Shown here: positions 1 to 40,648 of the stretch, piece after piece
How positions within the stretch are numbered: position 1 is the stretch's first letter
Layout of the letters: each line of letters begins with the position of its first letter
Assembly: GCA_045533785.1 (NCBI GenBank)
Contig: JAZSIL010000050.1
Coordinates: forward strand, 1 to 40,648
Source of the DNA: Bacilli bacterium
GTDB taxonomy: Bacteria; Bacillota_I; Bacilli_A; ML615J-28; CAG-313
DNA: 40,648 nucleotides
Reading direction: 5' to 3'
The notes under the pieces: generated by a model
The model's input: the letters and a program-made list of their open reading frames with translations, nothing else
Told to the model about the DNA's origin: nothing
Database searches by the model: none
Translations under genes and position numbers: made by a program

Positions 1-2
1 AA

Positions 3-1250
3 TTATACAAAACTCAATTAGAAGAACTAGTAAAGTATGGGGATGAACATGGTTATATTCCAATTGGTTTAATCACTAAGTTATTTCCTAATGACGATGA
101 TGAATTATTAGATGATGTAATATCTTATCTAGAATCAAAGAATTATGAAGTAACAAAAGATGATGCAAATTCTCCGGATATTAGTGATGACATTATCATT
201 GATGAAATTGGTGATGATCTTGATGATTTAGATGATCTTGATGAAGAACCTGATGATGAAGATTTAATTACTGAAGAAGAAGTTGAGATTAAAGTATCTG
301 ACTTTGACAACATTGATTCAACACCTTATCAATCTGATGATATTGTTAAGATGTATTTACATGAAATTGGTCAAGTTGATCTTTTAAACATTACTCAAGA
401 ACTAGAACTTGCTCGTCAAGTTCAAGAAGGAATAATGTCCAAGGAAAAAATTGAACAATATGAAAAAGCTGGTAAGAAATTATCGGATGAAGAACTAAAA
501 GAATTAGAAGAAAAAATTGCCATTGGTAAAGGCGCTCAAGATTTATTGATTGAAGCTAATCTTCGTTTAGTTGTTCATATTGCAAAACGTTACATGACAA
601 GAGGCCTTCCACTTTCTGACTTGATTCAAGAAGGTAATATGGGGCTTATGAAAGCTGTTCTTAAATATGACCCTACACGTGGTTTTAAATTCTGTACCTA
701 TGCTACATGGTGGATTCGTCAATCTATTACAAGAGCAATCGCTGATAAAGGGCGTAATGTTCGTATTCCAGTTCACATGCATGAATGTATTAATCGTTTA
801 ACTAGAACAAGAAGACGTTTAGTACAAGAATTACATCGTGAACCTACGATTGAAGAAATTGCAGATGAAATGAAATTACCAGTTGAAAAAATTGTGGAAC
901 TTCAAAGAGTTGCTCAAGACTCTATTTCATTTGATAATGCAGTAGGTGATGAAGAAGATTCAACATTAATTGATTTAGTTGCTGATGAAAACACTCTTAA
1001 TCCGCTTGAATATACTGAGAAAACTTTATATCGTGAAGAAATTGATGATGTTCTACAAACACTTACACCACGTGAAGAAATGGTTATTCGTCTTCGTTAT
1101 GGTATTGGTGTCGATAGAAGTCATACATTAGAAGAAGTTGGTAAAATTATGGGTGTTACTCGTGAAAGAGTTCGTCAAATTGAAGCAAAAGCTCTTTCAA
1201 GACTTCGTAATCATCAAAGAATGAGTCGTTTAAAACAACATATCGAATAG
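3..1250 (+). CDS. rpoD: RNA polymerase sigma-70 factor, primary-like (group 1/2) paralog; 5' end lies upstream of the window
   Basis: The frame of the listed ORF 351..1250 stays open back to nt 3, giving at least 415 codons. The upstream part is an acidic region-1.1-like stretch (DDIIIDEIGDDLDDLDDLDEEPDDED). Region 1.2 is DDIVKMYLHEIGQVDLL, region 2 is EGNMGLMKAV..FCTYATWWIRQSITRAIAD..IRIPVHM, and region 4.2 is TLEEVGKIMGVTRERVRQIEAKAL. Confidence 0.9.
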   Translation, partial: LYKTQLEELVKYGDEHGYIPIGLITKLFPNDDDELLDDVISYLESKNYEVTKDDANSPDISDDIIIDEIGDDLDDLDDLDEEPDDEDLITEEEVEIKVSDFDNIDSTPYQSDDIVKMYLHEIGQVDLLNITQELELARQVQEGIMSKEKIEQYEKAGKKLSDEELKELEEKIAIGKGAQDLLIEANLRLVVHIAKRYMTRGLPLSDLIQEGNMGLMKAVLKYDPTRGFKFCTYATWWIRQSITRAIADKGRNVRIPVHMHECINRLTRTRRRLVQELHREPTIEEIADEMKLPVEKIVELQRVAQDSISFDNAVGDEEDSTLIDLVADENTLNPLEYTEKTLYREEIDDVLQTLTPREEMVIRLRYGIGVDRSHTLEEVGKIMGVTRERVRQIEAKALSRLRNHQRMSRLKQHIE

Positions 1251-1261
1251 TTATCAATATT

Positions 1262-1300
1262 AGAATTTAGTACTATTATTAGTATTAAATTCTTTTTTTT
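1262..1300 (+). terminator. Rho-independent terminator after the first sigma gene
   Basis: A 13-bp stem, agaatttagtact (1262-1274) pairing with agtattaaattct (1281-1293) with one mismatch, has a 6-nt loop and is followed by a T-run to 1300. Confidence 0.7.
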
Positions 1301-1319
1301 GGTAAATAAATCATTATTG

Positions 1320-1328
1320 TGATATAAT
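1320..1328 (+). promoter_or_regulatory. Extended -10 promoter element (TGaTATAAT) upstream of glyQS
   Basis: tgatataat lies at 1320-1328, about 47 nt upstream of the glyQS ATG. It sits directly downstream of the preceding terminator. Confidence 0.45.
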
Positions 1329-1374
1329 AAGAAAGAAAATTATATAAAAAAATATTAAAGGATGGTGTAAAAAT

Positions 1375-2748
1375 ATGGAAATGACAATGGAAAAATTTGT
1401 TGCATATTTAAAACAATTAGGCTTTGTATATCAAGGTAGTGAAATTTATGGTGGACTTGCAAACGCATGGGATTATGGTCCACTTGGTGTAGAATTAAAG
1501 AATAATATTAAAAAAGCTTGGTGGAAAGACTTTGTACAATGTCATCCTAATAATGTAGGTATTGATGCTGCAATCTTAATGAATCCACAAACTTGGGTTG
1601 CATCAGGACATGTAGGAGGATTCTCTGATCCACTTGTAGACTGTAAAGCGTGCGGTTCAAGACATCGTGCTGATAAACTAATTGAAGATTTTACTTTAGG
1701 TGCTGAAACTGGCGATGGTTGGGATAATGATAAACTATTTAATTTTATTTTAGAAAATAAAGTAGCATGTCCTAAATGTGGTGCTGTTAACTATACTCCA
1801 ATTAGAAAATTTAACTTAATGTTTGAAACTCATCAAGGTGTAGTTGAAGAAGCTAAATCAGTTGTATATTTACGTCCAGAAACTGCTCAAGGTATTTTTG
1901 TTAACTTTAAAAATGTTCAAAGAACAACGCGTAAAAAAGTTCCATTTGGTATTGGACAAATTGGTAAATCATTTAGAAATGAAATTACTCCAGGTAACTT
2001 TATTTTTAGAACACGTGAATTTGAACAAATGGAATTAGAATTCTTCTGTAAACCTGATACTGACTTAGAATGGTTTGCATATTGGAAAAAATTCTGCTTA
2101 GATTTCCTTGCTAAACTAGGGCTTAAAGATGAATCAGTAAGATTTAGAGATCATAAACCTGAAGAATTATGTTTCTATTCAAAAGCTACAACTGATGTGG
2201 AATTTAAATATTTCTTTGGTTGGGGAGAACTATGGGGTATTGCTGATAGAACTGATTATGACTTAGGCGTACATCAAAAGCAAACTGGTGAAAGTTTAGA
2301 ATATCGAGATCCTGAAACTAATGAAAAATATATTCCATATGTTGTTGAACCAAGTGTTGGTGTAGAAAGATTATTACTTGCAGTTTTAACTGATGCATAT
2401 GAAGAAGAAGTATTAGAAGGTGGCGAAACAAGAGAAGTATTACATTTACATCCTGCACTTGCCCCTGTAAAAATCGCCGTACTTCCACTTGTAAATAAAT
2501 TAAATGAAAAAGCTACTGAAGTATTTAAAATGCTTTCTAAAGACTTCATTTGTGAATATGATACAAGCGGTAAAATTGGTAAAAGATATCGTCGTCAAGA
2601 CTCAATTGGTACTCCATACTGCGTTACAGTTGACTTTGATACTTTAGAAAAAGGTTTAGTTACTGTACGTCATCGTGATTCTATGAAACAAGATGTTGTT
2701 AAAGTAGAAGATTTAAAAGCTTATTTTACTGGTAAGTTTGATTTTTAA
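1375..2748 (+). CDS. glyQS: Glycine--tRNA ligase, single-chain class II (GlyQS type)
   Basis: The 457-aa ORF begins [22 protein letters not shown] and contains [37 protein letters not shown] and a C-terminal anticodon-binding region ([19 protein letters not shown]). Confidence 0.93.
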
Positions 2749-2784
2749 GATATTGTAATATTTATATGATAAGGAGGTGGGCAA

Positions 2785-4578
2785 ATGATTCCTGGTAATA
2801 TTAGAAATAAAATAATTCAAGACCTTAGTATTGTTGAAGTTGTGTCTGAATATTTACCTTTGACTAGAAAAGGTAATAGTTATTTTGGCGTTTGTCCATT
2901 TCATGATGATAAAAATCCTTCAATGAGTGTAAGTGATTCTGTTAAAATGTTTAATTGTTTTAGTTGTAACACTAAAGGTAATGTTATTACATTTGTTGCA
3001 AAATATGAAAATATTTCTTTTGATCAAGCAACAATTAAACTAGCAGAACGTATTGGATTAAAGATTAGTGCAAATACTTCAAAAGAAGCTTTAAAACAAG
3101 AACGTTTAGAAAATATTATGAATGAAGCTGCTAAGTTTTATAGTTTTTATCTTCGTAATAGTGAAGAAGGAGTAGAAGCATTAAAATATTTACATGATCG
3201 TGGGATAAGTGATGAAATTATTGATAAGTTTAGAATTGGTCTTGCACCAAGTTTAAGTGATGGTTTATATCAATTCTTAATAAAAAAGGGCATTTCTGAA
3301 CTTGATTTAATTGAACTTGGTCTTGTTAAACAAGAAGACAATAATAAAATTCACGATATTTTTAGAATTCGTGTTATGTTTCCACTTGCGTCAAATAATG
3401 GTAAGATTGTAGGTTTTAGTGGGCGCATTTATACTGCTAGTAATCAAGCAAAATATATTAACTCTAATGAGAATGTTTTATTCCATAAAGGTGAAGTTCT
3501 TTATAATATGCATAATGCTGCACTTCCAGCAAGACAACTTGATAAGATTTATTTATTTGAAGGTTTTATGGATGTTATCGCCGCATATCGTGCAGGGATA
3601 AAAAACGGTGTTGCTACAATGGGGACAGCTTTAACTAAAGAACATATCAATAGTATTTTGTCTATAACAAAGAATATTGTTTTATGTTTTGATGGTGATG
3701 AAGCGGGTATTAAAGCAATGCGTAGATCTGCTAAGATGTTAGCTAATTATAATATTATTCCTGAAGCTGTCGTTTTACCTAATAATCAAGATCCAGATGA
3801 ATATATTAAAGATTACGGAGCTAAACAATTAGAAGCTTACCTTATTTCGAAAGCAAAACCTGTTTATTATTGGTTATATCGCTTAGCTTATGATAAAGTG
3901 ATTAAAAGTGATATTTCAAGTGTTGAACAGTTTAAACATACAGTTTTTGCATTTTTGAGTGAAATTAATCAAGAAACAATTATTGATTATTATTTGAATC
4001 AAATGGCTAGTGATTTAGGTGTTGATTTAAATAGTTTAAAGAAAGATTTTGTTAGTGAAAAAGCAAATATTCAAAATGTTCCTGAAGTTAATAATGTTCC
4101 TAAGCCTAAAACTGTTAAACCTGTTATTGTTAATGAAGTTCCGATTACTAAAGCTATTAAGAGAGCTTATCAAATAATAATTAAGCATGCAATTTATAGT
4201 CATGTTAAATTAAATAAATATTTAGCATATACTCAAGATTTTTATCCTGGTAACGGATTATTATTAGAGTTTTCGATTATAAATGCGTTAGAAATAGAAG
4301 TACTTATTAATCCAAAATTATTAAATACTTCTAAGTTTGCTGCACATAATATAAGTGTACTTTGTTTAGATGAATCATTTAAAGAATATATTGAAACGAT
4401 TATTAATGATCATTTAATTGATGTAAAAAATGATGATGATTTTGAACAAAGTTTAGAACTAATTAAAAAGTATATCAAAAAAGTTAAAACTAGAGATATT
4501 AAAAATCGTATTATCAGAGGGGATGAAAATGCGATTAAAGAATTTACTGAGTCCAAAAAAGACGAACATAATATTTAG
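2785..4578 (+). CDS. dnaG: DNA primase DnaG
   Basis: A strong SD (aaggaggtgggcaaATG) precedes the start. The protein has a zinc ribbon (CPFHDDKNPSMSV...FNCFSCNTKGNVITF) and a Toprim region (LFEGFMDVIAAY...VLCFDGDEAG...DPDE). It occupies the canonical position upstream of rpoD. Confidence 0.93.
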   Translation: MIPGNIRNKIIQDLSIVEVVSEYLPLTRKGNSYFGVCPFHDDKNPSMSVSDSVKMFNCFSCNTKGNVITFVAKYENISFDQATIKLAERIGLKISANTSKEALKQERLENIMNEAAKFYSFYLRNSEEGVEALKYLHDRGISDEIIDKFRIGLAPSLSDGLYQFLIKKGISELDLIELGLVKQEDNNKIHDIFRIRVMFPLASNNGKIVGFSGRIYTASNQAKYINSNENVLFHKGEVLYNMHNAALPARQLDKIYLFEGFMDVIAAYRAGIKNGVATMGTALTKEHINSILSITKNIVLCFDGDEAGIKAMRRSAKMLANYNIIPEAVVLPNNQDPDEYIKDYGAKQLEAYLISKAKPVYYWLYRLAYDKVIKSDISSVEQFKHTVFAFLSEINQETIIDYYLNQMASDLGVDLNSLKKDFVSEKANIQNVPEVNNVPKPKTVKPVIVNEVPITKAIKRAYQIIIKHAIYSHVKLNKYLAYTQDFYPGNGLLLEFSIINALEIEVLINPKLLNTSKFAAHNISVLCLDESFKEYIETIINDHLIDVKNDDDFEQSLELIKKYIKKVKTRDIKNRIIRGDENAIKEFTESKKDEHNI

Positions 4579-4593
4579 GGGGAAAAAAGGGGT

Positions 4594-5760
4594 ATGTTTG
4601 ATACAAAAAAATATAAAGAACAACTTAATAAAGTATTAAGTTTTGCTGAAGAATTTCACTATGTTACCGAAAGTTACATATGTGAAATTTTTGAAATAGA
4701 CAAGTCTGTTTTATTAGATGAAATTAAGAAATATTTAGAATCTTTAAAAATAGATATTGTTCACGACATTACAGATGAAATAGAACCTAGTGATGAAGAA
4801 CTATTAAGTGTTAATACTAGTGAAACGTTAGAAGACATTGATTTTAATAACAATGATTATATAAATGTTAATGATTTAATTAGAACCTATCTAAACGATA
4901 TTGGAAGAATTCCATTATTGACTTATGATCAAGAGGTTAAATGTGCTAACGAAATTAAACAAGGTAATAATGCAGAAAAAGAACTTGTAGTTAATAAAAA
5001 ACTATCAATTGAAGAAAAAAAGGCTTTAAGAAAAATTTCTCTTATTGGCTTAGAAGCAAGACAATTACTAATTGAATCAAATTTACGCCTTGTTGTTTCT
5101 ATTGCAAAAAGGTATTTAAATCGTGGTTTATCATTTATGGATTTAATTCAAGAAGGAAATATTGGATTAATTAAAGCTGTATACAAATATGACCCATCAC
5201 GAGGATTTAGATTTTCTACGTATGGTACTTGGTGGATTAGGCAGGCTATTTCTCGTGCCATAGTTGATAAAGGTAGAATTGTTAGACTTCCTGTTCATAT
5301 GTCAGAAGCGGTAAATAAACTAATGAAAGAAAGAACAATACTAACACAAATTCTTCAAAAAGAACCAACTAACGAAGAATTAGCTGCACATTTAGATATT
5401 CCACTTGAGAAAGTTGAATTTCTTTTACAATCTTCACTAGATGTTATTTCATTAGATTTAAATATTGATGATGAAGAAGAAACATTATTAGTCGATGTTA
5501 TTCCTGATATTACGGCAGTGAATCCTAGTACTTATTTAGAAAATTTAGAGTATAAAAATAAAATTGATAAAATGTTAAAAACCCTAACACCAAGAGAAGA
5601 ACGAATTATTCGCCTTCGTTATGGTTTAGAGGATAATATAATTCATACTTTAGAAGATATTGCGAAGGAATTCGGGATTACTAGGGAAAGAGTAAGACAA
5701 CTTGAGGTTAAAGCAATTAGAAGACTTCGTCATCCATCTAGACTAAAGATAATAAAATAG
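4594..5760 (+). CDS. rpoD: RNA polymerase sigma-70 factor in the syntenic dnaG-rpoD position
   Basis: The 388-aa ORF has an SD gggggaaaaaaggggtATG. It contains region 1.2 ([15 protein letters not shown]), region 2 ([36 protein letters not shown]) and region 4.2 ([22 protein letters not shown]). It starts 15 nt after dnaG. Confidence 0.92.
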
Positions 5761-5774
5761 AAAAGGATTAAAAT

Positions 5775-6428
5775 ATGGGATCATTAGTAAGATTACATGC
5801 GGCACTTGATTGGATAGATCAAAATGATTTACTAGCTGATATAGGTTGTGATCATGGTTATCTTGCCATTGAAGCATTAAAAAAAGGTATTTCATTTGTT
5901 CAATTAATCGATAACAAAGAAGGTCCATTAAATGTTGCGAGAAAAAATTTAAACCAATTTGAATTTGATGAAAAAACTAAGTTTACACTTGGTAGTGGTT
6001 TATTAGAACTTGATCAATCAATTAATTGTGTTGCTATTTTAGGAATGGGTGGAGAATTAATTGTTAAGATTTTAGAAGAAGGTATTAGTTATGCTACTAA
6101 TGTAAATAAATTTATTTTGGAAGCTAACACTAAAGTTCCTATTCTACGTAAATATTTATTTGATAATAAGTTTAATATTATATCGGAAAAAATTGTTAAA
6201 GAAAATGATAAATATTATGAGCTTATTTTATGTAAAAAATGTGATTCAATTATTGAATATAATAATTTTGATCTTGAATTTGGTCCAATTTTAAGAAAAG
6301 AAAAAAGTCCACTTTTTATCGAAAAATGGACTAAAGTTTATGAAAAATATCAAAATATAATAAAGAAATCTGAAATTATTCCTGAAAAATTAGTTGCAGA
6401 TTGTAAAATGATAGAGGAAATACTATGA
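5775..6428 (+). CDS. trmK: tRNA (adenine22-N1)-methyltransferase TrmK (YqfN family)
   Basis: The 217-aa ORF carries DIGCDHGYLA, which matches the TrmK SAM-binding motif. Its position directly after sigA matches the B. subtilis order sigA-yqfN-yqfO. Confidence 0.8.
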   Translation: MGSLVRLHAALDWIDQNDLLADIGCDHGYLAIEALKKGISFVQLIDNKEGPLNVARKNLNQFEFDEKTKFTLGSGLLELDQSINCVAILGMGGELIVKILEEGISYATNVNKFILEANTKVPILRKYLFDNKFNIISEKIVKENDKYYELILCKKCDSIIEYNNFDLEFGPILRKEKSPLFIEKWTKVYEKYQNIIKKSEIIPEKLVADCKMIEEIL

Positions 6429-7204
6429 AAGTAAAAGAAATTGTTGATTATTTACAAACATTATATCCGGTGGAACTTGCTAGTTCTTTTGATTATGGTA
6501 AAGTTGGTTTACAATTTGGGGCATTATCAAAAGAAGTTAAAAAGGTTATGATAACACTTGATGGTACGAGTGCTGTTGTTGATGAAGCACTTGAAAATAA
6601 TTGTGACATGTTAATATGTCATCATCCTTTTTTATTTAATTCAATTATAAATTTAGATTATAATAGTCCACTTGGAAAGAAAATGTTAAAAGTTTTCAAA
6701 AATGAACTTAATATTTTTGCTATGCACACTAATTTTGATTGTGCTATTAATGGTATGAATGATTATCTTGCTAGTTTACTAAAATTAGAAAATATTTATT
6801 CTGTACCGGAGATTCCAACAAGTGATTCATATTTCAGAATAGGTGATATTGAAAAACGTTCTTTAGCTGAATTTGCATATTATGTTAAAGAAGTATTTAA
6901 TGAAGAAGCTATTCGTGTAGTTGGTGATTTAGATAAACAAGTTAAGAAAGTAGCTATTTTGGGTGGTTCTGGTGGTAATTATGCTGTAACTGCTAAAAAG
7001 CTTGGATGTGATTGTATCATTACTGGCGAAGTTAAACAAAATAATGCTATAGATGCTGTTGAATATAATATGGCCATTATTGAGGTTAGTCATAGTGTTG
7101 AAGCATTATTTAAAGAATATATTAAAAATCAACTTTCAGAACAATTTAAAGATGTTGAATTTATTGTTAGTAAAAAAGATGTAAACCCATTTAAGTGTTT
7201 ATAA
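6425..7204 (+). CDS. NIF3 family dinuclear-metal protein (YqfO/YbgI-like, short form)
   Basis: The 259-aa ORF overlaps trmK by 4 nt (ATGA). It contains an HHP motif (LICHHPFLF), MHTNFD, and GGSG...ITGE...SH at the C-terminus. Synteny with yqfO supports the call. Confidence 0.8.
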   Translation: MKVKEIVDYLQTLYPVELASSFDYGKVGLQFGALSKEVKKVMITLDGTSAVVDEALENNCDMLICHHPFLFNSIINLDYNSPLGKKMLKVFKNELNIFAMHTNFDCAINGMNDYLASLLKLENIYSVPEIPTSDSYFRIGDIEKRSLAEFAYYVKEVFNEEAIRVVGDLDKQVKKVAILGGSGGNYAVTAKKLGCDCIITGEVKQNNAIDAVEYNMAIIEVSHSVEALFKEYIKNQLSEQFKDVEFIVSKKDVNPFKCL

Positions 7205-7216
7205 TTTGAGGTTAAT

Positions 7217-8497
7217 ATGGAGTTTGATCAAAATAAATATCAAAATTATGTACGTATTTTAAATGAAGAATTAGTTCCAGCTATGGGTTGTACCGAACCT
7301 ATTGCTATTGCATACTGTGCTGCATTAATGAAAGAAGCTCTTGGTAATAATCCTAGTAAAGTTATTATTAATGTAAGTGGTAATATTATTAAAAATGTAA
7401 AAAGTGTTACTGTTCCTAATACATTAGGTTTATGTGGTATTGATACTGCTTGTGCTGTTGGTATTATTGCTGGAGATGCTAGTAAAAAACTAGAGGTTAT
7501 TGCAAATGTTTCAAAAGAAGAAGCATTATTAATTCCTGACTATATAAAAAACACTAATATTACAATTAATCATGCTGATAATGATCACACATTATACATT
7601 GAAATAATAGGGTATTTAAATAATGATTATGCAAAAGTTATTATTGAAGATGCACATACTAATGTAGTTTTAATCGAAAAAAATAATAAAATAATTTTTG
7701 CAAGTGACAAAGAAGTTGTATTAAATAAAGTAAAACTTGATCATTCGGTATTAAATATTGAAGATATTATTAAATTTGCTGATATTGTTAATATTGATGA
7801 TATTAAAGAAAAATTAGACCTTCAAATTAAATATAATATGGCTATTGCAGAAGAAGGTGTAACAAATAATTACGGAGCAAATATTGGGAAAACGATTTTA
7901 AAATATAGTTCTGGATCAATTATTGATAAAATGAAAGCCTATGCTGCAGCTGGTAGTGATGCTAGAATGAATGGGTGTGATATGCCAGTAGTAATTAATA
8001 GTGGTAGCGGCAATCAAGGTATAACTGCTAGTGTACCAGTAATTGTTTTTGCAAGAAATGCTAATTGTTCCATGGATATGTTATATCGTGCGTTAGTTGT
8101 TTCTAATTTATGTACTATTCATATAAAACATAGCATTGGTAAACTTTCTGCATTTTGTGGTGTAGTTATTGCTGGTGCAGGATGTGGTGCAGGTGTTGCC
8201 TATTTAGAAGGTGGCAAATTTAGAGATATTGCTCATACTTTAGTTAATTCACTTGCCATAATTAGTGGTGTTGTTTGTGATGGAGCAAAATCTTCATGTG
8301 CTGCAAAAATTGCATCAAGTGTTGAAGCAGGCATTTTAGGATACTATATGTTTAAAGACGGTAATCAATTTGTTAGTGGTGATGGAATTGTAAAAAAAGG
8401 TGTTGAAAACACCATTAAAGCAATCGGTTCACTTGCACGTGTTGGAATGTGTGAAACTGATAAAGAGATTATTGAAATCATGATTCATCAAAAATAA
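7217..8497 (+). CDS. UPF0597 / L-cysteine desulfidase family protein (CyuA/YhaM-like)
   Basis: The 426-aa ORF has the N-terminal MGCTEPIAIAYCAA motif and Cys-rich Gly/Ala segments (SGSGNQG, CGVVIAGAGCGAG, VVCDGAKSSCAAK) that I recall as typical of the UPF0597 family. Confidence 0.7.
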   Translation: MEFDQNKYQNYVRILNEELVPAMGCTEPIAIAYCAALMKEALGNNPSKVIINVSGNIIKNVKSVTVPNTLGLCGIDTACAVGIIAGDASKKLEVIANVSKEEALLIPDYIKNTNITINHADNDHTLYIEIIGYLNNDYAKVIIEDAHTNVVLIEKNNKIIFASDKEVVLNKVKLDHSVLNIEDIIKFADIVNIDDIKEKLDLQIKYNMAIAEEGVTNNYGANIGKTILKYSSGSIIDKMKAYAAAGSDARMNGCDMPVVINSGSGNQGITASVPVIVFARNANCSMDMLYRALVVSNLCTIHIKHSIGKLSAFCGVVIAGAGCGAGVAYLEGGKFRDIAHTLVNSLAIISGVVCDGAKSSCAAKIASSVEAGILGYYMFKDGNQFVSGDGIVKKGVENTIKAIGSLARVGMCETDKEIIEIMIHQK

Positions 8498-8503
8498 AAA
8501 ATT

Positions 8504-8534
8504 GAGTTATCTTAAAAGATAACTCATTTTTTTT
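8504..8534. terminator. Bidirectional terminator between convergent genes (UPF0597 gene and ferredoxin)
   Basis: The stem gagttatc (8504-8511) pairs with gataactc (8518-8525). It is flanked by an A-run upstream and a T-run (8527-8534) downstream. Confidence 0.7.
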
Positions 8535-8543
8535 AGAATAATA

Positions 8544-8711
8544 TTATTCTTCAACGATTGCGCCCATTGGACATGCAGCTTCACAAGCACCGCAATCTAC
8601 ACATTGATCAGCATCAATAGCATAGATATCGCCTTCATGAATACATTCAACAGGACATTCAGCTGCGCAAGCACCACAAGCTACGCATGCATCTGTAATT
8701 TTTCTTGGCAT
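8544..8711 (-). CDS. 2x[4Fe-4S] clostridial-type ferredoxin (55 aa)
   Basis: Two CxxCxxCxxxCP motifs are present (CVACGACAAECP and CVDCGACEAACP). I place the start at MPRKITD (ATG at 8711) because GGAGG sits 8 nt upstream on the minus strand. The track ORF start at 8753 has no SD. Confidence 0.88.
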   Translation of the reverse strand: MPRKITDACVACGACAAECPVECIHEGDIYAIDADQCVDCGACEAACPMGAIVEE

Positions 8712-8810
8712 AATATTTACCTCCGTGTCAAAATTTACATTAAAATTATACAATAAAAATTAATTTGTATCAAGTATTTAGATATTTTTAATTAATTTTT
8801 GGTTAATTAA

Positions 8811-8839
8811 TTGAAAATATTATTTAATTATGATATAAT
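8811..8839 (+). promoter_or_regulatory. Sigma-A type promoter for the yneF-like gene
   Basis: TTGAAA (8811-8816) is followed by a 17-nt spacer and TGaTATAAT (8831-8839). Confidence 0.55.
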
Positions 8840-8875
8840 AGTTGCAATAAAAAATATAAAAGGAGAATATATAGT

Positions 8876-9094
8876 ATGATGCCTTGGTGGGTAGGATTAA
8901 TTATTGGTGTAGTTTGTCTTTTAGTTGGTTTTGTTGTTGGTTTCTTAGTTATTAAGAATGTATTCCAAAAACAATTAGAAAAAAATCCGCCTATTAATCG
9001 TGATATGATTAGAGCAATGTTCCGTCAAATGGGACGTAAACCTTCAGAACGAGATATTACAAGAGTTCTTGAAGAAATGAATAAATACAGATAA
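8876..9094 (+). CDS. UPF0154 small membrane protein (YneF family)
   Basis: The 72-aa ORF has an N-terminal TM helix followed by KNPPINRDMIRAMFRQMGRKPSE, which matches the UPF0154 signature as I remember it. The SD is aaaggagaa. Confidence 0.75.
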   Translation: MMPWWVGLIIGVVCLLVGFVVGFLVIKNVFQKQLEKNPPINRDMIRAMFRQMGRKPSERDITRVLEEMNKYR

Positions 9095-9104
9095 TCTAAA
9101 TTAA

Positions 9105-9136
9105 AAAGGATGAGTTAATTATTCATCCTTTTTTTC
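9105..9136 (+). terminator. Terminator of the yneF-like gene, overlapping the 3' end of convergent plsY
   Basis: The stem aaaggatga (9105-9113) pairs with tcatccttt (9123-9131) and is followed by a T-run. The plsY stop codon (9119-9121) lies inside the hairpin loop. Confidence 0.55.
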
Positions 9137-9826
9137 ATCTGCTTCACTAACAAATGCAGGTTCATCCTTATCTTTGATAGCTTTAAAATTTATTTTAGAT
9201 TCGGTATGTTTTAAAATTCTTTTAAAATTTGGAATATGCTTAACGATTAAAAAGATACATATAAAGATTAAGATTAAACTAAAATATGTAATTGTTATAT
9301 CACCTATTGTAATATAGTAATTATCTTTAAAGAAGAAAGAAGTAATTAATACAGCAAGTGCTGTTAAGCAAGAAGAAAGAGATACAAATCTTGTTGTAAA
9401 TATGATAATTAAAAAAGTAATTAGTCCGACACCAAATGCAATCGGGTGGTAGAATAGAACAATTCCTGATGCGGTAGCCACTCCTTTTCCGCCTTTAAAT
9501 TTTGCAAAAATCGGAAACAAGTGTCCTAAAAATGCACATGCACCATAAGAAAGTGGATGAATAACGAAACTACCTAAGTCAAAGTTAAAGAAATTATGTT
9601 TCATTATAAATAAAATTAATCCACCTTTTAGTGCATCAAGCGCAAATACAAGTAAACCATATTTAAAACCTAATACTCTAAAAGCATTTGTTGCTCCCAT
9701 ATTTTTACTTCCATGTTCTCTAATATCAATACCTTTAACGATTTTTCCGATGATTAATGCCCAAGGTATTGATCCTAAGAGATATGAAATTACTAAAAAT
9801 ATTATTTGTATATATAATCCTGTCAT
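9119..9826 (-). CDS. plsY: Acyl-phosphate:glycerol-3-phosphate acyltransferase PlsY
   Basis: The 235-aa polytopic membrane protein carries GSKNMGATNAFRVLG and FKGGKGVAT motifs. It lies next to parE-parC as in B. subtilis (yneS). It has an acidic C-terminal tail (DEPAFVSEADEKKDE). Confidence 0.88.
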   Translation of the reverse strand: MTGLYIQIIFLVISYLLGSIPWALIIGKIVKGIDIREHGSKNMGATNAFRVLGFKYGLLVFALDALKGGLILFIMKHNFFNFDLGSFVIHPLSYGACAFLGHLFPIFAKFKGGKGVATASGIVLFYHPIAFGVGLITFLIIIFTTRFVSLSSCLTALAVLITSFFFKDNYYITIGDITITYFSLILIFICIFLIVKHIPNFKRILKHTESKINFKAIKDKDEPAFVSEADEKKDE

Positions 9827-10026
9827 GAAATCCTCTTTCTCATAATAGTACTTGAAATCTTTTTTTTATATTATATAATATTTGAATAAAAAAAAGTAGT
9901 AAATTGATTAAAAATTAATAATTTATTTTATGATATTTTCACCATTTTTTCGACGTTATTTTTTAATATTAAAAGTAATTTTATATGCATTTTATATAGG
10001 GTTTAGTTATATTTTTTTCTTTTTAC

Positions 10027-10055
10027 TTGCAAAAAAAAACAATTTGTGATACAAT
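10027..10055 (+). promoter_or_regulatory. Sigma-A type promoter for parE-parC
   Basis: TTGCAA (10027-10032) is followed by a 17-nt spacer and TGaTACAAT (10047-10055). Confidence 0.5.
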
Positions 10056-10088
10056 AAAATAAATTGATATTATTGGAGGTTTATATTT

Positions 10089-12083
10089 ATGGCAACTGAT
10101 GATAAAAATAAAAAAGTTAAACAAGTCTATGATGAAGATTCCATACAAGTCTTACAGGGGTTAGAAGCTGTAAGAAAACGTCCAGGGATGTATATTGGGT
10201 CAACTGACTCAAGAGGTTTACATCATTTAGTATGGGAAATTGTTGATAATGCGATAGATGAAGCTTTATCTGGCTGGGGAACACTAATTAATGTTATTAT
10301 TGAAGCAGATAATAGTATTACGGTTTCAGATAATGGTCGTGGTATTCCAACAGGTATGCATAAAGTTGAAAAGCGTCCAACTCCTGAAGTAATTTTTAAT
10401 ACACTACATGCTGGTGGTAAATTTGATGCAAGTGGTGGTTATAAAGTTTCAGGGGGGCTACATGGTGTAGGTTCATCTGTAGTTAATGCTCTAAGTGAAT
10501 ACTTAACTGTTACTATTTATCGTGATGGTAAGATTTTCCAACAAACTTATCGTAATGGTGGTAAAACAATTGAAAAACCTAAAAACTTAGGTGATACAAG
10601 AAAAACTGGTACAACTATTCATTTTAAACCAGATGCAAAAATTTTTTCTTCAACAAACTTTGACTATAAACAAATTGCTCAAAGAATGAAAGAATCGGCT
10701 TTCTTAATTAAAGGATTAAAAATTACTTTAGAAGATAAGCGAGAAGGTTCTGAAAAGTATGAAGAATTCATGTATGATAATGGTATTAAAGAATTTGTAT
10801 CAACAATGACTAAAGATAAACAACCTATTAATGAACCTACTTTCTTTGTTGGTGATGTTCCATTTGAAACTAGAGGCGAAGTTAATGCAATCCATGTTGA
10901 AATTTCGTTACAATATTGCGCTAAATCATATAATGAAAATGTATTATCATTTGTTAATAATATTCGTACTCGTGATGGTGGTACACATGAAGTCGGTTTT
11001 AGAAGTGGTATTACTAGAGCATTTAATGAACATGCTAGAATGGTTGGAGCATTAAAAGATAAAGATGCGAATTTAGAAGGTTGTGATGTTCGTGAAGGGA
11101 TTGTAGCTGTTGTATCAATTCGTATTCCTGAAGCACTTTTACAATTTGAAGGACAAACGAAAGCAAAACTAGGTACACCTGAAGCTAAACAAGCTGTTGA
11201 ATCTGTTGTGTATGAACAAATGAAAAACTTTATGGCCGAAAATGGTAAGATTTCTGAAAGCTTAATTCAAAAAGCTTTAAGCGCTGCTCGTGCTCGTGAA
11301 AAGGCAAGAATTGCTCGTGATGAAGAAAGAATGGTAAAACAAATTAAATCTTCAAAACCTGCTAACCTTATCGGAAAACTTACTCCTGCGCAATATAAAG
11401 ATCCTAGTCGTAATGAGCTATTCTTAGTCGAAGGGGACTCAGCTGGAGGTTCTGCAAAACAAGGGCGAGATAGAACATTCCAAGCAATCTTACCACTTCG
11501 TGGTAAAGTATTAAATACTGCTACTGTTAAATTAGAAGAAGTATTTAAAAATGAAGAATTATTATCAATCATTAATGCAATTGGTGCAAGTGTTGGTTCT
11601 GATTTTGACGCTTCTAAATCTAATTATGATAAGGTTATAATTATGACCGATGCCGATACCGATGGTGCTCACATTCAAACTTTACTTTTAACTTTCTTCT
11701 TTAGATATATGAAAGGTTTAATTGAAGCTGGTAAAGTTTATATTGCAACACCACCTCTATATAAAATTTCATATAAAAATATGGTTGAATATGCATGGAC
11801 TGATGATGAACTTAGAATGAAAGTTGGTAATCAAAGAAATGTAATTATTCAACGTTATAAAGGTTTAGGTGAAATGAATGCTGAACAACTTTGGGAAACA
11901 ACAATGTGTCCTGGAAAACGTACTTTAATTAGAGTTATGATTTCTGAAGAAGAACTTGCAGAAGATAGAATGATGGTTCTAATGGGAGATGATGTTGAAC
12001 CTCGTCGTGAATGGATTGAAGATAATGTTGTCTTTGATGCAGAAGATAGTTTTATATTGGAGGACTTATTAGCAGATGAGTAA
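10089..12083 (+). CDS. parE: DNA topoisomerase IV subunit B (ParE)
   Basis: The 664-aa ORF has a GHKL ATPase region ([16 protein letters not shown]) and Toprim motifs ([29 protein letters not shown]). I call it ParE rather than GyrB because of the plsY/yneF neighbourhood and the partner gene, which lacks a GyrA box. Confidence 0.8.
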
Positions 12084-14547
12084 AGTATCGAAAAAAATTA
12101 CAGATTTTATTGAAGAAAACATTATTCAAGAGAATTTTGAAAATATTATGGGTGATAGATTTGGTAGATTCTCTAAATATGTTATCCAAGATCGTGCTTT
12201 ACCTGATGCAAGAGATGGTTTAAAGCCAGTTCAAAGAAGAATTCTTTTTGCAATGTATAAGTTAGGTTTATACTCAAATAAACCTTTTAAGAAAAGTGCT
12301 CGTATTGTAGGTGACGTTATTGGTAAATATCATCCACATGGCGATGTTGCAGTATATGATGCGATGGTAAGAATGGGTCAAGACTTTAAGATTAGACTTC
12401 CACTTATTGATATGCATGGTAACAATGGTAGTATTGATGGTGACCCAGCTGCTGCAATGCGTTATACTGAAGCAAGAATGAGTAAGAATTCTGAAATGAT
12501 TCTAGAAGATATTAACAAGCGTACGGTTGGCTTTGTGCCTAACTTTGATGATGAAGAATTAGAACCTATCGTTTTACCTGCTAAATTTCCTAATCTTTTA
12601 GTTAATGGTGCAAGTGGTATTTCGGCAGGTTATGCAACTGAAATTCCACCACATAATCCAGGTGAATGTATTGATGCGGTAATTTACCGTATGAAAAATC
12701 GTAAATGTACATTAGAAGAATTACTTAATATTGTTAAAGGTCCGGATTTCCCTACTGGTGGTATTATGCAAGGAATTGATGGATTAAAACAAGCTTATAC
12801 AACTGGTCGTGGTAAAGTAATTGTAAAAGCTAAAACATTTATTGATACATCAAAAGCTGATCCTAGAATTATTATTACTGAAATTCCATACAATGTTAAT
12901 AAAGCTCAATTATTGAAGAGAATGAGCGATCAAATTCAAGCTAAAAATGTTGATGGCGTTAAAATGATTCGTGACGAAACTGATAGATCAGGGCTACGCA
13001 TTGTTATTGATGTTCGTCGAGATGTTAATCCTGAATATATTCTTAACTTCCTATTTAAGGCTACTGAACTTCAAGTTAACTATAACTTTAACATGGTTGC
13101 CATTGTAAGAGGTAAGCCATGTTATATGGGACTTATTGATTTTATCGATGCTTATATTGATCATCAAAAAGAAGTAATGCGTAATAAATGCAATTACGAT
13201 TTAGAACGTGCATTAAAACGTCAAGAAATTGTAGCAGGTTTAATTGCAATGGTTTCAATTCTTGATGCTGTTATTACAACAATTAAGAATTCAAAAAATA
13301 AAGCTGATGCTAAAGAAAATATTATTTCTAAATATGGATTTACAGAAATTCAAGCTGAAGCTATTGTAATGTTACAACTTTATCGTTTAACTAATACAGA
13401 TATTTTTGCATTAAAACAAGAATCAAAAGAACTTGATCAAGAAGTTAGAAAATTAAAATCAATTTTATCAAGTAATAGTGCTTTAAATAATGCAATTGTT
13501 GAAGAATTATTACATACTAAAGAAGTTATTGATACACCACGTTTAACGCAAATTGAAGATGAAATTTCTGATTTAGAAGTTAAGACTGAAGATGTTATTA
13601 CTAAAGAAGATGTAATGTTATTAATCACTCATGATGGTTATTTAAAACGTATTTCAATGCGTGCATTTGGTACTCTTGGTGAAGGAGAACAAACTAAACT
13701 TAAAGATGGTGATGTTTTAACAGATATTTATTCGGTAACAACAGTTGATGTATTACTTCAATTTACAAATTTAGGTAACTATATTTTCTTACCTATTCAT
13801 AAGATTCCAGAATCTAAACATAAAGATTTAGGATATCACGTAAGTACATTAATTTCAATGGAACCTAATGAAAAAGTTATTTTCTCATTCCCTGTTGCTG
13901 ACTTTGATGAAGAAAAATATGTTTTACTAGCTACTAAGAGTGGATTAATTAAACGTATGAAATTATCAAGTCTTAAAGTAAATCGTTATTCTAAGACATT
14001 AATGGCAACTAAACTTCGTGAAGGTGATGAAGTAGTTAGTGTCGATGTAATTACTGGCGAGGATGCTGAGGTTGTTATCGCAACTCATGACGGTTACATG
14101 AATCGTTATGATGCTAAAGAAATTAGTATTATTGAGCCATCATCATTTGGTGTTAAATCAATTGAACTTAAGAGTCGTCCTAAAGATTATGTTGTTGGTG
14201 CTAAATATGTTTCTGAAAAAGATATTATCTTACTTCTTACAAATAGAGGTAACATCAAGCGTATGAGACCTGATGAAATTCTTAAGGGCAAGAAAAACCA
14301 TGTTGGTAAGATGTACTTAAAAGTTGTTAAATCTAATATGCATAGTGCTATTCATATGGATGTAATTCATGGCGTTAATGCTAAATCAAGTTTAGCTTGT
14401 TGGATTTTCTGTAATGAAGGTAAAGTTGATATTGATTATACAATCTTAAGAATTGCAATTGCTGATAATGGTAAACGTTTTGTTACTGATGATAAGATGA
14501 AACCAGAGCGTATTGTTATCTCAAGAAATGATAATGATTTAATCTAA
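12076..14547 (+). CDS. parC: DNA topoisomerase IV subunit A (ParC)
   Basis: The 823-aa ORF overlaps parE by 8 nt. It has the active-site region [11 protein letters not shown] and the motif HPHGD. I found no QRRGGKG-type GyrA box in the C-terminal domain. Confidence 0.8.
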
Positions 14548-14552
14548 AAAAT

Positions 14553-14592
14553 AAAAGTGATAATGTTTTGAACGAAATATTATCACTTTTTT
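14553..14592 (+). terminator. Rho-independent terminator after parC
   Basis: A perfect 12-bp stem, aaaagtgataat (14553-14564) pairing with attatcactttt (14579-14590), runs into a T-tract. Confidence 0.75.
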
Positions 14593-14660
14593 AAGTTTAA
14601 ACACTATGAAAATAAAAAAAATATGATATATTGGAATAAAAAAAGTATAAGAGGTGCCTA

Positions 14661-16841
14661 ATGAATAAAAGTTTTAAAATTTTCTTTTTTATTTTCTGCA
14701 TAGTTTGCTTAATATCTTGTGATTCTTCAAACATTACTCACACACATAACTTTATTGACGGAGTTTGTGACTGTGGCAAAAAAGAATCAGATATTACCCC
14801 TCCTCATGAACATTCCTTTGTAAATGGTGAATGTGAATGTGGTGAAAAAGAATCAGATACTATCCCTCCTCATGAACATTCCTTTGTAAATGGTAAATGC
14901 GAATGTGGAGAAGAACAAGGAATAGTAGATGATGAGTATTCTCAAGGATTAGAATATACATTATCTGATGATGAATCTTATTATATTTTAAGTGGGATTG
15001 GTAGTTGTACTGATACTATTATTAATATTCCTTTATTATATAAAGATAAACCTGTTGAAATTATTAAAAATCAGGCTTTTGCAAATAATTATTCTTTAAT
15101 CGGTGTTAATATTCCTAAAAGTATTAAGTTAATTGATGAAGCTTCTTTTTATAGTTGTGGTAATTTAAAAACTGTTATATTCGAAGAAGAAAGTACTTTA
15201 GAAGCAATAAATAGAGATGCTTTTATGGGCTGTGGATTAACAAGTATTATTATTCCTAATTCTCTAAAAACTATTGGTGTTGATGCTTTTAGTTATTCTG
15301 GATTAAAAACAGTTACTTTTGAAGAAAATAGCGAATTAGAATTAATTGATTATAATGCTTTTAGAGTATGTAGAGATTTAGTAAGTATTGTTATTCCAGA
15401 AGGAGTAACTACGATTCAAGATCAAGTTTTTTATCGTTGTGAAAGTTTAAGAAGTGTTATTTTACCTCAATCACTTAAAGAAATTGGATATATGGTATTT
15501 CAAGATTGTTATTCTTTAGAAAGTATTATTATACCTGAAAATATTTCTGTTATTAGTGCTCATCTATTTAGTCATTGCACAAGTTTACAAAATGTAACAT
15601 TTAATAATGGTAATAATATAACAGCTATACAAAATGGGGCATTTTATGATTGTACTAGTTTAGAAAATGTATATTTCTATGGTACAATAGAGGATTGGTG
15701 TAATGTAAATATCGATTCTAATCCTATGGAATATGCAGAAAACTTTCAATTATTGGATAATAATGTTTTGCAAGAAGTAACAAAGATTGTTATTCCAGAA
15801 TCAATATCGAAAATAGGAAATAATCAATTTTTTGGTTTTAGTAATGTTACTAGTATTTCATTGCCAAATACAATTGAAAGTATTGGAGACTATGCTTTTT
15901 CTTGTTGTTATAGTTTAAAAGAATTAGAAATTCCTAATGGTGTAACATCAATTGGAGAATTTGCATTTGCTAATTATTTGTATGAGTATAATGATTTTTA
16001 TGAAGATGAGTATACTGAAATTAAATCTAATCAAATAACTGATATTGTTATTCCAAGCAGTGTTAAAAGTATTGGAAAGAATGCATTTGCTTTTTGTACT
16101 AATTTAAATACGGTAACATTTGAAGAAAATAGCTCAATAGAAAGTTTTGCTGAAGAGGTATTTGTTTATTGCACTGCTCTTAAAAATATTAATATTCCAA
16201 TTAGCATTAAAAAGATTTCGGAAGAAGCATTTGTAAAATGTAGTAGTTTAACTAAAATAATTATTCCAGATAGTGTTACAGAAATTAGTAAAGGAGTATT
16301 TTTAAAGTGTTCTAGTTTAGAAAGTATAACATTACCTTTTATTGGTTCTGGTAGTTATTATAAACATTTTGGTTACATTTTTGGTGCATACAATTATGAT
16401 GATAATTATGAATGTGTACCTAAGACATTAGAAGAAGTTATAATAACTAAAGCAACTGAAATAGGCGATTATGCTTTTAGTAGTTGTTATTATATTAAAA
16501 ATTTTGTTTTACCAAATAATTTAATTACAATTGGAAGTCATGCATTTTCTGGTTGTTGTATGACTGAAATTAATATTCCTGATAGTGTTACTACGATTGG
16601 TGATTATGCATTTTCGGGATGTATTAACTTAACTTATATCGTTATTCCATCAAATGTTGTTAATATGGGAAAAAATATTTTTAATCAATTATCGTCAAAT
16701 TCTTCAATAACAATTTACTGTGAGTTAACAAAAATTCCAGATACTTGGAATTCAAATTGGAATAAAGATAATTATACAGTTTATTTACAAGGTGAATGGA
16801 AATATGATAAAGAAGGCATTCCTATGCCAACAAATAATTAA
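14661..16841 (+). CDS. Surface lipoprotein with BspA-type leucine-rich repeats (LRR_5) and an N-terminal His/Cys repeat
   Basis: The protein has a signal peptide with a lipobox (L-I-S-C, Cys20). More than 12 repeats follow the pattern IxIPxSVxxIGxxAFxxCxxLxxI. The SD is aagaggtgcctaATG. Confidence 0.85.
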   Translation: MNKSFKIFFFIFCIVCLISCDSSNITHTHNFIDGVCDCGKKESDITPPHEHSFVNGECECGEKESDTIPPHEHSFVNGKCECGEEQGIVDDEYSQGLEYTLSDDESYYILSGIGSCTDTIINIPLLYKDKPVEIIKNQAFANNYSLIGVNIPKSIKLIDEASFYSCGNLKTVIFEEESTLEAINRDAFMGCGLTSIIIPNSLKTIGVDAFSYSGLKTVTFEENSELELIDYNAFRVCRDLVSIVIPEGVTTIQDQVFYRCESLRSVILPQSLKEIGYMVFQDCYSLESIIIPENISVISAHLFSHCTSLQNVTFNNGNNITAIQNGAFYDCTSLENVYFYGTIEDWCNVNIDSNPMEYAENFQLLDNNVLQEVTKIVIPESISKIGNNQFFGFSNVTSISLPNTIESIGDYAFSCCYSLKELEIPNGVTSIGEFAFANYLYEYNDFYEDEYTEIKSNQITDIVIPSSVKSIGKNAFAFCTNLNTVTFEENSSIESFAEEVFVYCTALKNINIPISIKKISEEAFVKCSSLTKIIIPDSVTEISKGVFLKCSSLESITLPFIGSGSYYKHFGYIFGAYNYDDNYECVPKTLEEVIITKATEIGDYAFSSCYYIKNFVLPNNLITIGSHAFSGCCMTEINIPDSVTTIGDYAFSGCINLTYIVIPSNVVNMGKNIFNQLSSNSSITIYCELTKIPDTWNSNWNKDNYTVYLQGEWKYDKEGIPMPTNN
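14739..14918 (+). repeat. In-frame 66-nt tandem repeat, about 2.7 copies, encoding H-x-H-x-F-x-x-G-x-C-x-C-G-x-x-E-S-D-x-x-P-P
   Basis: The copies lie at 14739-14804, 14805-14870 and 14871-14918. Copies 2 and 3 share an identical 24-nt start, catgaacattcctttgtaaatggt. Confidence 0.9.
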
Positions 16842-16854
16842 CGAAAATTTATTT

Positions 16855-16887
16855 AGATAATAGAAATTTTTTCTATTATCTTTTTTT
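16855..16887 (+). terminator. Rho-independent terminator after the LRR lipoprotein gene
   Basis: The stem agataatagaa (16855-16865) pairs with ttctattatct (16871-16881) and is followed by a T-run to 16887. Confidence 0.75.
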
Positions 16888-16909
16888 GCATATAATTAAT
16901 GTAAAGATA

Positions 16910-16938
16910 TTGAAAAAAATGGTGATTTAGTTTATAAT
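16910..16938 (+). promoter_or_regulatory. Sigma-A type promoter for the ABC fusion gene
   Basis: TTGAAA (16910-16915) is followed by a 17-nt spacer and TATAAT (16933-16938). Confidence 0.55.
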
Positions 16939-16991
16939 AAGTTAATAATTGCAAATTATAATAATATTAAACTTTAATGGAGGGTTTAAAT

Positions 16992-19900
16992 ATGTTAGAA
17001 CTTAAAAATATTGTCAAAGAATATCCTACGGGGAATAATACTTTAACAGCATTAAGAGAAATTAATATTGCTTTTAGAAAGTCTGAATTCGTAGCTATTC
17101 TTGGACAATCTGGATGTGGTAAAACTACATTACTTAATATTATTGGTGGCCTAGATAAATATACAGAAGGCGACTTAATAATTAATGGAATTTCAACTAA
17201 AGAATATAAAGATGCTAATTGGGATGCGTATCGTAATCATTCAATTGGTTTTGTATTCCAAAGCTACAATTTGATTCCTCATCAAAATGTACTTTCAAAT
17301 GTTGAATTAGCACTTACTTTATCAGGTGTATCTAAAACAGAAAGAAGAAATCGTGCAATTGAAGCGCTTACTAAAGTAGGACTTGCAGATCAAATTTATA
17401 AGAAACCTAATCAAATGTCTGGTGGTCAAATGCAGCGTGTTGCTATTGCAAGAGCTCTTGTTAATAATCCAGATATTTTACTTGCTGATGAACCTACTGG
17501 CGCGCTTGATTCAGAAACAAGTATTCAAATTATGGAAATCTTAAAAGAAGTTGCTAAAGATAAATTAGTAATTATGGTTACTCATAATCCTGAACTTGCA
17601 GATACTTATGCGAATCGTATTGTAAAATTATTAGATGGAAAAATTATTGATGATTCTAATCCTTATACTCCTATTTATAAAGAAACAGAAGTCACTAATA
17701 CTCCTAAAAAAATTGCTAAAAATAAATCAATGTCTTTATGGACAGCACTTACTTTATCTTTTAATAACTTACTTACTAAAAAAGGTAGAACAATTCTTAC
17801 AGCGATTGCAGGTAGTATTGGTATTATTGGTATTGCACTAATTTTGTCTATTTCTACGGGAGTAAATAATTATATTGATAATGTTCAACAAGAAACTTTA
17901 TCATCATTCCCAATTCAAATTGAAAAAGAATCTACAAACATAAGTGCCCTAATTAGTTCACTGATGGGAGTAGATGCTGAAGAACCAGCTGATGGAATTG
18001 CTAAAGAAGATCGTACTGCTGTTTATGGTAACCCAGTAATGTACAAGATGATGAAGGCAATGCTTAATGCTGAAGTGTCTACTAATAATCTTGAAAAGTT
18101 CAAAGTATATTTAGATGAACATAATGAAGAGTTAAGTGATTATACAACTGCTATTCAATATGGTTATAATGTTAAACTAAATATTTATTCAACCGATCCA
18201 AATGGTGAATATGCTAAAGCAGATTTTATGGATTTAATGAATGGTGTATTTGCTGGTGGTTCAATGTCGATGGGAATTTCTTCAATGATGGAATCTTCTG
18301 GTGGAATGACTGTATGGCAAGAGTTATTAACAGATCCTAAAACAGGTGAAATTAGTAATTTAATCGAAAGTCAATATGATTTAGTTCACGGAACTTGGCC
18401 TAAAGAAAAGAACGAAATTTTACTTGTTTTAAACGAGAGTAATGAGATTTCTGATGTAACTCTATACTCACTTGGATTAGTTGATAAACAAACAATGATC
18501 AACGCAACAATGGCGGCGATGATGGGCAAAGAAGATAATGGTTGGGATGCATATGAAGGTAAATCATGGAGTTATGAAGATATTTGTAACATTAGTTTAA
18601 AAATGATTTTACCAACTGATTATTATCAATTTGATGATACCACTAAATTATGGGTTGATATTTCTAGTAATCAAGCATTACTTAATTCAGTTATTAATAA
18701 AGGTTTAGATTTAAAAATTTCAGGTATTGTTAAACCAAGTGAAGATGCAACATCAGCATTCTTAAGTGGTTCTTTATGTTATACAAGTGCTTTAACAAAT
18801 TATTATATAGAAACTCTAAATAATACTGATATGATTAAACAACAACTAAGTAATGATGAGTATAATATCATTTCGGGACTTCCTTTTGTTTTAGAAGAAA
18901 CTGAAGAACTAACTAGAGAAGAACAAATTGCAACATTTAAAGAATATGTAAATGGTCTTACAAATAATGAAAAAGTAAAATTATATCAACAAATTTTATC
19001 TACGCCTAAAAAATCTTTTATTGATGCTACTATTGATGGTTTGTTAAAACAATATGAAAATAAAACAGCTGAAGACATTATTAATCATATTACAACACAA
19101 TATGCTACTGAACTTGGTTATAGTGAAGAATTAATAAAAGATATGTTAAGTGGTTATACAAAAGAAGAATTAATTGATATCATAATTGAAACTGTTGAGC
19201 AAATGATTATTAAACAACAAGAAGAAAAAGCACTAAAGATAATTGAGGAAATTTATGCTACACCATCCGTAGAAGAATTACAAACAATGAAAATGATGTT
19301 GTTATCAAATTTATATAAAGATGTTTCACAACTTCCAATTGAGCAACAAACGATTATGAAACAACAAATTAATTATAGTTTTGTTGCGAGCAATTGGTCA
19401 CAAAAAACAGGAATGTCAATTGAAACTGCTTTAGGTGTTTTAAAAACAATGAGCATTAATGAATTTAATGTTGCATTTGACAATGCCTTAAATGAGAATG
19501 CTGAAAAACTTTATGCACAATATAGTGGTATGAGTTCTAATGCTGATAAAGCTGCTAAAGTTGCAAAAGCATTTGATGAGTATTTAGCAAATTCTACTGA
19601 AGATGATTTTGTATATTTCTATTTGAATCATATGCCTGATAAAATTTCTGATAAAACAAAAGTAGATCTTTTAAAAGATTTAGGTTACAAACAAACTAAA
19701 GATCCAGATTTTATTAATATTTATCCAATTGATTTTGAAAATAAAGAAATAATTGCTAACATGATAACTGATTATAATAATGGTGTTGCTGAAGAAGATA
19801 AAATTGAATACACTGATATGGTTGCGATGTTAATGTCATCTGTTTCAGATATTATTACTGCTATTTCTGTTGTATTAATTTGTTTTGTATCAATTTCATT

Positions 19901-20264
19901 AGTTGTTTCTTCAATTATGATTGGAATTATTACTTATATTTCTGTTCTTGAAAGAACAAAAGAAATTGGTATTTTACGTGCTGTAGGTGCATCTAAGAAA
20001 GATGTATCGCGTGTATTTAATGCTGAAACAATGATCATTGGTTTATTTGCTGGTGTAATTGGTATTGGCGCTACAGTTCTTTTATGCTTCCCTATTAGTT
20101 GGATTGCACGTAGTGTTACAAATATTCAATCTTTAACAGCAGTTTTACCATGGTATGGATACTTATTAATTGTATTAAGTGTTGGACTTACTTTAATTGC
20201 AGGTATCTTCCCATCACGAATGGCTGCTAAAAAAGATCCTGTTGTAGCACTTAGAACAGAATAA
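16992..20264 (+). CDS. Fused ABC transporter ATP-binding protein / FtsX-family permease (MacB-like) with an oversized extracytoplasmic domain
   Basis: The ATPase has Walker A (GQSGCGKTT), the signature motif (MSGGQMQRVAIARAL) and Walker B (LLADEPTGALD). The C-terminus has an FtsX-type TM2-4 bundle (ERTKEIGILRAVGASKKDV). I place the start at 16992 (MLELKNIV) because GGAGGG (16979-16984) sits 7 nt upstream. The track start at 16977 would lie on top of that SD. Confidence 0.88.
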   Translation: MLELKNIVKEYPTGNNTLTALREINIAFRKSEFVAILGQSGCGKTTLLNIIGGLDKYTEGDLIINGISTKEYKDANWDAYRNHSIGFVFQSYNLIPHQNVLSNVELALTLSGVSKTERRNRAIEALTKVGLADQIYKKPNQMSGGQMQRVAIARALVNNPDILLADEPTGALDSETSIQIMEILKEVAKDKLVIMVTHNPELADTYANRIVKLLDGKIIDDSNPYTPIYKETEVTNTPKKIAKNKSMSLWTALTLSFNNLLTKKGRTILTAIAGSIGIIGIALILSISTGVNNYIDNVQQETLSSFPIQIEKESTNISALISSLMGVDAEEPADGIAKEDRTAVYGNPVMYKMMKAMLNAEVSTNNLEKFKVYLDEHNEELSDYTTAIQYGYNVKLNIYSTDPNGEYAKADFMDLMNGVFAGGSMSMGISSMMESSGGMTVWQELLTDPKTGEISNLIESQYDLVHGTWPKEKNEILLVLNESNEISDVTLYSLGLVDKQTMINATMAAMMGKEDNGWDAYEGKSWSYEDICNISLKMILPTDYYQFDDTTKLWVDISSNQALLNSVINKGLDLKISGIVKPSEDATSAFLSGSLCYTSALTNYYIETLNNTDMIKQQLSNDEYNIISGLPFVLEETEELTREEQIATFKEYVNGLTNNEKVKLYQQILSTPKKSFIDATIDGLLKQYENKTAEDIINHITTQYATELGYSEELIKDMLSGYTKEELIDIIIETVEQMIIKQQEEKALKIIEEIYATPSVEELQTMKMMLLSNLYKDVSQLPIEQQTIMKQQINYSFVASNWSQKTGMSIETALGVLKTMSINEFNVAFDNALNENAEKLYAQYSGMSSNADKAAKVAKAFDEYLANSTEDDFVYFYLNHMPDKISDKTKVDLLKDLGYKQTKDPDFINIYPIDFENKEIIANMITDYNNGVAEEDKIEYTDMVAMLMSSVSDIITAISVVLICFVSISLVVSSIMIGIITYISVLERTKEIGILRAVGASKKDVSRVFNAETMIIGLFAGVIGIGATVLLCFPISWIARSVTNIQSLTAVLPWYGYLLIVLSVGLTLIAGIFPSRMAAKKDPVVALRTE

Positions 20265-20286
20265 AATTTATTTTAGAATAACTTTC

Positions 20287-20315
20287 TTGATAAAAAAAGA
20301 AAATTATGATATACT
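20287..20315 (+). promoter_or_regulatory. Sigma-A type promoter for cmk-rpsA/der/gpsA
   Basis: TTGATA (20287-20292) is followed by a 17-nt spacer and TGaTATACT (20307-20315). Confidence 0.5.
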
Positions 20316-20337
20316 AAACGAGTTGAGGTGACTAAAA

Positions 20338-22410
20338 ATGTTTAAAATTGCTATTGACGGTCCAGCTGGTGCTGGGAAAAGTACTATTGCAAAAATTATT
20401 GCAAAAAAATTAAATATCGAATATATTGACACTGGAGCAATGTATCGTGCTGTAACCTTAAAAGCACTTCGATTAGGTGTTGATATGGAAGATGAAAACG
20501 CATATGAGTTTTTAAAGACAACTGTTCTTGATATTTGCAATGGTCGTTTTATTATGGATGGTGAAGATGTTTCAGAATCTATAAGAACTGTTGAAGTAAC
20601 AGAAAACGTTTCTACTCCATCTAAAATAGGTGTGGTTAGAGAATTTTTAGTTGAATATCAACGTAAAATAAGTGATTCTAAGAGTGTTATCATGGATGGA
20701 CGAGACATTGGTACTGTCGTACTTCCAAATGCAGAGCTTAAAATCTACTTAGTTGCATCCGTTGAATGTCGTGCTAAACGAAGAATGCTTGAGCGCGAAC
20801 AAAGTGGAATATTCAAGTCATTGGAAGAAACTATGCTTGAAATAGAAACTAGAGATCATAAAGATTCAACGCGAAAAATCAGTCCTCTAAAATGTGCTGA
20901 GGACGCTATCGTTGTCGATTCATCAAATATGACAATCGATGAGGTAGTTAGTGAAATTATTAAATTAGTGAATGAAAGGGGCTTAATTAAAATGAGCGAA
21001 AAAAACGAAAAGTACTATGTAGGACAAACTGTTACAGGTACAGTTACTGGTGTAAACAGTAATGCAATTTATTTAGAAATCGAAGAAGGAGTTAAGGCTG
21101 TAATCTATGCAAATGATTTACTAGAAGTACCAGGTAAATTATACTTAGAATACTCTGAAGGTGCAGAATATACTGCTCAAGTTAAGTCTATTGGTAAAGA
21201 TAAGAAAAACCCTAATGTTGTAGTTTTATATCTTTCTACAAAACTTGCTTATGAAAAAGAACAAGCTGAAGCAAAAGAAAAAGCATTACAAGAAAAAATT
21301 GCTGCATTCCATGCTATCAAAGAAGCTGATGAAGTAATTATGGCTAAAGTTTTAAGAACTACTAAAAATGGTGCTGAACTTACTTACAATAATACTAAAT
21401 TATTCTTATCTTATAAACATTCATCACTTAGTGAAGAAGCTTTAAAACAATTAAAAGGTGAAGAAATTCCTGTTATCGTATTATATGTTAATGAAGAACG
21501 TCATTTCATTTCTGTTAGCCAAATTGCTGCAGAAAAGAAACAAAAGAGACTTGCTAAAGAAGCAGCTTATGGTGCTTTAGAAGTTGGTCAAGTTGTTGAA
21601 GGTGAAGTTGTTTCAATTCTTGCTTATGGTGCAATTGTTAAACTAGGTTTAGTTAGTGGTTTATTACATGCATCTGAAATTGATCATTTCCCTGTTCGTG
21701 ACGTTAAGAAAGTTTTATCAGTAGGTAAAAAAGTTACTGTTAAAGTTATTAAGATTGAAGATGAAAAAATTGGTCTTTCAATGAAAGCTTTAACTACTCA
21801 TCCTTGGGAAGTATTGAAAGAAAAATATCATGTTGGTGATGTATTCGAAGGTACAGTTAAAAAGATTATTCCTGCTGGTTTAATTATTGAACTTACTCCT
21901 GAATATTCTGGTTTAATGCCTAAAATGGAATACTCTTGGTTAGTAAATGAAAAATATGATGGCGTTGTTAATGAAGGCGACAAAATTTTAGTTAAAGTAA
22001 TGAACATTGATGATAAGAAATTTAGAGTTAGTTTATCACATCGTGAAACTGTTGAAAATGCTTGGAATGGTATTAAACTTCGTAAAGGTGAACTTATTGA
22101 AGTTGAAGTTGTTCGTGATGTTGAACGCGGTGCTGAAGTAACTTATAAAACTGTTACTGGTTTCTTACCTGTTAATGAAGTTTCAAGTTCAAAACGTGTT
22201 ACAAATGTAACTGATGAATTTGCTGCTGGAAGTAAAGTTACTGCTATGGTATTAGAATGTGATCCAAATCGTGCAAAACTTGTTGTTTCTGTTAAAGCAG
22301 TTGAAGTTGCTAAAGAAAGAGAAACTTTTGATTCTTATATGAAAGAACAAGAACAAGAAAACACTGGAAGCACAATTGGTGATCTTCTTGGTGATGCATT
22401 AAAAAAATAA
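20338..22410 (+). CDS. cmk: Bifunctional cytidylate kinase / ribosomal protein S1 fusion
   Basis: This is a single 690-codon frame. The N-terminal ~218 aa is Cmk (IAIDGPAGAGKST, GRDIGTVV). The C-terminal ~470 aa contains four S1 (OB-fold) repeats of the form G..V.G.V..I...G....L. The order cmk - rpsA(ypfD) - der - gpsA matches B. subtilis. Confidence 0.88.
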   Translation: MFKIAIDGPAGAGKSTIAKIIAKKLNIEYIDTGAMYRAVTLKALRLGVDMEDENAYEFLKTTVLDICNGRFIMDGEDVSESIRTVEVTENVSTPSKIGVVREFLVEYQRKISDSKSVIMDGRDIGTVVLPNAELKIYLVASVECRAKRRMLEREQSGIFKSLEETMLEIETRDHKDSTRKISPLKCAEDAIVVDSSNMTIDEVVSEIIKLVNERGLIKMSEKNEKYYVGQTVTGTVTGVNSNAIYLEIEEGVKAVIYANDLLEVPGKLYLEYSEGAEYTAQVKSIGKDKKNPNVVVLYLSTKLAYEKEQAEAKEKALQEKIAAFHAIKEADEVIMAKVLRTTKNGAELTYNNTKLFLSYKHSSLSEEALKQLKGEEIPVIVLYVNEERHFISVSQIAAEKKQKRLAKEAAYGALEVGQVVEGEVVSILAYGAIVKLGLVSGLLHASEIDHFPVRDVKKVLSVGKKVTVKVIKIEDEKIGLSMKALTTHPWEVLKEKYHVGDVFEGTVKKIIPAGLIIELTPEYSGLMPKMEYSWLVNEKYDGVVNEGDKILVKVMNIDDKKFRVSLSHRETVENAWNGIKLRKGELIEVEVVRDVERGAEVTYKTVTGFLPVNEVSSSKRVTNVTDEFAAGSKVTAMVLECDPNRAKLVVSVKAVEVAKERETFDSYMKEQEQENTGSTIGDLLGDALKK

Positions 22411-22431
22411 TAAAGAATAGGAAAATTTAAT

Positions 22432-23742
22432 ATGAGACACGGAACAGTTGCGATTGTTGGACGTCCTAATGTAGGAAAATCAAGTCTATTCAATCGTTTA
22501 GCTGGTGATAAACTTGCTATAACAGATGATGCAAGTGGAGTTACTCGTGATCGCTTATATGCTAAATGTGAATGGCTAGATCAGCAATTTGCGATAATTG
22601 ATACTGGTGGAATCGAACTTTCCGATGTTCCATTTATGTTTGAAATTAGAGCGCAAGCTGAACTAGCTATTGACGAAGCAGATGTAATTGTCTTCGTCTG
22701 TGATGGACGTGTAGGAATTACAAAAGAAGATAGCGATGTAATGACTATTCTTCATAAATCTAAAAAACCTGTTATCGTGGCTGCAAATAAAATAGACGAC
22801 TTAAAATTCATGGATAATATCTATGAATTTTATAATTTTGGGGTAGAAGAAGTATTTGCGATAAGTACACTTCACGGTATTGGTATTGGTGATTTATTAG
22901 ATAAAATAGTTGAGTTATTACCAGACAAGAAAAGTAAAAAATATGTTGACACAATTGAGTTTTGTTTAATTGGTCAACCAAACGTTGGTAAGAGTTCGCT
23001 TACTAATGCAATCTTAGGAACTGAAAGAGTAATTGTTAGTGATATAGCTGGAACTACTCGTGATGCAATAGATACTCCGTTTACTAGAGATGGTGCTAAT
23101 TATGTTGTAATTGATACAGCTGGAATTAGAAAAACTGGTAAAATTTATGAGAATGCAGAAAAATATAGTTTCTTAAGAGCTATTAAAGCTATTGAAAGAT
23201 CAAGTGTTGTATTATTACTTCTTGATGCAACTAAAGAAATAGAAGAACAAGATAAACGTGTTGCAGGTTATGCAATGGATGCTAATAAAGCTGTTATTAT
23301 TGTTGTTAATAAATGGGATGCAGTTGAAAAAAATGATAAATCAATGCAAGAATGGATTAAGAAAATCAAATCACATTTTGTGTTCTTAGATTATGCTCCA
23401 ATTGTATTTGTATCGGCATTAAAAAATCAAAGAGTTCATACTGTATTTGAACAAATTAAAATTGTTTATCAAAATTATACAAGACGTGTTGCGACTAATG
23501 TTTTAAATGATGTTCTACTTGATGCTACTTTAATTCAACAAGCGCCATTTTTTAATGGCGACCGTTTAAAAATTTATTATGCGTCACAAGTAGAAAAAAA
23601 TCCTCCTTCATTTGTGTTATTTGTAAATGATCCTAATTATTTACATTTCTCTTATCAAAGATATTTGGAAAATAAATTAAGAGAAGCATTTAACTTTGAA
23701 GGGACTCCGATTAAATTTATTTTAAGAAAGAAAGAGGACTAA
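22432..23742 (+). CDS. der: Ribosome-associated GTPase Der (EngA)
   Basis: The 436-aa ORF has two GTPase domains with G1 motifs (GRPNVGKSS and GQPNVGKSS), plus DTGG/DTAG and NKID/NKWD motifs and a KH-like C-terminus. Confidence 0.93.
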   Translation: MRHGTVAIVGRPNVGKSSLFNRLAGDKLAITDDASGVTRDRLYAKCEWLDQQFAIIDTGGIELSDVPFMFEIRAQAELAIDEADVIVFVCDGRVGITKEDSDVMTILHKSKKPVIVAANKIDDLKFMDNIYEFYNFGVEEVFAISTLHGIGIGDLLDKIVELLPDKKSKKYVDTIEFCLIGQPNVGKSSLTNAILGTERVIVSDIAGTTRDAIDTPFTRDGANYVVIDTAGIRKTGKIYENAEKYSFLRAIKAIERSSVVLLLLDATKEIEEQDKRVAGYAMDANKAVIIVVNKWDAVEKNDKSMQEWIKKIKSHFVFLDYAPIVFVSALKNQRVHTVFEQIKIVYQNYTRRVATNVLNDVLLDATLIQQAPFFNGDRLKIYYASQVEKNPPSFVLFVNDPNYLHFSYQRYLENKLREAFNFEGTPIKFILRKKED

Positions 23743-24741
23743 ATGCAAGTTACTGTAATTGGTGGCGGAAGTTGGGGAAGTGCTCTAGCTAGGATTTTAG
23801 GTGATAATGGTCATGATGTTATAATTTATGATCGTACACTTGAAGTAGTAAATGAAATAAATCTATATCATACAAACAAAAGTAAATTACCTGTTGGAAC
23901 ACTACCACTTAATGTAAGCGCTACAGTTAATTTAGAAGAAGCTTTAAAAAATTCAAATGTTATTGTTCTTGCAGTACCTACTAAGGTCATTAGAAGTGTA
24001 TTACAGTCGATGAATAATTATTTAACACATAAATGTTTATTCGTTAACGCAAGTAAAGGTTTAGAACCAGATACTTTCTTAAGAGTATCAGAAATTGTAT
24101 ATCAAGAAATTAATAATGAATTAATAGATGATTTTGTTGCTTTAACTGGTCCTTCACATGCCGAAGAAGTAATTAATCAATTGCTTACAACTATTTGTGC
24201 TGTAAGTAATAACAAAAAAGCAGCAAAAGTTGTTCAATCATTATTTAATAATAGTAAATATTTTAGAGTCTATACAAGTTATGATTTAATAGGTGCTGAA
24301 CTTTGTGGTGCCTTAAAGAATATTTATGCAATAGCATCTGGCATGTTATTTGGTATTGGACTTGGAGATAATGCTAAAGCTGGACTAATTTCAAGGGCAC
24401 TTGTTGAGATGAGAAGATTTGTTATCTCTTATGGTGCAAATGAAGAAACAATTTATGGTTTAACTGGACTAGGTGATTTAGTAGTAACAACTACAAGTAA
24501 ACATTCAAGAAATTTCCAAGCAGGTTATCGCCTTGCAACAGGAAAAAATCTTGAAGAGACTATTGCTTCTATGACAATGGTCGTTGAAGGTGCAAGAACT
24601 GTTGTTGCTGCGTATCAATATGCTAGAGTTAATAATTTAGAAACACCAATCATTGATGCGGTATATGATGTTTTGTATAATAAAAAACCTGTTAAAACTG
24701 CAATAAATCAACTTATGAAAAGATCATTAAAAGATGAATAA
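23743..24741 (+). CDS. gpsA: NAD(P)H-dependent glycerol-3-phosphate dehydrogenase GpsA
   Basis: The 332-aa ORF has a Rossmann motif (GGGSWGSALA), plus GALKNIYAIA and GLGDL motifs. Its ATG abuts the der stop codon. Confidence 0.92.
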   Translation: MQVTVIGGGSWGSALARILGDNGHDVIIYDRTLEVVNEINLYHTNKSKLPVGTLPLNVSATVNLEEALKNSNVIVLAVPTKVIRSVLQSMNNYLTHKCLFVNASKGLEPDTFLRVSEIVYQEINNELIDDFVALTGPSHAEEVINQLLTTICAVSNNKKAAKVVQSLFNNSKYFRVYTSYDLIGAELCGALKNIYAIASGMLFGIGLGDNAKAGLISRALVEMRRFVISYGANEETIYGLTGLGDLVVTTTSKHSRNFQAGYRLATGKNLEETIASMTMVVEGARTVVAAYQYARVNNLETPIIDAVYDVLYNKKPVKTAINQLMKRSLKDE

Positions 24742-24773
24742 AGGGAAAATTTGAACTTTATTCATCTTTTTTT
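24731..24773 (+). terminator. Rho-independent terminator after gpsA
   Basis: A 13-bp stem, aagatgaataaag (24731-24743, which includes the gpsA stop codon), pairs with ctttattcatctt (24756-24768). A T-run extends to 24773. Confidence 0.75.
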
Positions 24774-24782
24774 ATCGTATTT

Positions 24783-24811
24783 TTGCAATATTTTTAAAAT
24801 AATGTTATAAT
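24783..24811 (+). promoter_or_regulatory. Sigma-A type promoter of cassette 1 (micro-ORF plus giant amidase protein)
   Basis: TTGCAA (24783-24788) is followed by a 17-nt spacer and TGtTATAAT (24803-24811). It lies about 33 nt upstream of the micro-ORF ATG. Confidence 0.6.
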
Positions 24812-24843
24812 AAATGAGTAATTTTTTTAAAGGAGAAAATATA

Positions 24844-24972
24844 ATGAATAAAAGCTATGAAACTCCTTCTATCGAAATTATTAACTATGAATCTGAAGTG
24901 CTAACTGCTGGTGGAAGCGTTGTAATCGACTTCCCTTGGGTAGAAGATGGCGAATCAGAATTCTTCGCATAG
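24844..24972 (+). CDS. Unannotated 42-aa acidic peptide (MNKSYETPSIEIINYESEVLTAGGSVVIDFPWVEDGESEFFA), paralog of 29280..29408; function unknown
   Basis: My own translation. The SD aAGGAGaa sits 8 nt before the ATG, and the stop TAG overlaps the SD of the next gene. An equal-length paralog shares 25/42 identical residues, and the conserved residues are encoded by different synonymous codons (gct ggt gga agc gtt gta atc versus gca ggt ggt agt gta gta ata, both AGGSVVI). Confidence 0.7.
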   Translation: MNKSYETPSIEIINYESEVLTAGGSVVIDFPWVEDGESEFFA

Positions 24973-24986
24973 GAGGAAATTAAATT

Positions 24987-27900
24987 ATGAAAAAAATAGT
25001 TTTAAGTTTATTAACTGTTTTCATGGTTCTATCATTAAGTGTAGTGCTTGTTAAAGCTGATGTTACAACTACCGTTTCATTAGAAGACGGTGTACAAATT
25101 AGAACTGATGGGAACAATGGTTTAAAATGGGTTGCAAATGTAGAAAACTACGCTGAAGGCAATGAATATGGTTTCTTATTTGCACAAGGTGATTTAGCTG
25201 AAGTTACAGTTGCATCAGAAGGTGTAGTTAAACAAGTTGTAGAAGGTGTTACTTTAGAAGAACCAGTTATGTCTGCTACAATGGTTAACTTCCCTAAGAA
25301 AGCTGCTAATCAAGATATTAGTGTTGTTGCATATGTTTATGATGGTGAAAATTATTCATATTCAAATGTAGTTGTTAGAAATCTTGCAGAAGTTGCAGTT
25401 TATGCTAAAAACACTATTGATGGTGATTTTGTAAATGCAGTTGCTGAATATGTAGGTGAAAATTATAAGAAAACATTTACCGATGCTCAAGGCTCATTAT
25501 ATTATGATAATGCATTATATGAAACTAACCATGTAGTTCTTGCTGAAGAATTTATTGATGACTGGAATACTTTATTTTCAACTTCGTTAGATGCTGCAAC
25601 AACTTTTACTGGTGGATCTAGTTCTACATGGTATAAGTCTGCTAAAACAAGTTCTCAAACATCTTGGGCAAATTCTAAGTTAAAAGAGTTTTTCCAAAAT
25701 GAAGCTATGTATGCAAAATGGGGTTGGTTATTAAATTATATAATTAATGAATTATCTAATGGTACCGGTCATGGTTTTGCAAAATCACAAGCAGAAGCAA
25801 TAATTAATAATGTTGAAGATACAGCAAATTGGTATTACAGTGGTCATTTATGTTCATTTGTCATGAGTTTTATGACAGGTGAATATCAAAGTTCTGGTTG
25901 GGGAAGTTATAACTTTGGTAATTATCCAGAAAAATTAGCATTAGTAAGAAATTATAATAATACTATTTATGCAAATTATAAATACTCAACTTTAGTTGAA
26001 AAAAATGCAATTGTTAATTTACCAGTCCCAAATAATAAAACTGGTTATTCATCTAATTGGGTCTATAATTCAGTTGAATATGCAGATGGTAGCGAATTTT
26101 CTTTAGATGCTAATACTAATTATTTTCTAACTAGTAATTATAAAGCTATTAATTATACTGTATCATTCTATGATGGTGCTACTAATTTAACAAATTTCGC
26201 ATTAACTTATAATATTGAATCTAGTGATTTAATTTTACCTGAATATGAAAAGTCAGGTTATGTATTCAAAGGATGGTACACAACCTCTACATTTGAAGAG
26301 GGTACTGAAATTGATATAATATATGCGGGTTCTTGTGAAGATGTAGTTGTTTATGCAAAATTAGAAGAAACATCTAATGTTAGTGTTAATGTTACATTAA
26401 ATCCAAATGGTGGATGTTGGGATGCTGCAACAACTTTAGAAAATGCTACTATTTTAAAACAAGCAACTTTAACTAGATATTTGACTAGAGCATCAAGTAC
26501 GGGGTATGATGCTAGTTTACATACCGGTACTTATTCATATTGGTATCATTTACTACTAAAAGAAACTTCAATTAGTGGTATTTATGAAATTGTTTCTAAG
26601 GGTTATGGAGCAACTTCAGTTACTGATTATAATCTTTCTATTATATGGCATGGTTCATTGACTGATGCTACATCTAAAACTGCATTAACTGCACTTTATA
26701 ATGATGCAAGTACTATTGGAAAATATGTTATTCTTGAAAATGTTCCTGCTGCATCTTCATCATCATGTTCGATTACTGTTAATGTCATTGATGCTAGTGA
26801 ATTAACTAAATCTTTAACTAAAACTTTAATTGAAAAAGAAGAATTACCTACACCAATTCATGCAAATAGTGATTATAGTTTTGGTGGTTGGAAATCAAGT
26901 GTTGATGGCTCAATTGTAACTGAATTCCCTGCTTACTCATCTAATCCTGGTGATATTACTTATACTGCTCAGTGGGAATCAAATTTAAAAGATGTTACTG
27001 TTAACTTTGATACTAATGGTGGAGCATTTGTAAATTATGAGTCTGTTGATGCTGCGATAGCTGATTTCCTAAAAGATTATAATACTGCAAGAAATAAATC
27101 TCATACTCCTGAAACATTCTATGCATTAGGATCATGGGGAGAAATTTCTGACGCTTCATTATTCTTATATAATTCAAATTATAAAGAAAAATGGACTTGG
27201 CTTGTAAATTATATTGCTGGTGTAGCCGGTGGTGCAAATAAAAATGCTTTTACAAACTTCTATAATTACTCATCACAATCTGAATTAAATGCCGCTAATG
27301 GAAATTATATTTACTCGATAGCCTATGAACTTCGTGGTTGGGTTGCTCAAGCAAAGTATTCTCAAAATGCAAACTTCATCACTGCTGATTATTCTAGTGC
27401 TACAGTTCAAGCAGCGTTTAATTCTGCTAATACACTACCTTTAAGCTATGTTTATACTGATCCTTGTACTTTACCTAAACCATTTAAACAAGGTTATACA
27501 TTTAAAGGTTGGTATACAAATGAATCATTAACTGGTGATGCTGTTACTAGTTATCCTGGTTATTATACTAATATAGGTGAAATTACTTATTATGCTAAGT
27601 GGTCAAGTTCAATTATTGTTACATACGATACTGATCCATTTACTGAAGTTGGTAATTCTATTCAATTAAATGCTAAAATTTTAGGTGAATTAATTGGTAA
27701 TTTTGTATGGGAAAGTAAAAATACAAGTGTTGCAACAGTTGATCAAAATGGTCTAGTTACAGGTGTTAAAGAAGGAACTGCTACTATTTATGTTTATGAT
27801 TCTGGTGATCCTCATGTAAATTTAAGCATTGAAATTTCTGTTGTTTCTGCAGGCCTTAGTGATCTTTTTAGTATTATTTCTGATGCTCATAATAATACAG

Positions 27901-29021
27901 TATTTAATCGCGATAATTTAGGTATTGGTGCGGGAACTCCAGTTTATTATACAAATGTTTATGGAAGTGTTAGTAAAATTTTATATAACCAACCATTAAA
28001 TATTGATAAAACTTATGCTACTACTGATGTTGATGACTTTGACACATTAAGATCATTAGAATTTATTACAGTTCACTATACTGGTAATATGAGTGTAGGT
28101 GCTGATGCTAGAGCAAATGCTCAATATTTTGCATCCGAAAATAATACTTCAATTCATTATACAACTGGAAATGATGGTGTTTATCAAGCTTTAACTCATG
28201 ATAAAGGAGCATGGCATGCAGGAGATGGTGCTTCAGTTAATCAAGTAGGATATTTTACTTGGAATAAAACAGGTGTTAAATATGATGGTGGTGATTTATT
28301 AAAAATCAAGTGGACTGCATCAGATGACTTTTATTTTGAAATTAATGGTAAAAAGACTTCAATAAAATTACCTTCAACATGGAATTATAACAGTAGAAAT
28401 ACAGATCACGTATTTAATTCAGATGGAACAATTAGTTCAAAATCAAGTTATGCATATAGTTTCTCCAATCGTTCTCCAGAATCATTCTTTAATGATTGGG
28501 GATTTCCAGTAAAAGTTGAAAATGGTGAATATTATATGGGTACTACTTGGTGGTGCTATAGTCAAGTTCATGAAGGCCGTATTTGTGGATCTGGTGGAAA
28601 CCTTAATTCAATTGGTATTGAATCTTGTGTTGATAAGGGTTCGGATTTATGGTATACTTGGCAATTAACTGCTAAACTAGTTGCTAAACTTTGTTATGAA
28701 AATAATCTTGGTTTTGAAAGAATTAGACCACATCATGCTTATACAGCTAAAGATTGTCCTCAACCATTATTAGAAAATAATATGGAAATTTGGTGGGAAT
28801 TTATGGATCTTGTCAAGTATGAATATGAATTATTAACAAAGTTTAGTGATTATAATATTACATTTGTATCGAATAATAACGAATTTATTTCAAATAATGG
28901 TAGAGTAATTAAAGTTCCAGAAGATGACACAGTAGTTAGTTATACTGTTACTTTAACACATAAAACTACTGGAGCTGCTAATTCTGTAACTTACTTTGCT
29001 ACTATACCAGGTTCTAAATAA
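24987..29021 (+). CDS. Giant secreted multidomain cell-surface protein with a C-terminal N-acetylmuramoyl-L-alanine amidase (Amidase_2) domain
   Basis: The 1344-aa protein has a Sec signal peptide (..VVLVKA/DVT). It has Listeria-Bacteroides type repeats (GYVFKGWYT.., FGGWKSSVDGS.., GYTFKGWYTNE..) and a Big_2-like Ig domain (VGNSIQLNAKI..VWESKNTSVATVDQNGLVTGVKEGTATIYV). Amidase_2 motifs are ITVHYTG, GAWHAGDG, NSIGIESC and RPHHAYTAKDCPQP. Confidence 0.85.
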   Translation: MKKIVLSLLTVFMVLSLSVVLVKADVTTTVSLEDGVQIRTDGNNGLKWVANVENYAEGNEYGFLFAQGDLAEVTVASEGVVKQVVEGVTLEEPVMSATMVNFPKKAANQDISVVAYVYDGENYSYSNVVVRNLAEVAVYAKNTIDGDFVNAVAEYVGENYKKTFTDAQGSLYYDNALYETNHVVLAEEFIDDWNTLFSTSLDAATTFTGGSSSTWYKSAKTSSQTSWANSKLKEFFQNEAMYAKWGWLLNYIINELSNGTGHGFAKSQAEAIINNVEDTANWYYSGHLCSFVMSFMTGEYQSSGWGSYNFGNYPEKLALVRNYNNTIYANYKYSTLVEKNAIVNLPVPNNKTGYSSNWVYNSVEYADGSEFSLDANTNYFLTSNYKAINYTVSFYDGATNLTNFALTYNIESSDLILPEYEKSGYVFKGWYTTSTFEEGTEIDIIYAGSCEDVVVYAKLEETSNVSVNVTLNPNGGCWDAATTLENATILKQATLTRYLTRASSTGYDASLHTGTYSYWYHLLLKETSISGIYEIVSKGYGATSVTDYNLSIIWHGSLTDATSKTALTALYNDASTIGKYVILENVPAASSSSCSITVNVIDASELTKSLTKTLIEKEELPTPIHANSDYSFGGWKSSVDGSIVTEFPAYSSNPGDITYTAQWESNLKDVTVNFDTNGGAFVNYESVDAAIADFLKDYNTARNKSHTPETFYALGSWGEISDASLFLYNSNYKEKWTWLVNYIAGVAGGANKNAFTNFYNYSSQSELNAANGNYIYSIAYELRGWVAQAKYSQNANFITADYSSATVQAAFNSANTLPLSYVYTDPCTLPKPFKQGYTFKGWYTNESLTGDAVTSYPGYYTNIGEITYYAKWSSSIIVTYDTDPFTEVGNSIQLNAKILGELIGNFVWESKNTSVATVDQNGLVTGVKEGTATIYVYDSGDPHVNLSIEISVVSAGLSDLFSIISDAHNNTVFNRDNLGIGAGTPVYYTNVYGSVSKILYNQPLNIDKTYATTDVDDFDTLRSLEFITVHYTGNMSVGADARANAQYFASENNTSIHYTTGNDGVYQALTHDKGAWHAGDGASVNQVGYFTWNKTGVKYDGGDLLKIKWTASDDFYFEINGKKTSIKLPSTWNYNSRNTDHVFNSDGTISSKSSYAYSFSNRSPESFFNDWGFPVKVENGEYYMGTTWWCYSQVHEGRICGSGGNLNSIGIESCVDKGSDLWYTWQLTAKLVAKLCYENNLGFERIRPHHAYTAKDCPQPLLENNMEIWWEFMDLVKYEYELLTKFSDYNITFVSNNNEFISNNGRVIKVPEDDTVVSYTVTLTHKTTGAANSVTYFATIPGSK

Positions 29022-29066
29022 AATATTTAATTTGGCTTAAAATGTTTTATCTTAGATTATAAAATT

Positions 29067-29105
29067 AAAAAAGGAATGATACTTGATATTTCATTCCTTT
29101 TTTTT
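29067..29105 (+). terminator. Rho-independent terminator after giant protein A
   Basis: The stem aaaaaaggaatga (29067-29079) pairs with tcattcctttttt (29091-29103), and a T-run continues beyond it. Confidence 0.75.
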
Positions 29106-29239
29106 ATAAAATTATAAATAAAATACAAAAAAAATTTGATAATAAAAGAAAATATTATTTAATTTATCTCTTATTAAATGTTGAAAAAACTAAAATGTAA
29201 TATTTATTAAGTAAAAAAAAAACAATTTTTATAAAAATA

Positions 29240-29248
29240 TGATATAAT
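29240..29248 (+). promoter_or_regulatory. Extended -10 element (TGaTATAAT) of cassette 2
   Basis: tgatataat lies at 29240-29248, 31 nt upstream of the second micro-ORF ATG. There is no good -35 hexamer at 17-nt spacing. Confidence 0.45.
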
Positions 29249-29279
29249 ATATAAGTAATTAATTTATAAGGAGAATATT

Positions 29280-29408
29280 ATGAATAAAAATTATGATGTT
29301 CCTTCTATTAAAATTATAAGTTTTGATTCGGAAATTCAAAGTGCAGGTGGTAGTGTAGTAATACAATTTCCATGGGCTGATGAAAATGAATCGGATTTTT
29401 TTAATTAG
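29280..29408 (+). CDS. Unannotated 42-aa acidic peptide (MNKNYDVPSIKIISFDSEIQSAGGSVVIQFPWADENESDFFN), paralog of 24844..24972; function unknown
   Basis: My own translation. The SD AGGAG (29269-29273) sits 6 nt before the ATG. The stop TAG (29406-29408) overlaps AGGAGG, the SD of the downstream GTG-initiated gene. It has the same length and layout as cassette 1. Confidence 0.7.
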   Translation: MNKNYDVPSIKIISFDSEIQSAGGSVVIQFPWADENESDFFN

Positions 29409-29420
29409 GAGGTATTTAAA

Positions 29421-32400
29421 GTGAAAAAAGTATTATTAAGTTTATTAGTGGTTTTAACTTTTATTTTTGTTGGCTTTTCATTAATTAAAGCTGATACACA
29501 AACTACTGTAGAGTTAATTGATGGTGTCCAAATTAGAACTGATAATTTAAATGGTTTAAAATGGGTAGCAAATGTTAAAAATCATGATAATAATAATGTT
29601 TATGGCTTTTTACTTGCACAAGGTGAAGTTTTAAACTTAACTATTGAGAATAAAGATGCTATGAATCAAGTTGTAGAAGGTGTTACTACAGAAGAACCTG
29701 TTATGAGTGTTACAATGGTTAATTTTCCAAAATCTGCAGCAACTACTGATATTAGTGTAAGAGCTTATGTAAAAGTTGGTAATAGTTATTATTATTCAAC
29801 TAATACAGTAGTTAGAAATCTTGCTGAAGTTGCGCTTTCTGCATATGGAACTACTGAAGGTAGTTTTGTAAATAATATTGTTAATTATGTTGATGAAAAC
29901 TACAAATCGCAATATGTTGGATTTGATGGTCTTATCAGCTTTGCTTCTGCAAAATATGAAGTTAATCCTGCAAATTTAGAAAAAGAATTTGTAAAAGATT
30001 GGAATGCTAAATTCGGTACTACCTGGACAGAATTTAATTATAATACATTTAATACTAGTGCAATTGCTGGTAATAAACCTTTAACAGCTGATACTGATAA
30101 AGATTGTTCTGGTACTAATGCTTATGCTTTCTTTAAAACTGATGCTGTTACTAGTGCTAAATGGGGTTGGCTATTACAATTTTTCCTTGCAGAAACTGCC
30201 ACAGGTGTTCACCCTAAATTACAAATGAATGCTGTAATTTCTGATACTGGTACTTATACTTTATTAAGTAATGGTAAAGAATATAGTGATTTATATCAAT
30301 TTAAACACCTATCTAGAAGTTTATATAATTTCTTTAAAGCTGGTACTGAGGATATTAATGATTATCCATCAGTTGGTTTTACAGATTCACATCTATTTGC
30401 TAAAATTAGTGAATATAATAACAAAATTATCGCATTTTCCCCTGAATTCGTTAAGGTAAATGAAGAAGTAGTTTTACCTGAAATAGAAAAAGATGGTTAT
30501 GTATTTGAAGGTTATTCTGTAGATGAATCAGAACCTTTAAAAGTTATTACTATTTCTAGCGAAAATAAATTAATTGTTCCACAATATTCTGCTGTACAAT
30601 ATACTGCCAAATTTATGCTTGGTTCAACTGAGTTAAAAGAATTAGAATTAGCTTATAATATTGAAGAAGATATTTATTTACCTACTCCAATTATTGAAGG
30701 GTATGATTTCTTAGGATGGTATGATAATGCTGAATTCACTGGAAATCCAATTGAAATGATCGAAACTGGTTCATATGGTGATAAAGTATTCTATGCAAAA
30801 ACAGAAACTCAAACTTATGTAAATGTTAATGTTACTTTTGATGCAAATGGTGGTAGTTTTAATCCAACTACAACTAATATTCCAGGAGATTTTGAAATTG
30901 AAGTAGAAAAAGCTGTAAACTATGCTGCTGATATTACATATTTAGCTCCATCTACTACTGCATCTACGCTTCGTTACCAATATAAGGTTATTTTAAATTA
31001 TAATGCTACACTAGGCTTATTTGAAGTAATCGCAGTAGATGCTGCCACTAAGACTTTAACTGAAGCAGCAGCTGGTGCTACTTGGACTCATGCTCTTGCT
31101 AACTCAGCAGAAAATATTACAACTAATTTCGTTGTTGGTCAATATGTTTATTTAAATACTACAGCTTTAGCAAGTGGTAAACAAGTTGCTCAAGTCTATA
31201 ATAGTTTAGATTCACTAACAAAATATTCTACAGTTATGAAAAAACCTGAAACTCTTCCAGTTCCTACTAATGGATTAGAAGAATTTGCTGGTTGGAAATC
31301 AAGTGTTGATGGAAGTATTATAAAAGAATATCCTGGTTATATGTCAAATCCTGGTGATATAACTTATACTGCTCAATGGGGCGATATCGTTAATGAAGAA
31401 ATTAATGCTGAAGTTACATTTGATTATAATGGTGCAATTTCAGAAGAAGTATATAAAGCTAATGGAACTAATTTATCAAGTTTAGTTTTAAGCGTTTATA
31501 ATGATAATGCTAATTATGCAACGTTAATGAAAGAAAATATCTTCATTTATAAGGCTGATAATGTTTATAATTCAAATTATTCATATAGATATTGTATCGC
31601 TAAAAATGCTTCAACTGGTTTATATGAAGTAACTCATTTCATTGATAAACTAGCTGCTGATTCAACTATTCCTGCTGGAACAGAATATGTTATTGTTATC
31701 TCAACTGGTTATACTGGTTCATATACTAGCAACTTTGATAGATCAAAAGTTGCAGTAGGTAATGTTGTATTATTTGATAAAGACTTTACAACTGCTTCGT
31801 CATCTAATTTAGTAACTGCTACATTCTATAGTAATAGTGTATCTAATTATAATGTTGTTGCAACTGTTACTGAAAGTTCAGTACTTCCAACTCCTATTAG
31901 AGTTGATTATAAATTTGGTGGCTGGTATGATACTAATGATAATTTAATTGATTCTGTTGAAGACTTACGTGGTATTCCTGCCATTACACTTGTTGCTAAA
32001 TGGAATTCAACTTCTAATATTAATGCTGAAGTCACATTTGATTATAATGGTGGTATAACAGAAGAACTTATTAAGACTAAGGGTTCTCCTGCTGGATCAC
32101 TTATTATTAGTAATTACAATGGTAATTTCTGGAATTTATATGCAGATAATACATTTATTTATCCTGTTGGTACATCATTTAATCCTCAAGGTGCAAAACG
32201 TATTTATATTGCACAAAATTCATATAATGGATTATATTATGTTTTAGGTACTCAAACTAGTGGTGTAAGCGCAAAACCTGAAGGTACTGATTATATTATT
32301 ACTGTAAGTGATTCATATTCAGGTACTTATGATGATAATTTTGATGTTTCTAAACTTGCAAAAGGTGATATCGTATTCTTTAACAAATCATTTACTGCTG

Positions 32401-33953
32401 CTTCATCTACTAATTTAGTTACTTTATCATTCTATAAAGGAACTATTGCTAATGATTCTATTACTCAAACTATTAATAGTGATGTTAAGTTTGTAACTCC
32501 TGTAAAAGATGGTTATAAATTTGCTGGTTGGTATGATGCAAATGATAATTTATATTCAACATATAAAGATTTAGCTGGCGTTGAAACTATTACTTTAACA
32601 GCTAAATATGTATTTGATGATACCCTAGTTGGATCATTTAAAGATAATTCATGGGTTGAAGTAGGTAGTTCTATTAAATTAAATTACAAATTTGTTTCAG
32701 GAAGTAATATCGCAGTTTCTTGGAAATCTAACAATCCTAGTATTGCAGAAGTAGATGCTGAAGGTAACGTTACTGGTAATGCTGTTGGTCTTGCTGAAAT
32801 CGTAGTTTATGCAAATGATGCACCTAGTATTTCATTTATATATTATGTAACTGTAGTTGCTGATGGTGCTAGTTCAATGCTTCAAGTATTACTAGATAGT
32901 AATAATGAAAGTATCTTTATTAGAAATGATTTAGGTATTGGTGCTGGTACTCCTGCATATTATTATGATGCTATTGGTAGTGTTTCTAATTTATTATTCA
33001 CTACATATACTGAACATAAAAATTTCTATCTATCTAGTCCTTCTAATAAATCAACTTTAACTGGTTCAGGTACTGGTGGTGTTGACTTTGTTTGTGTTCA
33101 CTATGCTGCTGACATGCCTTATTCTGCTACATATTCTAAAAAAGGTGGTTCAAATTTAGCATCTTATAATAAGACTTGTAATACAAATGGTACAGGTGCT
33201 TCATGGCATTATAGTGTAGGTAATGACGGTGTTTGGTATTGTCAAAATACTGCTTATGGTGCATGGCATGCAGGGACATCTAAGACAATGACTTGGACTT
33301 CAACTGGTCTTACAACTGCTAAACTTGGCACTAATGTTTATACAACAGATGTTACACTAGGGTCTGATGGATATTTCTATATAAAAGGTATAAAAACTTC
33401 AGTTAAAAATACAACTGGTTATACTAGATTAAATTCATTAGGTTTAGGTGTTAAATTAAGTGGATCTACTTGGTATTTAGGTGGACATTACTATAATTCA
33501 TCTTATAAATATATTTCTTCATTAGGTGGTAACTGTAACTCTATTGGTATGGAAACATCTGTTAGAGAAGGTTCAGACCTTTGGTTAACATGGCAATATA
33601 CTGCTCAACTTTGTGCTAAGTTATTAATTCAATTTAATTTACCAATTCAACGTCTTGTAGGTCATCATTTCTTCTCAGGAAAAGATTGTCCTCAACCATT
33701 ATTATTAAATGAAAATGAAATTTGGCATGTATTTAGAGAAATGGTTATTCAACAAATGGCTTACTTCAAGGCATATGGTTCAGCTGGTGCTGCTCCTACT
33801 TTAAGTTCTACAAGTAAATATATTGATTCTAAAGGTAGAGTAACAAGTTTACCAACTTATTCAACTTGTCAAACTTATACACTATCTTATAAAGATGGAT
33901 CTTCAACTAAGACTGTTACATTATCTACAATTATTCCTGGTACTATTGCTTAA
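29421..33953 (+). CDS. Giant secreted multidomain cell-surface protein with a C-terminal Amidase_2 domain (paralog of 24987..29021)
   Basis: The 1510-aa ORF has a GTG start 8 nt after AGGAGG and a signal peptide (..FSLIKA/DTQ). Its N-terminal domain is about 65% identical, by eye, to protein A. It has Listeria-Bacteroides type repeats, a Big_2-like domain (VGSSIKLNYKF..WKSNNPSIAEVDAEGNVTGNAVGLAEIVV) and Amidase_2 motifs (VCVHYAAD, GAWHAGTS, NSIGMETS, GHHFFSGKDCPQP). Confidence 0.85.
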   Translation: MKKVLLSLLVVLTFIFVGFSLIKADTQTTVELIDGVQIRTDNLNGLKWVANVKNHDNNNVYGFLLAQGEVLNLTIENKDAMNQVVEGVTTEEPVMSVTMVNFPKSAATTDISVRAYVKVGNSYYYSTNTVVRNLAEVALSAYGTTEGSFVNNIVNYVDENYKSQYVGFDGLISFASAKYEVNPANLEKEFVKDWNAKFGTTWTEFNYNTFNTSAIAGNKPLTADTDKDCSGTNAYAFFKTDAVTSAKWGWLLQFFLAETATGVHPKLQMNAVISDTGTYTLLSNGKEYSDLYQFKHLSRSLYNFFKAGTEDINDYPSVGFTDSHLFAKISEYNNKIIAFSPEFVKVNEEVVLPEIEKDGYVFEGYSVDESEPLKVITISSENKLIVPQYSAVQYTAKFMLGSTELKELELAYNIEEDIYLPTPIIEGYDFLGWYDNAEFTGNPIEMIETGSYGDKVFYAKTETQTYVNVNVTFDANGGSFNPTTTNIPGDFEIEVEKAVNYAADITYLAPSTTASTLRYQYKVILNYNATLGLFEVIAVDAATKTLTEAAAGATWTHALANSAENITTNFVVGQYVYLNTTALASGKQVAQVYNSLDSLTKYSTVMKKPETLPVPTNGLEEFAGWKSSVDGSIIKEYPGYMSNPGDITYTAQWGDIVNEEINAEVTFDYNGAISEEVYKANGTNLSSLVLSVYNDNANYATLMKENIFIYKADNVYNSNYSYRYCIAKNASTGLYEVTHFIDKLAADSTIPAGTEYVIVISTGYTGSYTSNFDRSKVAVGNVVLFDKDFTTASSSNLVTATFYSNSVSNYNVVATVTESSVLPTPIRVDYKFGGWYDTNDNLIDSVEDLRGIPAITLVAKWNSTSNINAEVTFDYNGGITEELIKTKGSPAGSLIISNYNGNFWNLYADNTFIYPVGTSFNPQGAKRIYIAQNSYNGLYYVLGTQTSGVSAKPEGTDYIITVSDSYSGTYDDNFDVSKLAKGDIVFFNKSFTAASSTNLVTLSFYKGTIANDSITQTINSDVKFVTPVKDGYKFAGWYDANDNLYSTYKDLAGVETITLTAKYVFDDTLVGSFKDNSWVEVGSSIKLNYKFVSGSNIAVSWKSNNPSIAEVDAEGNVTGNAVGLAEIVVYANDAPSISFIYYVTVVADGASSMLQVLLDSNNESIFIRNDLGIGAGTPAYYYDAIGSVSNLLFTTYTEHKNFYLSSPSNKSTLTGSGTGGVDFVCVHYAADMPYSATYSKKGGSNLASYNKTCNTNGTGASWHYSVGNDGVWYCQNTAYGAWHAGTSKTMTWTSTGLTTAKLGTNVYTTDVTLGSDGYFYIKGIKTSVKNTTGYTRLNSLGLGVKLSGSTWYLGGHYYNSSYKYISSLGGNCNSIGMETSVREGSDLWLTWQYTAQLCAKLLIQFNLPIQRLVGHHFFSGKDCPQPLLLNENEIWHVFREMVIQQMAYFKAYGSAGAAPTLSSTSKYIDSKGRVTSLPTYSTCQTYTLSYKDGSSTKTVTLSTIIPGTIA
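31401..32636 (+). repeat. In-frame tandem duplication of a 618-nt (206-aa) module inside giant protein B
   Basis: Both units start attaatgctgaagt.acatttgattataatggtg (INAEVTFDYNG), at 31401 and 32019. Both end in a Y-K-F-[GA]-G-W-Y-D repeat. They have diverged substantially at the protein level. Confidence 0.8.
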
Positions 33954-33966
33954 TAAATAAAAATTA

Positions 33967-33999
33967 AAGACTCCAAACATAAGTTTGGAGTCTTGTTTT
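33967..33999 (+). terminator. Terminator after giant protein B
   Basis: A perfect 12-bp stem, aagactccaaac (33967-33978) pairing with gtttggagtctt (33983-33994), has a 4-nt loop. The U-tract (gtttta) is short and interrupted. Confidence 0.65.
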
Positions 34000-34047
34000 A
34001 TTAGAATATTATTATTTTATTTACATATTATTATGTGAGGTGAGATT

Positions 34048-34284
34048 ATGAATTTTAATAAAGCGTTGCAATTTATTTCTGATAATAATATTCAACCAGA
34101 AGCTGTTTTTGAATTAGTAGAAAAAGTTAAAAGTATGGATTTATCCAATGAAGACAATATTCGTAATGTTATTAGGGATGTATCTAAACTTGCAGGTAAG
34201 CCTATTGATAGAGCGCAAGAAGATAATATTGTTAGAGAAATTATGAAAAATGGTGTCAATGATAATCTTTTTAATATGTTGTAG
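34048..34284 (+). CDS. Small hypothetical protein, possibly SpoVIF-like (stage VI sporulation protein F family)
   Basis: The 78-aa ORF has an SD GAGGTGA. The pattern ..PEAVFELVEKV...DLSNEDNIRNVIRDVSKLAGKPI...EDNIVREI.. resembles SpoVIF-family proteins as I remember them. The family assignment is weak. Confidence 0.5.
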   Translation: MNFNKALQFISDNNIQPEAVFELVEKVKSMDLSNEDNIRNVIRDVSKLAGKPIDRAQEDNIVREIMKNGVNDNLFNML

Positions 34285-34304
34285 AAAAAAATAATTCGTT
34301 CTAC

Positions 34305-34333
34305 TTGAGTTTTAGGATAAGTTATGGTATAAT
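34305..34333 (+). promoter_or_regulatory. Sigma-A type promoter for yceD-rpmF
   Basis: TTGAGT (34305-34310) is followed by a 17-nt spacer and TGgTATAAT (34325-34333). Confidence 0.55.
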
Positions 34334-34356
34334 ATATCAGGTAGTGTGGTGATTTT

Positions 34357-34848
34357 ATGAAATGGTCTTTACAACAATTATTAAAAATCAATAAATTCCC
34401 ATATCATTTTGAGGAAACATTAGATTTAAGTGCTGAAATTGAAAATGTAGAAGACATCTATGAAATTGGTCCAGTAAATATAACTGGTAGTATAAATAGA
34501 TTAGATGATGAAACTTATCAATTTATCTACAAAGTTTCTGTAAAACTTGTTTTGCAATGTGCTTTGACACTTGATCCTGTTGATTATTTATTTGAAGAAG
34601 ACTATGATGAAATTTATTCTACAACTCCTAATGATGAATATATCTTAATCGAAAAAAATACGATTGATACTTATCAAATGGTTTGGTCGAATATTATTAT
34701 TGATAAACCCATCAATGTAACGCGTCCTGATGCATATGAAGTATTAAAAGAAAGAGGTATTTCATTAGATGACGAAATCGAATTAGATGATGATGATTAT
34801 GTAATCTCTTATTCTGATGGTCGTCAAGAAGATGATGAAGAAATTTAG
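34357..34848 (+). CDS. DUF177 / YceD family protein (23S rRNA accumulation protein)
   Basis: The 163-aa acidic protein lies immediately upstream of rpmF, which is the canonical yceD-rpmF arrangement. Confidence 0.75.
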   Translation: MKWSLQQLLKINKFPYHFEETLDLSAEIENVEDIYEIGPVNITGSINRLDDETYQFIYKVSVKLVLQCALTLDPVDYLFEEDYDEIYSTTPNDEYILIEKNTIDTYQMVWSNIIIDKPINVTRPDAYEVLKERGISLDDEIELDDDDYVISYSDGRQEDDEEI

Positions 34849-34864
34849 AAAGAGGTACTAGAAA

Positions 34865-35071
34865 ATGGGTGCAATTGCTCAACAACGTCGTGTTTCTAAG
34901 ACTCGTAAATTAAAACGTCGTACACATTACAAACTAGAAGTTCCTGGAATGGTAGTTTGTTCAAACTGTGGTGAATTAAAATTAAGTCATCGTGTTTGTC
35001 CTGAATGTGGATTCTACAACGGAAAACAAGTTAAAGAAATCAAACAAAAAGAAAACAAAGATAACGAATAA
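34865..35071 (+). CDS. rpmF: 50S ribosomal protein L32
   Basis: The 68-aa ORF has the N-terminal [17 protein letters not shown] stretch and a zinc ribbon ([18 protein letters not shown]). Confidence 0.92.
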
Positions 35072-35110
35072 TTAGGGTTTTAATGATTCGTTTGGGAGAA
35101 ATCCTGTCAA

Positions 35111-35137
35111 AAGCGCATCAGTGGATGCGTTTTTTTT
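35111..35137 (+). terminator. Rho-independent terminator after rpmF
   Basis: A GC-rich stem, cgcatc (35114-35119) pairing with gatgcg (35124-35129), has loop agtg and is followed by an 8-nt T-run. Confidence 0.7.
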
Positions 35138-35159
35138 ATAAAAAAATTGGAGGCTTGAA

Positions 35160-36092
35160 ATGGATAACTATAAGCACTATTCAGTATTATTAAATGAAAG
35201 CATTGAAATGTTAAATATTAAACCTAATGGGATTTATGTTGATTGTACATTAGGTGGTGGCGGACATTCATTAGAAATTGTAAAAAAATTAACAACTGGT
35301 CATTTGTTTACTTTTGATCAAGATGATTATGCAATTTCAAAAGCTAAAGTTCGTTTACAAGGATTTGAAAATAATTATACGATTATAAATGCAAATTTTT
35401 CTAATATTAAATTTGCTTTATTAGAACATGGAATTGAACATGTAGATGGAGTAATATATGATTTGGGTGTATCTAGTTTTCAATTTGATATTCCAGAACG
35501 TGGATTTAGTTATCGCTTTGATGGCCCTTTAGATATGAGAATGGATCAAAATGCATCATTATCTGCTTATGATGTTATTAATAACTATTCCGAAAATGAT
35601 TTAAAAAGAATATTATATGAATATGGTGAAGAAAAGTTTGCTCCTAGTATTGCAAGAGGAATTGTTAAAGCAAGATCTGTTAAACCGATTGAAACAACTT
35701 TTGAACTTGTTGAAGTAATTAAAAGATCACTTCCAGCATCTGTTTTAAGAAAAGCTGGTCATCCAGCTAAACAAACCTTCCAAGCCCTTCGTATTGAAGT
35801 AAATGGTGAACTTGATGTCCTAAAGAACAGTTTAGAAGATGCTGTGAAATTACTTAATACAGGTGGACGAGTTGTTGTGATTACATTCCAATCATTAGAA
35901 GATAGAATTGTAAAACAAATGTTTAAAAAATTTACAACACTTGATATTCCAAAAGGACTTCCTTTTGTACCTGATTATATGAAAGTGGAATATAAACTTG
36001 TAAATAATAAAGTTATTTTACCAAGTGAAAAAGAACTTGATGAAAATAATCGTAGTCATTCTGCTAAAATGCGTGGAATTGAAAAATTATAA
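35160..36092 (+). CDS. rsmH: 16S rRNA (cytosine1402-N4)-methyltransferase RsmH (MraW)
   Basis: The 310-aa ORF carries HYSVLLNE, DCTLGGGGHS, DLGVSSFQFD and SHSAKMR motifs. Confidence 0.93.
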   Translation: MDNYKHYSVLLNESIEMLNIKPNGIYVDCTLGGGGHSLEIVKKLTTGHLFTFDQDDYAISKAKVRLQGFENNYTIINANFSNIKFALLEHGIEHVDGVIYDLGVSSFQFDIPERGFSYRFDGPLDMRMDQNASLSAYDVINNYSENDLKRILYEYGEEKFAPSIARGIVKARSVKPIETTFELVEVIKRSLPASVLRKAGHPAKQTFQALRIEVNGELDVLKNSLEDAVKLLNTGGRVVVITFQSLEDRIVKQMFKKFTTLDIPKGLPFVPDYMKVEYKLVNNKVILPSEKELDENNRSHSAKMRGIEKL

Positions 36093-36145
36093 AAAAATAA
36101 GCTATTACTTGCATACCTTGTGTATGTCTGTAATAGCTTTTTATT
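36093..36145. terminator. Bidirectional terminator between rsmH and the convergent epimerase gene
   Basis: The stem aagctattac (36099-36108) pairs with gtaatagctt (36130-36139). An A-run lies upstream and a T-rich tract lies downstream. Confidence 0.65.
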
Positions 36146-37024
36146 TTAGAAGAATTTAATTGAATAATTAATAGTTTTAGAAGTATTAGGTTCTACATAA
36201 ATCAAATCTCTTTTTGATTTAAAATCACCATTAGATGTTGGAGCATCAGCACATCCAATCCAAGGTTCTAAGCAAATAAATGGAGACTTGATATGGTTTG
36301 GTGTCCAGATACCTAGCATTGGGAAATCATCAAAGTTAAATACTACGCCATGTGATTCATCTTTATTTGTAAGAGTAATTTGATGTGATTTAATATTTTC
36401 AAATACTAATGCGTCAAAATCATAATCACTGTAGTTTAATGGTAATTCTTTTAAGTTAGTAAAAGTGCGGCATCGTTTATTGTAATCTATTGTTCCATCT
36501 GATAAATTTACAGTAGGAATCTCATATGTACCAGGAACATCAAAGATTATTTTATAATCCTCAAATTTTTCATTCTCATCTAGAGGAACTTTAAATGCTG
36601 GGTGTAATCCTAGATTAAATGGCATCGAAGTATTTGAATTATTAATAAATTCTAAACTACTATGAATAGTTTGTTCTAATAATTCATACGTAATTAAAAT
36701 TTTAAAGTCATATGGATAAAGTTTAAGAGTATTTTCATCAGCTGAAACAGTAAAAGTAATTTTATTTTCGTAGTTATTTACTACTTGACATAAAGTGTCT
36801 CTTAAAAAACCATGTTTTTTCATTGGGTAGTTAATACCATCAATTGAAGCTGTACCATTTTTTATTGTACCGATATTAGGCCAAAGAAGTGGAGCGCTTC
36901 TACCCCAAAATTTTGGATCACTATTATGTAAATAATCTTTGTTTAAATATTTAATTGATTTTATTTCAGCACCATTATCAGAAATTTGTACTTCTAAATA
37001 ATCATTTTTAATTGTATATAACAT
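36146..37024 (-). CDS. Aldose 1-epimerase (galactose mutarotase-like, LacX-type) family protein
   Basis: The 292-aa ORF has LLWPNIG, HGFLRD, GLHPAF and a C-terminal EPW motif (CLEPWIG), typical of the aldose-epimerase superfamily. The SD is aaaggagaa on the minus strand. Confidence 0.75.
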   Translation of the reverse strand: MLYTIKNDYLEVQISDNGAEIKSIKYLNKDYLHNSDPKFWGRSAPLLWPNIGTIKNGTASIDGINYPMKKHGFLRDTLCQVVNNYENKITFTVSADENTLKLYPYDFKILITYELLEQTIHSSLEFINNSNTSMPFNLGLHPAFKVPLDENEKFEDYKIIFDVPGTYEIPTVNLSDGTIDYNKRCRTFTNLKELPLNYSDYDFDALVFENIKSHQITLTNKDESHGVVFNFDDFPMLGIWTPNHIKSPFICLEPWIGCADAPTSNGDFKSKRDLIYVEPNTSKTINYSIKFF

Positions 37025-37117
37025 AAATGTTTTCTCCTTTTTACATAAATATTATATCAAATTACTTTATTTTGTTCAATAATTGTAATAAAAGAATTAT
37101 TTTTAAAATAAATAATA

Positions 37118-39037
37118 ATGGTGATAAAAATGAAACAATATCGATTGTTAAAATCAAAACGCATAATTGCTGTATACATAATTGTTTTAATCGGTTTTAT
37201 GATGATAATGATTAGACTTTCGTATATAAAAATTGTGAAGGGAAATGATTATTATAATTTAGCACTTGATTTATGGACTAGAACTGCACCTACTAAAGGA
37301 GTAAGAGGGAATATCTATGATCGAAACGGAAAATTAATTGTAGGTAGTTATCTTTCACCAACAGTTATTTGTATTCCTAAACAAATAGAAAATAAAGATG
37401 AAACTGCTAATTTTTTAGCAAAAGTTTTAGATGTAAAAAAAGAAGAAATAATAAAACATTTAAATAAAAAAGTATCTGTTGAAATTATTAAACCAGCTGG
37501 TAGATACATTAGTGTCGATAAAGCAATTGAAATTATCAATAAAAATATTAAAGGTATTTATGTTGTAAGTGATAGTAAAAGAAGTTACCCATATCAAAAT
37601 GTTTTAGCTCCTATTATCGGTGTAGTTGGCAGTGATAATCAAGGAATAACAGGAATTGAATATATTTATGATAGTTATCTAAAAGGTGGAAGTGGAGGAT
37701 TAAATATTTATACTGATGCCCATGGAAATTTAATTAGTGATTTAACAAGTTATTATAATAGTGCTGTATCAGGGGCTGATGTATATTTAACAATTGATTT
37801 AAATATTCAAATGATTCTAGAAAGGTTACTTGATAACGCTTTTGTAAAATATAATTATGATGAAGCAATAATGATTGCAGTTAATCCTAAAACATCTGAA
37901 GTTTTAGGGATGGCTAGTCGTCCTACTTTTAATCCTGAAAAATATCAAGATTACTCTGTAGATGTGTATAATAGAAATCTTCCTATTTGGAAAAGTTATG
38001 AACCAGGTAGTGTCCAAAAAATAATAACATATGCAGCAGGACTTGAAGAAGGAGTGTTTAAAATGGATGAAATATATCATGATCCTGGAGCTTTAGTAAT
38101 TGATGGTGTAAGGATAAGAGATTGGAAAGCTGGTGGTCATGGTACAGAAACATTTTTACAAGTAATCGAAAATTCATGTAATCCTGGTTTTATGACAATT
38201 GGAATGAGGCTTGGGAAAGATAAGTTATTTAAATATATTAAAGCATTTGGATTAGGTAGTAAAACAGGTATTGATTTACTTGGAGAATCTTCTGGAATAC
38301 TATTTAATGAAGAAAAAATTGGTAATGTTGAACTTGCTACGGCAAGTTTTGGTCAAGGAAATGCTGTCACAGCAATTCAACTTGTAAATGCTGCATCAGC
38401 AGCAGTTAATGGTGGAAATTTAAATAAACCGTATATTTTATCTAAAATAATAAAAAATGATGAAATTTTAATTCAAAAAGAACCAGAATTTATAAGAAAA
38501 GTAATAAGCATTGAAACTTCAGAAAAAGTAAAATATGCCTTAGAAAGTGTATGTGCTCGTGGTACCGCACGTGGTGCTTTTATTGATGGTTATAGAGTTG
38601 GAGGTAAAACAGGTACAGCGCAAATTGCGGAGAATGGTTCATATGTTCAAGGTAAATATATTTTATCATTTATGGGGATTGCTCCAATGAATGATCCTGA
38701 GATAATGATTTATCTTGCAATAACTAATCCTAAAAACACAATTCAGTATGGTGGAGTTGTTTGTGCTCCAATTGTAAAAGAAGCTTTACAGGAAAGTTTT
38801 CAAGTTTTAAATATAAAGCCTACTAGTGATGGAATTCCTCTTGATGCTAGATGGTATATTGATAAAAAAGTTTATTTAGTAGATGATTATATTGGAATAA
38901 GTGTTAAAAAATTACCATATACTGATAAATATAATTATATTATTGAAGGTAGTGGCGATACAATTATATCTCAAGTACCTGCACCAGGGGAAAGAATAAT
39001 TGAAGGAGGAAGTATAATAATTTATACAGGTGAGTAG
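37118..39037 (+). CDS. Class B penicillin-binding protein (PBP2B/FtsI-like transpeptidase) with a C-terminal PASTA-like domain
   Basis: The protein has an N-terminal TM anchor. The catalytic motifs are SVQK (SxxK), SCN (SxN) and KTGTA (KTG). An alternative start at 37130 (MKQYR) has GGTGA 5 nt upstream and may be the true start. Confidence 0.88.
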   Translation: MVIKMKQYRLLKSKRIIAVYIIVLIGFMMIMIRLSYIKIVKGNDYYNLALDLWTRTAPTKGVRGNIYDRNGKLIVGSYLSPTVICIPKQIENKDETANFLAKVLDVKKEEIIKHLNKKVSVEIIKPAGRYISVDKAIEIINKNIKGIYVVSDSKRSYPYQNVLAPIIGVVGSDNQGITGIEYIYDSYLKGGSGGLNIYTDAHGNLISDLTSYYNSAVSGADVYLTIDLNIQMILERLLDNAFVKYNYDEAIMIAVNPKTSEVLGMASRPTFNPEKYQDYSVDVYNRNLPIWKSYEPGSVQKIITYAAGLEEGVFKMDEIYHDPGALVIDGVRIRDWKAGGHGTETFLQVIENSCNPGFMTIGMRLGKDKLFKYIKAFGLGSKTGIDLLGESSGILFNEEKIGNVELATASFGQGNAVTAIQLVNAASAAVNGGNLNKPYILSKIIKNDEILIQKEPEFIRKVISIETSEKVKYALESVCARGTARGAFIDGYRVGGKTGTAQIAENGSYVQGKYILSFMGIAPMNDPEIMIYLAITNPKNTIQYGGVVCAPIVKEALQESFQVLNIKPTSDGIPLDARWYIDKKVYLVDDYIGISVKKLPYTDKYNYIIEGSGDTIISQVPAPGERIIEGGSIIIYTGE

Positions 39038-39100
39038 TCAAATGCTACACAAAATACATAAATTTATGTTATATTATATCTATACTTAGAGGAGCTAAAG

Positions 39101-40045
39101 ATGAAAAAAAATAAGATTATTTTATTGACTATAATTTATGTTGTAAATTTACTAATTTTATTTGTATTAACATTTAGTATTAAAACATATAAATACGATG
39201 CAATTATTAATAGTTTTAATGATTCTTTACCTTATGGTAATGGAAAAAGAGCTAGAATAGTTATTCTTGCAGGTCAATCTAATGCATCTGGTTGTAGTAG
39301 AGATGATTATTTAAAAATAAATGTTAGTCAAGAAAAATATTTAGAATATGAAACTGGATATGATAATGTGTATATCAATTATTTTGCTTCAAACACAAAT
39401 ATTTCTAATGGTTTTGTTAGATGTAGTACTAAACAAGGAGAATCTGGAGGATATTTTGGACCTGAACTTGGCATTGCAGAAAAATTACATGCTGAATTTC
39501 CTGATGAGTTATTTTTCATTATAAAGTGGGCATGGGGAGGAACTAATTTATACAATCAATGGTTATCTCCATCAAGCATAGGTAAAACAGGTAAATTATA
39601 TAAACAATTTGTAGAATATGTTGAAAATAGTTTAATGTATTTAGATTACAAAAATTATGACATTAATATTGAAGGTGTTTGTTGGATGCAAGGTGAATCA
39701 GACTCATTTTCTATAAAACATGCAAAAAATTATAAAAATAATTTAAAAAACTTTATCAATGATATTCGTAAAAATTTTTCAAATTACGCATCAAATGATG
39801 GTATTGCATTTATTGATGCATGTATAGCTAATAATCCTGTTTTTTGGGTGTACTATAATTTTGTTAATGAATCTAAAAAAGAAGTTTCAAGTCTATCTGA
39901 TTTAAACATTTTAATTGATACAAATTCATATGGGCTATCTTGTTCAAATGAACCGTCTGAAGCTCCAGATATTGCGCACTATGATTCATTAAGTCAAATT
40001 AAACTAGGTAATTTATTTGCAGAGGAACTTATAAAATTCTTTTAA
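39101..40045 (+). CDS. Membrane-anchored SASA-family (sialate O-acetylesterase-like, SGNH-type) esterase
   Basis: The 314-aa ORF has an N-terminal TM helix (ILLTIIYVVNLLILFVLTF). Motifs are ILAGQSNASG (GQSN block with the putative catalytic Ser), WMQGESD and a C-terminal DIAHYD (Asp/His). The SD is agaggagctaaagATG. Confidence 0.75.
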   Translation: MKKNKIILLTIIYVVNLLILFVLTFSIKTYKYDAIINSFNDSLPYGNGKRARIVILAGQSNASGCSRDDYLKINVSQEKYLEYETGYDNVYINYFASNTNISNGFVRCSTKQGESGGYFGPELGIAEKLHAEFPDELFFIIKWAWGGTNLYNQWLSPSSIGKTGKLYKQFVEYVENSLMYLDYKNYDINIEGVCWMQGESDSFSIKHAKNYKNNLKNFINDIRKNFSNYASNDGIAFIDACIANNPVFWVYYNFVNESKKEVSSLSDLNILIDTNSYGLSCSNEPSEAPDIAHYDSLSQIKLGNLFAEELIKFF

Positions 40046-40052
40046 CTTTATT

Positions 40053-40094
40053 AATAACGATCTAATTGTTTTAAATTTGGTCGTTATTTTTTTA
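40053..40094 (+). terminator. Rho-independent terminator after the esterase gene
   Basis: The stem aataacga (40053-40060) pairs with tcgttatt (40081-40088) and is followed by a T-run. Confidence 0.6.
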
Positions 40095-40133
40095 TACAAA
40101 TATCATATACTTTTAATATAAGAGGTATTAGTG

Positions 40134-40648
40134 ATGAAGTTAAAAGATTTATTAAATAAATTAAATATTAAAATTAATGAAAGCGTAGATATTAATATTT
40201 TAAATGTAACGAGTGATTCTAGAAAGTGTCATGAAAATACGTTATATTTTAATATCAATAAAGAGTATTTAACTGATGCGATTAATCATAACATTAAAGT
40301 AATAGTATCTGAAAATTATATTGATCATTTAGATGTATTAGTAATCTACGTAAAAGATGTAAAAAAATTTTATTATCAAGCATTAAAAGCATTTTATAAT
40401 ATTAATAACGGATATAAAATAGGTGTAACTGGAACATGTGGGAAAACCACAACAGTAACTTTACTTTATGAATCTTTAAAATTAAATGATAATGATTTAT
40501 TATTGATTAGTAGTAATGGTAATTATACTTATATTAATCAAGTTGAACAATTTTATGAAACTAAAAATACAACACCTAATATTGAAATTATCATAGGTAA
40601 AATTGAATTTCCAATACCTCTTATTCCTCCAACTAAAACTTCCATAAC
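40134..40648 (+). CDS. murE: UDP-N-acetylmuramoyl-L-alanyl-D-glutamate--(L-lysine or meso-DAP) ligase MurE, 5' part; continues beyond the window
   Basis: My own translation from ATG 40134 (SD agagg 8 nt upstream) gives MKLKDLLNKL..NVTSDSRKCHENTLYF..GVTGTCGKTT..NTTP. These are the MurE N-terminal SDSR motif and the Mur-ligase P-loop. The frame is open to the end of the window. Confidence 0.8.
   Translation, partial: MKLKDLLNKLNIKINESVDINILNVTSDSRKCHENTLYFNINKEYLTDAINHNIKVIVSENYIDHLDVLVIYVKDVKKFYYQALKAFYNINNGYKIGVTGTCGKTTTVTLLYESLKLNDNDLLLISSNGNYTYINQVEQFYETKNTTPNIEIIIGKIEFPIPLIPPTKTSI

Follow-up and report, generated by a model that had tools for sequence, protein, structure and literature searches.

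Tandem cassettes in a Bacilli bacterium pair a conserved, lasso-leader-like micro-ORF with Sec-type handle-domain proteins

Two tandem operons and their giant proteins

The window, a stretch of 40,648 nt from one contig of a Bacilli bacterium, contains two tandem operons on the + strand, each with a promoter, a 42-codon ORF (the micro-ORF), a gene for a Sec-type giant protein and a terminator. An earlier note, made from the sequence alone, had described a tandemly duplicated two-gene cassette having the same architecture in both copies (extended -10 promoter, 42-codon ORF, giant gene, hairpin terminator), and this was confirmed, with the ORFs in place, the giants and the micro-ORFs each paralogous, and every element located in both cassettes. 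Promoter 1 (TTGCAA-17-TGtTATAAT, 24783..24811) was identified by consensus scan with 10/12 matches and a TG extension, and a terminator-like hairpin of gpsA (24735..24764) is positioned just 5' of it. Promoter 2 was recognized by direct reading as an extended -10, TGaTATAAT, at 29240..29248; it is without a good -35, and for that reason was missed by the scan. The terminator of cassette 1 is a hairpin at 29067..29103 with a U run to 29107 (13-bp stem, -13.4 kcal/mol, z -4.5, U8), and that of cassette 2 is at 33967..33994 (12-bp stem, -18 kcal/mol, z -5.7). Rfam found no known RNA families in 24000..35500. The block had been placed between gpsA and yceD-rpmF; the positions of these genes hold, gpsA being upstream and yceD and rpmF downstream, but SpoVIF, the nearest downstream gene, had been overlooked. 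Nor is the cassette special to the gpsA-rpmF interval, as at least five cassettes occur on four contigs in one related genome.

Giant gene 1 (24987..29021, 1344 aa), as defined by ORF call, Pfam and modeling, encodes a putative signal peptide (aa 1-24), a handle domain (aa 25-165), a helical domain (aa ~166-345), Flg_new repeats, Big_2 (aa 883-936) and Amidase_2 (aa ~1023-1277, with an insertion of ~120 aa). Giant gene 2 (29421..33953, 1510 aa) has a GTG start and the same domain order, with Big_2 at aa 1093-1133 and Amidase_2 at aa 1221-1426. The proteins are paralogues, as had been proposed (BLASTP E 3e-105 and 8e-66, 32-35% identity), and the suggestion that they differ in module number was borne out by an internal tandem duplication of a ~200 aa module in giant 2 (31371..32000 and 32001..32630; copies 45% identical, E 8e-57), which largely accounts for the difference in size. 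The signal peptides, read by eye as MKK, 19 hydrophobic residues and VKA/D, are represented in giant 1 by MKKIVLSLLTVFMVLSLSVVLVKA/D, with an equivalent in giant 2.

Pfam detects Flg_new, Big_2 and Amidase_2 in both giants, with Amidase_2 (PF01510) at 49.8 and 45.7 bits against a cutoff of 26, and the Flg_new/List_Bact_rpt repeats are above cutoff as well (PF09479 at 46.7 and 69.1 bits, TIGR02543 at 57.4 and 43 bits). The zinc-binding His/His/Cys and the catalytic Glu are intact, the VH, IGIE, PHH and DCP segments aligning with XlyA and PlyL, and both giants thus score as members of the Amidase_2 profile and are predicted N-acetylmuramoyl-L-alanine amidases. In these residues, and in having Flg_new and Big_2 modules, they resemble modular Gram-positive wall hydrolases such as XlyA and PlyL and InlB-type B-repeats; they differ in their length (1344 and 1510 aa), in a catalytic domain split by the ~120 aa insertion, in a novel N-terminal beta-sandwich and helical region and in carrying no known wall-anchoring module. 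On the last point Pfam agrees with the earlier reading, finding no LPXTG, SLH or choline-binding anchor in either giant. For residues 25-345 of giant 1 there was nothing significant in Pfam, NCBIfam, PHROGs or PADLOC, a homologue search with residues 25-390 returned only 6 fragments, and a metagenome scan with a helical-domain pattern only 6 loci.

The micro-ORF family and its handle-domain partners

Micro-ORF 1 (24844..24972; 42 aa, MNKSYETPSIEIINYESEVLTAGGSVVIDFPWVEDGESEFFA), supported by ORF call, homologues and dN/dS, has an AAGGAG Shine-Dalgarno (SD) sequence at 24830..24835; an alternative longer start at 24814 would be upstream of the predicted transcription start. The peptide has a net charge of -8, no Cys and no signal peptide. 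Micro-ORF 2 (29280..29408; 42 aa, MNKNYDVPSIKIISFDSEIQSAGGSVVIQFPWADENESDFFN), recognized by ORF call and similarity, is 61% identical and 88% similar to it (E 2e-20), with pN 0.217, pS 0.730 and dN/dS 0.095 at saturated dS; across the family, dN/dS is mostly 0.1-0.5. The micro-ORF is a real gene under selection, and the earlier argument that it was kept through duplication and divergence finds confirmation in this strong purifying selection. Every copy inspected has its own strong SD.

Three protein searches gave 23, 18 and 49 matches, nearly all of 36-47 aa, and 73 distinct homologues were gathered in total (36-47 aa, no member named). The peptides match nothing significant in Pfam, NCBIfam, PHROGs or PADLOC, sequence searches of the PDB with the peptide profile and with the N-terminal 25 residues gave no match, and no description of a small ORF beside Flg_new proteins was found in the literature. 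A sister MAG's NCBI record gives its three giant genes consecutive locus tags, with nothing annotated in between, and the family appears to be unannotated. Conservation spans all 42 residues and is strongest at the N-terminus, where the half carrying K-x-Y-x-x-P-x-[IL]-E-[IV]-[IL] is constant. The C-terminal half contains [FY]PW, an acidic run and an aromatic pair, and in distant members is variable; across the family Trp32 stands 9 to 12 residues from the C-terminus, and the acidic tail has indels. Structure prediction for the isolated peptide indicates disorder, with pLDDT 63 and no secondary structure.

What accompanies the micro-ORF was evaluated in the window and 35 fetched loci, with 45 micro-ORF matches. 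Almost every homologue in the 35 loci is located 8-16 nt 5' of a secreted partner gene or overlaps its start, and nearly all 45 directly precede an ORF whose first ~30 residues begin a match to the handle-domain HMM, which matches every partner protein. The handle (25059..25481 in giant 1, + strand) comprises the first ~140 mature residues and has no Pfam family; its AF2 model reaches pLDDT 80-90 along the strands and looks like a 9-strand beta-sandwich that is complete without the peptide. Foldseek with the N-terminal model returned only generic Ig-like/FN3 folds at E > 1e-3, TapA being one of many equal matches. Between the window's paralogues, the handle (62% identical) and the micro-ORF (61%) are the best-conserved parts, with other regions at ~30%. 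Peptide and handle distances are correlated (Mantel rho 0.54-0.57, p 5e-4), the divergence of the C-terminal half tracking that of the handle, and where handles are <40% identical the N-part of the peptide retains an identity of 0.51-0.55. Handle domain and micro-ORF occur together and diverge together.

These comparisons revise the earlier proposal that peptide and giant protein form a functional unit. Retention under selection and co-occurrence stand, but the constant partner is the signal peptide plus handle and not the amidase. Had the peptide been an amidase-specific factor, whether conferring immunity to Amidase_2 or inhibiting or activating it, as the proposed unit implied, one could point to the cassettes of the window and several in the sister genome, which end in Amidase_2 with zinc-binding and catalytic residues intact. 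Against this, most partners elsewhere are amidase-free (L007, L008, L010, L011, L012, L024, L027, L032), being proteins of 254-1632 aa with Flg_new repeats or only 2-4 handle copies, and amidase proteins exist without a micro-ORF of their own (463 aa and 1364 aa in L019, 466 aa in L029, 1455 aa in L001). Such a factor is very improbable, and an immunity or inhibitor role was rejected as contradicted by co-occurrence.

The pairing is also not strictly one to one. In the gpsA-SpoVIF interval of the sister genome, within the gpsA to rpmF stretch that the earlier note had proposed to compare in related genomes, three giants are accompanied by two micro-ORFs; the middle giant (1455 aa) has its own terminator, promoter and SD without a micro-ORF, in what looks from the sequence like a precise micro-ORF deletion, and this genome has at least five other micro-ORF copies. 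Other handle-domain genes lacking a micro-ORF are the third gene of L019, the first gene of L024, and the distant L013-L015 and L017.

RNA pairing between the micro-ORF and the giant gene

In the main subfamily the TAG stop of the micro-ORF abuts GAGG, 8-15 nt ahead of the giant start codon, and a long-range helix is predicted that hides the giant SD in both the MFE and centroid folds of both cassettes. In cassette 1 the 5' arm of the RNAalifold consensus helix is an anti-SD-like segment, CCUUCUAUCGAA, made up of codons 8-11 (24865..24876), and the 3' arm (24964..24976) consists of the last two codons, TAG and GAGG, the latter being the SD of giant gene 1. In cassette 2 the arms are at 29301..29312 and 29400..29412, where two compensatory changes keep the pairing. 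Among 13 sequences, 94.9% of cells in the helix are paired, versus 39-54% with the partner slid, and the covariation is not significant (93/500 shuffles). Ranked by pairing strength among synonymous recodings, the native codons of micro-ORF 1 come in the top 0.4%, and those at T-P-S-I-E-I reach the top 0-2% in 9/13 sequences; the Pro8 codon is always CCT, and Pro31 alternates between CCT and CCA. The RNA complementarity and codon bias exist, and pairing of codons 8-11 with the giant SD suggests translational coupling. In the main subfamily, then, the large protein may be translated mainly during translation of the peptide ORF. A fusion of peptide and giant by stop-codon read-through or frameshift was excluded by the gap of 8-15 nt and a relative frame that differs between the cassettes.

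Leader ORFs whose translation is coupled to that of a downstream gene, and which unmask its SD, include secM-secA, mifM-yidC2 and the erm leaders, and arrest leaders of the SecM/MifM/TnaC kind combine a C-terminal arrest motif at a fixed stall distance with an N-terminal sensor or ligand dependence. The micro-ORF shares with coupled leaders its shortness, a stop beside the downstream SD, and a predicted SD-hiding pairing that would open under ribosomes on the upstream ORF. On these grounds, together with the sequestration of the SD in both cassettes and the pairing-favoring codons, the micro-ORF could be mainly a cis-acting leader whose translation, or nascent-peptide arrest, opens the helix, the peptide having no role after release. 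That is improbable, given that conservation extends over the whole peptide, with the N-terminus most conserved, and that the variable Trp32-to-end distance is atypical of tunnel-dependent arrest peptides. The giant gene has its own strong GGAGG, and the local hairpin is weak. The micro-ORF differs from coupled leaders in that conservation is not confined to a C-terminal arrest motif, that an N-terminal segment sensing membrane or secretion is lacking, and that the gene downstream is a secretion substrate and not a component of the secretion machinery. Divergent subfamilies keep the peptide without the helix, which is confined to the main subfamily (cassette 1, and more weakly cassette 2), the giant gene is intact after the apparent natural micro-ORF deletion, and micro-ORFs located 3' of their partners have no gene to regulate.

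Leader likeness and a possible adaptor role

A [Y/W]xxPx[L/V/I/F/A] motif in the leaders of lasso and LPP precursors binds RRE domains (PMC13381572), and a YxxPx[LIVFA] N-terminus is present in 73/73 distinct micro-ORF peptides. With an HMM built from 29 published leaders of rumen lasso precursors (PMC7533575, Table 3), the top 28 of ~5970 ORFs were micro-ORFs, the best at E 0.01; micro-ORF 1 alone gave E 2.1. The likeness to Bacillota lasso and LPP leaders extends to a length of 36-47 aa, an N-terminus of the form M-K-K-x-[Y/W]-x-x-P-x-[LIV]-E-[LIV]-[LIV], Thr plus a small residue ~16 positions past the aromatic residue, an acidic Trp/Phe-rich C-terminal part, and predicted disorder (PMC13381572, PMC7533575), and by their sequences the peptides look like a new, lasso-leader-like family of small proteins. 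To the LPP consensus, YxxPxVLxHQxIxFETxxS (PMC13381572), they correspond only in the YxxPx[IV] part and a T-x-x-(x)-S spacing, with a near-invariant Ser 3-4 residues past the Thr. A double-glycine bacteriocin leader was excluded, GG not being conserved (GA, EA, AA and others occur) and no C39 transporter being nearby.

These features raise the question of whether the micro-ORFs are genuine RiPP precursors, lasso or linear LPP, with an RRE, a peptidase, a cyclase or kinase and a transporter for their maturation and export located elsewhere in the genome, a promoter shared with a surface-protein gene only for co-expression, and no direct tie to the handle. The universal leader motif, enrichment by the lasso-leader HMM, the Ser recalling the ETxxS of LPPs, predicted disorder, and a constant N-terminus with variable C-terminus in distant members all favor this, as do T21 (-2), G23 (1) and D29 (7) of micro-ORF 1, which are lasso core residues. 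Yet micro-ORF 2, with S21 at -2 and Q29 at 7, is off the lasso core and equally conserved, and the full core signature (Thr -2, small residue at 1, Asp/Glu at 7-9) is found in only 24/73 peptides, the remaining two thirds being without the ring-forming Asp/Glu or Thr(-2); a canonical lasso peptide for the whole family was rejected on this count. Genes adjoining LPP precursors encode a SipW-like peptidase, RRE, HprK-like kinase, NTP-transferase and MsbA-like exporter (PMC13381572). By contrast, Pfam annotation of the 40-kb window and of flanks of up to 6-10 kb at the loci found no lasso enzymes (Asn-synthase-like cyclase, PqqD-like B1 RRE, B2 transglutaminase-like peptidase), radical SAM, HprK-like kinase or LPP enzymes, and no conserved transporter or exporter is annotated near the cassettes. 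The micro-ORFs also differ from lasso and LPP precursor genes in their constant coupling to a secreted handle-domain protein and in occurring as several copies per genome. The supposed core is under purifying and not diversifying selection, and the strict spacing of 8-16 nt to a handle-domain gene in every lineage would be left without explanation. The genuine-precursor reading is therefore rather unlikely; if true, a multi-copy precursor family is scattered away from its enzymes, and genome mining that relies on clusters would overlook it.

The reading we prefer, tentatively and at somewhat less than even odds, is that the peptide is a trans-acting, leader-like adaptor tied to handle-domain exoproteins. 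Each cassette is a two-gene operon in which a strongly acidic, Cys-free, signal-less peptide of 42 residues precedes a Sec-exported modular exoprotein. The peptide would be more than a leader ORF, and its cognate would be the handle module, in which the signal peptide is followed by the ~140-residue beta-sandwich; this module stands at the N-terminus throughout a secreted Flg_new family whose payloads vary between an amidase, repeats alone and handle repeats alone. The peptide looks bipartite, with a constant N half and a C half that co-diverges with the handle, and is therefore read as an adaptor or ligand: the N-terminal half, of a type that docks as a beta-strand onto RRE domains, may engage a shared factor, while the other end would serve the cognate handle-bearing protein. 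In setting this out we infer physical binding, cellular compartment, maturation/export and the mechanism of coupling. The two forms that the adaptor might take, a leader-guided, matured and exported ligand or an unmodified cytoplasmic escort, are each unlikely when taken singly, and about equally so. Trans action is supported by the intact 1455 aa giant that remains after the apparent micro-ORF deletion, and by the micro-ORFs 3' of partner genes.

Small acidic cognate chaperones or adaptors encoded beside secreted substrates include the class I chaperones of type III secretion and the partner proteins of T7SS/LXG substrates. Like these, the micro-ORF peptide is small, acidic and signal-less, and its gene lies beside, and is expressed together with, that of a secreted protein whose conserved N-terminal region is the constant feature; unlike them it is just 42 aa long, with disorder predicted, its binding is putative, and the handle proteins have ordinary Sec-type signals with no dedicated secretion system nearby. 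Several observations count against an adaptor. The handle folds outside the cell, the peptide has no signal peptide, and no conserved transporter is nearby; the modelled sandwich already looks complete; peptide and handle are both acidic by count from sequence, so that charge complementarity is absent; the distant handle proteins have no micro-ORF; and the co-divergence may stem only from shared inheritance of adjacent genes. The coupling part is weakened by the covariation result and by absence of the helix in divergent subfamilies.

A more specific proposal, which we regard as doubtful, is that in gut Erysipelotrichaceae and related Bacilli a lasso/LPP-type precursor was co-opted as half of an undescribed two-part system. 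Guided by its RRE-type leader, the precursor would be matured and exported by machinery whose genes lie elsewhere, and its variable, acidic aromatic C-part would be a specific ligand of the handle, e.g., an anchor or activation key for the otherwise anchor-less surface enzymes and adhesin-like proteins that the handle heads. The family joins two fields that are usually separate, one concerned with RiPP-style leaders and the other with how large secreted proteins are displayed. Should the peptide bind the handle or escort the pre-protein, the handling of large anchor-less hydrolases and Flg_new proteins in uncultured gut Firmicutes would be explained, and the leader motif would gain a function outside biosynthetic gene clusters.

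The micro-ORFs placed 3' of their partner genes occur in some distant loci (L025, L029-L031). In L025 the large proteins show a weak, partial match (8.7 bits) to the handle-domain HMM at the C-terminus, and a handle in that position could explain the 3' location.

Tandem cassettes and their giant proteins

Two operons of the same design, each comprising a promoter, a 42-codon micro-ORF, a giant secreted-protein gene and a terminator, lie between gpsA (23743..24741) and the SpoVIF-yceD-rpmF genes (34048 onward), which border the block upstream and downstream in a window of 40,648 bp and about 30% GC that is an entire NCBI contig. Cassette 1 has the promoter TTGCAA-17-TGtTATAAT (24783..24811), a micro-ORF with its own AAGGAG (24844..24972), a giant gene encoding 1344 aa (24987..29021), and a terminator hairpin followed by U8 (29067..29103). 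Cassette 2 has an extended -10 (29240..29248), a micro-ORF (29280..29408), a giant gene of 1510 aa with a GTG start (29421..33953), and a terminator hairpin (33967..33994). Since both units share layout and domain content, the tandem duplication proposed in the earlier note is confirmed. Housekeeping proteins of the window share 90-100% identity with their counterparts in the MAG 'Erysipelotrichaceae bacterium SIG222'.

Profile searches (Pfam, NCBIfam) identified Flg_new repeats, Big_2 and Amidase_2 domains in both giants and a known wall anchor in neither. Three further proposals also held: paralogy of the giants (32-35% identity, with this shared domain content), absence of a recognizable anchor, and a difference in module number. 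The surplus length of giant 2 is accounted for largely by a module of about 200 aa that is duplicated in tandem within the protein. In the amidase, the His, Glu, His and Cys residues align with those of XlyA and PlyL. The WHAGDG and GGNxNSIGxE motifs, adjacent in XlyA, are separated in the giants by an insertion of about 120 aa that splits Amidase_2 (window 28230..28590, giant 1 aa ~1083-1202, and the equivalent position in giant 2). Both giants belong, as new members, to modular wall-hydrolase and Flg_new families that are already known, and the beta-sandwich domain following their signal peptide, here called the handle, is an undescribed domain. A helical 'DWN...KWGWLLNYI' region after the handle recurs weakly within giant 1 (E 0.001; window 25485..26021 and 26997..27500), and is also found in P0027, a Big_2 lipoprotein fragment lacking the handle. 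In a SIG222 cassette (locus L009) two ORFs replace the single giant, one of 321 aa with the handle (10135..11100) and one of 1357 aa with Flg_new, Big_2 and Amidase_2 (11218..15291); a pseudogene, a frameshift or a true split might each explain this.

Elsewhere in the window, a cmk-rpsA fusion (20338..22410) forms a single ORF of 690 aa with cytidylate kinase at aa 4-212 and S1 RNA-binding repeats. Genes of surface or host-interaction type near the cassettes encode a 726 aa BspA-type LRR protein (14661..16841), a 1095 aa fused ABC-ATPase/FtsX permease (16977..20264) and a SASA (sialate O-acetylesterase-like) protein (39101..40045). An inserted ISL3-family transposase separates rsmH from the aldose epimerase gene in three related loci (L001 17304..18476, L003 and L004), and is missing from that site in the window and in L002.

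A small-protein family and its handle-domain partners

The micro-ORF, a real gene, represents a new, unannotated small-protein family. Between the two window copies the micro-ORFs are 61% identical and the giants 32-35%; pN of 0.217 and pS of 0.730 give a dN/dS of 0.095 for the micro-ORFs, and most pairs in the family fall at 0.1-0.5. Three protein searches returned 23, 18 and 49 relatives, almost all of 36-47 aa and none having a Pfam domain or name of its own. In the NCBI record of a sister MAG the three giants bear consecutive locus tags, and the micro-ORFs there are therefore unannotated. The assembled family of 73 distinct sequences has a mean net charge of -7, Cys in only two members, and Y-x-x-P-x-[ILVFA] near the N-terminus in every one. 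In isolation the peptide is predicted to lack secondary structure and to be disordered (pLDDT 63). A 62 aa metagenome protein, P0037, is a chimera of micro-ORF residues 1-24 with the ~38 C-terminal residues of a giant amidase, and is either a near-total giant-gene deletion or an assembly artefact.

A family HMM run over 35 fetched loci located 45 micro-ORFs, nearly all 8-16 nt upstream of a partner gene or overlapping its start. The partner products begin with a putative Sec-type signal peptide and continue with the handle, recognizable by the motifs G[AV]Q[IV]R..G[LIM][KR][FW] and [IV].[AV]R[AS]Y, and fall into three classes: amidase proteins (1336-1578 aa), Flg_new proteins without amidase (777-1632 aa), and proteins consisting of 2-4 beta-sandwich copies only (254-498 aa). 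This co-occurrence contradicts the idea that the peptide is an amidase-specific factor, which is very improbable. Identity of the window paralogues is 0.62 in the handle (aa 25-165), 0.46 in the signal peptide and about 0.3 in the remainder, and the micro-ORF and handle therefore form a jointly conserved 5' module. The idea of a functional unit, put forward in the earlier note, holds, with the handle and not the amidase as the peptide's counterpart. Distances between peptides correlate with those between handles (Mantel rho 0.54-0.57, p 5e-4), a correlation that shared inheritance alone could produce. An AF2 model of giant 1 aa 25-345 (mean pLDDT 72, rising to 80-90 across the greater part of the beta-sandwich) shows nine strands in a sandwich and, after it, a domain made only of helices. 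Foldseek hits to the model were limited to generic Ig-like folds.

The reading with the best support, which falls somewhat short of an even chance, takes the peptide for a bipartite adaptor or ligand that acts in trans and is tied to exoproteins bearing the handle. With this operon design, synthesis of the big protein would always be accompanied, and preceded, by that of the peptide, which might serve as a cytoplasmic escort or, alternatively, be matured and exported under the guidance of its leader and act extracellularly.

In a second subfamily (MKKEYELPKFEI...VFFEE), located after rpoA-rplQ, the micro-ORFs overlap the start of secreted proteins of 254-498 aa having 2-4 handle copies, and a small M50 peptidase gene is usually next (L027 6001..8570, where the unit is tandemly duplicated; L008 7655..8882; L011 4853..6080; L024 6001..7646; L032 218..1106).

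Leader likeness and predicted RNA pairing

The peptide N-terminus, K-x-Y-x-x-P-S-I-E-I-I, fits the motif [Y/W]xxPx[L/V/I/F/A] by which leaders of lasso peptides and linear polyphosphorylated peptides (LPPs) dock on RRE domains, the leader-binding domains, as an added beta-strand (PMC13381572); rumen Firmicute lasso precursors include MKTWITPAVEELEIVETAQ|GK... and MTYNKPSFEKISSFKESTM|GV... (PMC7533575). An HMM built solely from 29 published lasso leaders was run against all ~5970 ORFs in the six frames of the window and the loci; micro-ORFs filled the top 28 positions, with individually weak E-values (best 0.01). Micro-ORF 1 also resembles a lasso core in Thr(-2), Gly1 and Asp7, but this signature is kept in only 24 of the 73 peptides and is lacking in micro-ORF 2, and the window and annotated flanks contain no RRE, cyclase, peptidase, kinase, radical-SAM or dedicated exporter gene. 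The family therefore uses a leader-like motif but is not classifiable as lasso or LPP precursors. An independent leader-peptide natural product (RiPP) matured in trans is an unlikely identity for the peptide, and a purely cis-acting leader ORF is slightly less probable again. For peptides with such a RiPP-leader-like N-terminus, the genomic setting seen here is undescribed.

Consensus folding of 13 cassettes (RNAalifold) predicted a long-range 12-bp helix between codons 8-11 (CCUUCUAUCGAA) and the last two codons, TAG stop and GAGG, the latter being the SD of the big gene. Both window cassettes show the helix in their MFE and centroid folds. Over the 13 sequences 94.9% of its cells are paired, and sliding the partner lowers this to 39-54%. 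For 9 of the 13, the native codons yield -14 to -16.7 kcal/mol versus -8.8 +/- 3 for synonymous recodings; cassette 2 reaches just the 19th percentile among its recodings, and maintains the helix via two adjacent compensatory changes. The Pro8 codon is CCT in all 13, whereas that of Pro31 switches between CCT and CCA. Covariation over the whole helix was not significant (93/500 shuffles), and the codon 8-11/SD pairing is absent from divergent subfamilies. Translational coupling of the peptide ORF and big gene is suggested for the main subfamily; the pairing is not the reason for peptide conservation. To functions beyond adaptor, RiPP, cis leader and amidase factor falls the remaining probability.

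Exceptions to the pairing

The pairing of micro-ORF and giant is incomplete in the same gpsA-SpoVIF interval of the sister genome, which has three giants but two micro-ORFs. The middle giant (1455 aa) is preceded by its own terminator and TGtTATAAT promoter, and its SD region (AAAGGAGTAGAAGATT-ATG), closely matching the micro-ORF SD region of the adjoining cassette, is joined straight to the giant's ATG (L001 5366..5480, JGI Ga0257091_10000042; likewise L002-L004 and L006). The arrangement looks like a precise natural deletion of the micro-ORF. Handle genes also stand without their own micro-ORF as later operon genes (L019), behind rplQ (L024) and among distant relatives (L013-L015, L017); gaps of about 500 nt before the distant handle gene (25% identity) in L013 (5388..5900) and L015 (5370..5985) contain neither a micro-ORF nor an obvious ORF.

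Distant members of 36-47 aa may instead be placed immediately 3' of Flg_new or handle genes. In L025 a convergent pair (1132..1275, +; 1325..1438, -) lies behind two Flg_new genes, and in L029-L031 a 36 aa micro-ORF lies between the partner gene and hrcA (L029 6068..6178; L031 3525..3635); no downstream partner gene was found for these 3'-placed micro-ORFs. One genome has at least five cassettes spread over four contigs; MAGs with cassettes include SVBG01 (SIG222), JAGBDV01 and JAFQFT01. Cassettes can also belong to larger glycan-hydrolase clusters (L019 4460..12132; L008 12887..14050), one of which comprises, in this order, a 463 aa Amidase_2 protein, a micro-ORF, an 884 aa handle/Flg_new protein, a GH18 protein (EndoS-like TIM barrel) and a 1364 aa amidase giant.

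Follow-up and report, generated by a model that had tools for sequence, protein, structure and literature searches.

A family of small acidic proteins encoded directly upstream of secreted surface proteins in uncultured gut bacteria

We analysed a stretch of 40,648 nucleotides from a Bacilli bacterium (contig JAZSIL010000050.1; hereafter the window) and found two 42-codon ORFs that are well supported, on codon-level evidence, as genuine small-protein genes under selection on the peptide. Judged by sequence, their products fall into a family of small acidic proteins that has not been described before and comes from uncultured, Erysipelotrichaceae-like gut bacteria; the family is new, and it is of a known general kind. 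Proteins of fewer than 50 amino acids are routinely missed, and few of them have a context that suggests an experiment. The present family is tractable: it has a strict partner, several copies per genome and a predicted RNA switch, consisting of an anti-Shine–Dalgarno helix and a fusion of stop codon and Shine–Dalgarno (SD) sequence. Our best reading, to which we assign a probability of about 0.4, is that the small protein is co-translated with a secreted partner and acts on that partner in the cytoplasm. The coding and coupling steps of this reading are well supported; the step in which the peptide acts on its partner in trans is one that we infer.

Two micro-ORFs and the evidence that they are coding

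The first-pass annotation, made from the sequence alone, had reported two ORFs of exactly 42 codons, and both translations matched it exactly (Table 1). It had placed an AGGAG SD 6–8 nt before each ATG and a giant gene 12–14 nt downstream of each ORF; the distances were 8 and 14 nt for copy 1 and 6 and 12 nt for copy 2. Alignment of the two peptides, which are supported as paralogues, returned the expected identity of 25 out of 42 residues. Different codons are used at 13 of these identical residues, rather than at the 11 originally counted. Nucleotide differences between the copies at codon positions 1, 2 and 3 number 6/9/25, and a pS of 0.73 and a pN of 0.22 correspond to a dN/dS of ~0.09. 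Outside the helix arms described below (codons 13–39), pS was 0.79 and pN 0.23. Residues P8, I12, S25, P31 and F41 are invariant, and several codons are used for each. The coding claim had been made to depend on a dN/dS away from 1, as found here, and on homologues free of frameshifts and stops; among the first 20 related loci, 30 out of 30 copies carry an uninterrupted ORF. The initial view that selection acts on the peptide and not on the RNA stands as far as the peptide is concerned, given the third-position bias and the low dN/dS. Its second half needs qualification, because a predicted anti-SD helix also has one arm inside the ORF.

Table 1. Features of the two micro-ORF operons, in window coordinates.
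Feature	Position	Strand	Evidence or remark
Promoter-like site, operon 1: TTGCAA, 17-nt spacer, TATAAT with upstream TG	24783..24811	+	10/12 match with TG
TG-extended −10 of operon 1, TGTTATAAT	24803-24811	+	Part of promoter-like site
SD of micro-ORF 1, AGGAG	24831..24835	+	8 nt before ATG
Micro-ORF 1, 42 codons, peptide MNKSYETPSIEIINYESEVLTAGGSVVIDFPWVEDGESEFFA	24844..24972	+	Translation; homologue searches; codon statistics
5′ helix arm, copy 1: codons 8–11, CCTTCTATCGAA	24865..24876	+	Anti-SD
3′ helix arm, copy 1: TTCG-C-ATAGGAGG	24964..24976	+	Codon 41, stop TAG (24970-24972), GGAGG SD of giant gene
Giant secreted protein 1, 1344 aa	24987..29021	+	Signal peptide, Ig-like N-domain (about residues 25–140), Flg_new, Big_2, Amidase_2
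TG-extended −10 box of operon 2, TGATATAAT	29240..29248	+	Sequence inspection
SD of micro-ORF 2, AGGAG	29269..29273	+	6 nt before ATG
Micro-ORF 2, 42 codons, peptide MNKNYDVPSIKIISFDSEIQSAGGSVVIQFPWADENESDFFN	29280..29408	+	Translation; homologue searches; codon statistics
5′ helix arm, copy 2: CCTTCTATTAAA	29301..29312	+	
3′ helix arm, copy 2	29400..29412	+	Codon 41, stop TAG (29406-29408), GAGG of giant gene 2 SD
Giant secreted protein 2, 1510 aa, GTG start	29421..33953	+	Signal peptide, same N-domain as protein 1, Flg_new, Big_2, Amidase_2
Terminator-like 12-bp palindromic hairpin just 3′ of giant gene 2	33967..33994	.	

Both window peptides have a pI of 4.05, with GRAVY values of −0.08 and −0.30. 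Copy 1 contains nine Asp or Glu residues and one Lys, as described, and Cys is absent from the micro-ORF peptides. Sequence inspection found no N-terminal signal, TM segment or hydrophobic stretch in either peptide, in agreement with the earlier description. AF2 modelling of the peptide alone gave no secondary structure or autonomous fold (pLDDT 69), a result that is uninformative about its target. Searches of Pfam, NCBIfam, PHROGs and PDB sequences with the peptides returned nothing significant, as had been anticipated when they could be placed in no named family. The word ‘unannotated’ has to be withdrawn, since both peptides are already listed, without a name, in a large predicted-protein collection, under an NCBI contig of 40648 bp that is the window itself.

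Predicted coupling to the downstream gene

A promoter-like site lies just upstream of every micro-ORF copy, a placement that would make the micro-ORF the first cistron of an operon for a lineage-specific secreted surface protein. The TG-extended −10 boxes in related loci are 12–30 nt upstream of the micro-ORF SD, and the typical order is short leader, strong SD, A-rich start and then 40–45 codons. The palindromic hairpin behind the second giant gene is the probable end of the transcription unit.

Two layouts join the micro-ORF to the next gene. In class A, the window type, the stop codon TAG overlaps the GGAG(G/T) SD of the downstream gene and the gap is 8–15 nt (11 copies with a readable downstream gene). 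In class B, the micro-ORF and the next ORF overlap by 20 nt and the SD is made by the codons for W32–G33. Class A transcripts are predicted to pair codons 8–11 (CCUUCUAUCGAA) with the stop codon and SD of the giant gene. The resulting 12-bp helix is present in the MFE folds of both window copies (z-scores of −3.1 and −2.0), and RNAalifold runs with 12 and with 14 sequences each recovered it independently; 95.8% of helix cells were paired, compared with 39–55% in slid controls. The predicted probability that the SD is unpaired was 0.00–0.26 in the native RNA and 0.17–0.60 with the 5′ arm masked, the SD still being partly paired in the latter prediction. Covariation is weak (double changes at only 2 pairs, and 88 of 500 shuffles score as well) because the helix arms are nearly invariant. 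P8 is CCT in 12/12 and S9 is TCT in 10/12 sequences of the class A alignment, and all five P8 codons that read CCA belong to family members outside that alignment. Copy 2 has a change of E11 to K (GAA to AAA) that is accompanied by UUC to UUU in F41, a single instance consistent with compensation within the helix; some of the variation first read as purely synonymous may therefore reflect pairing. RNA structure conserved at the nucleotide level had been named beforehand as an explanation that would undo the coding claim; a helix is indeed predicted at codons 8–11, and it does not explain the conservation of the peptide. We found no Rfam match in positions 24600–29600.

The class A layout, as folded here, predicts translational coupling from the micro-ORF to the giant gene. 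Pairing of codons 8–11 with the stop/SD region would keep the giant-gene ribosome-binding site closed until a ribosome translates the micro-ORF, and that ribosome would terminate on top of the giant-gene SD. Since micro-ORF translation would open the ribosome-binding site, the large protein would be produced in step with the micro-protein, never without it and at roughly the same frequency. RNA-unfolding and re-initiation models of coupling are established, with E. coli rpmI–rplT and phage MS2 coat–lysis as coupled pairs of this type (reviewed in PMC12548453). The micro-ORF operons share with these pairs a short upstream cistron on the same mRNA, a tiny stop–start distance or overlap, and predicted structure over the downstream ribosome-binding site that a ribosome on the upstream ORF would open. 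They differ from rpmI–rplT and MS2 in that the upstream cistron, 42 codons long, encodes an acidic peptide of a new family where those pairs have a ribosomal or a phage protein, the 5′ arm (codons 8–11) lies ~100 nt upstream, the downstream products are giant secreted proteins, and coupling is a prediction.

The peptide family and its constant partner

An initial profile search returned 23 homologues and a wider profile 53 clusters; an exhaustive HMM search across 1.84 billion representatives gave 18 matches, and a scan of metagenome contigs added only 4 loci. The family comprises about 50 clusters of proteins of 40–45 amino acids, all without a name. Its genes are multi-copy per genome and scattered, and they come almost only from metagenomes and MAGs. 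Our literature searches turned up no account of these peptides as a family, nor of small ORFs preceding genes for Listeria–Bacteroides-repeat proteins. Homologues occur in Erysipelotrichia-like genomes and recur upstream of large secreted proteins with such repeats, a recurrence that the first-pass annotation had proposed to look for. Gut-microbiome smORF surveys have described conserved families of fewer than 50 amino acids, nameless and metagenome-derived, which were found by conservation and synteny. Unlike typical families of that sort, the present one has a strict context and several copies, each fused to the translation start of a surface protein.

Family members share the N-terminal motif MKKxYExPxIEI. 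The peptide has two hydrophobic segments with β-strand propensity (YExPxIEI.. and S-V-V-I-x-F/Y-P-W), and its tail is acidic and aromatic. Conservation extends most widely in the N-terminal motif, which is kept even in the divergent L025 variant that has neither PW nor FFE; PW and FF are retained in most members. Indels occur in the loop and the tail. The C-terminal extension is A, E, EE or DEEV, the distance from PW/FF to the stop codon differs by 1–4 residues, and the spacing between motifs also varies. A GG pair is confined to close relatives, with LA-A, NLA, LTS or VDA elsewhere.

In every context inspected (23 of 23; 17/17, 4/4 and 2/2), the gene directly downstream of the micro-ORF encodes a secreted protein that has the same N-domain, and the pairing holds with or without an amidase in the partner. 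The amidase link that had been drawn from the window needs correction: both window partners carry Amidase_2, and the domain is missing from several family partners (L009, L010, L012, L013 and L014). Class B partners consist of only 3–4 repeats of the N-terminal domain, and the partner family includes putative autolysins and a GH18 enzyme. On sequence grounds, the constant partner feature is a signal peptide with an unclassified Ig-like N-terminal domain, not the amidase. AF2 modelling of this domain followed by Foldseek produced an Ig-like sandwich of a generic type, for which no specific relative emerged (TM ≤0.51, E ≥0.005), and we flag the domain family for annotation. An earlier suggestion was that the peptide might inhibit the autolysin-like protein encoded downstream. 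This role is unlikely, since Amidase_2 is missing from several partners and others are made up of N-domain repeats alone; we rejected an amidase inhibitor or amidase partner on the same ground, many partners having no amidase. Two further candidates were rejected. One was that the peptide is a fragment or mimic of the N-domain: MAFFT placed FPW on the NFPK motif of the domain, but hhalign gave a probability of only 0.2%. Read-through or frameshift fusion with the giant gene was discarded because the share of in-frame copies is about what chance gives: of the copies checked, four, window copy 2 among them, share the reading frame of the downstream gene and the remainder do not.

Possible modes of action

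The best reading casts the peptide as a cytoplasmic, co-translated partner of the nascent N-terminus of the secreted protein, that is, of its signal peptide and Ig-like domain. As an escort or anti-folding factor, it would hold the precursor in a state fit for export. The sequences suggest that the peptide probably acts as a peptide and in trans, because the N-terminal motif is the most widely kept and indels are tolerated in the loop and tail. The lack of an autonomous fold in the AF2 model is expected if the peptide folds on its partner. Any contact would have to take place before or during export, given that the mature partner would be extracellular and the peptide lacks an export signal. 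Also counting against this reading are the weak covariation of the helix, the residual pairing of the SD, the existence of N-domain genes without a micro-ORF of their own (L008:3480-7847 and L018:5762-7894) and the gap between peptide and partner identity within MAGs (below). A role as export escort or nascent-chain sensor, if borne out, would represent a new control on the production of very large surface proteins in Gram-positive gut bacteria. A more far-reaching possibility, which we regard as doubtful, is a new class of ‘leader micro-protein’ for secreted giants that either escorts the nascent N-terminus to export or, from within the ribosome, senses the state of the cell and gates the opening of the partner's ribosome-binding site. 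Such a class would amount to a previously unrecognised layer of control in surface-protein biogenesis.

The peptide might instead act in cis, as a nascent regulatory peptide that slows or arrests its own translation on a signal and thereby tunes translation of the secreted protein; we consider this unlikely, although a number of features suit it. The stalled ribosome would hold the anti-SD helix open or sit on the SD, comparable with SecM–secA, MifM–yidC2 and ErmCL–ermC. An uORF combined with an SD-sequestering helix resembles known arrest-peptide switches (PMC10987492). Selection at the peptide level, a peptide without its own fold and the different compartments of peptide and mature partner agree with this model, and the homogeneity of peptides within genomes fits a common target, for example the ribosome. 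The Sec/YidC monitoring substrates and arrest peptides SecM, MifM, VemP and ApcA/ApdA/ApdP (PMC10987492, PMC7897499) likewise combine an uORF and a helix that sequesters the next SD with a link to protein export and selection on the peptide sequence. Monitoring substrates are recognized by an uORF upstream of sec or yidC, an N-terminal signal or TM segment, and a C-terminal arrest sequence at fixed spacing (PMC10987492). The genes downstream of the micro-ORFs encode Flg_new/Amidase_2 surface proteins or N-domain repeat proteins, which are secreted substrates and not components of the Sec/YidC export machinery, and the window peptides have no signal, TM segment or hydrophobic stretch. PW/FF are present in most members, with variable spacing and C-terminal extension, and are lost in L025. 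The conserved core, unlike that of arrest peptides, is in the N-terminal and not the C-terminal half over the widest divergence, and the variable distance from the motifs to the stop codon and between motifs sits poorly with an exact tunnel/PTC geometry. The peptide contains no known stalling motif, and arrest is hypothetical here.

A trans-acting protein could also have a common target other than its neighbour, such as a membrane protease, the secretion or cell-envelope machinery, or a regulator, its tie to surface-protein genes then arising only from co-duplication and co-expression. We regard this as rather improbable. It draws on the observation that peptides within one MAG are 80–98% identical, whereas partner N-domains are only 61–77% identical (98% versus 69% for L007/L008). 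Paralogue-specific binding accounts for this pattern less well than a shared target or gene conversion would. In three genomes the rplQ locus carries, between its class B and class A pairs, a small Peptidase_M50 (site-2-protease-like) gene, and the N-domain genes without their own micro-ORF also suit a shared target. In the window genome, however, divergence is as great between the two peptides as between their partners (60% versus 65% identity), and the window locus includes neither an M50 gene nor any other candidate target gene. The 23/23 adjacency and the stop/SD fusion or overlap indicate a function linked to the adjacent gene.

A processed or exported peptide precursor, RiPP-like or pheromone, appears improbable. 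In this scheme MKKxYExPxIEI would be a leader, recognized by a maturase or transporter encoded elsewhere, and the C-terminal half the core. The size, the conserved N-terminal half with a more variable C-terminal half, and the multi-copy, scattered genes are compatible with it. The peptides are like lasso and other RiPP precursors with a YxxPxL-type leader in their length (about 40–45 amino acids), their N-terminal motif Met-Lys/Asn-Lys-x-Tyr-x-x-Pro-x-Ile/Leu and their acidic C-terminal part. The resemblance of the Y-x-x-P-x-hydrophobic motif of the peptide to lasso-peptide leaders, which we take to be a lead only, was counted in favour of this alternative. Membership among lasso/RiPP precursors was nonetheless rejected, there being no model match, conserved acceptor, cleavage site or nearby maturase. 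No NCBIfam or Pfam precursor family matched the peptides even at E≤10. A lasso precursor has an Asp/Glu ring acceptor at core position 7–9 and Thr at −2; family members have D/E/N/Q/P/G/Y at the corresponding position 29 (D in copy 1) and T/M/L/S at position 21. Nor do the peptides contain Cys. The window and the called genes of related loci, where listed, contain no maturase, lasso cyclase, leader-peptidase/RRE, C39-transporter or radical-SAM gene. A double-glycine leader with a GG/GA/GS cleavage site and a C39-peptidase ABC transporter was not found either (window ORF 16977-20264 lying outside the scan), the GG pair being unconserved; the only nearby ABC gene, in the syntenic relative L006, is of the ABC_tran+FtsX type. 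The peptide, unlike lasso precursors, is always coupled to a secreted Ig-like protein, and such tight translational coupling is not RiPP-like. The idea of an exported signalling peptide is likewise unsupported, because the family has no conserved export or cleavage motif.

That the micro-ORF is a pure coupling spacer or non-gene, in which the RNA helix or translation as such is all that counts and the amino acids are irrelevant, is very improbable and already largely refuted by the codon statistics: a helix is predicted, class A shows hardly any synonymous variation in the 5′ arm of that helix and pS is slightly lower in the arms than mid-ORF (0.41 versus 0.48), but these points face the 6/9/25 position bias and a dN/dS of about 0.1 between the window copies, residues that stay invariant while their codons vary, the lack of an Rfam match and the same peptide motifs in class B despite its other RNA layout. 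Even as a coupling device alone, the micro-ORF would be a clean natural case of long-range occlusion of a ribosome-binding site relieved by a leader cistron.

Two coding micro-ORFs and their family

The first-pass annotation had described two ORFs with acidic products (the micro-peptides), each preceded by AGGAG 6–8 nt before the ATG and lying 12–14 nt upstream of a giant gene for a secreted protein. We confirmed this observation: coordinates, 42-codon lengths and peptide sequences were exactly as written, and the measured spacings lay within both ranges (table). The count of 25 shared residues out of 42 was reproduced, and 13 of these identical residues, rather than the 11 first counted, are encoded by different codons. 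The 40 nucleotide differences between the copies are distributed 6/9/25 over codon positions 1/2/3; pS is 0.73, pN is 0.22 and dN/dS, a check proposed with the original observation, is about 0.09 (Nei–Gojobori). For codons 13–39 only, which lie beyond the RNA helix described below, pS is 0.79 and pN 0.23. A reading in which RNA alone is under selection is essentially excluded by these codon statistics; the peptide constraint originally proposed stands, and it coexists with a predicted RNA helix.

Coordinates of the micro-ORF operons and of a recurrent neighbouring gene
Feature	Position	Strand	Details
Micro-ORF 1	24844-24972	+	42 codons; AGGAG 8 nt before ATG; 14 nt from stop to downstream start
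Micro-ORF 2	29280-29408	+	42 codons; AGGAG 6 nt before ATG; 12 nt from stop to downstream start
Promoter-like site, operon 1	24783-24811	+	TTGCAA-17-TGTTATAAT
Promoter-like site, operon 2	29240-29248	+	TGATATAAT
TAGGAGG stop/SD fusion, copy 1	24970-24976	+	
TAGGAGG stop/SD fusion, copy 2	29406-29412	+	
Terminator-like hairpin after giant gene 2	33967-33994		
Peptidase_M50 gene	L015/L016:9272-9907		downstream of rpoA-rplQ
Peptidase_M50 gene	L018:11606-12292		downstream of rpoA-rplQ
Peptidase_M50 gene	L019:10613-11257		downstream of rpoA-rplQ

Both peptides are already present, with no name attached, in a large predicted-protein collection, where their source is the window's own 40,648-bp NCBI contig. 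A two-peptide profile retrieved 23 clusters of 41–44-aa proteins and a wider profile 53 clusters; when 1.84 billion representatives were scanned exhaustively with HMMER, 18 matched, some of them as little as 37–45% identical to the window peptide. Apart from one mis-started 64-aa call, no family member carries a name or Pfam domain; searches of Pfam, NCBIfam, PHROGs, PDB and Rfam gave no significant match, in line with the earlier failure to place the peptides in a named family. When the window and the first 20 related loci were scanned in six frames with an HMM, 30 copies were recovered, every one uninterrupted, and no third copy appeared in the window. The family occurs in animal-gut metagenome-assembled genomes (MAGs) that bear the label Erysipelotrichaceae bacterium or Bacilli bacterium. 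In one of them, SIG222, at least six copies are present: five, spread over four contigs, are of the window type and one is of an overlapping type.

M1, Y5, P8, I12, P31 and W32 are invariant in the family and S25 and F41 nearly so, with varied codons (P8 CCT/CCA, I12 ATT/ATC, S25 AGT/AGC, P31 CCA/CCT/CCG, F41 TTC/TTT). The part conserved across the widest divergence is the N-terminal motif K-x-Y-E-x-P-x-I-E-I-x-x-F/Y. At locus L025, a divergent 37-aa small ORF (172-285; MKKIYEKPIVEIEKFTEEESITTNSGLVNFGDIPGDE) retains only this motif, having lost PW and FFE, and lies 1 nt upstream of a gene for a distant, 24% identical protein with the N-domain described below; its divergence indicates that the family is probably wider than the HMM searches revealed. 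A 62-aa metagenomic protein (P0031) joins micro-peptide residues 1–23 to the C-terminal ~39 residues of a giant protein of the amidase type; it reflects either an assembly artefact or the deletion of a complete giant gene.

Secreted partners and their N-terminal domain

The two downstream products (1344 aa and 1510 aa) both contain a signal peptide, Flg_new (Listeria-Bacteroides repeat), Big_2 and Amidase_2. Wherever the downstream DNA could be read, the gene following the micro-ORF encodes a secreted protein that opens with a common module: a signal peptide and, after it, a ~115-aa domain (the N-domain; motifs GVQIRTDGNNGLKW, YGFLFAQG, TMVNFPK, DISVxAYV and RNLAEVA). This held for 17/17 contexts, 4/4 metagenome loci and 2/2 contexts found in reverse, by starting from distant N-domain proteins. 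The expected recurrence upstream of Flg_new proteins was found, but the amidase is ruled out as the shared feature: five partners of 777–1632 aa (L009, L010, L012, L013 and L014) have Flg_new repeats only, and a second class of 365–498 aa consists of a signal peptide and three or four tandem N-domains. One partner carries a GH18 domain. The earlier interpretation is thus partly supported: the micro-ORFs are coding, conserved, paralogous and unnamed, and their partner is the N-terminal Ig-like module, not the amidase.

AlphaFold2 models the N-domain as an Ig-like β-sandwich (pTM 0.74), for which Foldseek returned only generic Ig-like matches (TM ≤0.51) and sequence searches no Pfam or PDB match. 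In the N-domain of giant protein 1 (window 25059-25436), the most conserved motif, GVQIRTDGNNG (mature residues 11–21), includes the sole internal stretch with pLDDT <50 (mature residues 12–19) in an otherwise confident sandwich, and may need a ligand or partner. Two N-domain genes have no micro-ORF of their own (L008:3480-7847 and L018:5762-7894), the former being the second gene of an operon that itself opens with one. At L011 the micro-ORF is intact and the partner gene is split (8135-9100, 321 aa; 9101-13291, 1396 aa), possibly by a frameshift, pseudogenization or sequencing error. A 175-aa metagenomic protein (P0079) with a WXG100-like (PF06013) N-terminus joined to an N-domain is probably a chimeric contig.

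Leader layout and predicted translational coupling

Every copy has a promoter-like site 12–30 nt upstream of its Shine–Dalgarno sequence (SD), which makes the micro-ORF the first cistron on a short leader, and no terminator separates it from the large gene. In class A, which includes both window copies, the TAG stop overlaps the GGAGG SD of the large gene, whose start follows 8–15 nt on. In class B, the partner gene starts at an ATG 20 nt ahead of the micro-ORF stop, and codons W32-G33 supply its SD (GGGGA).

In class A, codons 8–11 (CCUUCUAUCGAA, 24865-24876) are predicted to pair with UUCG-C-AUAGGAGG (24964-24976). This helix is present in the minimum-free-energy folds of both window copies (z-scores −3.1 and −2.0) and was recovered independently by RNAalifold from 12- and 14-sequence alignments; 95.8% of helix cells are paired, compared with 39–55% when the partner strand is slid. 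P8 is CCT in 12/12 class A sequences and S9 is TCT in 10/12, whereas P8 is CCA in class B. Covariation is weak, with double changes at two pairs only, both in window copy 2 (where E11K, GAA to AAA, accompanies UUC to UUU in F41), and 88/500 shuffles score equally. In partition-function folds the unpaired probability of the large-gene SD is 0.00–0.26, rising to 0.17–0.60 when the 5′ arm is masked to mimic a translating ribosome.

Such a stop/SD fusion with an SD-covering helix is the classical layout for coupling by RNA unfolding and/or re-initiation (PMC12548453). The micro-ORFs fall into a known general kind, small leader ORFs whose translation is coupled to that of the neighbouring gene. That they are real small-protein genes serving as leader cistrons, with partner translation predicted to require, and scale with, their own translation, is well supported. 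Their anti-SD design is notable. In a limited literature search, neither the peptide family nor its strict pairing with a single family of secreted proteins appeared to have been described.

A second, weaker hairpin pairs the large-gene AUGAAAA with UUUUCAU in signal-peptide codons 11–13 and may explain why, from genome to genome, codons 1 to ~17 hardly vary in nucleotide sequence. The signal peptide (MKKIVLSLLTVFMVLSLSVVLVKA; window 24987-25058 and the 5′ ends of partners in L007, L010, L013 and L014) is better conserved than both the mature N-domain and the micro-peptide (92%, 63% and 55% identity, respectively, between window copy 1 and L014), possibly reflecting the start-codon hairpin, gene conversion or a sequence-specific role.

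Possible roles of the micro-peptide

Judged from sequence, the peptide itself must matter, since class B copies and the distant L026 member, whose RNA layout differs, keep the same residues, and since conserved residues vary in codon. We tentatively favour a trans-acting partner (probability about 0.4) that would be made together with the precursor of the secreted protein and act in the cytoplasm on its nascent N-terminus, as an escort or anti-folding factor. Consistent with this, the N-terminal motif is kept even in L025, the loop, tail and C-terminal extension tolerate indels, the two hydrophobic segments look like β-strands, and no autonomous fold is predicted for the peptide alone. The system is clearly delimited and lends itself to experiment, but the function proposed here is inferred.

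The main rival, a cis-acting nascent regulatory peptide, shares its uORF-plus-SD-helix layout with the SecM and MifM switches; it is nevertheless the less likely of the two, as the micro-peptide has no signal or transmembrane segment, export machinery is not what the downstream genes encode, and the conserved part lies at the N-terminus, with the spacing to the stop differing among members. A common target other than the neighbour, which we regard as possible though improbable, would fit the SIG222 loci L007–L011, where micro-peptides are 80–98% identical and partner N-domains 61–77%. It would also fit a site-2-protease-like Peptidase_M50 gene (~211–228 aa; HExxH and PLDG motifs) lying between class B and class A pairs in three different genomes (table). 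The SIG222 identities, set against only 60% between the window micro-peptides, also suggest that in some genomes the promoter/micro-ORF module has undergone gene conversion or homogenization. That the micro-peptide is the precursor of a RiPP or pheromone is unlikely: it matches no family model and has no conserved acceptor or cleavage motif and no Cys, and none of the loci with listed genes contains a maturase or transporter gene.

At L018, an insertion of reverse-transcriptase ORFs (RVT_1, group II intron-like; 10258-11533) separates the class B pair from the M50 gene. Elsewhere in the window, a single 690-aa ORF (20338-22410) encodes cytidylate kinase (Cmk) and a ribosomal protein S1 with four S1 domains as one fused product, and the syntenic locus L006 has the same fusion. 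Two genes of the sigma-70 family, both with regions 1.2–4 (351-1250 and 4594-5760), flank glyQS-like and dnaG genes; the product of the second (388 aa) is apparently the primary sigma factor.
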